Source: Azolla caroliniana | Taxonomy: Eukaryota; Plantae; Polypodiophyta | Direction: 5' to 3' | NCBI GenBank assembly: GCA_043228905.1 | Contig: JBHGNT010000010.1 | Coordinates: 1,426,001-1,490,000 of the forward strand | DNA length: 64,000 nucleotides | Translations under genes and position numbers: made by a program | Shown: positions 1 through 64,000 of the stretch, piece by piece | Layout of the letters: every line of letters starts with the position of its first letter | How positions within the stretch are numbered: the first letter of the stretch is position 1 | Notes under the pieces: model-generated | The model's input: only the letters and a program-made list of their open reading frames with translations | Databases searched by the model: none | Told to the model about the DNA's origin: nothing

Positions 1-1459
1 GCACATCGCCATCAAAGAATATCACCGGGACACTTGGCGACAGGAAAGGGACAAAACTGTAGCTTAGCTCACCAACTGTTATGAGCAGACCATCGCGCTC
101 ATCACTGAAAAAGCAAAAGATAATCAAGCTACTTTAGCACTCTTCGCCCGCAAAAGCCAAGCAGAAGCCAAGGTCGCAAGGGAGGCACTGGAGGTTCACT
201 GCGCAAGCATCGGCATGAACGATACCAAAATCAAGACCCTAATCCACAAGTATCGCTAACAATTCAACATGAAGATCAAAGAAACGCTTCACCATGTCTA
301 GCAGGGGTGGTCAGCCCAAGCCGTGGACCTACACATACTACGCGCGGATGCCGAGAACCGACGGAAGGAGGGCCGAGGGTTTTACAAGATGGATGACACC
401 AACATCCAGACCCTTCGTGAAGACTTAATGGAAGAATATCATACCTTGGCAACATCCCACACCGTAGCCATCGAGCAACTCTTGGAGGAATTCAACGATG
501 ATCTAATGGTGTTTCGTTTAGAACCCGAAGCATACGAGAAGGAATGACTCGCTACCGGGAGTCACAGAGCTCCCACAAACACCGAGCAAGGACTAAGTCA
601 CTCCCCATGGTAGCTTGACCGGAAGAACCTGCCCCTACCGACCTCCACATCCCAACCGAGCCACTCACCACTGCATTTAGATTGGAGGAACCTGCCCCTA
701 CAGACCCCCACATCCCACCGGAGCCACAGACTATAACCCCGACCCTGCCTGAATCGGTCCCAATAGAGGAGGGCACACACAACGACACCACCATCCCCAA
801 CTCGGCAACACAACCTCCATCACCAAACCCACCTGCCGAGCAGCCAGCCCAACCCCACGCTCCCGAGGATATCCTTGGCATATTGGAAGAGGAATAAAAC
901 CAACCTATAAGCCCTCGTAGCAACGGGCAATTTTTGAAATTCGTGTTGTTTTGCCAAATCCATGATGAATCGTGGGTCGAACGGACAAAGTCCTATCCCA
1001 CGGGCGTGCTAGGTGTTGTCCATAGGCCAAAAATATAAATTAGTTAAATTTAATAGGCCGGTAGGTAAAGTGAGTAGGTAGAGTTAGGTAAACGCCGAGT
1101 TTCGAGCCTCACAATCAGCCGACCGCTCGACTCTATATGAAGGAAAAGTATATAAACCGAGGTTTGCGTACCTTAGCAGGAGAGAGACATCTAGAGCCTA
1201 GGCGAGGTCGTTTCATAGTATAAGAGCTTTGTAAGGTCACCGGCTGTGGGTTGTGTTTTTGTAATCATCGCTAATTGTTTGTAGTAATACATATCTATTA
1301 GCTCTTGTTGTTTTCATCTGTGCGCCGTCGTTTCTAAGGTCTCAACTACGTATATGACCCGGGCTCTATTCCGGGTATGTTGTTCGTTTTCTTCCCCTAA
1401 CGACGCCTCCGTGCACAAGTCTTCACGTTACACTTCCCTTGATATTGATAGCTTGTAGG

Positions 1460-2199
1460 TGTTGGGACACAGGTCCCTCCGGATGGGAAGGGAGAAGAAC
1501 AGTGCTGAAACCGTATGACGAGTACCCGGCTACGGAGAGCCGGATGGTACAGACCCGGTGAGCACCGGATGAGGAGTACCCGGCTACGGAGAGCCAGATG
1601 GTGCAGACCCGGTGAGAACCGGATGAGGAGTACCCGGCTACAGAGAGCCAGATGGTGCAGACCCGGTGAGAACCGGATGAGGAGTACCCGGCTACGGAGA
1701 GCCGGATGGTGCAGACCCGGTGAGGAGTGCTCACCGGATGAAGAGACATATTCGTAAATATGTTTCTGAGAGTCCATCAAGGCTATATTTGTAAATAACC
1801 AAAAAGTCATATTAGTATAAATATGACTTAGGACAAACTTATAGTGTAATGTTGTTGTGGTTGTTATTCTTGTTGATGCAAGGAGAGAGAGAGCGCGTAA
1901 CTTTGTATAGAGAGTGAGAGAGAGAAAGAGGTCATTGCCTCTATTGTAACCGCCGCCTGTGGCGAGGATCGTGAGCACGAGGTCGTTGCCTCCGTGAACT
2001 CACTGTTGTACATTCTAACATAGTGATAGTTTGCAGCCTGTGGGCTGCCGTGGTTTTTCCCCTTAGTTTGGGTTTTCCACGTAAACATCTTGCGTACTCT
2101 TCTCTTCTTCGTATCGTGCATTATTTCCCATTTTCTGTGTATGATTCTAAGTTCGGTTGTGGCCGAGCGTTGCGTATAGGGAGCGTAGGGATCCCGTCA
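1460..2199 (+). repeat. 5' LTR of copia-1, containing ~4 copies of a 54-bp tandem repeat (~1515-1735)
   Basis: Direct repeat of 6101-6840. Unit approximately GATGAGGAGTACCCGGCTACGGAGAGCCGGATGGTGCAGACCCGGTGAGAACCG. Confidence 0.95.
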
Positions 2200-2228
2200 A
2201 GTGGTATAAGAGCGAAACAACACAGAAA

Positions 2229-5200
2229 ATGGACGAATCGTTGGGCGGCATGTTCAAGCTCACCGGCTCCAACTATTCAGTGTGGAAGTTGAAGATGAGG
2301 GATATGCTCGTGGTTAAAGATCTTTGGTTGCCGGTTCAGTTTGGGGACAAGAGACCGGACAAAATCGATGCCACAGTATGGGAGGTGATGCACATGAAGA
2401 CAACGGCGTACATACGGTGCTTCATCGACATGAGCCTATACAACAACTTCAATGAAGAGAGCAAGGCTCATGAGCTCTGGGAGAAGATCGGCATTATGTT
2501 TCAGAACAAAAATGTTGTTAATCAGGTTTCGGTATTCCGGAAGCTAGTAAGACTCCGGTACCAAGATGGCTCCAGCATGGCAGAGCACATGAATGCCTTC
2601 CAGGGGCTGATCCACGAGGCAACATCATTAGAGGTACCTCTCGCCGATGAGGTACTAGCACTACTCCTGCTTGGTTCCCTCCCAGATAGCTGGGAGACGT
2701 TGGTTGTCACCTTGGGCAATGCCGGGCCGAAAGGGAAACGGTTATCCCTAGCAAGAATAAAGTCGAGCTTGCTAGATGAGAAGGCGCGTCGGAAAGATAA
2801 AGATACGAGCTCCGACTCCAAAGCGCTTCTTACCGAATCGGAACGCGGAAGACATAGAAACCAAGGAAGACATAGAATCAGCAATCGCGGCAAGTGAAGA
2901 AGAGTTGATGCTCATCACCAAGGAGAGTGAGATAAACCTTGCCGGCGATGAGATGACCTGGGTGGTCGACTCCGGAGCGTCGTTCCACCTTACCCCGGAC
3001 CGGAAATGCTTCTCATCCTACTCAGCCGGTGATCACGGCTGTGTCCGGATGGGGAATGAAGGAACATGCCGAATTGTCGGCATAGGAGACGTGTGGTTGA
3101 CAACACCAACTGGATGCAAGATGCTGTTGAAGGACGTCCGACACGTTCCGGAGGTTCGTCTGAACTTGATATCAGATGGTGGGCTAGATGATGAAGGCTA
3201 CACGGGTAGCATCCGGAACGGTGTCATGAAGTTCAACAAAGAGAGCCTGATTGTGGCTCGGGCCCGGGAGGTCAACACACTGTACCTGATGAATGCCCGG
3301 TTATGTCCGGAAGAAGTGAACGTGGCATCCAACACTCCCGGTGAGCTGTGGCACAAGAGGCTGTGTCACATGAGCGAGAAGGGGATGAAGAGGCTTGCAG
3401 AAGACAACCTCATTCCAGTGAAGAACGTGCACTTGGAGAAGTGCACTGATTGTCTGGCCGGTAAGCAAAACCGGACCTCCTTCCAATCAAGGCCACCGAT
3501 GAGTCGTAATGCGCCACTGGAGTTGGTGCATACGGATGTATGTCAAGTGGACACGAAGTCACATGCAGGATCACAGTACTTCGTGACGTTCATAGATGAC
3601 CACAGGCGGAAGCTGTGGGCCACACAGTTGAAGACGAAGGATCAGGTGCTATCCGTCTTCAAAGAGCTCCACGCAAGAGTGGAAAGAGAAACCGGCCGGA
3701 AGCTGAAGGCGGTTCGAGCAGATAACGGAGGAGAATACCGGGGGCAGTTCGATGAGTACTACCGCTCGAAGGGAATCCGTCTTGAATTTACCGTGCCGAA
3801 GACGCCGGAACTAAACGGACTGGCCGAGAGGGTGAACCGGACCATAATGGAGAGGGTCCGGAGTATGCTAGCGCATGCAAAACTACCCAAGAAGTTTTGG
3901 GCTGAGGCACTGTCGACGGAGACATTTGAGATAAATAGATCACCCTCAGTACCCTTGGACGGAGACACGCCACAGAGAGTGTGGACCAGTAAGGTAGTAT
4001 CCTATCGGCATCTGAAGGTGTTCGGGTGTCTCGCGTACGTGCATGCAACTAAGGACCGGAGTGGAAAGTTAGATCCAAAGACTCGACCATGCATATTCCT
4101 CGGTTACGGTGACGATGAGTTCGGCTACAGAGTGTGGGACCTGGTCTTCAAGAAGGTATTCCGGAGTCGAGATATTATCTTCATGGAGGACAAGACGCTC
4201 GCCGACTGGGAGTCGGAGAATAAGATAATGAACTCCGAGTCGACCGGAAAGGATCGACTCTACGATGAGCAGACCCAACCGGCAAGAGACCGGTTAGCAG
4301 TCGAGGGACCAGCCGGTTACGGTGAGGATACCGAACAGGCTGAAGAAGAAGTAGAGGAAGCTGAAACCGGAACCGGCCAAGACCCCGAATCGGATTCAGA
4401 TGAAGAACAAATGGAGGAGCCGGTTACCGAAGCCCGAAGACGGCGATATCCTCTCAGAGAGAGAAGGGTGCCCCGGAGATTTCCGGATGCAGAGCATGTT
4501 CTGCTGACCGATGAGGGGGAGCCGGAAAGCTTCGAAGAAGCGAAGGATGACGCCCACAGCCGCAAATGGTTAAGTGCCATGCAGGATGAGATGGATTCCT
4601 TGCATGAGAACCATATGTACGAATTGGTGGAGTTGCCGAAAGGAAAGCGGGCACTCCGAAACAAGTGGGTGTACAAGTTGAAACCGGGAGATGCTGGCAA
4701 CCCCCCAAGATACAAAGCCAGGATCGTGGTGAAGGGGTTCTAGCAGAAGAAGGGCGTGGACTTCGACGAGATATTTGCCCCGGTAGTAAAGATGACCTCC
4801 ATCCGGACGGTGTTGAGTATAGCGGCGAGCATGGACCTCGAGGTAGAGGAGCTGGACGTGAAGACGACATTCCTTCACGGCGACCTCGAAGAGGAAATCT
4901 ACATGCAGCAACCGGAAGGATTCATGGAGAAAGGGAAGGAGCACCTGGTATGCCGGTTGAAGAAGAGCCTCTACGGGTTGAAGCAGGGCCCCCGGCAATG
5001 GTACCGGAAGTTTGACTCCTTCATGAGCGATCAAGGGTATCACAAGACGCAGGCCGATCACAGCGTGTTTGTGAAGAAGTTCGAAGGAGACAACTTCCTG
5101 ATACTCCTTCTGTACGTGGATGACATGTTGATCGTCGGACAGGACCAAGTCAAAATATGAATGCTGAAGAAGGCTCTCAACCGGACCTTCTCAATGAAAG

Positions 5201-6090
5201 ACTTGGGTCTGGCAAGACAGATGCTGGGGATGCATATTATCCGGAACCAGTCAGTGAAGCAATTGTGGCTGTCACAAAAGAAGTACGTGACAAAGGTGCT
5301 TCACCGGTTCAACATGTCAGATGTGAAACCGGTCGGATCGACATTTCCGGCAAACTGCAAGCTATCCGGTAAGCAAAGCCCGAAGACGAAAGCAGAGAAG
5401 GCGGATATGATGAAGATTCCATATGCCTCTGCCGTCGGGAGCTTGATGTACGCAATGGTGTGTACCCGACCGGATATAGGATACGCAGTCGGAGTGGTGA
5501 GCCGGTTCATGAGCAATCTCGGTAAGGAGCACTGGAACGTGGTCAAATGGATACTCTGGTACTTGAAGGGCACTTCAAATATGTGTTTCCGATTCGGCTC
5601 CGGAAAACCTCAACTTGACAGTTTCACCGATTTGAACATGTTAGCTGATGTGGATACCAGCCGGTCTACATCCTGGTATGTAATGACATATGCAGGGGGG
5701 GTTGTCTTGTGGCAGTCGAGGCTGCAGAAGACGGTTGCATTGTCAACCACGGAGGCAGAGTACATGGCGGCTGTGGAAGCCGGCAAGGAAATATTATGGA
5801 TGAAGGACTTCATCGGAGAGCTCGGTATCCGGCAAGATGAATACCGACTCTATTGCGACAATCAAAGTGCCATCCATCTTGCTAAGAATGCGGCCTACCA
5901 TTCCCAAACGAAGCATATCCAGCGAAGATATCACTGGATCCGGGAAAGAGTAGATGACCAGGAGTTCGCACTGACGAAGATCCACACGGCCAAGAACGGG
6001 TCAGATATGCTGACCAAAGTGCTAATACCCGACAAGCTGGATGCATGCCGGAAGAGGATCGGACTAGTAAGACATCCCATGCCGGAGTGA
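2229..6090 (+). pseudogene. Copia gag-pol polyprotein, disrupted
   Basis: Motifs WVVDSGAS (PR), WHKRLCH...CTDC, VHTDVC and DNGGEY (INT), YVDDM (RT), SDMLTK (RH). Frameshift with missing CCHC knuckle near 2880. In-frame stops at 4741 and 5158. Confidence 0.93.
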
Positions 6091-6100
6091 AGGGGGAGTT

Positions 6101-6840
6101 TGTTGGGAGATAGGTCCCTCTGGATGGGAAGGGAGAAGAACAATGCCGAAACCGTATGACGAGTACTCGGCTACGGAGAGCCGGATGGTACAGACCCGGT
6201 GAGAACCGGATGAGGAGTACCCGGCTACGGAGAGCCGGATGGTGCAGACCCGGTGAGAACCAGATGAGGAGTACTCGGCTACGGAGAGCCGGATGGTGCA
6301 GACCCGGTGAGAACCGGATGAGGAGTACCCGACTACGGAGAGCCGAATGGTGCAGACCCGGTGAGGAGTGCTCGCCGGATGAAGAGACATATTCGTAAAT
6401 ATGTTTCTGAGAGTCCATCAAGGCTATATTTGTAAATAGCCAAAATGTCATATTAGTATAAATATGACTTAGGGCAAACTTATAGTGTAATGTTGTTGTG
6501 GTTGTTATTCTTGTTGATGCAAGGAGAGAGAGAGCGTGTAACTGTGTACAAAGAGTAAGAGAGAGAAAGAGGTTGTTGCCTCTATTGTAACCGCCGCCTG
6601 TGGTGAGGATCGTGAGCACGAGGTCGTTGCCTCCGTGAACTCACTGTTGTACATTCTAACATAGTGATAGTTTGCAGCCTGTGGGCTGCCGTGGTTTTTC
6701 CCCTTAGTTTGGGTTTTCCACGTAAACATCCTGCGTACTCTTCTCTTCTTCGTGTCGTGCATTATTTCCCGTTTTCTGTGTATGATTCTAAGCTCGGTTG
6801 TGGCCGAGCGTTGCGTATAGGGAGCGTAGGGTTCCCGTCA
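6101..6840 (+). repeat. 3' LTR of copia-1
   Basis: Direct repeat of 1460-2199 with scattered substitutions, preceded by the PPT. Confidence 0.95.
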
Positions 6841-6867
6841 GTAAGCATATCGAAGGTGTTACCAACA

Positions 6868-8394
6868 TAATGGTTATCACTCATTAATGGCAAAACTATT
6901 TGGTTGTATAATGGAATCAAAGATAAGTGTATGGGCAGAAAAAAATGGTAAGAGGGGTTATGGACAAGCTGGTTTTCAAAAACACCATAGCACCATTGAT
7001 CATCTTGTCACTCTTTGAGTATTAATGGAGGAAAGTCGCCTTCGAGGTAAAGGTTTATATTGTTGCTTTGTAGACTTCAAGAAAGCTTTTGATATGGTAC
7101 CTCGTGAGCATCTTTGGAGGCAGATGGAAGAACTTGAGGTGCCAAGTGAATATATGCTTGCAATTTCCCGAATATATGAGAAGGTTATATGTTGTGTGCG
7201 TATGAGAGATAAACTTTCAAATTTTTTCAATAGCACTATTGGTGTTAAGCAAGGATGCCCACTCTCACCAACATTATTTGGTCTATGCATTGATGAATTA
7301 GAAGAAATGGTTACCAAGTTTGTAAAGGAAGAATGTGTTAAAGAAGTTGCCATTGGGAATGTTGTGATTATGCTTTTGTTATATGCAGATGATGTAGTGC
7401 TTTTTGCAAATACTTCAGGAGATGCACAAAAGCTTATGAAAGCATTGGAAATTTTTTGCATGCATACTAGATTAAGTGTCAATAGCTCTAAAACAAAGAT
7501 TATGCTTGTGAAGAGTCAAAAAAGAGATAAACCATGCATTATGTACAACAATCAGCCACTTCAATGTGTGGAAAGTTTCAAATATCTCAGCCTTGAAGTT
7601 CCTACAAATTATAAATGGAATGAATGTACTACACGTTGCTCAGAGACGGTAAATGAGCATACTATGCATTTGAGAACACATGCAATCTTGGAGATATTAA
7701 GTGTTGGGTCCTCAAGAAATATCTTTTTGACACTTTGGTGATCTTGGTTCTTCTCTATGGGGTGGTAGGATCCCCAAATCTACGTGGAAAGAGTTTGAAA
7801 ATGTCCAAAAACATTTTCTTACAAAGTTTCTACAAGTTAAGAAACAAACGTCCTACATCCTCCTCCTCCTTGAGACGGGATCGCTTCCCATTAAGATCAT
7901 GGCTATGGAAAGGGTTGTTGAATACATGCTTAAGGTTCAAAAAAGCCCCTCACATTGACTTCCTAGAATTGCATGCGAAGCAAGCAAAAGGATCCAAAAG
8001 TCGCATAAAAGCAAAATTTTGTGTTCCAGTTGGATGCAAGATTTAGAAAAATGGTTTGGTAGATGGGATGGAGACACTTGCTTCATGATGCGTCACTAGA
8101 TTCCTCTGTAAATGAGGCCTTTTTGCAACGCCAATGTATCATGACATGGGACAAATGTGGTGGCTCACACTTCACACATTATACTACAAATGTTGCACCT
8201 AACTACAAAACCATATTCTTCGCGGAACGGGGAAACCGTACACATTGATACATGTTAGAGCCCATCCCGATATTTGTCATTCAAACCATTGCTTCCATGC
8301 GACTTAGCTCGCACACATTGAGATGTGAGACGGGGCGTTGGGGCACAAGTGATGAGAGTGGCCGACTATGCACACTTTGCCCTAAACAAGTTCG
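6868..8394 (+). mobile_element. RTE-like non-LTR retrotransposon, RT region (5' part, interrupted by transposon copy A)
   Basis: ORF 7025-7741 has FVDFKKAFD, GVKQGCPLSPTLF and LLYADD. Frameshifted C-terminus leads to LCTLCPKQV. Confidence 0.88.
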
Positions 8395-8430
8395 AACACG
8401 TTCGCGTTCACAAGTGGAAGGATCGCGCAT
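8395..8430 (+). repeat. Left terminal inverted repeat of copy A
   Basis: AACACGTTCGCGTTCACAAGTGGAAGGATCGCGCAT, the reverse complement of 17613-17648 with two CpG-type transitions. Confidence 0.95.
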
Positions 8431-8752
8431 AAATGGAAGGATAAGAGAAATTTTAGGGGTTTTTGAATGATTTTACAAAACACGTTGATACCAGTATCAT
8501 ACATGTTCAAACATACTATGAAAAAGGTTAAAAATCCACTATTTTCGTGATTTAGAAGTAACTAAAAAAAGACGAATTTCAAAAAGATACATTCTCAATT
8601 TATATCACAAACTTTACAACCAATGTTATTTTATAGGAAACGATTTTTTAGAAATCATAAGAATTCAAAACACATGATTTTATATTACTCGATTTGTTAC
8701 AAGCGGAATGTAGTTACACTTAATAGCCAAATATACATTCATGATCACTCCT

Positions 8753-11532
8753 TTACGGAGAATCACTACTATAACTAATATACAATGACGATTCTTCCTC
8801 ATCATCCTCGGATGTACCAATCAATGCATTATCTTCGTCATAAACCAAATGGTTTGACTCTAGATTATATGTAGTAGATCTCGTTTGCCTTTGACTCGAG
8901 CCACCTTGTAGACCTGGTAATTTTTCTTTTATTATATCTATTGTTGACTTCCTTAATCGTCCGGCTTTTGTAAGTGTGAAGTCGTACACGATGATATCCA
9001 CATCAGAGATATCAAGGGTCGAGGTGTTACGAATGTTTCGCTTCCTCTTCCTACCTCCCCTTCTTGTTTGGCATTCAATCATCTCCAATGTATACTTACC
9101 TGTAAAAGCATTTGCACTTCTAGTGTTGTACCAATGAACATTTATAGACTTGATCGTGTTTTCTATTTCATGCATTAGCACTTCTAGAATTTTACCAACC
9201 CAAAATTGGTGGCCATGTGAGTTCTCATCAGCCGGCGTTGCAATCAACATCCCCGCGGTGAGCTCTTGCAAATTTCCTTGCCGTCTAGCTTCGGCTGCTT
9301 TGGTCATCCTTGGTCCCACATAAATGTCTCTTTGTTGTGGATGGACCAAGCTGTCATTAATCGCATTTACTAGTTGCTCTGGACTTCTATTTACGCGATC
9401 ATGTTGCAGCGACCATGTGAATGGCATTTCCAAATTCCAATTATCAACAGATACACAATTGTCTATAATTTCTTTCTGATCACTATAAAATACATCCCAC
9501 CATGACGTGTCTTGTTGTGCGGCATATTTCTTGGCGGCCTCAATATGCTTTCTTTTTTCTTCTAAGGCTTGGAGCCATGACCGTTTTTGTTCTGATACCA
9601 AGTCACTCTGCAACTGTCCTTTCTTCTCAATTGGCATTTGCTTAGCTCCATGGACAATTGTACTCGGCATACAAAGTAATAACTGGCAACCACCTTCAGG
9701 TTCCCATGTTGTAGAAGATGAATATTGTTTAGCATACAAAAGTGTAGAACCACTTATTCCATTTTTCTTTATCATAAAAATGTGATTGAAACTTATATTG
9801 TTTAACTGAGCAAGCACTTTAACATTCCCACCACCCCCATCTAATATATATCTCTTTAAGTCATATACCTCCTTCAAGTGTAACACTTTTGGGCGTGGTG
9901 TATAAGCATCACAAATGACATCAAATAGTTTAGGTAAAGTGAAAGCATCATGCCGAGACAATTGCTTGGAGAATGTGCTAAACATCTGATCTATATGGTC
10001 ATGTGTGTGGCCAACCAAAAGGAAATTGACTTTCACTTTCCTAAACAATTCTAGGTTGACCAACATACTTAGATAGCCAAATACAGTTGAATTTTTGTTC
10101 TCTCTAGCAGTATTGTCCAATTGAATGTATAGAACAGGGGGGAAAGGTTGTCCCCAAGACATCAAAACTTGGTAAATCACTGTAACTGTTAGGTTAGGGT
10201 CATTGTGAACATTGGGGTAAGTAATGAAGACGTGAGGTCGAACAGACCTATTATAAGCCAAGCATCCCACCAAGTGCATTTGAACAAGGCACTCATCATT
10301 GACATCTTTGGGGAGCCTCCGCATATGCGGCAATCATGTCTTCTTCTGGTCCATGCCATCTATCATTAAGCACATGTATTGTTCGGGCCTCTTCAAACAC
10401 TTCTCTCTATGATGCATCGCCTTCTTTCGTTCTAAGGATTGTGCCTCACGATGCTCTTGTAGTAACTTCTTACTCGTATCCTTTTCCATTGATGTCTTTG
10501 CACCTTTAGCCAAACTTTTAAGATTTGCACAAATGGAGCAATACCCCATACATACTTTACGAGGAATAATAACATTTGAAAACCGAGCTCTCCATAATCT
10601 TGTGAATTGGCTATAGGTGATAGACTTATTACGTGAGCCCAGCATATCAGATCGATAGACATCATAAACTTCCCGACGTGTATAATTATCAGAAAGATGC
10701 ATCCTACCTGTAGTGGGCATTACTTCACAATTTAACTGAAAGTAAGTTTTCATCCAGCCAATAGCATGTCTTCCAATTGCACCTTTCATATTTGGAACCT
10801 CTTTACAATTGAGCATCTGATCCCCGCTAAGTAGACGTTGTTGTACTCTATGTAGCCGCATGTTACTAACACATAACGCAATTTTGAATGCAACTCTACA
10901 TATCTGTTGCGCATGGAAGATATAATACTCGAATGATACTTTGATCCCCTTACATTTGTCAGATACTAGTTGCATATGTGACCCGAGGTAAGTGTCTTGC
11001 TCATCACCGGTCATCGAAAAATAGTATCACCTTAATTCTCGCAACTTTGATTTTCCAATCATAGACATACAACCACGGGCACAACATATTTTTTTGACAT
11101 CAAATCCAATCTGTTTATCTGATGTCACCAAGCTAAATCTAGCCAGACGAATTCTTCGTGGGATTCTTCTAATATGCATAGGGCTCCCAGATTTCTCTTC
11201 CTGCATAGAGGTTGGTGTAACCTTGTTACAGTCTAATTCTCTGTTGTGACCATCGCCAATGTTATTCAATGTTTCCTAGGCACTTCCTTCATTCTCGGTA
11301 TCTTTATTAATATCGTATTCTTCAATAGAGAACTCTTCACATGTGTCATTATTTACATTCCTTGTAGATGAGCTCAGACAATATTCTTCGATAGAATATG
11401 GTGAGTCGGTCGACAGACAATATTCTTCAATCGAATATGGTGACTCTGTTGACAAACAATAGTCTTCAGTAGAAAACGATGGTCTGAAGACAAACAATAT
11501 TCTTCAATCGAGAACGGTGAATCTTCACTCAT
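8753..11532 (-). pseudogene. DDD-type transposase, Sola-like by inference (~925 aa reconstructed), with 3 in-frame stops and a small 5' frameshift
   Basis: ORFs 11276-11497, 11027-11269, 10334-11014 and 8753-10333 share one frame. Motifs CCARGC, CSIC, MIDGMDQKKT, QLDNTARENKN and FLLVGHTHDHIDQMFS. Lies inside TIRs with a 4-bp TSD. Confidence 0.85.
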
Positions 11533-12393
11533 GGCTTAAGGTCTAGATAGGGCTCTCTAAGTTATGTGCTTAGGGTAAGGAAAAAAACTAGTAAGCTCCT
11601 CTCTAAACATATACTCCTCTCTAAACATAAACTTCTCTCTAAACAAAAGCCAAATCAATAGAATGTCTATATTATGTAATATTCTATTAATACAATACAT
11701 CAAAAAATTATTTTTAATAAAGTAATTGTGCTTAAAATATCAATTATTATATAAACTAGATCTATATGAAGTTAAATCAAGTAAAATATAAAACTAATCA
11801 TTAACAAGCCATGAATATGTTGGATTAATGTTAAAATCATTGGCTAATTAATGGCACCCATTTTGATATAGAACGTCTCACTCATTGGTTCTTTAATGCT
11901 CACCATTTTAAATATTAGACTTATCAATCATTGGTTAATTCATGCCAACATCTTTAATACATAGCATTTGAGAGTCATAAAAATTGTTGCTTTTAGTAAT
12001 CAATCATTGGTACATTCATGAACCTCTATCATTGTCTCCTTCATAACCTTTGAAGTCATTGTAGGTTGTTATGACTATAAAAGATTGATCAATATGTTAG
12101 TTTGACTTTGTAATCATTAATACAATCATAAGTTACTCTAGTTAATGTGACTATGGTTACCAACTAACTATCCTCAAAGTTACCAACCTTGGTTAAGGTG
12201 ACTATGGTTACTTTAACCAATGTGGTCAATCCCTATAAATAGGAAGACCTCGTCATATTTCACTCACAAGAGCGTACAGAGCGTACAGAGCGTACAGAGC
12301 ACACAGAACGTAGAGAGCACACAAAGCACACAAAGCACACAGAGCACAAAGCACGAAAGCGCGATCTCCGCCTCCACTTCCACACGATCAACC
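11533..12393. promoter_or_regulatory. Divergent promoter region between the transposase and MTase genes
   Basis: AT-rich. CCAAT at 12217 and TATAAATA at 12234. Repeated ATCATTGG motifs at 11830-12010. 9-bp repeats in the putative 5' UTR at 12269-12360. CTCTCTAAACA x3 at ~11600-11645. Confidence 0.55.
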
Positions 12394-15300
12394 ATGTCTT
12401 CAAAGAGAATCGAGCGCGAGGACTCTAGGTAGGCCTCTGACACTGTGGACATTTTTGTAAATATGTTTCGTCGCTCAAGAACTCGATACGCTGTATCGAG
12501 TTCATAATTTGTTTTTCCTTTTTAAACGGGAACTCGATACGGCGTAGCGAGTTCCTGTTTAAAACCTACACTTTAAACAGGAACTCGATACGGCGTATCG
12601 AGTTCCTGTTTAAAACCTAAACATTAAACAGGAACTCGATACGCTGTATCGAGTTCCCGTTTAAAACCTACACTTTAAACACGAACTCGATACGCAGAGG
12701 AACTCGATACGGCGTATCGAGTTCCTGTATAAAAGAAGGCTCTGAGAGAGAAAATTTGTGTTTTTGGGGTAACAAATAATTATGGTGTGGAAAAGATATC
12801 AAATTGTCTGGCAAAATCAGTCTTTTTTATGTTGACTTTCCTTACTTTTTAAAAAAAACATGCTCTAATTATAGGTGTTTTATGACCTACTTTAGCTTAA
12901 AATAGTAGAAAATGATCCACAAATTGCCTTTACGATAGCAAATTCTCCTCAATACAGGTTTGGAATCTATATAAGTCATACCTACTATTTAAAAGAATAT
13001 ATAACCCTATTTACTTATTACGATATATATTTTCTAGGTTGAATAGCCCTACCTATAATAGATTTTTGAATATAGGACTGCTAGTGGGAACTGTTCTTCA
13101 TGTTAATATACAACCTTAATCTACGTGACTACCTAACGTATGTTTTTGCATATACTTTCTTAAATAAGTCGTTTGAGAACCTGTCGAACCGACCCGTGAA
13201 GAAAATAAAGCTTCGCATACAAGGTTCTCCAATCGAAGCCCAGACCAAGGTAGCTCCTGAGACCATGAAGAGAGGAAAAAAGCTTCTCTTTAACGAAGAG
13301 ACAAAATCTCAGCCACATAGTGATGTTAGCCAAAAGAAACTTGTCGCCGCTACTGGAGGTGAAGACCTTCCTGACCGAGATCTAACGGACAAGGAATGGT
13401 GTATGCAATATGTCGACTCAAAGAAAATGTCGTATTGTATACAGCAAAGAAGAAGGGTGAGGGGCAGCTTGGAAAGGAAACCCCATTTATGTATGGCCGT
13501 ATTCTACGATTTGACTACGAAGATGCAGATTTGGCCAACATACTGGTAATGATAGAGTGCTCCAAGGGGGTACGTAAAGTGTTCCGTTCAGAAGACCTTT
13601 TAGTAAAGGAATCTTGTGGGCCAGAAGCGTTCAAAAAAGCACTTGATAGCTCACAAAACCTTATTGTTACCTTGAGGCCTTATATACAAGGCCATGTAAC
13701 TCTAAGAGATGAAGTGCCCTCCCCATTGAAGGCCACAAAAAGGGTATCCAAAGTCCAGTCAAGACCACCAAAGAAGAAGACAACCAAAATGTCGGATATG
13801 GATTCAACAAGTGAAAACGAAGAGGAGGATAATAAGGGGACGCCAGGAGCTAAGCTGGCCTCGGGTGTTTTGTCATCCGAGCAGAATAAGATAAGGAGAG
13901 AGTTAATGCAACGGAAACTGGTCAGGAAAGGGCAAGTGTTTAATTTGCCTATAACACACATCCATCGGCCCCCTATTGATGAAAAAACAGGTCGACGACC
14001 ACTTGAGATTAGAGAGCCACACCGCATGCATGTTCAAAATCTCAAGAAAAAAATGAAAATTAATCCTCATGCCACTGTGGTGCCTTTTATGTTATGGTAG
14101 ATCCTGAAGAATGTGAAACCATTGAAGATTTTGATATTAGAAAGCATGGTCAATATAATTATTTTGTCATTGGTGGATCGCATTTTGCAGAGGCACGTCG
14201 GCAACTTGTGAGAGAACATCCAACAACTTTCTTCTTCAAGTATGCAGAGTGCAAAATTTATGTTGGGCTCACAACCGAAGAGGCTAAGCTGTTGGCATGG
14301 GACCATAATAATGATAATGACTATAGGCAGAAAATGTCGTCCATTGAGCGTATACAGTTCTTCCACCACGAGTATTTAGACGTGAAACAAAAGTTTGGTG
14401 TGAAGTTACATCCAGGCCTTCGACGTCAATGTCTGCATGAAGTCGGCATTGTGGTAGATGATAATGTTAGGTCCGATGGTCTTCGAAAGTATGAGTCTTG
14501 GTTTCAATTGGCGTTTAGAGATGGAGAAGTATGGGACCTACAAGATCAAATCTTCTCAATGTGGGAGAATAAGGAGGTAAAGGGTCAACGACAAAAGAAA
14601 TGTAGGGTTGACCCTCAACTAGAGTTAAAGTCACAAGCCGCCAAGAAAATTGACTTGACAATTGAAGAAGCGGCAGACGACATGAAGCTGTCTCTATGGA
14701 GAGCGATGCAAGGTATTAAGGATGAGCAGCTTCTTGTGTCGGTTTTGTCAAGGGTTGTGGCGAAAGATTTAAGCCTTGAAGAAATGGTCACTAAGTTCAA
14801 TAAGTAAGTCTGTCAAATACTGAAATTGTAGTCTATCTGGTGTAATTCAAAGTTCTAATCTTGATTTCTAATTTTACAGTCATAAGGTGTACATGAAGAT
14901 CCAAGAAGTTATGATGAAACAACTTGGATGTATAACTTGGGAACAAGTGACCGAGGATTATCCTCTAACGTCTTCGTATAAGGCGTTATCAGAGTATTTT
15001 ATTGCATTCAAGGATTGGGTTAGTATTCATGGTTTTTCATTACCCTTTCATCATATGTAGAGCTTGTATAATAATACCTGATGTCCTATTGCTTCTATTA
15101 GAAACCGTGTCGAGGCAAGAAACAAGGAGAAGTTAAGGATATACACGATTTCCCTACATCCTCCCTTGCACATCTCGAGCGAGCTAGAAAAGAAAAGGAT
15201 CGTCGCTTAGTCAAGGCGTACGAAATGGAGGAAGATGGCTCCTTTAAAAAGTTTAGCCACAAAAAAGATATTACGAGAGATCTTTACTACAATGTGGTTT

Positions 15301-16391
15301 GCGGTGATGTCATCGACTTGATCCAGAAGGTGCCAAAGAAGGAATATACGCTAATGATTGCGGATATTCCTTACGGATTTCGAATGGCTGGGTCATCATA
15401 CAACAATGAACCGTTTAGGTTTAAACATTTGGAGAAGATGGTCAAGGATTTCGTTGAGCTAACGACCGCATCCTTGTGGCGAATAGTTGTCTTTCATAGT
15501 ATGGACCAAGGATACTCGGTAGCTCAAGCTTTGAGATCTCGTTGCCATGGCATCGAGAACCTTGCATGGTAAGGATTATTTATAGGTGTCTTTCACTATA
15601 TTGCATTTCTTAAGGTTGTTGAATCTATTCTTAACTCGATGAATTATTTTTTATAGGATCAAGACCAATGTAAATAGAGGGCCAACTTTTCGGTTCGTTA
15701 ATGCCATTGAATACATAACGGTTGGCTACTTCGATGAAATTAAGAAACAAAGAATCAAAGAGCATTCTAATGAAGTGGGAGGTTCAAATCTGTTGGTATA
15801 TCCAGCAGTGACACGGAAATTGCGACATGTCACCACGACAGAACGGGGACTTGTCAACCCATACCAAAAACCTCAACGACTTATGATGCGCTTGATCGAG
15901 ATGTTTTCTGTCGAAGGAGACTGGATATTAGATCTCTTTTCTGGCACAGGTATTCCTCGAACTAGGGTAACGATATTGAGATAACCAATCCCTTTTTTTT
16001 CGTTTGACAACTAAATCTTCTTGTTACTTACATCACAGGAACTACGTCTGCATGTGCATTGAAGCTTTTTAGAAATACAATTGCATTGGAGAAGGACGAG
16101 GACCAAGTTATATTTATTAATATGCGGATTAAGGCTTTGTGGGAATGCCCAGACCAGGATGAGGAGGTCGGTGCAAAGAACCTTGCCAATACAGAAAGGT
16201 TTCAACCTGCTTCACGAGAGCCTATTCCTCCATTAGCCGGCAAACCGGGGGAGCTAATAGAGCTTGATGATGAGCTTATAGAAGATATTTCGTTGGCTCG
16301 GCCAACAGGGGAAACCAATGCACGTATAGCCGAAGACAGTTCTACACAAGATGATGAAGAAAATAACGTTGCTGAATTGATTGCTATGTAA
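12394..16391 (+). pseudogene. Six-exon gene: ParB/Srx-like domain fused to a beta-class N6-adenine/N4-cytosine DNA methyltransferase (~970 aa), disrupted
   Basis: Exons 12394-12428, 13168-14803, 14880-15018, 15102-15568, 15657-15949 and 16039-16391, with GT-AG introns (the intron 1 acceptor appears mutated AG>AA). Motifs YFVIGGSHFAEARRQL, GDVIDLI, LMIADIPY, WIKTN, NPYQKP, GDWILDLFSGTGTT and RNTIALEKD. Frameshifts at ~13420 and ~14090. Confidence 0.88.
12478..12730. repeat. Tandem palindrome array in MTase intron 1 of copy A, 51-bp period
   Basis: AACTCGATAC-N3-GTATCGAGTT cores at 12480, 12531, 12582, 12633, a half site at 12684, and 12701. Arms extend to TTTAAACAGG...CCTGTTTAAA. Confidence 0.93.
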
Positions 16392-16527
16392 TAGACTCTA
16401 TGAAGAATATGATATTGACGATTTGTTAAGATTTCACATTATTAATACAAATTTTGGGTTTTACCTAGTGGATTCTATTATTTATAATCTTCTATATGTT
16501 TCAATTTTATTTTTATATACTTGATTA

Positions 16528-16940
16528 GTAGATTTATGACATTGGTTTCACCGCGTGCGTAGCTGACTACCAAACTTATGGAGAAACATGAACTAGTTTA
16601 AATGGAGGCTGATTTTGGTGCAAGCTAACCTTAACAGAACATGGCCCTATAATTGTTGCCATGACTGTCCATGTTGTTATTATGGATCTTTGTCTTCTAT
16701 TGTTAAAACTATTATGTTTCTATTCCATTATGACATTGGTAGATTTATGACATTGGTTTCACCGCGTGCGTAGCTGACTACCAAACTTATGGAGAAACAT
16801 GAACTAGTTTAAATGGAGGCTGATTTTGGTGCAAGCTAACCTTAACAGAACATGGCCCTATAATTGTTGCCATGACTGTCCATGTTGTTATTATGGATCT
16901 TTGTCTTCTATTGTTAAAACTATTATGTTTCTATTCCATT
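16528..16940. repeat. Near-exact ~200-bp tandem duplication downstream of the MTase gene
   Basis: GTAGATTTATGACATTGGTTTCACCGCG...TATTCCATT starts at 16528 and again at 16739. Confidence 0.9.
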
Positions 16941-17612
16941 GCTGCTTAGATTGTGTAGTGTGTTGATAATGGTTCCAGTTGCGTTATCGTTCGGAGTTTG
17001 ATCTTGTGTGAATCACCTAATAAATAGAATAGATCAATTTTAAATACAGGTATGAAAGCCTAATAGGTTTGTTATTTCCACGACATTATCCTAAAGTTCA
17101 CTGCCTTACATTGTCCACAATTATAAACATATGGTTTGATCCCATATGAACAAACTGAGGAATAGATTAGATCAACTTTAAATACAAGTATTGAATACTT
17201 TAATAAGTTAGTTATTCCAATCACTTATCCTAATGTGCACTATCCTACATTTTCCACAATTACATACATGCACGTATGGGTCAAAGTATAAATTATATCT
17301 CATTTTATTAGTATGGATACAAGTACACCTGATATTTTTGTAAAACTTACCTAATTAATATAAGTCTTTAAGTTAGTGTTTCCCTTGTCGCACAGTAGTG
17401 ACATATTGAGCCATAGTTGAACTTTATTATGCCTACATTAACTTATCAACATGTCTAAACTTGCATGATTTCTAATGATCTCCACTCGTAGATCTATCAT
17501 GTATTTTTATATTTGCAAATTCTCATCAAGTTGAGGAACATGTGATACTAGTGCATCCAATTTTTGTAGAGAGGGTGTATTTGCTTCGTTTTAAGAAGAT
17601 TCTACAAGTGGA

Positions 17613-17648
17613 ATGCGCAATCCTTCCACTTGTGAACGCGAATGTGTT
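17613..17648 (-). repeat. Right terminal inverted repeat of copy A
   Basis: ATGCGCAATCCTTCCACTTGTGAACGCGAATGTGTT, followed by the TTCG TSD. Confidence 0.95.
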
Positions 17649-17923
17649 TTCGAGAGTCTGAGTATCACACTTTGATACAATGCTCTGCCTTTTATCATAT
17701 TCGACCATGCTTTCTACATCTCTTTGATCGAGCCCAATCCTTGCACGAATTTCTCTCACAACCACGATGTGCACTCTCGATTGCAACATTCATTGGTAAA
17801 GTTCTTGAACATCGAGAGTCGCTACTCACCTTCACACGTATCACGTTAAATGTAATATTTTTGGTCTCATAGGTCATATTTGACCTCCGAAGACGATAAT
17901 ATAATCTATCTATCTATCTATCT
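17649..17923 (+). mobile_element. 3' end of the RTE-like LINE with (ATCT)n tail
   Basis: Continues the frame RESEYHTLIQCSAF. Microsatellite tail at 17904-17923 is typical of RTE-clade 3' ends. Confidence 0.85.
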
Positions 17924-18377
17924 CACAACCACATTAGTGCGTCACTTCAGCTACTACAATTTCATTTCGTGTGATCATTCACTCTATCTCTGGAATTCTC
18001 CTAAAGAAGGAAATAACACTGGCAAAGATCATTTCGTCGTCGTCGTCGCCCGCTAAACGTTGCACACCACCACATTACCGCCGCCTACACATCAATCCAC
18101 TGCATCGCTGATTCTAGTTTGGGTGTGTCATCGACAACCAAGAACAACCCGACAATAAACCTAAAACAATGAATTCATCTCCTCCATAACCACTAGCGGA
18201 TAGAGGCCCGATGCTTTTCTGCGCCTGTGTGACACGCACATCGCGGTGTTTGGCACGTGTGTCACGTGCCACACGACAACGCGTACCTTTGCGACAACGC
18301 ATACTTGCTTGTAAATGCATTTTTGCTTCTAGTGTTATACCAATGCACCTTTATAGACTGGATTTGATTTTGGGTAT

Positions 18378-19584
18378 TGTGAAATCAATTTTTGCTCGTA
18401 AGAAAAGATCGCGGGAAATACATTGGATACTAAGGTGTATAAGAATAAAGCATGATATGAAAGGTTTAAGAGTTAAAAGACGAAGGAACTTAAAGGGATA
18501 TAAAGTTAGAGGCGTTTTTGAAAAGTAGAAAAAGCAAGAAAAAAGAAAAAGGAAAAAAGACGCAACAAAAGTAGGGCAGAGAAAAAAGCTCATAACTTCT
18601 TCATCTAATATCCAAATTTCAAAAGAAACGATTCACAAGAAAGCTAACAAAGATAGCTTTCTTGTATAATAAATTTGAGATGACAAAGAAGAAATAGTTA
18701 TATAAAAAATGCCTCACATAAACTTGAGGATATGTAAAAAGAAAAGAAAAGAAAAAAACAAGAATAACGCTATTATGGACTAGTGTCATTGAGATTAACT
18801 TCGTTCTTTGGTGGGTTGTTCTTTATAGAGTCCAAGAAGATTGTATTCTTTTCCTAAATAGTATATTGAATTATTCTTTTCTCTTCCTCTTCTCTTCTCT
18901 ATCTTTTTTCTATATCTCCTATCATTTTGGCGCTCGAGGGGCTAAATGTGAAGTCAATTTTTGTTCGTAAGAAAAGACCATGGAAAATACTTTGGAGCTA
19001 AGGTGTATATGAATAAAGCACAATATGAAAGGATCAAGTATTAATAGAGTAAGGAACTTAAAGGGATATAAAGTTAGAGGTGAAAAAGTAGGACAAAAGA
19101 AAAAAGAAAAAAACGCAAAAAAATCGAGGTAAAGAAAAAAGCTCATAACTTCTTCACCTCATATCCAAATTTCCAAAGAAAAGATTCGTAAGAAAGCTGA
19201 CAAAGAGAGCTTTGTTGTATGACAAAACAGAGATAATGATATGAAAAATGCATCACATAAACTCGAGGATATATAAAAAGAAAAGAAATGAAAAAAGCAA
19301 GAATAACGCAACCAAAAACCTATAAATATGTGGGGTAGGAAGAATAGAAGATCGACAAGAAGGGAGGAGTAAAAAGAAGGCTAGAATAAGTAAGAGGAGT
19401 CTTTGTAGAAGAAAGAAAGAAGAAGGAAAGACTATCATGAACTAGTGTCATTAAGATTAAAGTAATTCTTTGGGGTTGTTATTTTTGGAGTCTAAGAAGA
19501 TGGTATTGTTTTCCTAATAGTATATTAATGAATTCCTTTCTCTTCCTCTTCCTCTTCTCTATCTTTTTCTATATCTCTCCATCA
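18378..19584 (+). mobile_element. Two-LTR mini-element (TRIM-like or internally deleted LTR element) inserted in the copy B transposase
   Basis: Direct repeats 18378-18924 and 18947-19584, each TGTGAA...ATCA. 22-bp interior TTTTGGCGCTCGAGGGGCTAAA (PBS-like plus purine run). Flanks GGTAT/GTTAT. Transposase homology continues on both sides. Confidence 0.7.
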
Positions 19585-19851
19585 GTTATCATGCATCACC
19601 ACATCTAAAACCTTACCAATCCAAAATTGGTGCCCCAACTCATTATCATCAATAGGTGTAGCAATTAATATCCCCACCTTGAGTTCTTGCAAATTTCCTT
19701 ACCACCTAGCTTTAACTATTTTTGTCATCCTTGGTTCAACATAAATGTCTCTTTGTTGTGGATGGAGCAAGTTTTCATTAATCGCATTAGGTGCAGGAAG
19801 AGGAGTCTGAGAATCACGAGAGTGCTATATAGACCATGTAAAGGGGATTTG

Positions 19852-19939
19852 TGTTGGAGACAAGGTCGTCTATGCGGAAGATCAAGAAGCATTCGATTCT
19901 GTTCTGTACCTGCGTATGACAGTTTCTAGGTCGTTGCAC

Positions 19940-19982
<43 letters not shown>

Positions 19983-22900
19983 CACAAAACGACTCTTTCT
20001 ATTCCATAAAGCAATAATACAACCCAACCTTACAAAAAGGTTACAAGGTCACTATATATAGTGACAGACTTAGGGCATCTACCATTTATGCTAATTACAC
20101 AAATGGCCCAAACTTGATCTATACAAAGGGATAGTGTGAATACGTCCATTATACACTTGTATTCGACACTCCCCCGTAATGGGCGTATACATGGGTTATC
20201 TAAGATTACAGGCATAAACCTAGGTTCTCAGACATATCAGTTTTGTTCGAGTCGGCAGGGTCCGAAGGCAGAAGACCGAACTGGTCGGGTCGGAAGAGTT
20301 GAAGCCGATCATTAAGGAACTGATGTCGGTTGTCGGAAACCATTCTGCGATGTGTCCGGCTCTAACCAGACTGGTTTGTCGTTACGCCCATCTGATGCCG
20401 AAGGGACCGAAAGCGGTCTGCCGAAAGACACTTGGTCATTCCATCTGCGACATTGTCGGTTGTGGATATTTTCTCTAGACCGATTTTCCCTGAAATGACG
20501 CAGTCCCGAACGAAGTGATATCGAACGTCGATATGTTTGGAGGCGTTGTGGTGAACCGGATTTTTCGACAAGGCAACAGCACCTTGACTGTCGCTATAGA
20601 CAACTGGGGCCGAGTCATGGTCGACTTGTCGAAACGTGTGCGCCAGCCGGCCGAGCCACAAAGCTTCTTTTGCAGTGTCGGACGCAGCTACATATTCTGC
20701 TTCGGTCGTTGAGGTCGCTGTGCACTCCTGAAGTTTCGACTTCCACGAAATTGCTCCATTGCCGAATTTGAAGCAGTATCTAGTTGTTGATTTCCGACTG
20801 TCTATACAGCCGGCGAAGTCCGAGTCGGTGTAACCGACTACGCCTGTAGTTGAGTTCGGGCCGAAAAGAATGCCGTGGTCTTTTGTGCCAGCCAGATATT
20901 TGAACACATGCTTGACTGCGTTCCAATGCGATCGACCAGGATTGTGCATAAATCTGCTAACGACTCCTACGGCATGAGAAATATCAGGCCGTGTCGCGAC
21001 CATCAGGTACATAAGGGAGCCGACTGCCGGTGCATACGGTACCGACTTCATATCTTCCCCCTCCGGACCGGATGTCGGGCAGTCTCGCTGAGAGAGCCGA
21101 AGATTCATGGGGAGCGGGGTTGAAGCAGATTTGGCTGATTGCATGTTGAAGCGTTCCAAGACACGTCCGATATAGTCGGTCTGAGACAAAAAAAGATGTC
21201 GTTGATCGCGATGCCGACTAATCTTCATGCCAAGTATGTGTCGTGCCGGACCGAGGTCCCTCATGGCAAACTTCAACCGCAGTTGCCGAATGAGATCGGC
21301 AAGTTCGCCCGCGTGGCGTCCAGAAATTAGCATGTCGTCCACGTAAATGATGAGGAAGATGGGTGATCCATCTTGAGCTGTGTTGGTAAAAAAACAATGG
21401 TCCTCATCGCTTTTTGAGAAGCCGATCGATTGGATGAAGTCGTCGAACTTCTTGTACCATTGTCGCGGTGCCTGTTTGAGGCCGTATAGACTCTTCCTGA
21501 GTCGGCAGACTAGATGTTCTTGGCCAGTTGCCACGAAGCCTTTTGGCTGCTCCATATAAATTTCCTCTTCAAGATCACCATGGAGGAATGTTGTTTTGAC
21601 ATCTAGCTGAATCAGCTCCAAGTTGTCGGCTGCCACTACGCCGAGTAGAAAACGAAGAGTTGTCATTTTCACCACTGGTGAAAAAATCTCGTCGAAGTCG
21701 ACGCCATATTCTTGTCGGAAGCCCTTCGCAACTAATCTGGCCTTGTACTTTGGGGTGGTCGAATCAGACGTCTCTTTTAGTCGATAAACCCACTTGCAAG
21801 GAAGAGCACGTCGGTTCCTAGGTAATTCGACCAGATCCCAAGTCTTGTTTGCCCGAATGGAGTGCATTTCCGACTCCATCGCCAGATGCCAGGTGGCGGA
21901 ATCGACAGATGTCGATGCTTCTTCGTAAGACGTCGGTTCGCCAGCGTCGGTGAAGAAAATTCCAGGAGAATACCTCTCCGGAGGTTGCGACAGTCTCTCG
22001 GATCGTCGAGGTATGATTGGACTGGTCGCATCGGGTATCGAGGTCGGATGGTCCGAAAGCTGCTGTGCCGAGTCAGAGTTGTCCGAATCGGTAGTGTAAG
22101 GTTCAGCTACCCGTGAAGCTGACCGTGTGTTAAGAGCGGGGCCTTCTTGAAGGGTCGGCACATCGGAAAATATTACCCTTCGGACTTCGATCGGTGTTTT
22201 GACTGATGGATTCATAGCCGACTCGTTGAACACAACGTCCGAACTTCGGACGATTTGTCTGCGTTCGGGATCCCAGAGTCGGTATCCCATTTCGCCGTCG
22301 GATCCATATCCAAGGAAAATGCATTTCCTGGACCGAGGTGCAAGTTTTCGGCGATCATCTTTCGGAATAAGGGCGTACGCCTCGCATCCGAAGATCCTCA
22401 GCTTGTCGTAATTCGGCTTACTGCTGATCCATAGTTCCTGAGGAATTTGAAGTCCTAGAGGTCTGCTTGGCGACATATTGATTATGTGTACTGCCGTGAG
22501 TAGAGCCTCTGCCCAGAAGCCATCTGACAGTCCGGAGTGTTGGAGCATGGAAACTATCCGTTCTTGGATTGTCCGATTCATGCGTTCGGCAATCCCGTTT
22601 TGCTCCGGACTGTGTGGTGCCGTAAATTCACGTCGGATGCCGCGTTGTCGGCAGAATTTGACGAATTCTTCTGATTTGAACTCTCCCCCATTGTCGGTCC
22701 GAAAGCATTTCAGTTTTCGGTCGGTTTGATTTTCTACCATAGCGAGCCAATCGGAGAAGATCGAGAAGACACGATCTTTGGTGCGAATTGGATAAGCCCA
22801 CACCTTTCGAGTCGAATCGTCAATAAAACTGACGAAGTAAGAGGCACCGCCGAGAGACTGATGCGGCATTGGGCCACAGACGTCCGAGTGGACCAAATCG

Positions 22901-25171
22901 AGAGGTCTCGTTTCTCTTGGTGCTGATGTCGGGTGTGATGCGGCTGCTTGTTTGCCATACTGGCAATGCTCGCAGAATTGATGGTCGGAGAAGGAGAGTT
23001 TAGGGATGTATCCGGCTCTAGATAGATGCGTAATGCCGGCCTTGCTGAGGTGTCCTAATCTTCTGTGCCATAGTGATGACACAGGAATATCCACCAAAAA
23101 CAGGTTACCCTCTCTGAGCGTAACATGTAACGGATACAGTGAGTGTATCTTGGGTCCTCTAGCAAGCAGGAGGTTCCCCCTGTGGAGTGTCCACCCTCCC
23201 GAAGAAAAACCGGCACGAATGCCGTCTTCATCTAGTTGTCCGACTGAGATCAATGGCCTTGAGAGCTCGGGTACATGTCGGACATTGTGAAGTACAAGTG
23301 TAGAGCCACCTGCAAGGTTGAGCTCTACTGTGCCGATTCCAATGATGTCACAGTGTTGCGAGTTACCGACTCGAACTGAGTCGGAGTGACGGATCGTATA
23401 TTGCCGAAATTGGGATCGATGAGGAGTCACGTGAAATGACGCGCCCGAATCTAAGAGCCATGTGCTCGATTCTTCAGTCATGAGCAGAACTTCTGATCCG
23501 ACTGGATTTTCGATTGATAGTATATTCGGGTCGTTTGGTAGCACATCAGCTGAGAAGCTGACGTAATTGATCTCCTCATGCCGGCCACTCTTCTTGTCTG
23601 ATCTCTGAGACTTGTCGTTCTTGTTCTTGAGTGCGCGGCAGTCGGCTTTGATGTGTCCGGGTTTCTTGCAATAGTTGCAGATTCGATTATCCCGTGACTG
23701 GCTCCGTCTTCGCTGATTGTTCGGCGGCCGTGAGGAATCCCTTCCTCGTATGTTCGATCGGTATGTCGAACCTTGTACTACGTAAGCGTCGTCTGTTGAG
23801 TCTTTGGCGAAAGACTTTCTCCGAGCTGCTTCGGTCAGGATTGCGCTCGTGACTTCGGAGTATTTAACAGCCGTGGTTGACGCGTTGCACACGGTTGTGA
23901 CGAAAGTTTCCCACGATGAGGGAAGGCTGCTCATGAGTATCATTGCTCTGAGTTCATCCTCGATTGCCGTCCCCTGTGACGAGATTTGGGAGCTTATGCT
24001 TTCGTACTCATTGAGATGTGCTTGAACCGAATCGGATTCTTTCATCCGCAAGTTGTAGAGGCGCCGGATCAGAAACATCTTCGTTGCAGCGACCTTCTTT
24101 TCGTAGGTGTCCGACAGTGTTTTCCACAGTTCGAATGCTGTCGTACACGATTGCACCGTAAAGTATACCGATTCCGATAGGTGCATCCGAATCGTGGCGC
24201 GGACGATTCTGTCCAGCTTCTGCCACTCAATTGGTTTGTATCCTTCTGGAGGTTCTTCATTTTCGATGGGATCGATTTGCCCCTTGACTATGAGATAGTC
24301 CTGCATTTGCTCCTTCCAGAAGTTGAAGTTCGATCCATCGAACTTTCGTAGACTCATTTCTGACGAGCCGGATGTTGATGCCATCAAATTTGGTTTCGGT
24401 TGACGAAGCTCGGTTCGGAGTTGACTACGAACCTTGTTGGAGTGCAGCCAGTTGGCTCACCCGGTATCGTTCTAGTCGAATTTGAACCCGAGTCGGTTCG
24501 GCTTCAGATATATGTATTGTTGAACTTGCTCGAATTGACTCCGGTAACTTGAGGGACAGAACCGACTGGTCTTCCCGAATGTTGCCGAGTCGGAGTGAGC
24601 CCGGTTCGCTTCCGAATATATATGCCAAATACCGATTATTGAATCCGATTGTTTGGACCGATTCTGCTTCGGGTGACTGCAGCGACGAGAGAGACGGATC
24701 CAACTGATCCTCTCGAATGTCGATCAGCCGGATGAAGCACGAATTGGGGTTGTTGTCTTGAGACCGATCTGCACCGAGTGGTTACAATGAGCGGCGAGCA
24801 GCGTTTGATGACCTCTTCGGATGCCGTTTAACCGAGTGGAGCACGATCGTGTCAATGTTGCACAAGGGGATTTCGCCTCGAGCGGTTACGATCACAAGAA
24901 ACAGAGTACAACCAGCTGGCTTACTCCAAGCGAAGATGATCTAACGCGATGAGATGCAAGCCTCGTTTTTTTCTTCTTCTTCTCTCTTCTTCGAATGACG
25001 CAGGAAACCGAATGTTGTGCAGGCTGAGACGACGTCCGACAGCGGATTGAAGGACCGAATACTGTGCAGGCTCTGATACCAGATGTTGGAGACAAGGTCG
25101 TCTATGCGGAAGATCAAGAAGCATTCGATTCTGTTCTGTACCTGCGTATGACAGTTTCTAGGTCGTTGCAC

Positions 25172-25214
<43 letters not shown>

Positions 25215-25400
25215 CACAAAACGACTCTTTCTATTCCATAAAGCAATAATACAACCCAACCTTACAAAAAGGTTACAAGGTCACTATATATAGTGACAGA
25301 CTTAGGGCATCTACCATTTATGCTAATTACACAAATGGCCCAAACTTGATCTATACAAAGGGATAGTGTGAATACGTCCATTATACACTTGTATTCGACA
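19852..25400 (-). mobile_element. Intact, very young Ty1/copia retrotransposon (copia-2)
   Basis: 317-bp LTRs at 19852-20168 and 25084-25400 appear identical, including the (GA)n tract. TSD ATTTG/ATTTG. PBS TGGTATCAGAGC on the minus strand at ~25070-25081. PPT next to 20169. Confidence 0.98.
20362..24387 (-). CDS. Copia gag-pol polyprotein (1341 aa, uninterrupted)
   Basis: CNYCKKPGHIKADC, WLLDSGAS, WHRRLGH..CEHC, VHSDVC/DNGGEF, YVDDM and ADGMTK in one ORF. Confidence 0.96.
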   Translation of the reverse strand: MMASTSGSSEMSLRKFDGSNFNFWKEQMQDYLIVKGQIDPIENEEPPEGYKPIEWQKLDRIVRATIRMHLSESVYFTVQSCTTAFELWKTLSDTYEKKVAATKMFLIRRLYNLRMKESDSVQAHLNEYESISSQISSQGTAIEDELRAMILMSSLPSSWETFVTTVCNASTTAVKYSEVTSAILTEAARRKSFAKDSTDDAYVVQGSTYRSNIRGRDSSRPPNNQRRRSQSRDNRICNYCKKPGHIKADCRALKNKNDKSQRSDKKSGRHEEINYVSFSADVLPNDPNILSIENPVGSEVLLMTEESSTWLLDSGASFHVTPHRSQFRQYTIRHSDSVRVGNSQHCDIIGIGTVELNLAGGSTLVLHNVRHVPELSRPLISVGQLDEDGIRAGFSSGGWTLHRGNLLLARGPKIHSLYPLHVTLREGNLFLVDIPVSSLWHRRLGHLSKAGITHLSRAGYIPKLSFSDHQFCEHCQYGKQAAASHPTSAPRETRPLDLVHSDVCGPMPHQSLGGASYFVSFIDDSTRKVWAYPIRTKDRVFSIFSDWLAMVENQTDRKLKCFRTDNGGEFKSEEFVKFCRQRGIRREFTAPHSPEQNGIAERMNRTIQERIVSMLQHSGLSDGFWAEALLTAVHIINMSPSRPLGLQIPQELWISSKPNYDKLRIFGCEAYALIPKDDRRKLAPRSRKCIFLGYGSDGEMGYRLWDPERRQIVRSSDVVFNESAMNPSVKTPIEVRRVIFSDVPTLQEGPALNTRSASRVAEPYTTDSDNSDSAQQLSDHPTSIPDATSPIIPRRSERLSQPPERYSPGIFFTDAGEPTSYEEASTSVDSATWHLAMESEMHSIRANKTWDLVELPRNRRALPCKWVYRLKETSDSTTPKYKARLVAKGFRQEYGVDFDEIFSPVVKMTTLRFLLGVVAADNLELIQLDVKTTFLHGDLEEEIYMEQPKGFVATGQEHLVCRLRKSLYGLKQAPRQWYKKFDDFIQSIGFSKSDEDHCFFTNTAQDGSPIFLIIYVDDMLISGRHAGELADLIRQLRLKFAMRDLGPARHILGMKISRHRDQRHLFLSQTDYIGRVLERFNMQSAKSASTPLPMNLRLSQRDCPTSGPEGEDMKSVPYAPAVGSLMYLMVATRPDISHAVGVVSRFMHNPGRSHWNAVKHVFKYLAGTKDHGILFGPNSTTGVVGYTDSDFAGCIDSRKSTTRYCFKFGNGAISWKSKLQECTATSTTEAEYVAASDTAKEALWLGRLAHTFRQVDHDSAPVVYSDSQGAVALSKNPVHHNASKHIDVRYHFVRDCVISGKIGLEKISTTDNVADGMTKCLSADRFRSLRHQMGVTTNQSG

Positions 25401-28104
25401 ATTTGCACGGTCCAAGTACCGAGGATTCAATTATCAACCATTTCTTCTTGATCTTTAAAGAACACATCCCACCATGGTGTATCTTGTTCACCAGCATACT
25501 TCTTTGCATTACCAATGCGCCTGCATTTGTCTTGTAAGGCTTGTATCCGAAAGTCCTTCTGATGATCAACCAACTCATTGTGCACTATCTTTTTAGTCTC
25601 AATCGGCATTTGTTTTGCACTATAAATAGTAGTAGAAGGCAAATGAAGTAGAAACTAACATCCCCCTTCTCGCTCCTATCGGGGGGAAGATGAATACTGC
25701 TTTGCATATAACAACGTACAACCACTAAGATCATTTTGCTTTATCAAGAAAACATGATTGAAGTTTATATTATTTAATGGAGCTAAAACTTTGGCATTTC
25801 AATCCCCACCATTTGAGATGTATCTCTTGAAGTCATATATCTCCTTCAAGTGTTGTACATTTGGACATGGCGTATATGCATCACAAATTATGTCGAATAG
25901 CTTAGGTAAGGTGAAAGCATCATATCGTGATAACTGCCTGGAGAAAGTGTTGAACATCTTATTCATATGGTCATGTGTGTGACCAGCAAACAGAAAGTTA
26001 ATTTTCACTTTCCTAAAGACTCATTGGTTCACCAACATACTCAAATAATTGAAGATTGTTGAATTCTTGTTTTCTCGAGTAGTATTCTCCAATTGAATAT
26101 ACAGAACCGGTGGCAAGGGTTGCCCCCAAGACATCAAAACCCTTTGAATCACAATGACTCAGGTTAAATTAGGGTCATTGTGGACATTTGGGTAAGTAAC
26201 GAAGACGTGAGGTTTAACAGTCCCATTATAAGCCAAACAACCCGCCAAGCTAATCTGAACGAGATATTCATCGTTGAAGTCTTTAGGAAGCCTTCTAAGG
26301 TGAGGTAGACATGTCTTCTTTTGGTCCATTCCATCTATTAACATTAGACACATATTGCTCATGTTTGTTCATTGACTTGTCCCTATGGTGCATAACTCTC
26401 TTTTGCTCTAATGCTTGGGCTTCTTGATGGTCCTGTAACAACTTCTTATTGATGTCCTTCTCCATTGTTGTCTTGGCCCCTTTAGCGACACTCTTAAAGT
26501 TTGGACATATTGAACAATACCCCATGCGTACTTTTCAAGGTATAATAACGTTACTAAATTGTGATGTCCACTATCTTCTCAACTGATTGAAGGTGGATTA
26601 CTTATCGTTGAATGTACACATCTCCGATCTATAGGAATCGTAAACTTCTCGACGTGTGTAATTATCAGAGAGATGCAACCTATCAGTAGTTGGCATTACC
26701 TCACAATTAAGCTTAACGCATGTCTTCATCCAGTTGATCGCATTTCTTCCTGATGCACCCTTTATACTTGCCACATGTCGGTTTCACTATTAGGATCACC
26801 ATTCAAAACTCGTAGTTGCACTCTATGTAATCTCATGTTGCTAACGCATAGTGCAATCTTGAATGCTACTCTACAACATTGTTGCGCCATGAAGAGAAAA
26901 TACTCGAAGGAGATCAAGTTGTCAGATGTTTTGTTTGATACCATCTGTAAGTGTGTCATAAGATAAGTGTCATGTTCATCACTAGTTAGAGAAAAATAGT
27001 AACGCCACAACGACTGCAAGTTGTCCTTTCCAATCCTTGACATACACCCACAAGCGCAGCATACGTTGTTAACATCTAAGGTAAGTTGATTCTTAGATGT
27101 CACTAGAGCAAATCTATCTTGACTTATATGGTGCGCAACCCTCCTAAAAGGGCTTACTGACTTGATTTCCTTTATGTTGGCAATTGGTGTCTCATCTTGC
27201 GCAAGATTGTTTGTCTATCTACCACTTGAAACACTTGTCAAACTTTGAAACACATTCCTTGCATTCGTCGATTCCTCATTGGGATCATACTCATCAACAG
27301 AGAACTCTTGACTTAGTGCCATACTTTGTAGAGCCTCAATATTCAATCAACCAAGGCAGTATTCCTCCATCGAGAAAGGAGAACCCGTGGACAATGGGTA
27401 TTCTTCCGTGAGAGAAAATGGTGAGTTAGGGTTCATTTTTCAAGCTTATTCTATGCAATCAGGTTAACTAAAAAGGTAGACAAGAGTTTGCTTCACAACA
27501 ATAAACATATAGATCTTTAAGCTTACATAGGTCCTATATATGAATATTAATATATATAAAAATTGATATTTAATTAAGAAATGTACTTTAAATATTTATA
27601 CATGTGCATTAAAAGCACTTTTTTAATTGGTATCACCCGTGCACATAAATTCTTGCACAATGATCCTTCTTAAAACCACGTGCACTTAAATTCTTGCACA
27701 TAAATTAGTGCACATTGATCCTTCTTAACCCACGTACATAGAAAAAAAGCTAACAATCATAGGTGCACATAATTTCATGCATTTATGTATTGACAAGTAC
27801 ATGCACTTTAAGTGTTTATGAATAGTAATAAATAAATAAATAAATAAAACTAACTATAGTTAGTCTTAACTAACCCTACTTACCTTTTCCTCCTATATAT
27901 AGGAGGATCACTTCCTTTTTTTTCGCACTTGCACACGACCAATCAAAGAGCACTAGATGGCCACAAAGCACACACGACACCGACACATGCATACTCCACC
28001 TCCAACTCAACATGTCGAGCAAAAAGACATCTAGGACTAACTCCAAGTATGCCTCAACCCTAAAGTATACAGACATATTATTTTTAAACCCCTTTCCCCA
28101 ACAC

Positions 28105-28353
28105 GTAGTATCGAGTTGGAGTCCAACTCGATACATTGTATCGTGATGGAGTCCCAACTCTACTGCAATGTATTGAGTTGGAGTCCCAACTCGATACAAT
28201 GGATAGAGATGGGACTCCATCTCGATACAATGTCTGGAGATGGAGTCTCATCCCGATACAATGTATCGAGTTGGAAGGTCAACTTGATACAATGTATCGA
28301 GTTGGGTCCCGAGGAGCTACAACTTGATACAATGTACCTTGTTGAGGCCCAAC
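28105..28353. repeat. Palindrome array in copy B intron 1, ~31-bp period, continuing at 35335-35395
   Basis: AACTCGATAC-AAT-GTATCGAGTT-like cores at 28125, 28156, 28188, 28219, 28250, 28281, 28321, 35340 and 35371. Confidence 0.88.
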
Positions 28354-28867
28354 CAAGGTTGTTAGGTACGGTACGGATACCATACATATATAACGTATTA
28401 ATATGCATATAGTACCTCCCAATTTAAAAATACGTTAAATACATTTTCTTAATATGTTAAATACTTATAAAATACGTAAGATACGTATTTTACATATAGT
28501 ACGTTAAATACTTCTAGAATTTGAAAATTATTTACCTTTCTAAAAAAAATCTATAATGTTGTAAAAAACATCTATGTTTACACAATTTTGTGATGTACAG
28601 TATAGTTCTACATCCTTTTCTTTGGTATTATAAAATCATAAGCAATACACCTTGGTATTATAAAATCATAAGCAATACAAAAGTTGATGGTTGTTTTGGT
28701 GAGAAGAAGAACCCCACCAAAACAAAGCTAATGCTAACCATAAATTCATCCATCCATTCATGAGGAGAAAGGAACCTAAAAACATTTTCTATTCGTGGGT
28801 ATTTGCAGCCTCCATGCCGATGAGAGATGGCTGAAATAATACTTTGGACATCGGAATCGTTGTACAC

Positions 28868-29097
28868 CTGTAGTTATCACTCCATTCCACAATATAACAT
28901 TTTAGCTTGACAACTTTCCAAGCAGTTTTTGTGCTTTCAAAGGAGCACCACATTTAACACACATGCTAATCAAAACAGTTGCTACATATGAGCTTTTTCC
29001 AGCAACCCTTTTCTCACAATATATGCACGTATTCTAGAACCCTCACAAAGATCCTTCCACCAAGCACAAGCTTTGAGAAATGACACAACATTGAAAT
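28868..29097 (-). pseudogene. Captured PLS-class PPR gene fragment
   Basis: My own translation gives VSFLKACAWWKDLCEGSRIRAYIVRKGLLEK..ATVLISMCVKCGAPLKAQKLL...NVILWNGVI, with frameshift and stop. Confidence 0.65.
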
Positions 29098-29384
29098 GTT
29101 CTTTTGACATTCTCTTCTTTTCTCTTAAATTTCCCCTGTTTTAAGTTTTTGACTGATTCCCTTGTACTCTCATCATAGCCAATTTGTTGAGCATAGTCAA
29201 CAGTAGCAGCAACTTTCCAGCGCCATTCCTCATAGTCGATTTGATGTGTATATCCAAGAACAACACATATTTGTACACCATATCTCCAAGATTTTTATCG
29301 TCTACTCCTCCCAAACTGCAATTGAGCATTCAATGTAACCTTTAACACCCAAAATCTGTAACAACAGAATGTCCATAAACAAAG

Positions 29385-32300
29385 TTAGTAGACATTGTTT
29401 CCCAAAATCACGGGAACAGTATACATCCAAATTATGTGATCTCCATCTTCCCTCAAAATGAGCATAGAGGTCCATATCCTTTTAAAATACATTTGCTTCC
29501 TAAAAATGGCATCAACATTGCCTATGAAACTTTCACACTGACCACGTAATGTATGAACAAGTAACAACCAGAATTCAACGATTATAACAACAACATCTTG
29601 AGTGACATTATCAAATATTGATGCACATCGCGCTTTCCAAATTACCCACATCAGAATAGATGAAATTGTCTTCCATATAATATCATCCCTAAATTGCAAA
29701 CTATCACTTATAAAAGGTTGAACCATTTGTATATGAGGAGGAACTATGTGAAAAGCTTCCACTATATCCTCCTTTTCATATAACAAGAGATGACCCTCTA
29801 GAATGCCCCACCTAACCGCACCCCAAGTGACAACACAATTAGCATGTATCAATATCAACAACCTTAATACTGTCTGCCATATTTGCATAATTTTAGGACA
29901 AGACCACAATAGATGCTTAATTGATTCTACCATACATCCACAACCAAAACCACATGACTTACTATCTAATTGCTGCAACCAAGCCCGAACTGGTAGTGCA
30001 TAATGGATCAATAACCAGTGAAAATGGACAATCTTCTTAGGAATTTGCATACTCCATAACCATTTCCAATATTTAGATGCATCCATTAAAGAGGCTCCAT
30101 TTGCCAACCACACTTTCATAGCAGATGGCAGATGAAATTTCCTACTTAAGAGCAACTTTCGTCCCAACTTCATAGAATATTGGAAAATTTGAAAAAATTT
30201 AGTATGAGACGAAGGATTTGTATGTTTCCAAAGATAATTTGATGGATCCAACAATGACTTTTTTTTTAAAACCCATAGTTGGCAAATTAACATACTATCT
30301 GAAGGAGAAGGATCTAAAATCCATTTTTTACCCGATTTACCAATCACTGTCACCGGATGTTGCAATGTCGTTTGCCAAATTGACGATTCCACATTAGTCT
30401 GCCATAATCTTCCTTCCTTAGACACATCAAAATAGTAACAGTCTCATTGAGATGTTGTTCCTTTTACTCCAATAATAAAACCAACCGGAGTAAAATATCC
30501 AAACCAAACATGCTCAAAAGAAGGTGACCAATTAGAGAGAAAATTCCCTAAAGATGATTGAATTTCATCAAACATAACTCTAAAACCTCTACACATGGTA
30601 GCATCTAGCTATGAATTATTCAGATGAAAAACATAATTTCCCCAAGAGGCTACCATGGCAGTTATACCATTATCCAATGTAACCCATTGTAATCGCGGTC
30701 TACTACCAAGCAATACACCCCTTTCATCAGAAAAAATAAAATTCTAAATCAAAGGTTGCCGCAATAGTTCTTCATTTGAAGAGGGGCATCTACGAATAAA
30801 AAAAAACTTAACAGCTTCCCATGCTTTACAAATGCCAACCATAAAACCATCTATTGGACCATGTATTGTTCTCATCTTAAAATTTGACAAGAATGCCCAT
30901 CTTAGAGATGGTTTCCAAAACCCCCCCGTAGACGGTTTAATATCAAAAAATCGATTTAAAAGAAATTCTAACCATATACCTTAAGCAAGCAACATAGCCC
31001 TAACAACAAATTTTGCCAAAGGAGGCTTACATTGGTTGTCTGGGTCTACCAACCCTAAACCACCATCAGAAAATTGTGTCGTAAGTGTCAACCAAACTAC
31101 CTTCGCACGAGCATCATTATTACTTCGTCCTATCCAAATAAAGTTTTGAACCATTCGTTTAATCTGTAACAAACAGAATCTAGAGAACAAACAAGTAGAT
31201 GCAATATACCACATCAATGAAAGGAGAACTTGATTAGCTATCATTACTCTGCCTGCTAAAGACAACTATGTAGTGTCCCAAATCAACAATTTTTTCCTAA
31301 GTGATAACATTAGAGGAGCTAACAATCGCTCCTTATTCATATTTATACCAACCTGACATCCTAAGTAACGAACTCAAACTCCTTGAATCCAACAAAAAAA
31401 CTCAGATGGTCTCCATAATGGCAATGGCCGCTTAGAAACCCAAAAACCCACTAATTTACACCAATTAACTTTTGCACTAGAGGCAACACAAAATGTTTCC
31501 AATGTAGCTTGTGCTTTATTACAAATTACCTTCTTCAGCGCGCAAGTATAGTGTTGTGTCATCTGCAAACTCCACATCTAGAATCATCTTGTTAGAGATC
31601 GGTGCGACCAACCCTTGGATCCCAGCACCTGCTGAATTAAAAAAGGCTGAAAATACCCCCGGAACAATAAGAAATAAGAAAGGGGCTAACGAACACCCTT
31701 GGCGAATAGATCGTGACGTTTGAAACCTTCGTCCTCTACCTCCTACTACTAAGATAGAACTATAAGCTAATCTATACAAAGAATGCAATAATCCAAGCTT
31801 CTGGAAACCCTAATCTTCTCATCGCCTCTTCTAAAAAGTCCCAATTCACTCTATCATAAGCCTTTTCAAAATCTAACAATAAAATTACTAAGTCCTCTTT
31901 CTTTGCCATAGCTAAAGTGGACAACTCCCAAAACAAAAAAATATTACCAAATATACTCTTATCTTGCATGAAACCTGTCTGAGAAGTATGAATAATATTA
32001 GGCAATGAAGGTTGCAAATGTAGTGCCAATACCTTAGCATAAATTTTGTAAATTGTATTGAGTAATGTGATCAGTCGCCGTGCCCTAATGTCCTCCGAGG
32101 CTCCATCCCCTTTAGGGATAAGACAAATCAGCCCCTCCTTCCATTCCTCTAGCATAGCTCCCAAATAAAAAATTATCTGAAAAGCACTAGTTAACTCATT
32201 AGCTATAATGTCTCAATACTGTAAGAAAACATCTCTTATTAGTTCATCCTCTCCCGGGAAAACCTCTGAACCCAAAGATTTTAATGCTTGCAGAACCTCA

Positions 32301-34262
32301 AAAGAATAAAAAGGGCATAAAAGAGTTTGAACCATTCGATTTGTAACACATGGTTTTGTTGTACCGAAAACTATAGCCCTCATTGCCGATACATTTTGAC
32401 TCACCTCATCAGCTGACAAAAATTGTTGATAATATCACGATGCCAACTCTCGCATTTCATCTGGATCTGTTGCAAGAGTACCATCATCCCTCTTTAATGC
32501 ACCAATCTGAAACTTCCGCGGTCTTGGAGTAACTACATCAAAAAATAATTTGGACATTTTGTCCCCTTTTTGAGACCATTTTGTTGCAAATGCAGAGTAT
32601 TTAAAATCAGCCATTTTAGATTGCATAAAAAAAATCTCGACTCTTAACTTCCGTAAGTTGTTTTGAAGATAAATTGAATTGATATCTCTTTCTTGCAAAT
32701 ATTGAATCAAGGCCAACCCTCTTCTTGCATTTGCCAACCGAGAGATAAGAAAAAATTTCTTATCGTTAACCTTGTTTAGAAGCAGTTTCTTAAGCTGAAA
32801 TAATGCCACGAAAACCTTAGTTAACTTATCAGGAGCAAAGACAGTAGACCAAAGGAAAGCAACACTCTCTGCAATAGAATCATCCTTCAGAATCCACTTT
32901 GGAATCTTAGCATGATCATGAAATACAACCACTCGCAATTTCAAAGTTAGCTTTACTGGTGCATGATCTGAAAAGTTTGTACCCGGCACTATCCCTAGAG
33001 ATCCACCTAACTCCCAAAAAACCTGATTTGCGTAAAACCTGTGAATCCTAGAGAGATTGGCATCCGCTACCCGCATGTTCGATCGAGAAAATTGCAAAGA
33101 CTCTACCCTTCTTGCAAAAGATTGCATAAACCATAAATCCTACAAGTTAAATTTAAAGCATAATTTTTCCCACTCAGCCAACTCAACACCTAAAATTATA
33201 ATTGTGCTCCCACCCATACGATCTGAAGGGTCTTCAAGCATATTAAAGTCCCCATCAATGCATCAATGATCCCTTATAGGGAGATCATTGCACAGTTGGC
33301 ACCAAAATTGTGCCCCTCCCCTTGTTGAATTCGGCCCATAAACATTCAAGAAGCCAACATTTTTCTCTAATATCTTTAAGACTATAAATTGGGCACGGCC
33401 ACCCTGTAAAAATCCTTTGTCTACAATCAAAGAGACCCATTTTTCAAAACATGCAATAGCAAGCCCCCCTTGTGTTCTAGATGGCCCATAAGCTGGAATC
33501 CAATCATAAAACCACCTTCCCTTCAAGAATTTACAAATTTTAGCCACCCTATTCTGTGATAAATGATGCTCTTGTATCAATAAAATGTAAAATTTACCCA
33601 CATACTGGGATGATAGTTCCTGATTAAATAAGCCTTTCTCTTTATGAAATTTATCACCTCCTAACCCTTGTACATTCCAAGAGAGTAAAGTCAACGAATC
33701 CATATCACGAAGGAGTTAACAACCTTTTATCCTTCAAGATATCACTTCGTTCCTTCTGCACTGAAGAAACTACTCTAGTAATTCTTTTTTCCATATTAGA
33801 ATTTCTATTATCCTTGTATACTCTATTTTTGTTATTCCCTATAGCCTTAACTACACTATTAGATGCTGAAAATTTATACAGAATGGGAACATTTTCATGC
33901 AACACCATCTTCTTCGAGTGATCCTCTACATTCTTTCTCACAATCTCAGCATAAGAAAATGGCACAATATCCTTAGATATAGAAATTTGTTGAATTTCTG
34001 GCTTAAAAGGACATACTTGCATGTTTGCTTGATTCTCTAAATGTTGCACCAACTTTTGAACCTTTGAAGAATTACTCATAGGCGCTACATCGTCACAAAG
34101 ACCAACCTCCCGAACCATACTAACTTGTTGGGTATCAACAATAGGTAACGGCTCGTAATGTGCTTCCACAGCCTGCGAAACAGTATTCAAAAGTGGAAAA
34201 TGTTGCAAAGGATTATCATAAATTCTATCAGGCAATTCAAATGTTTCTATCATGAATGTCAA
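29385..34262 (-). mobile_element. Degenerate L1-clade LINE (ORF1 remnant; ORF2 with APE endonuclease, RT and zf-RVT) nested in the hAT element
   Basis: LSWNVQGL/IQEHH, NVYGP and SDHAPV (EN). LDFEKAYDRV, RQGCSLAP and FADD (RT). CGFGCGCMVESIKHLLWSC (zf-RVT). Exact ends not resolved. Confidence 0.9.
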
Positions 34263-37200
34263 TAATTTTATCCAAATCTGATTGGATGGCAGCCTATAAC
34301 AAATGTCAAAGATCCCCTTTGCTCGGCCGGCTTCCCAAAATATGTACCACTATTGAGGCGGCCTGAAGACGAATCACCTCTTGCATAACAATCACTTCAT
34401 CCTCTGGTGCTAGGCTAATGTCTAAAGTCCCTTCGACAGAGATTGGGTTGAGTGTTGATGCACTGGATCACTCTCGGGGCGTTGATGTCGATGGTCCCTC
34501 CATGGCTAAGTAGGTACTTCCTTAACGTATTCCCTCTCTCTCCTTTTTATATATTGTATCTTCCCTAATTTTTGTTAAATAAATCTATTATTTAGAATAG
34601 AGAAGAGGATTACCAGGATAAATTGATTCTTCTCTGCTAATCCTTGCTGATTTTGGCGGCCACTCGCTTCCGTAGGGGAGGAATATAAGTTGTGCAGGGG
34701 CAACGATGACGACAGAGATTGTAGGATAGGAAATAGGTTATCCAGGGACATCGATGGAGACAACAAAGCTAACATTCTTTGGGGTGAAAAGGGTTTCATG
34801 CTAGATAGGAGTATAGTTCTACATCCTAAAATGCATATAAGACATTTAAACATTTCACATCCTAAAATACTTGTAGTAATATGAATGTTGACATTCCCTT
34901 ATTCTATAAATCAGTGTAAGTGTGTATCACGATGTTCTACTTCAAATTTTAATTATTTACAATTATGCCTTCATAGATTGAGGAATCGTCTACGATTATC
35001 ACACTCAGAGTCAAGACAGGTTTATGTCTTCTTTTCTCTCTTCTTCTTCTTCTTCTTCATCTTCTTCATCATCGTCTCTTCTATTCTTCTTTCTTCCTTC
35101 CGTTGGCTTCTTTTTCACTAAAAACTTTTTTTTCTTTTGCTTTTTGTTGGGGTTTTACTTACATTTTCTTTATAAATACATATTATACCTGTTTTTTTAT
35201 AAATACGTTAAATACCGTATTGGACAAATGTACATGATATTTGACTAAATAACATTGAGGTATAGTACGTACTATACAAATTATGAGGTACTATACATAT
35301 TTAAACGTTAAATACGGGTACATAAACAACCATGGGCCCAACTTCATACAATGTATTGAGTTTAGACTATAACTCCATACAATATATCAACATGAGCTTC
35401 ATTAATTCAAAATCATTAATTCAAAATTAGAGGTTGTGTGCAATTTAGTTCTCTTTTAAAATGAAAAAACAGTGAAATTAGGCTCACTAAACTAATGTAA
35501 ATGGAAACTTTGGACCTCAAAATTACATGTTTCTAGATATGGTTGTGATTCATAGCAGAGGCTAAAGTGTTACTTTTATGGCCTTTTTTGACTATTTGCC
35601 CCTTTTTATCAAATTTGAAGTCCCCATAAAAACTTGAAGCTTAGAGTTACATTGATGTTTTTATTCGTCTCATATTAGGTCCATTGATCCTAAGGACAAG
35701 AGACCAATTTAAAAAATCCGAATAAAATATTAGAGCTCGCCACCAGAGTCCACCCAAATCCCTATCGTCACCTATCCCCAAAAAGGGAAAAAACTATTAT
35801 TTGATGAAAATATTGTTAGGCAACCTTCTGATGAGGTGAGTCAGAAGGCAACTATGGCTGCAATATGAGGGGAACCTTTTCAGACAAGGATATGACCGAC
35901 CATGAGTGGGCACTGCAGTACTCTTGGTAGCTCAAAAACGGGGCATAGACAACTTAGTAAAGATTGTCCTTTCAGTAATGGATGAACCATGAGGCTAGAC
36001 TATGAAGATCCCGACTCCCAAAATCTTATTATTCTAGTGGATTGTTCAAAGGGAGTTCGGAAGATGTATGTCTCCGAAGATCACCTGGTCAAAGATTCAT
36101 GCGGTAAAAAATCTTTTAAAATTGCAATTGAGACTACAAACAACTTGATCACTACATTGAGGCCAAACATTCAAGGCCATGTAACATTGAAGGAGGCCCC
36201 ACCATCTCCCATAAAGGTTGCACCCAAAAAGGTTGCTACACAGTCAAGGCTTGCCAAGAAGAAAGTCACAAAAATGTCAAAGTCAGAATCATTAAGTGAA
36301 TCCACAGATGACAAAGAAGCTCAAACAACACCAGGGGCAGAGTTAGCTTCTGGTGTGTTGTCTTCGGAATAGAACAAAATAAGAAGGAACATTATTTATA
36401 CGATGCGTGTGTGGAAGGGCTAGGTGTTTAACCTCCCGATCACTTACATCCATCGCCCATTTGTCGATTAGAAGATTGGACGTCAACCCTTGGAGATAAG
36501 AGAACCTCATAAAATCTATGTCTAGAATCTCAAGAAAAAAATGAAGATAAATCCCCATGCTATTGTTGTCCCTTTTATTGTAATGGTTGATCCTAATGAG
36601 TGTTCATCCCTAGAAGAGTTTGACGTAATGAAACATGATCTGTACAACTATTTCGTAATAGGGGATCACACTTGGCAAAAGCAAGACGACAGGTGGTCCG
36701 AGAACATCCCACTACATTCTTTTTTTAATATGTAAAATGTAAAATATACGTGCCCGGTTAACAACAGAAGAGGCAAAGTTGTTACCATGGAACCATAGAA
36801 ACGACACTGAATATCGGCAAAAAATGTCCTCGATTGAGTGCATCAGATTTTTCCACCATCAGTATTTGACGTGAAGCAAAAATATGGAGCAAAGTTATAT
36901 CCCACTCGTCGACGTCAGTGGCTTCACGAAGTTTAATGTCTTCTTACAAGGCGCTATCGGAATACTTCATTGCATTTAAGGATTGGGTTAGTATTTCTCT
37001 TTAATTTGACAATTTGTTTAACAAATATTAAAGGTATTAACAATTTCTTTGTTTTTGTGTTGTTTCATTTAGAAACCGTGTCGAGGTAAAGAGGCCCAGG
37101 GAGGTTAAAGATATTCATGATTTCCCAACCTCCTTTCTTGCACATCTTGAAAGGGCTCGAAAAAAAGAGTATAGGCGCTTGGTGAAAGAGTTTGATGTGG

Positions 37201-39639
37201 ATGACAATGGCACCTTCAAGAAGTTCAGCCTCAAGAAAGACATTACAAGAGATTTGTATTATAATATTTATTCCAGTGATGTAACTGATATGATCCAGAA
37301 GCTACCCAAGAAGGAGTATTCGTTATTAATAGCAGATATTCCATACGACTTTCGTATGGCTGGATTGACATATGATGATGAACCTTTTAGGTTTAAGTAG
37401 TTAGAGAAAATGGTTAAAGATTTCGCCGAGTTGACCATCGCATCCCTGTGGAGAATAGTTATATTTCATAGCATGGAGTGCCATGGACTAGGGATATTCT
37501 GTGGCTCAAGCATTGAGGTATCATTGCCATGGAATAGAGAACCTAGCTTGGTAAGGATCTATTGAGTGCTTGTAGGGAATTCCAATATGATTTCATAAGA
37601 TTCTTTTTTCTTCTAACAATATTATTTTCTTCTAATAACTTCTTTTTTCCATTAACAGGATTAAAACCAACGTAAATAGAGGACCAACTTTTTGGTTTAT
37701 GAACGCAATGGAATATATAACCATTGGCTATTATGACGAGATCAAGAAGCAAAGAATAAAGGATCACTTGAATGACGTGGGATGCTCAAATTTGCTGGTG
37801 TACCCAATAGTCACGCGTAAACTGCGACATGTCACGACGACTGAGCGTGGACTTATCAATCCCTATCAAAAGCCTCAACGACTAATGATGTGCCTTGTAG
37901 AGATGTTCTCTAACAAAGATGATTGGATATTAGATCTGTTTTCTGGCACATGTATGATTTCAATTTATTGTCTCAATTGCTTGATGAAACAAATTATATT
38001 GTTGAACTGTTATGTGAATGATTCCTATTTTTTAATCGATGTTAGGTACCACATCTACGTGTGCGTTGAAACTTTTCCGCAATTCTATTGCATTGGAGAA
38101 GGATGAGGAGCAAGTGAACTTTATAAATATGAGGCTTAGAGCATTGTGGGAATACCCTGATCAAGACGAGGAAGTAGGTGCTAAGCATATAGCAGATATA
38201 GAACGTTTTCAGCCTGCCTCACGTGAGCCCATCTCTCCTTTGGCTTGTGAACCTAGGGAGCTTATAGAGCTTGAAGATGACCTATTAGAGGACCCCACAA
38301 TAGCCAATCTATATAGAGTGGATATTACAACACAGAATATCGAGGATAGTTCACCCAAGGAAGACGAAGATAATGATGTAGATACCCTCATAGTTATGTA
38401 AACTGATTTCATCTAGATACAATTAATATAGTTCTGACCAACATTTTGCATTTAATCAAATATTTTGTTTTTTCTTAGGTTCAATCTTATCAATGTGGTC
38501 ATGAATATGTTTGTGGTAATTTTCCAATTATTTGTTTTATATGGTGTTTAATGTTTGAATTATTTGGTTGATGTGTTTATTTTTTGTTGCACACACATAT
38601 TATTATTTGTAGCTTATGCTTCAGTCTATATTCATTCTTTATAGCATGAATCCAATTGAATATATATTCATCCTTTATTGCACGATCTATATGCACCCGT
38701 TAAAGATTTATTCTATATTCATCAAGTAAACATTACTTCATATTTATCCACCAATCGGGTTCATAGACTATAAACCCATTTTGTTTACTATCAGTTACAT
38801 TTTGAATTGAAATATACTTTTATAGAAACTTAACAATATTTCAAGCTGTTGGTTTGAAATATACTTTTATAGACACTTTGAAATATTGCCAGTAGTTGGA
38901 TTGAAATATACATTAACAATCATGTGTCCATGGCTAAAGGTGTTCTCATTCGGAAGTATGTATTGCTATTGATGGGTGTTCTCCAAAGATCATGAGTACT
39001 CCTTGGTATATATGGTGTGACATCTGTTTTCAGGGTTTATGGGTGTCTCTTCTTATACACGTTTTAATGTATGGTTCACCATTAACAATTGAATCTTGTC
39101 TCTATTTGTGCTGAATAGTTGTCATATGTGTTTGAGTGTATCTATTTTATGATAAACACAATCAAAACGATATTTCTCAATACTATTTATATGTACAATT
39201 TTCTTGGGTTCTCAAGAACATATACCTTTTGTATTATATCCTACAAGATCCATTAAGGATTAATTTGAATAAACTATAATCAATAATACGTACATATCAC
39301 TTCCTCGTCTAGCATATACACTTCTATGGCATAGATAACCTAGCATAAGAACTTTCACACTTGCAAGTTGCAAAAAATAATTTCCATTTTATTAAGATTG
39401 TTCCAAATAATTAACTTGTGTCAGATGAGACCGCCATTGTGATATTCTTAAATTTAAAAACATTGCGGAAGTGGAGATAATCGACTTTAAATAGTCTCCA
39501 AAAATCACATGTTCTCTATTTAGAGAGTTGTTACATATTTAGCACATTCTACATAGTTGGTTGATAATGGGATACTGGCGCACCCAATATTTCACAATAG
39601 ACTAAATTTGTACTACTACAAAGGGAATCTAAAAGTGGA

Positions 39640-39675
39640 ATGTACGATCCTTCCACTTGTGAATGCGAACGTGAG
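39640..39675 (-). repeat. Right TIR of copy B
   Basis: ATGTACGATCCTTCCACTTGTGAATGCGAACGTG(AG), preceded by AAGTGGA as in copy A. Confidence 0.88.
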
Positions 39676-41819
39676 GCTTATTGAATGCCTTCATGGGCAC
39701 ATCTTCAGCCAACATGCCGATTCAGATCAAACCCCTTAGGTCAACTGCATGTTGAACTTGTTCCAGAGTCATCATACTTGAACCATTAAGCCATTAGTAG
39801 TATGGGAGCTTCTTTTTCCTACTTTGTCGAAATTTTGATCTAAAAATGCCATGAGAATCTTTGTAACAATTAAAATTTAGATCCTTTGAATTAAATATCA
39901 TTCAAAAGGATCAAGTTCACAAATCCTCAAGGTAAGTTTTAGAAAAATATATCACGATACATTTGAGGATAAACTTTGAAACTCATTACATGGGTGGCTT
40001 AAGTAGAAAATCAATGAATAAATAAAAGGAAATCTAAGATGACGATAGGATGCCGAGAGGAAATCCTCGAGTTTTCAGTGTAGGAAACCCACAATCTACG
40101 ACCACGTTGCTTCTTGTCATAGTAGGTGTCCTATACACCCTCTTGATTCACTATCCCACAATGAATCTTTCCCCTATAAAGCCCAGGCGTCTTCCTCCAA
40201 ATGTCCCCCTATGGCAATGATCTCTTCTTCTCCTTTCATAGGGTTCACGTACACCCTCACAAAATCAAGTAACTTGTTGCATGAGTCGTCACTTGTCCTC
40301 AGTTCTCGACTTTTGCACAAGTGAATTCGATCCTACTTTCATTTTACCATATTCCTTGTTCCTATATAATGCACATTGTAAATCACCATTTCCCTCCCAT
40401 TATCTATTAAAAAATTCAAACCTTTACCCCTTATCATCCCAAGAGTTAGCTCTTGCTAGTTGAAGCATTGTATCTTTTTGTCAGTTTGATCTACTTCAAG
40501 ATTCAACTCCTCCTAGCTACATCTTCGACTATCACCTTAACCTATTATAAACTCAATTTCAAACATTTTCCTCTGTACATGTCACGTCATGACAACACCC
40601 AAATCAAGCAACCACATTTGTGTATCATGTACACTTCTAGGATCTCACTGGTCGATAAGCCTTCTAAGCAGAGGACTTCTCATGGCAAAGATTTGGCAAC
40701 AATGTTTACTGCGTTTGCCAATAATGACAAGTTTGATTCGGAAGAGCTTGCATTCTATGGACCTTCTCAAGTCAGGTGACCCGATTTCATTTAGATGTGT
40801 GCAAAATGTGCTTGGATATGCACCTCTTGACGTCGATCATTTCTTTCTCTTGTTCTACTCCGATCTCAGCTAGTTATCGATACCATTCCGATGGAGAAGT
40901 GTGCTTCGACATTCTTATCAATGGATAGATATCCAAGTGAACTTCATGGAAGCTCTTCCCCTAGGATAGCAACGACACTTTCATCTGTCATGAGCTTAGA
41001 TACAGTGTTGTCGGTCATTATCATGTAGAAACACTTCCCATGATGTCAAGAGGCTTAAACAGAGAGCCAATCATTTAACCTCTTCGTCAAAGTTAATACT
41101 TGTTATGTACACATAACGTTGGTGAGGGTAGGTCACTAATATTTACATTAGTGAAGGGTATGTTCACTAATGTTAAAAAGGGGCTAATGTGATTGGATAG
41201 AAGGAATGATAGGTGCATGCACTATCATGATTTGGGAAACCAATGAATGGAGACCCTTTTAGAAACGCACATCTATTCAAGGGGCCTAGGAAAAGGTATA
41301 AATATGAGGCTTAGCAACCCTCATAAGCACATTATGTCGGAAGGTTGTTGTTTGACACACCGGTGGTGCGGGCTAGGCTTTTGTCTCGACGATCGTGTTT
41401 ATCTCTTCCAAGGTATTAGTCATCTTAATATTTGGCAATATGGGACGTCTGTGGTAGGTTGGCTATGTCTAGATCATAGCTCAGGGTTGGTCGGGTGGAA
41501 CGGGTTCTTCTATCCATTCTATTTTCCTTCTTTTACTTTAGTTTGGTCTATTGATTAGTAATAGATTCTTAATAGTGGTATCAAAGCATTTACTAACAAT
41601 TTTTTTAGTTGTTTTGATGTTTTTCGTGTGTGAGCGATGGGGATCTAACAAGGCTCGTCTTGCTCTTCACAGGATCAAAACAACATTTTTATCCCGGTAT
41701 TCTTCTTTCTCGATCTCTCTTTTCTTTTCGATGATGCGTTCTTCTTGGTCGAATCAATTTTGTATTACATTTTATTTTCTTTCTTTCTACTTTCTACCAT
41801 GCTTCGATTTTAATTATTA

Positions 41820-42250
41820 TTGTGCATCGGGCCGAGCGTGTTTGCAATAATCGTACACGCTCAACTCATGGCCCTTTTGCATATTTCAATGTATCTCCCA
41901 CTCTCCCTTCTCTTGAGCCATCTCTTATACTAATAATTATGCTTGTGCTCGGGTTGAGCATGTTTGCCCTAATCGTACACACTCAACTCATGGTCCTTTT
42001 GCACATTGCAATGTATCTCCCACTCTCCCTTCTCTTGAGCCATCTCTTATACTAATAAGTATGCTTGTGCTCGGGTTGAGCATGTTTGCCCTAATCGTAC
42101 ACACTCAACTCATGGCCCTTTTGCATATTGCAATGTATCTCCCACTCTCCCTTCTCTTGAGCCATCTCTTATACTAATAATTATGCTTGTGCTCGGGTTG
42201 AGCGTGTTTGCCCTAATCGCACACGCTCACCTCATGTCCCTTTTGCATAT
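41820..42250 (+). repeat. ~122-bp tandem repeat (about 3.5 copies) in the gypsy leader
   Basis: ATGCTTGTGCTCGGGTTGAGC recurs at 41939, 42061 and 42183. Confidence 0.85.
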
Positions 42251-43327
42251 GATGTTGAGTATGGCACCCTTCCCTTTATTGAGCCATCACTTGGCCGATT
42301 CTATGGGATGTAGTGGTCTTAAACGAGGTGTATGTCACCTACCTATGCCATTCTACTCTCAATTGAGCTATCACTTGGTCGATTCTATGGGATGTGGTGG
42401 TCTTGAGGAGGTGCATGTTGACTATGTTAGGTTTTCATACCTTAGGGCATGGTTAATGTTCATACACCTAGTTGATTATTAATTACACAAATTTTCATTT
42501 TATTTTTGTATGATTTTCTATTAATTGTCTCATTTTCCCCTTTCTTTTCATGTTTAAAGTATTTATGTGTGTTTACCTATGATGTAACGCTTCCGTGTAG
42601 ACTATTTTTTCGTATTGAGTGGGCATCATGCTGTTTTTTGAACGATTTTTTTCCAACGGCTCATTTAGGTTTAACTCATATTATCGAGCCTTAGAACTCG
42701 AGTAAAACCACATGAGTACTACATCTTTGCTCACAACACCACCACCACTTGTATCAATTTGTGGCTTATGTCACAATTGTGCAAATTACAACCACCATAT
42801 TGGGATGGATAGGTGCATACATCACAAATCCATTTATTGGTGGTATTTTTGTTTAGTAGACAACACATGGTTTTTGAACCTTGTTTTCGTCACTTCTTGA
42901 CTCTTATAGGTAGTCACTAATTTTTCTCTTTTTTTCATAAAATTTTCTTGCTACTCGCAAGACTAGAATATTACTTGCAAGTGCACTTGTTTTTTCACGT
43001 AATACACGTTCTTGACCATATCAATACATGTTGGGTTGGCATTCTAATATAAGGCTAACTAGGAAACTACATTGATGTTAGAACCATGGTTGAGCCTCGG
43101 GGAGCCGCCATGATTATTCAAGATAGAGATCCGAGAAAGACTTCTTAGCTATGTTTTCCCTCATGGTTTTTAAAACACCATAGTGTTACCATAGTTATCA
43201 AATCTCGAATCACATCTCATATGTCTAGAGGGGTAAAGACGTGAGATGCTTTCTTGGTAAAGTTCTTACAATCAAAATTTCAAGCATTCATTTTGCTTGT
43301 GTATTTTTTGAACCTCCTTATTTATAT

Positions 43328-46300
43328 TGCATACCCAAAGCTTGCATCATGCAACAAGTTTTGAACGTTGTTGGAGCAATCTCTCTAACCGAGACCTCTC
43401 AATTACAATCCACATCTCACACACAAGTTGAGATCAATATTGAGCAATTGCTCACTACTACCTTGAATAAATTGGCCAAAATGAGGCAAGCCAATATGGC
43501 ATTGGAAAAGAAATTCCAAGAATTGACTATTGTGTCCAAGAAAGAAGGTGAACCTTCTTTCGTAGTAACGCCATTCAAGGGAGATAAGAAAGAAAGAACC
43601 GAGGAGGCCATTAGCACTTAGCTTGGTCGTTGGGAGTCTCACTTTGAGCTCCACCCCAAGACCGATGTTGTAAAATTTGGTTATGTAGGTCGTGAGTTAG
43701 GTGGCTGAGTTGCTGCTTGGTGGTGTGGCCTAAGGATTGCAAAGAACTTACCCACAACTTGGGAAGGTTTCGTTGATGTTTTTAAGGAACAATTTTTGCA
43801 GCCACCTTCTCAAATTGAACAAGCGCAACACTTGCTCACGTTGTCGAGCAAGCCATTTACCTCTCTCGAGGATTATGTGCATCATGCTCGGACCTAGATC
43901 CAAAAATCCGGAATTATGGGTGAGAAATGATTTCCTGCTTGCTTTTTGAATGGTATTCCCATTGGATTGTCCATGACAAGGACCCCACAACTTTCGAGGA
44001 AGCCGTCATTGTACTTCGGTACCATAGGACTTCCAAGAAAGACCACAATAAACCCGAGTTCGCCAAAACTTCGAATGTCAAGTTCATTGGGAAACGTAAG
44101 CAATCCAGTGACACTCTTGACCACGACTCCAAGAAACCAAACCTCTTTTGTGCATATTGCAAGAAGTAGAGCCACACAAAGGATACATGTTGGACATCGT
44201 CTTGAGAGGAAGTCAATGAACACCCCTCCTCAAGACAAATCTACGAGTCACACATGTGAGTCTTTTGATGTTGTTCAAGTTCATACCAACCACTTAAGTT
44301 CATGTGAATGCACTTTTCCTTCACATTTACTAGGACCTAATGATTTACTCCGAGCAGTTGGGTATATCAATGGAACACAAGCACATTACTTGTTTGATTC
44401 CGGTAGTTCTCACAATTTTCTTAATGATCACTTTGTGCAGCAAAGGAACTCCACATAAACGCAAGTGATCATATCTATCAAGTTCACATAGCAAATGGAC
44501 GCATTCAATACATCAGTGACATTGTTTGTCAACTGCCAATTCAAATAGATACCTATTTGGAGAAGTTAGACTTTTATGTTATGAAACTACAATCCGTAGA
44601 TTTTATTTTAGGATACCCTTGATTTTTAATAAAAACCCCTTCTTTTTCCATTGATTGGGTTCATCACTCAATCACATTTGAACTTAATAATTGTAAACAT
44701 TTTATTCAATGTTCCAAACTTCCTTCTCATTCACTTGTGTCTTCTAATCTTTAAGTGAGTATTCTAGTTCATTAATGTATTCCTATGTAATTGATCCTGC
44801 GCTTTAATTTTATTATTTTAATATTGACGCCACACAATTACCACATTATGAACAACGATTACTTGACTCTATTTTAGACGATTTTCAAGACGTGTTTCCT
44901 AACGAATTGCCGCTTACGTTACCACCAAAACATAATGTGGATCATCAAATTGAAGTCATCCCCGGTGTTGCTCTTGTGAGCATTCCATCTTACCGACTTA
45001 GTCGATTAGAAGAGGATGAGATCACTAAACAACTTAAGGAATACTTGAGTATGGGCCACATTAGGTATAGTAAATCACCTTGGGGTGTGCCAGTTCTATT
45101 AATTAAGAAGAAGGAAAGGTTCATGGCGAATGTGTATCAATTATCGCCGTTTGAATAAAATGACAATTAAAAATGCATATCCATTACCTCATGCTGATGA
45201 TTTGATTGATCGTTCTCATGTGGCCCGATATTTTACGAAAATTGACTTACGAACAAGATATCATCAGATTCGCATTGTTGAGGATGATATTCCTAAAACC
45301 GCTTTTTCTACGTGTTATGGCCATTATGAGTTTTTAGTCATGCCTTTCGAGTTGACTAATGCTCCAGCCACATTCCAACAAGCGATGAATGACGTTTTCC
45401 GAGATCAACTCGGTGATTTTGTTGTCGTCTTCTTGGATGATATTTTGATATATAGTCGTACCTTGCAAGATCATGTTCAACATGTTCGATTTGTTTTGCA
45501 AAAGTTGTGTGACAAATCTTTCTATGCAAAATATTCAAAATATGATTTTTTCCAAAAAACCATTGTGTACCTAGGTCATTTAATTACGAAAAATGACGTT
45601 GAAATTGAACCTTCTCGTATTCAAAAGGTAAAACTTTGGCCCATTCCTCGTAATATTCAGGAATTGCGATCATTCTTAGGGTTTGTTGGATTTTTACGAA
45701 AATCAATTCGTAACTATTCCAAATTGACTACGCCATTAACTGACATTTTAAAAGGTCATCCACGTAAGTCTATCAAACCGATTGCATTGAATGAACAACT
45801 TGACAAATCATTTGAGACACTCAAAGAGCATGTGTGTCAAGCTCCCCCTCTTCTATTACCGGACCCTTCTAAGCCTTTCTCAATGGAAACCAATGCTAGT
45901 GATTATGCTATTGGTGCCGTTCTTTATCAAGGCGGTAACCCTATTTCTTTTGAAAGTAAGAAGCTTGATGCTGCTCAATCTCAATATTTGGTTCAAGAGA
46001 TAGAGTTGTTTGCAATAATACATGCATTTAAAACATGGAGGCACTATCTCTATGGAAATAAATTTGTGGTTACAACATACCATCAATCATTGAAGTATTT
46101 TTGTGACCAGCCAGATCTTGTTGGTCATAAAAGCCGTTGGGCTGACCTTATGCAAGATTTTGATTTTTCCATACGGTATCGCAAGGGTTCTCTGAACATC
46201 GTTGCAGATGCTCTTAGTCACATTAAAGAAGTTAACATGCTTAGCTTCATGGAAATAAAATCTGATCTTTTAGATCACCTTCGAGGGAAATACCATGATG

Positions 46301-47720
46301 ACAGTTATTTCTCAAAATACTGGACAAAAGCCGAATCTGGTTTAGATGTCGTTACTAGCACCCTACCCTCGAAGGCGACCTTTCATTACAAACGGTTTTC
46401 TCTACCGTAGTGGAAAGGTCTGTGTTCCAGATTTACCAGACGTAAAACAGAAAATTCTTCATGACTGTCATGATGCACCATCTAGGGTCATCCTGGAATA
46501 CAACGCACACTCATTCTCATCTCCAATACGTTTTTCTAGCCTAAGATGCGCTCTGACATGCATAAATATGTAACTCAATGCGTACAATGTCAGATTAATA
46601 AGTCAGAACAACTTAAAGTTGTTGGTCTTTTACATCCGTTAGATATTCCCAACAACAAATGGGAAATTATCTCGATGGATTTTATTATTAGTTTACCTCG
46701 TACATAGAGGGGTCATGATGCTATTTGGGTTGTCGTTGACAAACTAACAAAATTGGCTAGATTTATTCATACCAAAACCACGGTAACCGCTCAACAATTG
46801 GCTTATCAATTTGTTGATGAGTTATTTCATTTTTATGGATTGCCGATGGATATTGTTAGTGATCGAGATTCCAAGTTACTAGTGACTTCTGGACTCAAGT
46901 CTTTAAGAAATTAGAAACTACGTTGAGCATGAGTTCCTCAGTCTAATGGACAAACTGAACGAGTTAATCAAATTATTGAGGACATGCTTCGAACTTATGT
47001 AGCAAAAACCCCTTCTAAGTGGGAGCAATGCCTTCCTATCTTAGAATTTGCCTATAATAGCTCTTAACATACATCCACTGGATATAGTCCTTTTATGTTG
47101 ATGTTTGGTTTTTAGCCACGTGCCCCAGTCGATCTCACGATTCATCATGATACATTAGACAGTACACGCAATTTTTTGCAAGACATGAACCAAATGTTGC
47201 ATATTGCCAAAGAAAATGTCAAGACAGCTAAAGATCGTGTTCGATTTTATGCTGAGCAAGAGAGACATCCTCATGCATTTACTATTGGTCAAAAAGTTTT
47301 TTTACGTGACCCTACTGACTCTACGTCATTGTTTACAGGCAAGTGCGTTAAGTTAGCCCCACAATATTGTGGCCCATTTGAAATCCTTAAGCGAGTTGGG
47401 TTATCTGCTTATCGCCTTGCCTTACCCCGTAACATTGGTATTCATCCTGTTTTTCACGTCAGTCGTCTAAAATCATTTTTAGGCTCTAGTGATAACATCG
47501 TCACAATCCAAGATCTTGTAACATTAGAGGATTTTGCTTACAAACCTCATGTTCCTGAATGAATTCTTGATTCTCATACTAAACGTTTACGTTCTAAGAG
47601 ATTCGGCTATTCAAGATCAAATGGATGGATAAACCTATTGATGATGCCACATGGGAACGCGAGCATACTCTTAAGGCACAATTTCCTCACTTCATATTGC
47701 AAGAGTGCAATCTTTTAAAG
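43328..47720 (+). pseudogene. Gypsy gag-pol remnant
   Basis: ORFs 43927-44169 (CAYC knuckle), 43946-44458 (PR), 44892-46410 (RT/RH) and 47176-47562 (INT C-terminus), with many stops. Confidence 0.85.
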
Positions 47721-50004
47721 TAGGGGAGTATCTTATGTACACATAACGTTGGTGACAGTAGGTCACTAATATTTACATTAGTGAAGGGTATGTTCACTAA
47801 TGTTAAAAAGAGGCTAATGTGACTCGATAGAAGGAATTATAGGTGCATGCACTATCATGATTTGGGCAACCAATGAATAGAGACCCTTTTAGAAAGGCAC
47901 ATCTATCCAAGGGGCCTAGCAAAAGGTATAAATATGAGGCTTAGCTACCCTCATAAGCACATTACGTCGGAAGGCTGTTGTCGAAGACACCGGTGGTGCG
48001 GGCTAGGCTTTCGTCTCGATGATCGTGTTTATCTCTTCCAAGGTATAAGTCATCCTAATATCCGGTGGTATGGGACGTCGGTGGTAGGTTGGTATATTGA
48101 TTAGTAATAGACTCTTAACAGTACCTTGTTCAGAAAGCTTCACTAATACCCAATGAAAGGTATTAACATGCAATGGTGCCAAGCCTTGTGCCCCTCATCT
48201 TCACTTTGAACAATTGTTGAGCGAAGGGAGTTTTGATGAGCTTGAATTTTTTTTGTAGATTAATTGGAGCTTTTCCATAGGTCACGTGCATTCTTCTCCT
48301 TAGCCATACAGTTTAGTTAGATGTAATAGTTGACGAATTGTTTGGTTCGGTCGGATGATCTATTTTGAAACTTGATTGATTGCTCTAATACCACTTCTTG
48401 ACCTACATATATTTTGAAACTTGACCTATGTGATCAAACATGTATGTGAAAAAGTGTGATATGAATCCACTTGATTAAAGCGTGAAGCCTTGTAAGTAAG
48501 ACTTACTAGCAAAAGAGTGTATGCATAATATTTAAAGAACAAAATTACAAAACTTACTTCTTTATGGGGGGGTTAGCTCCTATTTATACATAATGAATAC
48601 AAGTGCTCTTGTATGTGGGAAACTAATACTAGATGCGCTATGTACTCATATAAGTTGGACATATACAAAGGAAGAGTTGGTCTTTTATCCGAATAGACAA
48701 GGATCTATATCCTATCAAACCATATTATTGGGCACATTGTCAGGGCCCCAATGGAATCAAGGAACTTGGTCATATCCAATCATGTGATTCCTCCATGTGC
48801 TCCACCTCACTATGGATCTCATCCAACAAATGATTGTAAGGGAGCCAATTGCATGGTGTGAACCCAATGCCATAAACTAGTTATTATACTCCTAGGTTCC
48901 ATATTTGTAATCATTCCCATACTGGTTACAAAGGGATTATGGATTATTGGTAACCAGTGTTACAATGGATTATGGATTACAAAGGGAGACGAATTAGAAT
49001 TTTTATCGAAACTTGCATGGTCAACTTGTTCTACATCACCACTATGTAATAATGCCTCACATTTGAGGATTGGCTAAGCAAGAGTGCATCCATCAACATG
49101 CCATAATAATGGGTTTGGAACATCAATATGAAACATATCAAATGGATTTCTATGGGAAAGAATAAGCGAATTGGCATTCACCTTAAGTGAACGAAGCTAA
49201 TATACAACTAGTCAAACACACTAATGGTCTTTCATCTACCATGACAATTCTAAACATTATGATCTTGGAAGACTCAATGGAAAACCATGACCATTTCGTT
49301 TGCCCTTCCGGAATGTAATGTGTCCATAGTATGAATATATCTAGCCACAAATTTTATGTGTTTGAATGGGCCATGAGCAACGAAATGTTTCTTTAGTATT
49401 TGAACAAACTCACATGATATATAGATTGTTGTTGGGAGAAAATAAGTAGAATTCCAAATGTTGATGCCATGGACATCATTCATTATCTTTGTCACTCCCT
49501 ATATGAAACGAATTTTTGGTTGCGGTGTTGTTTTGTTAGGTTATGTGTTTTGATATGCCCTTGTTTCGACTAAAACTCTAATTTGACACTCTCTGTATAT
49601 AGGTAGTCTTTGGTGTTCTAGTTTTCTCGAATTTACTTATTAGAGTTTTAGATTCATTTATTTCAATTGAAACTCTTGTTTATCTACAATAACATATTGT
49701 TGAACTTTTATTTTTGTTCACATTGAATGGTTTTCTAGACTTCACCCCATCGTTTCTCCATGTTGAAAATTTTGGTGTATTATCTCTATTGTAGTTCTTA
49801 CTTGTGTTTGTGTTGCTTTTATAAATCATTCCTTTCATTATGTGGCATAACACTAATGGGCGTTTCTAGCATTTGATTGGCTACTTAGTGGAGAAAAACT
49901 TGTATGTGGCATAACAATGATCTATTTTGCTAACTCGTTATCACAAATGTCAAGAAAAATGAAAGGGTTTACTTCTTCTTTTTTTCCCAAAAAAACACTA
50001 CTTC

Positions 50005-50228
50005 ACATTAGTTAGCAAATAGAATACAATAGAGTTCAACCTGAATCCACAATGGGATCAAAATATACAACCCAGAGGAACAACTCCATAACTAGTAAGA
50101 AAACAACAAAAACTCGCATTAGTTAGCAAATAGAATACAATAGACTTCAACCTGAATCCAGAGTAGGATCAGAATATACAACCCAGAGGAACAACTCTAG
50201 AACTAGTAAGAAAGCAAGAAAAACTCAT
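50005..50228. repeat. ~112-bp tandem duplication
   Basis: CATTAGTTAGCAAATAGAATACAATAGA...AAAAACTC occurs twice. Confidence 0.75.
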
Positions 50229-52433
50229 GCGACCCTTATCACCAACAAAACTGAAAATGCCCCATTTGACCCCGTCTCTACTTATCCCAACGAACTCTTT
50301 TATAACAAGGATATCTCGGTAACATGGCTATGCTAACCCACTTGTGCTCCGGCAATACATACATATTTACATCCCATGTACAATATTGGGAACCGTCGGT
50401 GGAAACAACCACCTAAGTGCTTGGTAGTTCCACTTAGACCTTGTAGAAGATTTGACCATCATGGGAGAACCACAAGAACTTTGATCTTGACCTTTCTGCT
50501 TCATCTAATTCCCCTTGAATCGAGTCATACCATCTGCGCAACTAGGGCACCAGCTCAAACTAGATATTTAACATCACCTCATGGCATGAAAGCTTTTGCT
50601 GCTGAAAAAAAACTTACAACATCTAGTCCAAATGTGTTAGACCAATAAACACGCCACCATAAGCCAAATCTCCTCAAAAAATTCAGAATTTGTGTTAGGT
50701 CTCACCCCATCACATTGGCACACATTACCACTCTACATTATAAATCCATGTCCTTGTAGGTTTAACTACTCTGTCTAGACTTCCCCTTTTAGGATCAATC
50801 CTTGTATAGACCCCCACACAACATTCCCATTCACACTGCAAGCGGCCACGATTCTAAGGCTTCGACTCTAGATGCTAATTGCCTTTGTACAATTCTAGAA
50901 ACAATGAGAGATTGATTCCAAAGCATGTCCACATAACTTACAGCCAACCTCACCACCACGGGAACTCAACCACTCCCCTACAAGTACTGCCTTGTGGCTA
51001 AGAAGCCACAACCAAGTCTTTATTTTTCCTGGCATATCCAATGCCCATAGTCATCTAATATGCCTTTATCCTTCCAACTATTGCGAAACTTTACAAGCAC
51101 CCATCGACTTGGACCAATGATTCATCTTCCTAGCTTGGTATTATACTCAAAAGACTTTTTCAATTTGTTTGTTCCCAATGTTTGTCACCATACCTCGAAT
51201 GGATCCCACTCCAAATCATATAACATGGCTTGTTGTCGAAAAGCCATATTTTACAATGAATAAACAAGTGGGTTTTTTGAAAACCAATATGTATGTGGTT
51301 CTATTTGTCAATGATTAAGAGAGAATGGTTTAAACCATATTATAAACTGAAACAAGACTTAAATCCTTATGGATAAAACTAGAAACAATATAGATTCTAA
51401 TTTATTTCTTACTTAAGCAAGCCCTGCACATGACTTATAAAAAAGGTAATGTTTTCAAGGATATTTTGATGAATGTTTTGGCATGGGTGTGAAAGTCGTT
51501 GATTAAATACTTGCTCTTTGGTTAAAACCCCTTCCTAATTGGTGACAGACATTTAAAGAATATTTCATCAAATATATTTCCTAACGGAATTATAATCATG
51601 GAATATATGAAGAGTGGTGTTCTAAAAGAGGAGGTGTGTCAAAGGACATCATCACACTCATACGCTTTGGTTGTTCAAGAGGATCAAAATAAACGAGAAG
51701 AGCCAAACAATAAACAAACTCGAAGAAAATCAAAGTCAAGGTATAAATATTTCGAGAATCATTTTGATGGCAAAATAGGACACATAACAAAGTATTGTTT
51801 TAAGGGGATGAAAGTGAGCTAGGCACCCAATAGTAAGCAAGTAAAGAAAGGTGAATTGTATATGAACTTGAGGACTTGATAACGTTGAGTAATAAATAAT
51901 GTTACCATAGTAATACATCATAATGGGATAAAAATATGCATGAAAACTTTGTGGTTTGCAATTGAAAATGGTGAATTGTGGCGTTGAGAAAGGTTTTTGG
52001 ATACATTGTTATTATATTAAAGTAAACATCAGAGATGGCTTCTGGATACACTATTAACATCACACTAAATGAGAGAATCCATATGAGTGGAATATGCTCA
52101 ATAATATTGGTAAGAGCATCACAAAAGTTTTAAGGGAGAGAGAACATAGTAAGATTCTAACTTCTTATAATGGTGATTTTAGGAACCAAAGAAAATACGG
52201 TACCTAGTGCTTTAGTAAAATTAGGTCATTATTGTGAATGATGACAACTAACTTATACTAGTTGACAGTTCTGTTTTTCATAATCTCAACATTCGTCAAG
52301 TCACCAAGTCCAATGTCCATATAGACAATGTTTATGAACAAAGAGGTTACAAAGGAACCACAACATTGTATGGAAATGAACAAAGGTGAGGTATATTAAA
52401 GTTCAATAGAGCATAGGCCCAACAAAGAGTTGT

Positions 52434-53768
52434 TTAACAAGCTATGGAAGTTGAGCAAGAGATAGCTCCTGCAAAGGCTGTCATGTGGGGACGGAACTTG
52501 CCAGAATAATGCAAAGAGTTGGTCGTAATACTAGGGCCCGATTGTACGAAATATGCCCCTTCAAGGAAAGTGTCGGCGATGGATCTCCAACTCCATTTTA
52601 TCCACACCTTATCAGTGGTGTCCTCACGAAGGGTCACCTGTATGCCCACCCACAATAATGTGATAGTAGAATGAGGTGCTAACATCAAGGATATGATTTT
52701 GCTGTGAAGCTATAATTGTTTCTAGGAGCAAATTGTTAGTGTGCATGATCTCAAAGATCGAGATTGAGGTCAATCCATCGAATGCAAGCAATTGGGGGCC
52801 TCTAATTCCATAATGAATATCTAATGTAATTTTGTTGTGTTTCAAATATATAAACAATTGAAATATAAGTGGTCACCTCCTTATGGGGACCCGGCGAACG
52901 GAATCGGTTGCCCTGGCTGATAATGGTGGGAGCGGCGCTACCTCCAATGGCATACTGCCCCCATCCATCATAATCGTTATTCACAATGTGGAAGTACCCA
53001 AAGCGGCACCTTCATGTTATATGCACAATGCTCACAAGATCACTAACATATTACCCAATGCAAGGAAGCAAACTAATTCTTTGATAATGAAAAATGCACA
53101 AGTTTCCTACACAATTTAAATCTATATATATTACCTCGGCATACGTTGGACTAGGCCCGTAGCGAAGTGGTTAAACACTACCGTGACCTTCATGTTGGTG
53201 TCGCGGGAGTACTTATCACTGTGACCAAGGAGCATAACCTTGTTGTGATTGGAGAAGTGATTGTTGGAGATAGTGACTAGTGTGGATGCATGGGTGACAT
53301 CGATGAGGCCATCGGCACAAGCGGCAAGGGAGTTGTGGTCGATCCAAATGTTGCGGGAAGCAAGCACACTGATAGCATCGCCATCATCGCCCACTCCAAG
53401 ACAATCATGAATGTGGAGACCATGGATGATTACATTGCTCACATGCTTCAATGAGAGGCACGGCCCGTCGGTAATGTGCACATTGGCACCACGGCCATCG
53501 AGGGTCTTGTCGCTAGAGATGTTGAGCTCTTGCTTCAGCTTGATGGTCATGTCACGAGCGAAGTAGATCCAAAGGGGTTTCTCTTGGATCACGCCATAGC
53601 GCAGCATTCCGGGCTTTGGGTTTTGGGCGTGGTCGGACGAGGAGGTAACAATGTAGAATAGGCCGGCCTTGCCCCCCGTGGTCTTGCTCCCGAACCCAGT
53701 AGCACAATCAGCTAGCTTCATCCGATGTTGTGCCCACCTTTTGTCACCTCTCCAACACTCATCAATGC
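52434..53768 (-). CDS. Pectate lyase-like protein (PL1 family); first/signal-peptide exon not resolved
   Basis: Exons ~53768-53135, 53009-52877 and 52637-52434 with GT-AG introns. Motifs [44 protein letters not shown] and YAIGGSA. Confidence 0.85.
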
Positions 53769-53859
53769 TGCATGTTCCATACCAACTTTCAAATTACTGC
53801 ATAGTAATTGATGCTCTTCCTTATTCATACATCCATCTCACATGGGACAATTCTAACTT

Positions 53860-53873
53860 ATGTATGTATGTAT

Positions 53874-53912
<39 letters not shown>

Positions 53913-53995
53913 AATGTATGTTTGTTTGTTATGTTATGTATGTATGTATGTATGTATGTATGTATGTATGTTATGTTATACATGCATACATACAT
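53860..53995. repeat. (TG)n and (TATG)n microsatellites, probably in intron 1 of the pectate lyase gene
   Basis: Read directly from the sequence. Confidence 0.9.
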
Positions 53996-56900
53996 CCCAT
54001 TGATCACATCAAGGCTTGTCTTATAATATCAATCCTTGCGCCGATGATCGGGTAATAGCACAAAACCCCACACCCAATGTATGTGCCAACATGATGTCCA
54101 TCGGGCTCAACCATAATGGAGTAACGGAGTTATGTTGTGAGGTATTTGTCACATATCAAGGGAGTTGTGGTTACTAGTGTGTGAGGTGTAGTCCTAAATA
54201 AAGGTATTGGTAAAATCATTGGATCGTGAAAGTCATTCGTCTCCCACTTGTAGAATGACATTATAAGAAGTCATCCCTTCTAAAACTATAGATACGCATC
54301 CCAATATTTGTTATGCACTATTGCTTGGAGAAGAAACTCCTACACTTTTACTTTGAAAATGTCTCAAATGTCATTTCTTGTTGTATTGCTTATGCTCTCG
54401 GTTGGAAAAAGACTTACTTATATATTTCAGCACCCCCATGTGAAAGAGACCTTGTGTATGTTTCGAGAATCCCAACTTGAAAAGTTTTTTGTAATGGGTA
54501 AATTCTAAAAATATGGATATCTTTTAACATTACTTCTCTTAAGAGGGGATTCATGTGTTATCATGATTCTTCATGACTAAGTGCATTTTAACTGTGTGAT
54601 AATAGAAATTCTTGATACAAGAACATATAGAAGATCATCTCTTTAAATTTGAGGCATGATCTTAATGATACACAAACCTTTCATATGCAAACAAGCAATG
54701 GAGGTTGAATTTGAAGTACCATAAATGCACTCCATATTCACATTGTGTTTGGATCATAATTTGTTTGTTATTTAACAAATTTGTCTCAAACAAGGTTAAT
54801 TAGAAGAGGTTCATGGAGGCCTTAGTGACAAAATCAACAATTGAATGTTTGTTATACTAGTTTGTCAATCAAGATGAACGTGATCATGGTTTCATTGACA
54901 AAATCATCTATTAAATACTAGTTGGTTATAAAGAAAACAAGATTGGATAATGAAATCTTGTAAATTCATCTATTTTCTCATCATTCCTACAACTACAAGC
55001 AAATAATGGAAACTTAAATGATTTCATGTATGACAAGGAAACTTAGTTGATATTAGTACCAAGAAACATCCCAATTCACATTTCTATGGTATGGAATGTA
55101 ATGATTCTATACTTGAATGATGATAATTACCTATTGTAATTAGGTGAGCTGAGTGCTATTATAATACTTGTTTGGAGCATACAATTGAGCAACAATGTAA
55201 TTGCCGATGTCAAAGTGATTATTAAATTATGTTTGTTATTTGCCTTATAAATATTATTAATCTTCATCTTATTAGTTTGGATGATATCATGAATTTCAAT
55301 GTGTTTATATATCATGAATACAAAGTGAGCTACTTGTCATGATCAGATGCCGAATTAATTCGTTTCAAGTTTTTGTGAGTTAACAATATACTAATGTTAT
55401 CATATTACAATTGGCGTTGGTGTCGATCATCGAGGAGATTATTAAGGATGTCAATCATAATTATATTATTGTTGAGTATTACTATCAATCACTTTAAGTA
55501 GTTCCTTAACCCTATGGTGTCAAATGAGAGACTTTACATGGAATCAACAAGACATTTGTGAAGTGGCCCTATCCCCTAGACAAACATTATAATATGTATG
55601 CATATGGACAATCAACAATGTCATGTGTTGTAGAACAATTGCAATAGAGAGATTTCGATCCATCATAAAGAATTATATGTAAACTGCACTCTATGTGTTG
55701 GGAATGATAGACTAGATATTACACTTAAAACCATTGCATTTCTTATATTTCCCTATAAATATTGTTGGTTGCAAAAGACTAGTGAAAATAAAAGTTGAAG
55801 ATAGAGGACAAAATAAGACACTTAAAGTTGCCTATATATTTCCTACATTAGTGTGAGTGAACCTCCCAACATCAACATTGCACCGAATATCAATTTACCA
55901 TGTCAACATCCATCGCATAGTTCTAATATGATTATCAAGACGTAGAGTTATGAATGATCCATATGTCACTCTAAAGCAATAATCTCGACAAAATGGTAAA
56001 TGATCGATCAAGCAGATGGCATTGATGATGGATCTAAATGGCAACATGACAACAAAGTGTGTGAGTCTAACATGGTTTATTAGGAGAGCCCCACATGTAC
56101 TACTAGGCCTACATGGGTCAATCACAAGGGCAATAGGGTGGACGACTCTAAGGTGGATTGTGCTAACACTCTCCCATTGGTTGTAGCTATTTGTATTTCT
56201 TTCACACAAACACACCCTTCTCCCCATAACGTGTATTAATTAGGCTATGGACTCGACTTGGAGGGCATTACCATTGAACACTAAATAACCATTCTCTTTC
56301 TGTCTTGGCTAGCTTTTCTACTCTTTCCCTTCATTCCTTCATTAGGCATGCCTTGTAAATTTGGCACCTTGTTTATAAATTTTGTCCCTATTAGACAACA
56401 GGGGTTAGATTTTCAACATTAAAATTGAAAACTCAACTATGACATGATTCTCTCTCTCTCTCTCTCATCGCCAAAAGTATTTCCACTTTGGTCCCATAAA
56501 TCATATTTGACCTCTATGAATAAAATCTATCTCTGAATATTGTACATTGTACTATAGTAAAAAAAAACCATATCTCGATGTACCCAAATTAATGTGTGTG
56601 TGTCTCCCCTCTTGTCGAGTATAGTCTTCATTTTCCAACATCAGCATGATAGGTTTAAAAGTCAAAGAGATTAAGCTCAACATTTGGAAACCGTGTCTTT
56701 ATTCTGTCACTATATGCACAATTGATGATCAAATATTCCGTATGTGTCGACAATCGATTATATGTGTTGAATAAGACAAACTAAATGGGATGCATTAGAG
56801 GAAACCCAAATAAAGCTAAATCTTTGCTTACAACAAAAATTTCTAACAGACCTACGGTAATGCACTTGACCATCAAATGCATCGGTATATACATGCCCTT

Positions 56901-58389
56901 TTCTTTGTATTATAAGATTTCGCCTTGTACGATGTAATTTCTAGAACAAGAAATTTATTGTGTGAAACATGTTAGGCATTCGTAATGGGATGGATCCCAT
57001 CATTTCATTGTGATGCCTAATAATTTCCTCTTATGATGTGTTTAATTATGTCTTGTCTAGAAGACATAAGTTAATGGCATTCAACCATCAATTATTTTTA
57101 TATAGATGTCGTATCTTTCTGACACAAAATTTCATCTATCAAAATGTTTCTTCCTAAACAAGAATCTCTTGTAGGAAACATGTTAGGGATTTGTCAAGGG
57201 GTCCTATCATTTCATTATCATGTCTAAGAATTTCCTCTTATGAGGTGTAGTGTGTTGACCTAACACTTTATTGCATATACCATGTTAGAGAACTTCGCAT
57301 CATGAAATAGCTTGGCCTTTTGCTATCATATCTCTAGGCTCAATCTAATTTTATAATGATTTGATGATACTAGAGACACTCTGTTAGGAGCAAATATGTT
57401 AGATGCTTTGGGTAGGTTTTAAACTTAGCACGTTTAGCATTCCTTAACAAGTATTAAACCTAGGTTATCGTGATCTTAAGTTCAATACCTTTAGTATTAT
57501 AGGCCTAAACACCAAAGGAGCCATTTCTCATTAGCTTAACTACACATGAGTATATTTTCCCATCCAATCATTTACCACATGCGAACATAAAAGAAGAACA
57601 TCACATTTGAGAAACCTTACACTTCCTTTGGTCAGCAGTCTCTACAAACTAAGGACATCAATGGCCCAATTTGGCCATGTGTTTTTAATGGCTTCATCCA
57701 TGTATGAAATGGTATTGGTGGTATTGAATCATGATATCTTCTTAATGACAAGTCATTTATTATCACATTAGCCCAATACCACTTTTGTATCTATGTTGGT
57801 GACTTTGTGGCTGGTATGGCTTGATTAGTTGAGTTAATCTTGGTTGGGTTAAGCACAATCAATGAAACCCTATTAAGGATGTTGGAGAGGGTAAAAGTTA
57901 TTCACTTTTAAAAATCTAACCAAAATTTGTGTGTGAATCCAACCTATGGTTAACCATGGTTAAGTTACGGAGTATTTAATGCTAAAACCCTAATCAACAC
58001 AAGGTGGGTATGGTGTTTCTTGCATCCATTCATGCATGATCATTGATAATAAGGACGTTAAGGTGGAAGAGACATCAAAGTTGTTGCCTTTTTAAACACA
58101 TGGGTTAATATAGTTTGGAGATGTTTATTCTACAATCTAGTATATTTAACGAGAAAACATGTCTTTAATCATGATATGTAATTCATAGTAAATGTTTATG
58201 GCATGGCATGGTTTTGCTTGTGATTTCTAAAATGTAGTTAGTCTTGCATGATAAAATGCATTTGTTCATAAGGTGGCATTTTTTACTTTGGTTACAATAT
58301 TCCAAGATACAACAGTGGGTAGGGTTTATGATGTTTAGTTTTACATTTCGTTAGGATTTCTCTAAATTCTAGTTAGTTTTACACAATTG

Positions 58390-59750
58390 TGTTGCCCTAG
58401 GTTGTACCAATCTGAGTTGGGACTCACAAGGGGGCGAATCCGAGTCCCAAACAAGGTATCACCTTGAGGTGGGATAACCCAATCCCAATGGGTAGTCCCA
58501 AGGGGACCACCAAACGGCTAGTTCCAATGATTAGCCACCCCAACGGCCATATTTGGCCTATATAAGGAGCATCACTCCTCATTTGTAACCATTCCCTTAT
58601 TTTGAGATTTATTCTCACTCTCATATTCTCTCATTCTCGTCTTGGCTCTAAGGAGCGTGTAACATTTTGATTTCTCTCTCTTTCTCTCTCTCTCTCTCTC
58701 TTGTTGGTTTTGGGGAGTTGTCTCGATTCTTCACGACTCAATCTCAACTTGTCCCAAATCCTAGTTGTGGATTTCGGTTTGTCCCAAATTTGGGACTGTT
58801 GTAAGCTTTTGTGTTTATAATGAAATATAACTATGATTTGTGTCGTAATTGGTACTGTAATCCAAATTGTGTTTTCTTCTGGTTTTGAGACCCCCATAAT
58901 CTAGGGGCATAACATTCGGTATCAAAGCACGCACATGAGTTGGGAAGGACACAATGCCAAGGAAGGAGAAGGAGTTTGAGGAAAGGGAAAGAGGAAGAGA
59001 TGGAGAGAGATGTAATCAGGAATCGGCCATGATCAAGAAGCCACGGAATGAGGGAGTGAAGTGGAGATCATGGTGTCATAACTAACAAAAATCTTGATGA
59101 AACGAGTGAAGGAGAAAAAGGCAAAAAAAACCAAGAAGTGGATTGAGGAGGAGAAATTGCACAAAGGAAGCTACAAGAGAGTGGCCCCATGGGAGTACTT
59201 GGGGACAAGGGAGTCCTTAGTGCTAATAGAGTGGATAATAGACATGGAGAACGACTTGGAGTGGTGTTGGATATGGCCACAAGTGTAGTTGGTGTTAGCA
59301 AGTGGATTTCTTGAGGATGACACCAAAGAATGGTGCCTTCTCAATTGGGAAGATTTCAATCTACGAATGAAATTTATCTCAAGAGATAAGTTCTCAAGGG
59401 GGGAGATGGATGGAAGACTTTGGCCCAAGAGTTTGGAAACTTGATTCGCACATTTCTAAGTATAAATGGATAATGGGTTTAATGTTGGATGTTGATGATT
59501 GGGATAGGTTGGGACAATTTTCTTGAAGAATTGTTGCCCTTGGTGCGAGAGGAAGTGGAGAAATGGGAACTGTCAACTTGGGAGGAAGTGATTGAGATTG
59601 CAGTGCGAGTAGGTGATTGGGGGGCTGCCCAATACGGAGACCCTTGGTGAGAAAGGGTTCCTCTCGAGGGTTGAGAGTGCAAGTGGAGAATTGGGGTTGA
59701 TATTGAGACGGTGTCATGAAGATTTCTGACCACAGTGAGAAAACTGGGAC
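58390..59750 (+). mobile_element. Degenerate LTR retroelement 5' end (LTR ~58390-58914, PBS-like site, decayed gag)
   Basis: TGTTGCCCTAG...CTAGGGGCATAACA ends. TATA at ~58559. CGGTATCAAAGC at 58917. Confidence 0.55.
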
Positions 59751-60134
59751 GTTTGACGAAATTGACGAAGTGCACGGCATGCACTTTCTATTCTAACAAG
59801 TGTACATATTTAGTAGGTGCCTTAAAGTGCACTAACTTGCATGCATAGTGTGATGGAATCGGGTAGAGTATCCTCAAAAAGGGGGGTATATATCCTCAAA
59901 AAATGCCTCTCCCTCTTGGTGCTATAAAAGGGAAGGTTCCTTGTAAAGGAGTTCCCCATTTTTGTTTTCTTTGGGGTTCCATGTTAGTTTTTTTTTGCCT
60001 TGTTAGCTTGAATCTAGGGTTTGCTTTCTTTTGGCGTTCTCTCAGTTCTTCCCTTCTTCTCTGTTAGGGTTTCTTTGGTATCTCCTTCTCAGCTAGGGTT
60101 TTTGTTGTGCTCGTGCGCTTGGAGGCACCATCTC

Positions 60135-60136
<2 letters not shown>

Positions 60137-60190
<54 letters not shown>

Positions 60191-60213
60191 CTATCTCTCT
60201 CTCTCTCTCTCTC
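60137..60213. repeat. (CT)n/(CTAT)n microsatellite
   Basis: Read directly from the sequence. Confidence 0.9.
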
Positions 60214-60421
60214 CCGTGCAAGACCCACCTTGCTCAGACGAGCCCCGTGTGCTCCCCGACTGGTGGCTTGGCGGCAAACGATTGTTGTGTGCTCGGAGAA
60301 GAGGTTCGTGCCCTACACGAGACTCCACTCGCTCAGGCAAGCCCCAAGCACTCCCCACCAACGAGCATAACAGAGCCGTAACAAGCTCGATTTAACAAGC
60401 TAGTACAGGTACAATGAATAC

Positions 60422-60760
60422 ATGGTGCATCCCTATGTATATATGGTGAAGGTGGCAGAACTGCGTGAGCCAAAGAGCTATGCAACAACAACAAAGGACA
60501 CCAATTTGCGAGCCACTATGGAGGAAGAGATGCAAGCATTAGCTGAAAACAAGACATGGGACTGGTTGATGCCCCCAAAGGAGGGAAGCCGATTGGATAC
60601 AACTGGGTATACAAAGTGCAGTACAATATCGAAGACTCTATCAACCGATACAAGGCCCGACTGTTGGCCAAGGCCTACGTGCAATAGCACGACATCAACT
60701 ACGACGAATCATTCACGCCGGTTGTTGTTGCCAGTAGTCGCGGCGAAGGGATAGCACCTA
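60422..60760 (+). pseudogene. Copia RT 5' fragment
   Basis: EPKSY...MEEEMQALAENKTWD, then RYKARLLAK in a shifted frame. Confidence 0.7.
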
Positions 60761-60766
60761 CACCAC

Positions 60767-62605
60767 TGTTGGGAAAACCGGTCCCTTCGGATCGGATCGG
60801 ATGAATCCGGAAGGTATCCTGATCGGATCCGGTGTGAACCAAAAGTAGGGACATATTAGTAAATATGTTTTGATGCGCCTGTTGAGGCCATACTTGTAAA
60901 TAGCCCAAAATTTATATGAGTATAAATAACTAGGGCAAAACTTATTGTGTGTAGTTGTAAGTTAGTTATTGAGTAGTTTTCACTGTACAAAGAGAGAGAG
61001 TGTGTGTGTGTGTGTGTGTGAGTGAGTGATACAAGAAGTTGTATCTGTTGTAACCGTCTATGGGTGAAGATACTGAGCAAAAGGTCGTTGCCTCTGTGTC
61101 TACCTTGTATCCTATTTCCCTTCCTTAGTGATCCAGTTTGGAGTCTATGGACTCCTGTGATTTTGCCTCTCGAGGTTTTCGACATTAACGTGGGACATTC
61201 TGACTACAAGGAGGAGAGGGGCCGGATGCGCATGAACGGGGAGGTGCATTGATGCACCCGAAATATGTCTTTTGTACAATCATGTGTAAATAAGTTAGTA
61301 TTAGTTGAGTGTTGAGGAATACTAGGTAGGAGTGATTCGATAGGTACTTTAAGGCCACACGAATAGAGAATAAGAATAATATCCAATGGAGGAAATCGAG
61401 GGAAAATCTCTGCCTGAAAGTGGATGGCTTTATGGGTGATGTAATGGCCTCCCCTTTCTCAAGATTTGGGAGGACGAAGTGTTGTCGGTTTTAGTGCCAA
61501 GCTCTCTCTCTCTCTCCTCTTTGTGTATCGTGCATTGTACATATTCGAGGAGGAAGTTGAAGCCTCTACTTGCACTTGAAGCCGTGTGCTCCCGATGAAA
61601 GGTTCAGCAAAGCCATATGGACTCTGATCCGGTCCTTCCTGCTCCCACTGGCTCCTTGGTCTGAGACCCCCTTGGTCCCACCCCGTTTCGACACATCTCC
61701 GCGGAATACCGCGACATCTTTGGTGAACCCCACATGAAAGGGGCGGCAGAGGAGTCTAAAGATGAGAGGAAATGAACTCTCTAAAGCCATGATGGTGGTT
61801 GTCGACTGCTTCGTGAACGCTCGAGAGGGCATGGGTGCCCTCGACAGGGTCATCGAAACGATCATCGGCATGATAGGCCGATTTAGTGGGAAGAACGCAA
61901 CAAGCTACCTCAAGGCCTACTGGGCCGAGATGATAATGAGGGACATCCCGAAGGACAGACGACTGTCTGATTCCCCCTAGCGGTGACATTGAGCATTCAT
62001 GTGGAGGTGCTCGAGGTACAGGCTGACTACCAGAACTGGGAGGAGTTCAAAGGACGGCTTCTCCAAAGGTATGGTTTCGACGACTCGCTCCGGCTGTCGA
62101 AACGAGAGTTCATGGAGTGGGTCGAGAGCCCCAAGAAGGGGAGGAATACAACTTGAATGCTCCTCCAGAAGTTTGAAAAATGATTTGCTCGCCTCTCGGC
62201 GCTAGACTGGACCGTGCTCGATACAAGCCGGGTCCTATTATTCATCAAGTTGGTAGATGCGCTTGATCGAGGAAGGTGGGTCTTCTCTTGGAGACAGATG
62301 AAGGGCTCATTGCCGACTAGGCCGTTGTTACGAAAGTATGTAGTCGTTTCGACGAGCGGCGGGACTGGAATGATGTGGGGGTGTCAGCAGTCGGCCGAAA
62401 TGCCGGGAAAAGGACGAAGGAGATTCTGACTCGGTAGGAAGACACTAGGAGATGGCTTGAGTCGGGCGAGGTTCCAACCGACGTAGTGAAAGGCCTATCC
62501 GAAGGCGTAGCTCTGGAGGACCTAACGAGGATGGTGTGAGACCTCTAAATTGCCTAGGCCCGGAGGTAAGGCGACGACCAATCACGTGATCGGCGCCCTC
62601 CGAAT
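60767..62605 (+). mobile_element. LTR-like segment followed by a decayed gag-like ORF
   Basis: Starts TGTTGGG with LTR-like composition to ~61200. Gag-like peptide GRFSGKNATSYLKAYWAEMIMRDI at 61762-61980. Confidence 0.45.
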
Positions 62606-62714
62606 TGTTAGCAAACAGGTCCCTCTGGACGGGAAGTCAGAAGACCCGGTGAGAACCGGATGTTGCAGGCCCCGGTGAGAACCTCTCATAGGATGGAAGG
62701 GACATATATGTAAA
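62606..62714 (+). repeat. Start of a copia-1-family LTR, interrupted by the next element
   Basis: TGTTAGCAAACAGGTCCCTCTGGACGGGAAG resembles the LTR start at 1460 and 6101. Confidence 0.7.
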
Positions 62715-64000
62715 TGAGAGGACTACACGCTCCCGATGAACAACGCACGGCCACAACAGAGCCTAGGATCAAACACAGAAAACAGGTAATGAACGCACGA
62801 CACGGTAAAAAGAAGAGTACACAAGATGTTAACATGGAAAACCCAAACTAGGGAAAAAACCACGGCAATCCACAGACTGCAAACTATCACTATATCACAA
62901 TGTACAATAGTAAAGCACCTAGGCAACGACCTCGAGCTTGCTATCTTCGCCACAGTTGGAGGTTACAACAGAGGCAACGACCTCTTCCTCTCTCTCTCTA
63001 TGTACACAGTTGCACTCAAATCTTGCACCAACAAGAATGACAACAACTCTATCACTAAGTTTTCCCTAAGTCATATTTATACTAATATGACTTTTCGGCT
63101 ATTTACAAATATAGCCCTGATGGACTCTCAGAAAACATATTTACGAATATGTCCCTTCATCCGGTGAGCACTTCTCACCGGGCCTTCACCATCCGGCTCT
63201 TGCCGGGTACTGAGTCTCGTCATCCGGTTCTCACCGGGTTTTCCGTAGCCAGGTACTCCACATCCGGTTCTTCCGACTTCCCATCCGGAGGAACCTGTTT
63301 CCTAACAAACTCCCCCTTCACTCCGGCATGGGATGTCTTACTAGTCTGATCCGCTTCCGACATGCATCCAGCTTGTTGGGTATCAGCAGTTTGGTCAGCA
63401 TATCTGACCCGTTCTCGTCCGTGTGGATCTTCGTCAGCGCGAACTCTCGATCTTCTACTCGCTCCCGAATCCAGTGGTACCTACGATGGATGTGCTTCGT
63501 CCTGGAATGGTACGCTGCGTTCTTAGCAAGGTGGATGGCACTTTGACTGTCGCAATAGAGCCGGTATTCATCTTGTCGGATACCAAACTCACCGATGAAG
63601 TCCTTCATCCATAATATTTCCATGCCGGCTTCCACAGCCGCCATGTACTCCGCCTCCGTGGTTGACAACGCAACCGTCTTCTGCAACCTCGACTACCATC
63701 AAACAACTCCCCCTGCATATGTCATTACATACCCGGATGTAGACCGACTGGTATCAACATCAGCCAACATGTCTGAATCGGTAAAACCGTCAAGTTGAGG
63801 TTTATCGAAGCCGAATCAGAGACACATATTCGAAGTGCCCTTCAGGTACCGGAGTATCCATTTGACCGCTTTCCAGTGTTCCTTGTCGGGATTGCTCATG
63901 AACCGGCTCACCACTCCGACTACATATCCAATATTCGGTCGAGTACACACCATTGCGTACATTAAGCTCCCGATGGCAGAGGCATATGGAACCTTCATCA
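62715..64000 (-). mobile_element. Copia-1-family element, 3' end (RT/RNase H, PPT, 3' LTR 62715-63307), running out of the window
   Basis: ORFs 63318-63686 and 63816-63998 are close homologues of 5161-6090. PPT at 63310-63319. LTR is homologous to 6101-6840. Confidence 0.93.

Follow-up and report, generated by a model that had tools for sequence, protein, structure and literature searches.

A non-functional copy of a high-copy family of cut-and-paste DNA transposons found in streptophyte plants lies at 8395–17648 of the window (the whole 64,000-nucleotide stretch of Azolla caroliniana DNA analysed here). Family members carry a transposase gene and, divergently orientated to it, an intron-containing accessory gene. 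Domain matches and predicted models identify the accessory protein as a fusion of a ParB N-domain and a ParB-type DNA-binding domain to a permuted beta-class N6/N4 amino-DNA-methyltransferase (MTase). On balance, we favour a model of self-methylation: the ParB part would bind palindromes within the element and bring in the fused MTase to methylate the DNA there, in the service of the transposon. If this is correct, the element comes equipped to mark its own DNA.

The element and its family

The sequence-only reading described a plant DNA transposon with terminal inverted repeats (TIRs) and a target-site duplication enclosing exactly two divergent genes, and this description is borne out. The left TIR (8395–8430, plus strand) is 36 bp long and begins 5'-AACAC; over 36 nucleotides it is complementary to the right TIR (17613–17648, minus strand) at 34 positions, where shuffled windows gave no matches. 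The tetranucleotide TTCG, read directly from the letters, occupies 8391–8394 on the left and recurs at 17649–17652, abutting the right TIR. The AACAC end is common to this element (copy A), to elements in the ferns Ceratopteris and Adiantum and to L003 and L004. The Adiantum element is flanked at both ends by TTTA, indicating a 4-bp duplication, and the Ceratopteris element is inserted in a (TCTA)n microsatellite whose repeat phase agrees with one; these two relatives confirm both the 4-bp target duplication and the conserved AACAC terminus.

The hallmarks of the family are TIRs of around 36 bp with AACAC ends, a 4-bp target-site duplication, an intronless DUF7869 transposase of 870–915 amino acids and the divergent, intron-containing accessory gene. 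The family is old and multi-copy (approximately 2,500 contigs per DNA run map onto 3.6 kb of the element), whilst copy A itself is decayed. Its surroundings consist of plant retrotransposons, with a pectate lyase gene nearby.

A second, diverged copy with the same layout had also been reported. Copy B is indeed present (18295–39675, plus strand, around 72% nucleotide identity to copy A) and the layout is shared, but it has no left end and is broken by two insertions. The left TIR is absent, homology beginning at about 18295 (equivalent to about 9086 of copy A). Pieces of the transposase (18196–19851 and 25343–27116) lie on either side of a Copia insertion (19852–25383), and a second insertion of around 7 kb splits the palindrome array, which runs from 28108 to 28330 and resumes at 35353–35380. 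These are followed by the ParB–MTase gene (35662–38398), which carries its own stops, and the right TIR (about 39640–39675).

The transposase

The transposase pseudogene is intronless, occupies 8753–11455 on the minus strand and matches the DUF7869 family (Pfam PF25273) at 3e-52. It forms a single frame (11455 to 8756), colinear with two intact proteins (P0128, 908 amino acids, 70%; P0127, 912 amino acids, 81%), and is interrupted by three in-frame stops at 11276–11278, 11027–11029 and 10334–10336. Many intact homologues are found, ranging from 865 to 917 amino acids. Conserved acidic motifs are present on the minus strand at 10346–10363 (IDGMDQ), 10091–10120 (LDNTARENKN) and 9986–10012 (GHTHDHIDQ), and among 17 homologues the D/N/E/N/K and GHTH..D columns are almost invariant. 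The family shows a conserved D..D(N)..D signature, that of a DDD-type enzyme, as had been suggested for the minus-strand gene; the DUF7869 match and the catalytic-type columns both support that suggestion, the three stops being a feature of the copy A version.

The accessory gene

The plus-strand gene was initially read as having six exons. Spliced it appears to be, and five coding exons are backed by homology and GT–AG junctions, but the sixth, 5' exon is unverified. The long first coding exon (13167–14803), whose 5' limit and start codon are uncertain, comprises three open reading frames that pass from frame 2 to frame 1 to frame 0 by way of two 1-bp deletions, one near 13423 and one near 14089. 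At both places the extra base is present in other genomic copies, and the frame continues uninterrupted in copy B and in every relative. Intact equivalents of this exon in L003 and L005 encode 523–549 amino acids, with ParB parts 85% and 75% identical, respectively. Within the exon, the predicted ParB N-domain occupies approximately 13924–14333 (with the GGSHFAEARRQL motif at 14172–14207) and the ParB-type helical DNA-binding domain approximately 14334–14803. There follows a short exon (14880–15018, VYMKIQE...FKDW) with GT–AG junctions and fitting phases, the protein sequence of which is 67–91% identical in L003, L005 and L006.

The three remaining exons, also on the plus strand, encode the MTase. 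The first (15102–15568) includes the catalytic motif IV, DIPY, at 15363–15374; the second (15657–15949), which gives the PF01555 match, includes NPYQKP (15856–15873) and the onset of the SAM-binding motif DLFSGTG (15931–15951), finished across the intron; the last (16039–16391) begins TTSACALK and ends with an acidic tail and stop codon. The positions of the GT–AG introns are conserved among ferns, which points to long residence of the gene in eukaryotes. No element sequence appeared in any run recorded as RNA, which leaves splicing and expression as predictions. With transposase and accessory gene both broken, copy A is dead.

A conserved ParB–MTase fusion under selection

The order of motifs on the plus strand (DIPY, then NPYQKP, then DLFSGTG) is that of a permuted enzyme of the beta class. 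Pfam profile PF01555 matches the NPYQKP exon of copy A at 4.3e-8 (33.8 bits against a cut-off of 26.7) and the colinear Ginkgo protein at 7.6e-18. The MTase fold comes from the predicted model of an intron-less Chara homologue (pLDDT 87.8), 25–28% identical, rather than from the joined protein of the window itself: its best match is CcrM (4e-13), followed by M.BceJIV, M1.HpyAVI, MboIIA and RsrI, and it also matches N4CMT (8s9o, 1.6e-10) and PvuII (2.9e-9). For the ParB part, a model of the L003 long exon matches ParB and Noc (Foldseek E 2.7e-6; VIA Z 11.0, the N-domain superposing at 2.3 Å over 100 residues), and its DNA-binding domain matches the Spo0J–parS complex (VIA Z 5.5). The order first proposed, with a ParB fold leading into an amino-MTase of the beta class, is supported on both counts by profile or model. 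The profile check envisaged for the two halves gave a split result, with PF01555 above its cut-off and Pfam ParBc failing to match the ParB part (DUF6551 does so weakly, E 0.02–0.07), which is seen by fold. In place of the CTP-binding GERRxRA box of ParB stands GGSHxAEARRQL. Motif IV in the family is D-[ILVA]-P-Y instead of DPPY, meaning that the chemistry could differ.

The head-to-head pair of transposase and ParB–MTase genes is also found in copy B, in two metagenome contigs (L003 and L005), in Ceratopteris and Adiantum and in the liverwort Riccia. A phmmer search with the DIPY exon identified 124 relatives, and all those with a species name are streptophyte; ParB–MTase homologues occur in Chara, Ginkgo and Diphasiastrum. 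Chara departs from the head-to-head pairing: transposase-like sequence there is on the same strand at a distance of 9.5 kb, or is absent within 10 kb. Across the element genes, pN is 0.03–0.15 and pS 0.63–0.93, the MTase exons having the lowest pN of the element (0.03–0.09). Nonsynonymous change so far below synonymous change implies purifying selection on the accessory gene, and the substitution pattern indicates constraint as strong as that on the transposase. Retention of the pair in seven fern and liverwort elements, together with this excess of synonymous change, upholds the earlier view of the MTase as a lasting component of the family instead of a one-off capture, and shows that selection maintains it.

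The palindrome array

Between the two genes of copy A, at 12476–12734, lies an array of about 5.5 palindromes with a 51-bp period, in which the half-site AACTCGATAC occurs 11 times. Across the window as a whole there are 24 matches to the half-site, where chance would give 3.1, and only two fall outside the copy A and copy B arrays. In L003 the 23-bp palindrome core is 100% identical, the remaining intergenic DNA being unalignable. Palindrome arrays are present between the genes in every lineage; their sequence is lineage-specific, with a related CAACTC/CAAGTC core, and in Riccia palindromes are additionally found near both element ends and in introns. A role for such palindromes as sites for the transposase, or as part of a promoter, would fit equally well.

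A possible role in self-methylation

How might these components work together? In the model we favour, a dimer of the ParB part would sit on the palindromes of its own element, in the manner of ParB on parS or KorB on its operators, and binding would recruit the fused MTase to the element, leading to methylation of the DNA there. The most likely target would be N6-adenine, given the initial D of motif IV and the m6A activity of the enzymes with the nearest solved folds. Such a mark could act in either of two ways: by counteracting the silencing that the host imposes on the divergent promoter, or by coupling transposase expression and use of the ends to replication, much as Dam hemimethylation links IS10 and Tn5 transposition to replication. 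Methylation of the element's own DNA, probably as m6A, for anti-silencing or transposition control is a reasonable inference from the sequences and models.

Alternatively, the palindromes may be an internal transposase site or a bidirectional promoter or enhancer, with the ParB–MTase at work in other places, such as the TIRs or the genome at large. We take this seriously whilst considering it unlikely. The sequence itself assigns the sites to neither protein, and the Riccia palindromes near the ends and in introns resemble the subterminal transposase sites of other transposons. Within the window, however, the half-site is missing from the element termini; moreover, it is as dimers that solved ParB proteins bind palindromes, and a ParB DNA-binding domain is predicted in the accessory protein. 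In red algae, ParB-like genes and tandem inverted repeats pair up across unrelated transposase superfamilies, which suggests that the arrays are tied to the ParB gene and not to the transposase.

A somewhat less probable variant keeps the architecture but has the enzyme write N4-methylcytosine in place of m6A. This is the activity of bdelloid N4CMT and Marchantia DN4MT1, the two PF01555 enzymes of eukaryotes that have been characterised by experiment; PF01555 enzymes have repeatedly switched between 6mA and 4mC (PMC8885841), and the N4CMT and PvuII structures are themselves good fold matches. Against this, every family member opens motif IV with D, a position at which S is typical of N4C enzymes (as in the TSPPY of DN4MT1), the top five fold families are all m6A enzymes and the named sequence matches include no Marchantia polymorpha protein.

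It is more doubtful still that the accessory protein is a structural cofactor for transposition (in DNA binding, synapsis or as a ParB-like nuclease or NTPase) with an MTase that is inactive or acts on RNA or protein. The variant DIPY motif would fit such a role, the ParB/Srx fold is shared by nucleases, kinases and CTP switches, and some eukaryotic transposon-borne MTase domains have been judged inactive (DIRS1; PMC4738411), but from Chara to ferns the protein keeps motif IV and NPYQKP as well as the SAM-binding FxGxG, and it is in the MTase exons that pN is lowest.

Relationship to known systems

To call the architecture nearly unprecedented would be too strong, as MTase and ParB-like cassettes with inverted-repeat arrays were described in red algae in a 2025 preprint: in Plavaka, Zisupton, Mutator and Fanzor-encoding elements, tandem inverted repeats accompany two genes, one for a PF01555 N6-adenine MTase and one for a ParB-like protein (bioRxiv 10.1101/2025.02.11.637652). 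Compared by described architecture rather than by sequence, the cassette of Plavaka elements in Bostrychia moritziana and other red algae (PAG2/PAG3) resembles the plant family in its PF01555 MTase, its ParB-like protein and the inverted-repeat arrays beside the ParB gene; self-DNA binding and modification have been proposed for both, and both are long conserved. In the red algae, however, there are two proteins (MTase plus SET, and ParB plus 2OG oxygenase) and a third gene, PAG1, carried by CACTA/Plavaka, Zisupton, Mutator or Fanzor-encoding elements of 17–19 kb. In the plant family the ParB and MTase parts are joined in a single polypeptide, Pfam finds no SET or 2OG domain, the transposase is DUF7869, the element is around 9 kb and the hosts are streptophytes.

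Fusions of ParB_N to N6_N4_Mtase in phages and prophages (Iyer et al. 2016, PMC4738411) share the N-terminal ParB and C-terminal permuted amino-MTase, are the nearest named Atlas clusters and supply, in the phage MTases, the only non-plant sequence relatives found. The MTases are 26–30% identical, the ParB part has no sequence match and the plant gene differs in its introns, long N-terminal extension, acidic tail and eukaryotic transposon setting; the survey by Iyer et al. (PMC4738411) includes no comparable member from a streptophyte or carried by a transposon. Tailed phages typically carry such fusions, and the cluster scores (0.87–0.88) provide a lead only, but the notion of a chance passenger, neighbouring host gene or bacterial or phage contaminant is already contradicted by enclosure within the TIRs, GT–AG introns, transposase linkage in the seven fern and liverwort elements, divergence from phage in both halves and the plant context, and can safely be set aside.

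Transposon-borne DNA-modification or anti-silencing factors are also seen in VANDAL elements (VANC), fungal Plavaka/KDZ-TET/JBP elements and giant-virus mariners with MTases, already published; these involve other enzymes and transposases, and none fuses a ParB fold to an amino-MTase in one protein.

Membership of the Sola superfamily (Sola1–3; Bao et al. 2009), raised in the sequence-only reading, is unproven on comparison with Sola1 and Sola2. The 4-bp target duplication, DDD-type signature and lack of a Pfam transposase family are points of likeness, and Sola2 elements with Fanzor passenger genes have already been published (PMC3627910). The AWWT target hallmark of Sola1 (PMC3845634), however, is unlike the TTCG, ATCT or TTTA seen here, and the catalytic motifs of Sola2 DFa-2 (LMDFKEN, SDGAKHFK and GKSDVD) look unlike IDGMDQ, LDNTARENKN and GHTH..D.

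Finally, bdelloid N4CMT and Marchantia DN4MT1, both of demonstrated 4mC activity, are likewise PF01555 proteins of permuted fold and bacterial-type origin residing in eukaryotic genomes. They are single-copy or tandem host genes outside transposons, with an S-type motif (TSPPY) or chromodomain fusion, whereas the plant family is marked by D-x-P-Y, fusion to ParB and carriage on a mobile element.

The transposase gene

The transposase of copy A, the element bounded by terminal inverted repeats (TIRs) at 8395–17648, occupies 11455–8756 of the minus strand as a single intronless reading frame. For a length of 900 codons, this frame can be followed in colinear order in intact proteins of 908–912 amino acids from other assemblies (70–81% identity), and Pfam assigns it to DUF7869 (3e-52). 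When 17 homologues (plants, an oyster and metagenomes) are aligned, the positions of LDNTARENKN and GHTH..DQ are nearly invariant and, with IDGMDQ, read as the D..D..D signature typical of RNase-H-like transposases. A profile search of the PDB with the transposase returned chance matches only. The copy A frame carries three in-frame stops (11276–78, 11027–29 and 10334–36) and is thus a pseudogene.

Two further features of the protein can be noted. A 39-bp tandem repeat (3.4 copies, 11378–11508) in the 5' coding part encodes SP(Y/F)S(I/V)EEYCLS units, and the same repeated motif is found at the N-terminus of P0128, the intact 908 amino acid relative. At the C-terminus (8756–9400), a module of the form FWxxKV...VHWY...GKY is kept in all aligned plant DUF7869 transposases; it is perhaps a small beta-barrel with a reader or targeting role.

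Element ends and target-site duplication

The TIRs of copy A are 36 nt long, 34/36 complementary and located at 8395–8430 and 17613–17648, a pattern that is unique within the window and absent from all shuffles. Both are directly flanked by TTCG, giving a 4-bp target-site duplication (TSD). That this is not a chance match is confirmed by related elements from two other species. In Adiantum nelumboides, the element has TTTA on either side and its TIR starts AACACTCG. The Ceratopteris richardii element lies inside a (TCTA)n microsatellite. The repeat phase on its two sides agrees with 4 duplicated bp rather than 2 or 3; read in phase, the duplication is ATCT, and the TIRs likewise start AACAC. 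The microsatellite around this element is long, extending over 3000–3572 and 13067–14000 of the Ceratopteris sequence (L006). The flanks of the element on metagenome contig L003 form no TSD (ATTT versus TTGT), probably as a result of collapsed repeat assembly, and L003 was left out of the TSD examples.

The sequence-only reading had labelled the family as Sola, and the 4-bp TSD fits that label. The AWWT target that is a hallmark of Sola1 transposons (PMC3845634) is, however, not matched by the family's TSDs, and Sola1 was rejected on this target preference, whilst Sola2 membership is unlikely, the DFa-2 motifs looking different when read by eye. By this comparison with Sola1 and Sola2, assignment of the family to Sola is not established.

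Structure of the accessory gene

The accessory gene was searched exon by exon, with contiguous relatives serving as whole-protein stand-ins: an intron-less frame from Chara, a Ginkgo gene model and the exon-1 ORFs of the related elements on metagenome contigs L003 and L005. Five plus-strand coding exons are backed by protein-level matches in four other elements and by GT–AG junctions in fitting phase: a long first exon ending at 14803, followed by exons at 14880–15018, 15102–15568, 15657–15949 and 16039–16391. Six exons had been proposed, and for a further 5' exon nothing conserved was found: when copy A and L003 are compared across the interval from transposase to long exon, the palindromes alone are conserved. 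Such an exon is nonetheless possible, because a conserved basic stretch (RPVKKIKLR) sits upstream of the gene's first ATG. Among the listed sequencing runs that contain the sequence, none is recorded as RNA. Contigs from one run (X15, the kind of which is not on record) spanned two introns but were only genome-colinear, and a second run (X20, guessed to be RNA) contained no matching sequence, so that the predicted splicing is drawn solely from homology and GT–AG sites.

In copy A, the long first exon is broken into three overlapping ORFs in frames 2, 1 and 0. Contigs of other genomic copies have one additional base at 13423 and another at 14089 relative to copy A, and in copy B (the diverged, 5'-truncated copy at 18295–39675) and in all relatives the exon is read straight through; the copy A gene therefore holds two 1-bp deletions. 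Further downstream, the 3' non-coding DNA of copy A between the methyltransferase (MTase) stop codon and the right TIR contains a 211-bp tandem duplication (99–100%, 16524–16940).

The methyltransferase domain

The MTase motifs of copy A occur in the order DIPY (15363–74), NPYQKP (15856–73) and DLFSGTG (15931–51), which is that of a permuted beta-class enzyme. Across the whole family, the second residue of motif IV is I, L, V or A, not P. PF01555 (N6_N4_Mtase), the family suggested for checking the gene, is matched by copy A's own exon (15775–15984), which scores 33.8 bits against a gathering cut-off of 26.7, with 39.6 bits for the equivalent L003 exon and 65.7 bits for the colinear Ginkgo protein.

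The predicted amino-MTase fold was likewise recovered, with the Chara braunii homologue standing in for the joined copy A protein; its 929 codons form one open frame without introns, and the MTase motifs are the same. The model of its MTase domain (pLDDT 87.8) has the Rossmann-like fold known from solved beta-class MTases, and its best fold matches are all m6A enzymes: CcrM (4e-13), M.BceJIV, M1.HpyAVI, MboIIA and RsrI (1.4e-10). The copy A exons are 25–28% identical to the Chara homologue, the fold being known from the homologue model. Sequence and model together point to a beta-class N6/N4 amino-MTase, for which methyl transfer to DNA, and the base that receives it, are predictions. A main rival explanation is that the enzyme writes 4mC, and the next fold matches of the Chara model are indeed the 4mC enzymes N4CMT and PvuII. 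Adenine N6 would nevertheless be the more probable target, given the initial D of motif IV and the m6A activity of the best-matching enzymes.

The ParB-like part

The ParB model was built on exon 1 of L003, an intact ORF of 523 amino acids that is 85% identical to the window in the ParB region. The model has a pLDDT of 70–90 over residues 210–450, and Foldseek matches it to ParB and Noc (2.7e-6). In a second-look structure alignment, the N-domain superimposes on Caulobacter ParB with a Z-score of 11.0 and an rmsd of 2.3 Å over 100 residues; comparison of the exon-1 model with sulfiredoxin gives Z 7–8. Whole ParB and Noc chains align over residues 229–523 with Z 10–11 but an rmsd of about 10 Å. 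The helical part that follows the N-domain matches the Spo0J–parS DNA-binding domain with Z 5.5 (4umk), and 6s6h with Z 3.8. By the fold of the L003 equivalent, the N-domain lies at about 13924–14333 and the probable ParB-type DNA-binding part at about 14334–14803 of the window, both on the plus strand.

The ParB-like domain that had been read from the sequence thus stands as a fold, as judged from the L003 model, but not as a Pfam family: PF02195 (ParBc) has no match. DUF6551 matches weakly (E 0.02–0.07) at the GGSH motif. In place of the CTP-binding box GERRxRA, the motif reads GGSHxAEARRQL. A PDB profile search with the ParB exon gave chance matches only, and a phage search with the ParB part gave none. 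At the N-terminus of the accessory protein, a five-strand region (residues 44–150 of L003:5102–6670; about 13400–13700 in the window) has a low-confidence fold, with weak PH-like matches only (Z about 3).

Palindrome arrays

The intergenic DNA of copy A contains an array of 51-bp units at 12476–12734, each unit with a palindrome formed by the half-site AACTCGATAC, of which the array has 11 occurrences. A palindrome array lies between the two genes in every other element examined. In copy B, the array is split by an insertion (28108–28330 and 35353–80) and has the half-site of copy A, and the L003 array shares the copy A core. The palindromes of the other elements are different: AAGTCGATGCC-W-GGCATCGACTT in Ceratopteris, where the intergenic array is joined by a second in an intron of the MTase gene (5544–5892 of L006), TGTATTCTAGAATACA in Adiantum, and GGCAACTCATGCG...CGCATGAGTTGCC in Riccia, where arrays are intergenic, in introns and near both ends. 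The Riccia palindromes (L008) are at 3851–3919, 5837–5916, 8811–9002, 10761–10889 and 13688–13728; in the fern copies of the window, by comparison, they are confined to the central array.

Between copy A and L003, a 23-bp palindrome core is 100% identical, whilst the remaining intergenic DNA is past alignment. The palindrome is thus a cis-element under selection whose sequence shifts from lineage to lineage, as would be expected of the site of a dimeric DNA-binding protein encoded by the element, and the palindrome is a candidate for such a site. The protein in question might be the ParB-like one. The main rival here is that the palindromes belong to the transposase or to the promoter; on the side of the ParB-like protein is the match of its helical part to a parS-binding domain.

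Distribution and selection

The second copy with the same layout is indeed present, copy B holding the head-to-head pair, and the pair recurs in two metagenome contigs, Ceratopteris richardii, Adiantum nelumboides and the liverwort Riccia sorocarpa. With the same arrangement in copy B and five other elements, the MTase is a stable part of the family, as had been proposed. The metagenome contigs (11 kb and 15.6 kb) encode intact transposases of 908 and 865 amino acids and intact exon-1 ORFs. DNA sequencing runs of two organisms contain thousands of contigs matching a 3.6-kb stretch of the element.

Relatives of the MTase exon number 124 in 1.84 billion representatives, and those matches with a species name are all from streptophytes (Chara, Riccia, Diphasiastrum, Adiantum and Ginkgo). 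Chara has at least 11 MTase paralogues, and a 12-sequence profile search found Chara paralogues only, among the matches listed. Linkage to the transposase is looser in Chara, where a transposase-like sequence is either 9.5 kb distant, in the same orientation, or absent within 10 kb. Near an oyster DUF7869 gene there is likewise no MTase. Not every DUF7869 transposase, therefore, comes with the accessory cassette.

Synonymous sites are saturated in comparisons between subfamilies (pS 0.63–0.93), whereas pN is 0.03–0.15 in the ParB–MTase exons and about 0.15 in the transposase, so that constraint on the accessory gene is no weaker than that on the transposase. The last of the main rivals is that the accessory protein is a non-catalytic cofactor, against which speak the low pN of the MTase exons and the MTase motifs shared with the Chara homologue. 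The synonymous differences between the window and the L003 and L005 codons (0.84–0.93 per site) exceed the 0.75 expected at saturation, a hint that codon usage or base composition has shifted between subfamilies.

In gene predictions for fern, Ginkgo and Chara genomes, these genes are given as host "DNA methylase" and should count as transposon genes. In Diphasiastrum complanatum (L009, 25237–25869), an accessory fragment comprising the short and MTase exons has been taken as the C-terminal end of a cytochrome P450 gene model (KAJ7514498), which is likely to be an annotation chimera.

Relation to known systems

The survey of Iyer et al. (2016; PMC4738411) contains no streptophyte or transposon-borne clade of this kind, the bdelloid enzyme N4CMT was stated to be without eukaryotic homologues (Rodriguez et al. 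2022; PMC8885841), and a plant-wide atlas of active TIR elements makes no mention of such a cassette. Marchantia DN4MT1 is a host gene with a TSPPY motif; its origin as a domesticated derivative found no support, there being no Marchantia polymorpha among the named matches and the motif IV class being different. Giant-virus mariners that carry MTases and Sola2 elements with Fanzor passengers have been described (Bao and Jurka 2013; PMC3627910).

The closest parallel comes from red algae, where Plavaka, Zisupton, Mutator and Fanzor-encoding elements carry a PF01555+SET gene and a ParB-like+2OG-oxygenase gene (PAG2/PAG3) adjoined by tandem inverted repeats, for which self-binding and self-modification were proposed (Bostrychia preprint 2025; bioRxiv 10.1101/2025.02.11.637652). 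Compared by description, both systems are DNA transposons in which a PF01555 MTase is combined with a ParB-like protein and with inverted repeats in tandem. Unlike the red-algal elements, however, the present family has no SET or 2OG domain (Pfam, all exons and homologues), only two genes within the TIRs, with no PAG1, and a DUF7869 transposase rather than a CACTA/Plavaka one. The kind is thus already known; what is new is the fusion of ParB and MTase in one protein, the DUF7869 carrier and the streptophyte range. The module of ParB, PF01555 and inverted-repeat array is not confined to red algae; eukaryotic DNA transposons use it recurrently, and in the present family ParB and MTase are compacted into one protein and combined with a different transposase.

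Possible function

The analysis demonstrates the architecture, folds, conservation and selection of a ParB–MTase transposon, of which copy A is a real but dead copy whose function we infer. The reality and function of 6mA and 4mC in plant nuclear DNA are disputed, and we know of no dedicated plant DNA amino-methyltransferase outside Marchantia sperm. In the mechanism that we favour, the ParB module would bind the element's palindromes, the fused enzyme would methylate the element's DNA and the mark would benefit the transposon, whether it counters silencing or couples the timing of transposition to replication. Taken to its full extent, this would describe a transposon lineage of land plants that goes back more than 450 million years, with a self-addressed N6-methyladenine writer, loaded by ParB on its own parS-like palindromes, a proposal that we put forward tentatively and consider rather doubtful as a whole. 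ParB might then spread from the array, as bacterial ParB does, and a private mark could keep the divergent promoter active against host 5mC/H3K9 silencing; alternatively, transposition might be licensed only on freshly replicated, hemimethylated DNA. If true, the element would provide plants with a natural, sequence-addressable 6mA writer of their own, from which genuine 6mA could arise in their genomes.

The family is a conserved and selected candidate writer, abundant in fern genomes and present also in liverwort, lycophyte, Ginkgo and Chara. The palindrome array is a built-in candidate address, so the hypothesis is directly testable at the level of binding, methylation and transposition, and with it plant DNA amino-methylation and transposon self-marking.

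Neighbouring DNA

Copy B has received two insertions. A Copia LTR retrotransposon (19852–25383) lies inside its transposase; at least 300 bp of the two LTRs are 100% identical and the minus-strand gag-pol ORF of 1341 amino acids (20362–24387) is intact, so that this looks like a very recent insertion. The insertion that splits the palindrome array is about 7 kb long (28330–35350) and contains a zf-RVT ORF (29385–30425), which suggests a non-LTR retroelement. The remaining window (1397–7741, 45130–46410 and 53131–53721) is transposon-rich plant DNA, with a degraded Copia element (54-bp repeats in its LTR-like ends), reverse transcriptase (RT) fragments and a Gypsy-type RT-RNaseH ORF; a pectate lyase fragment is the only host-type gene seen.
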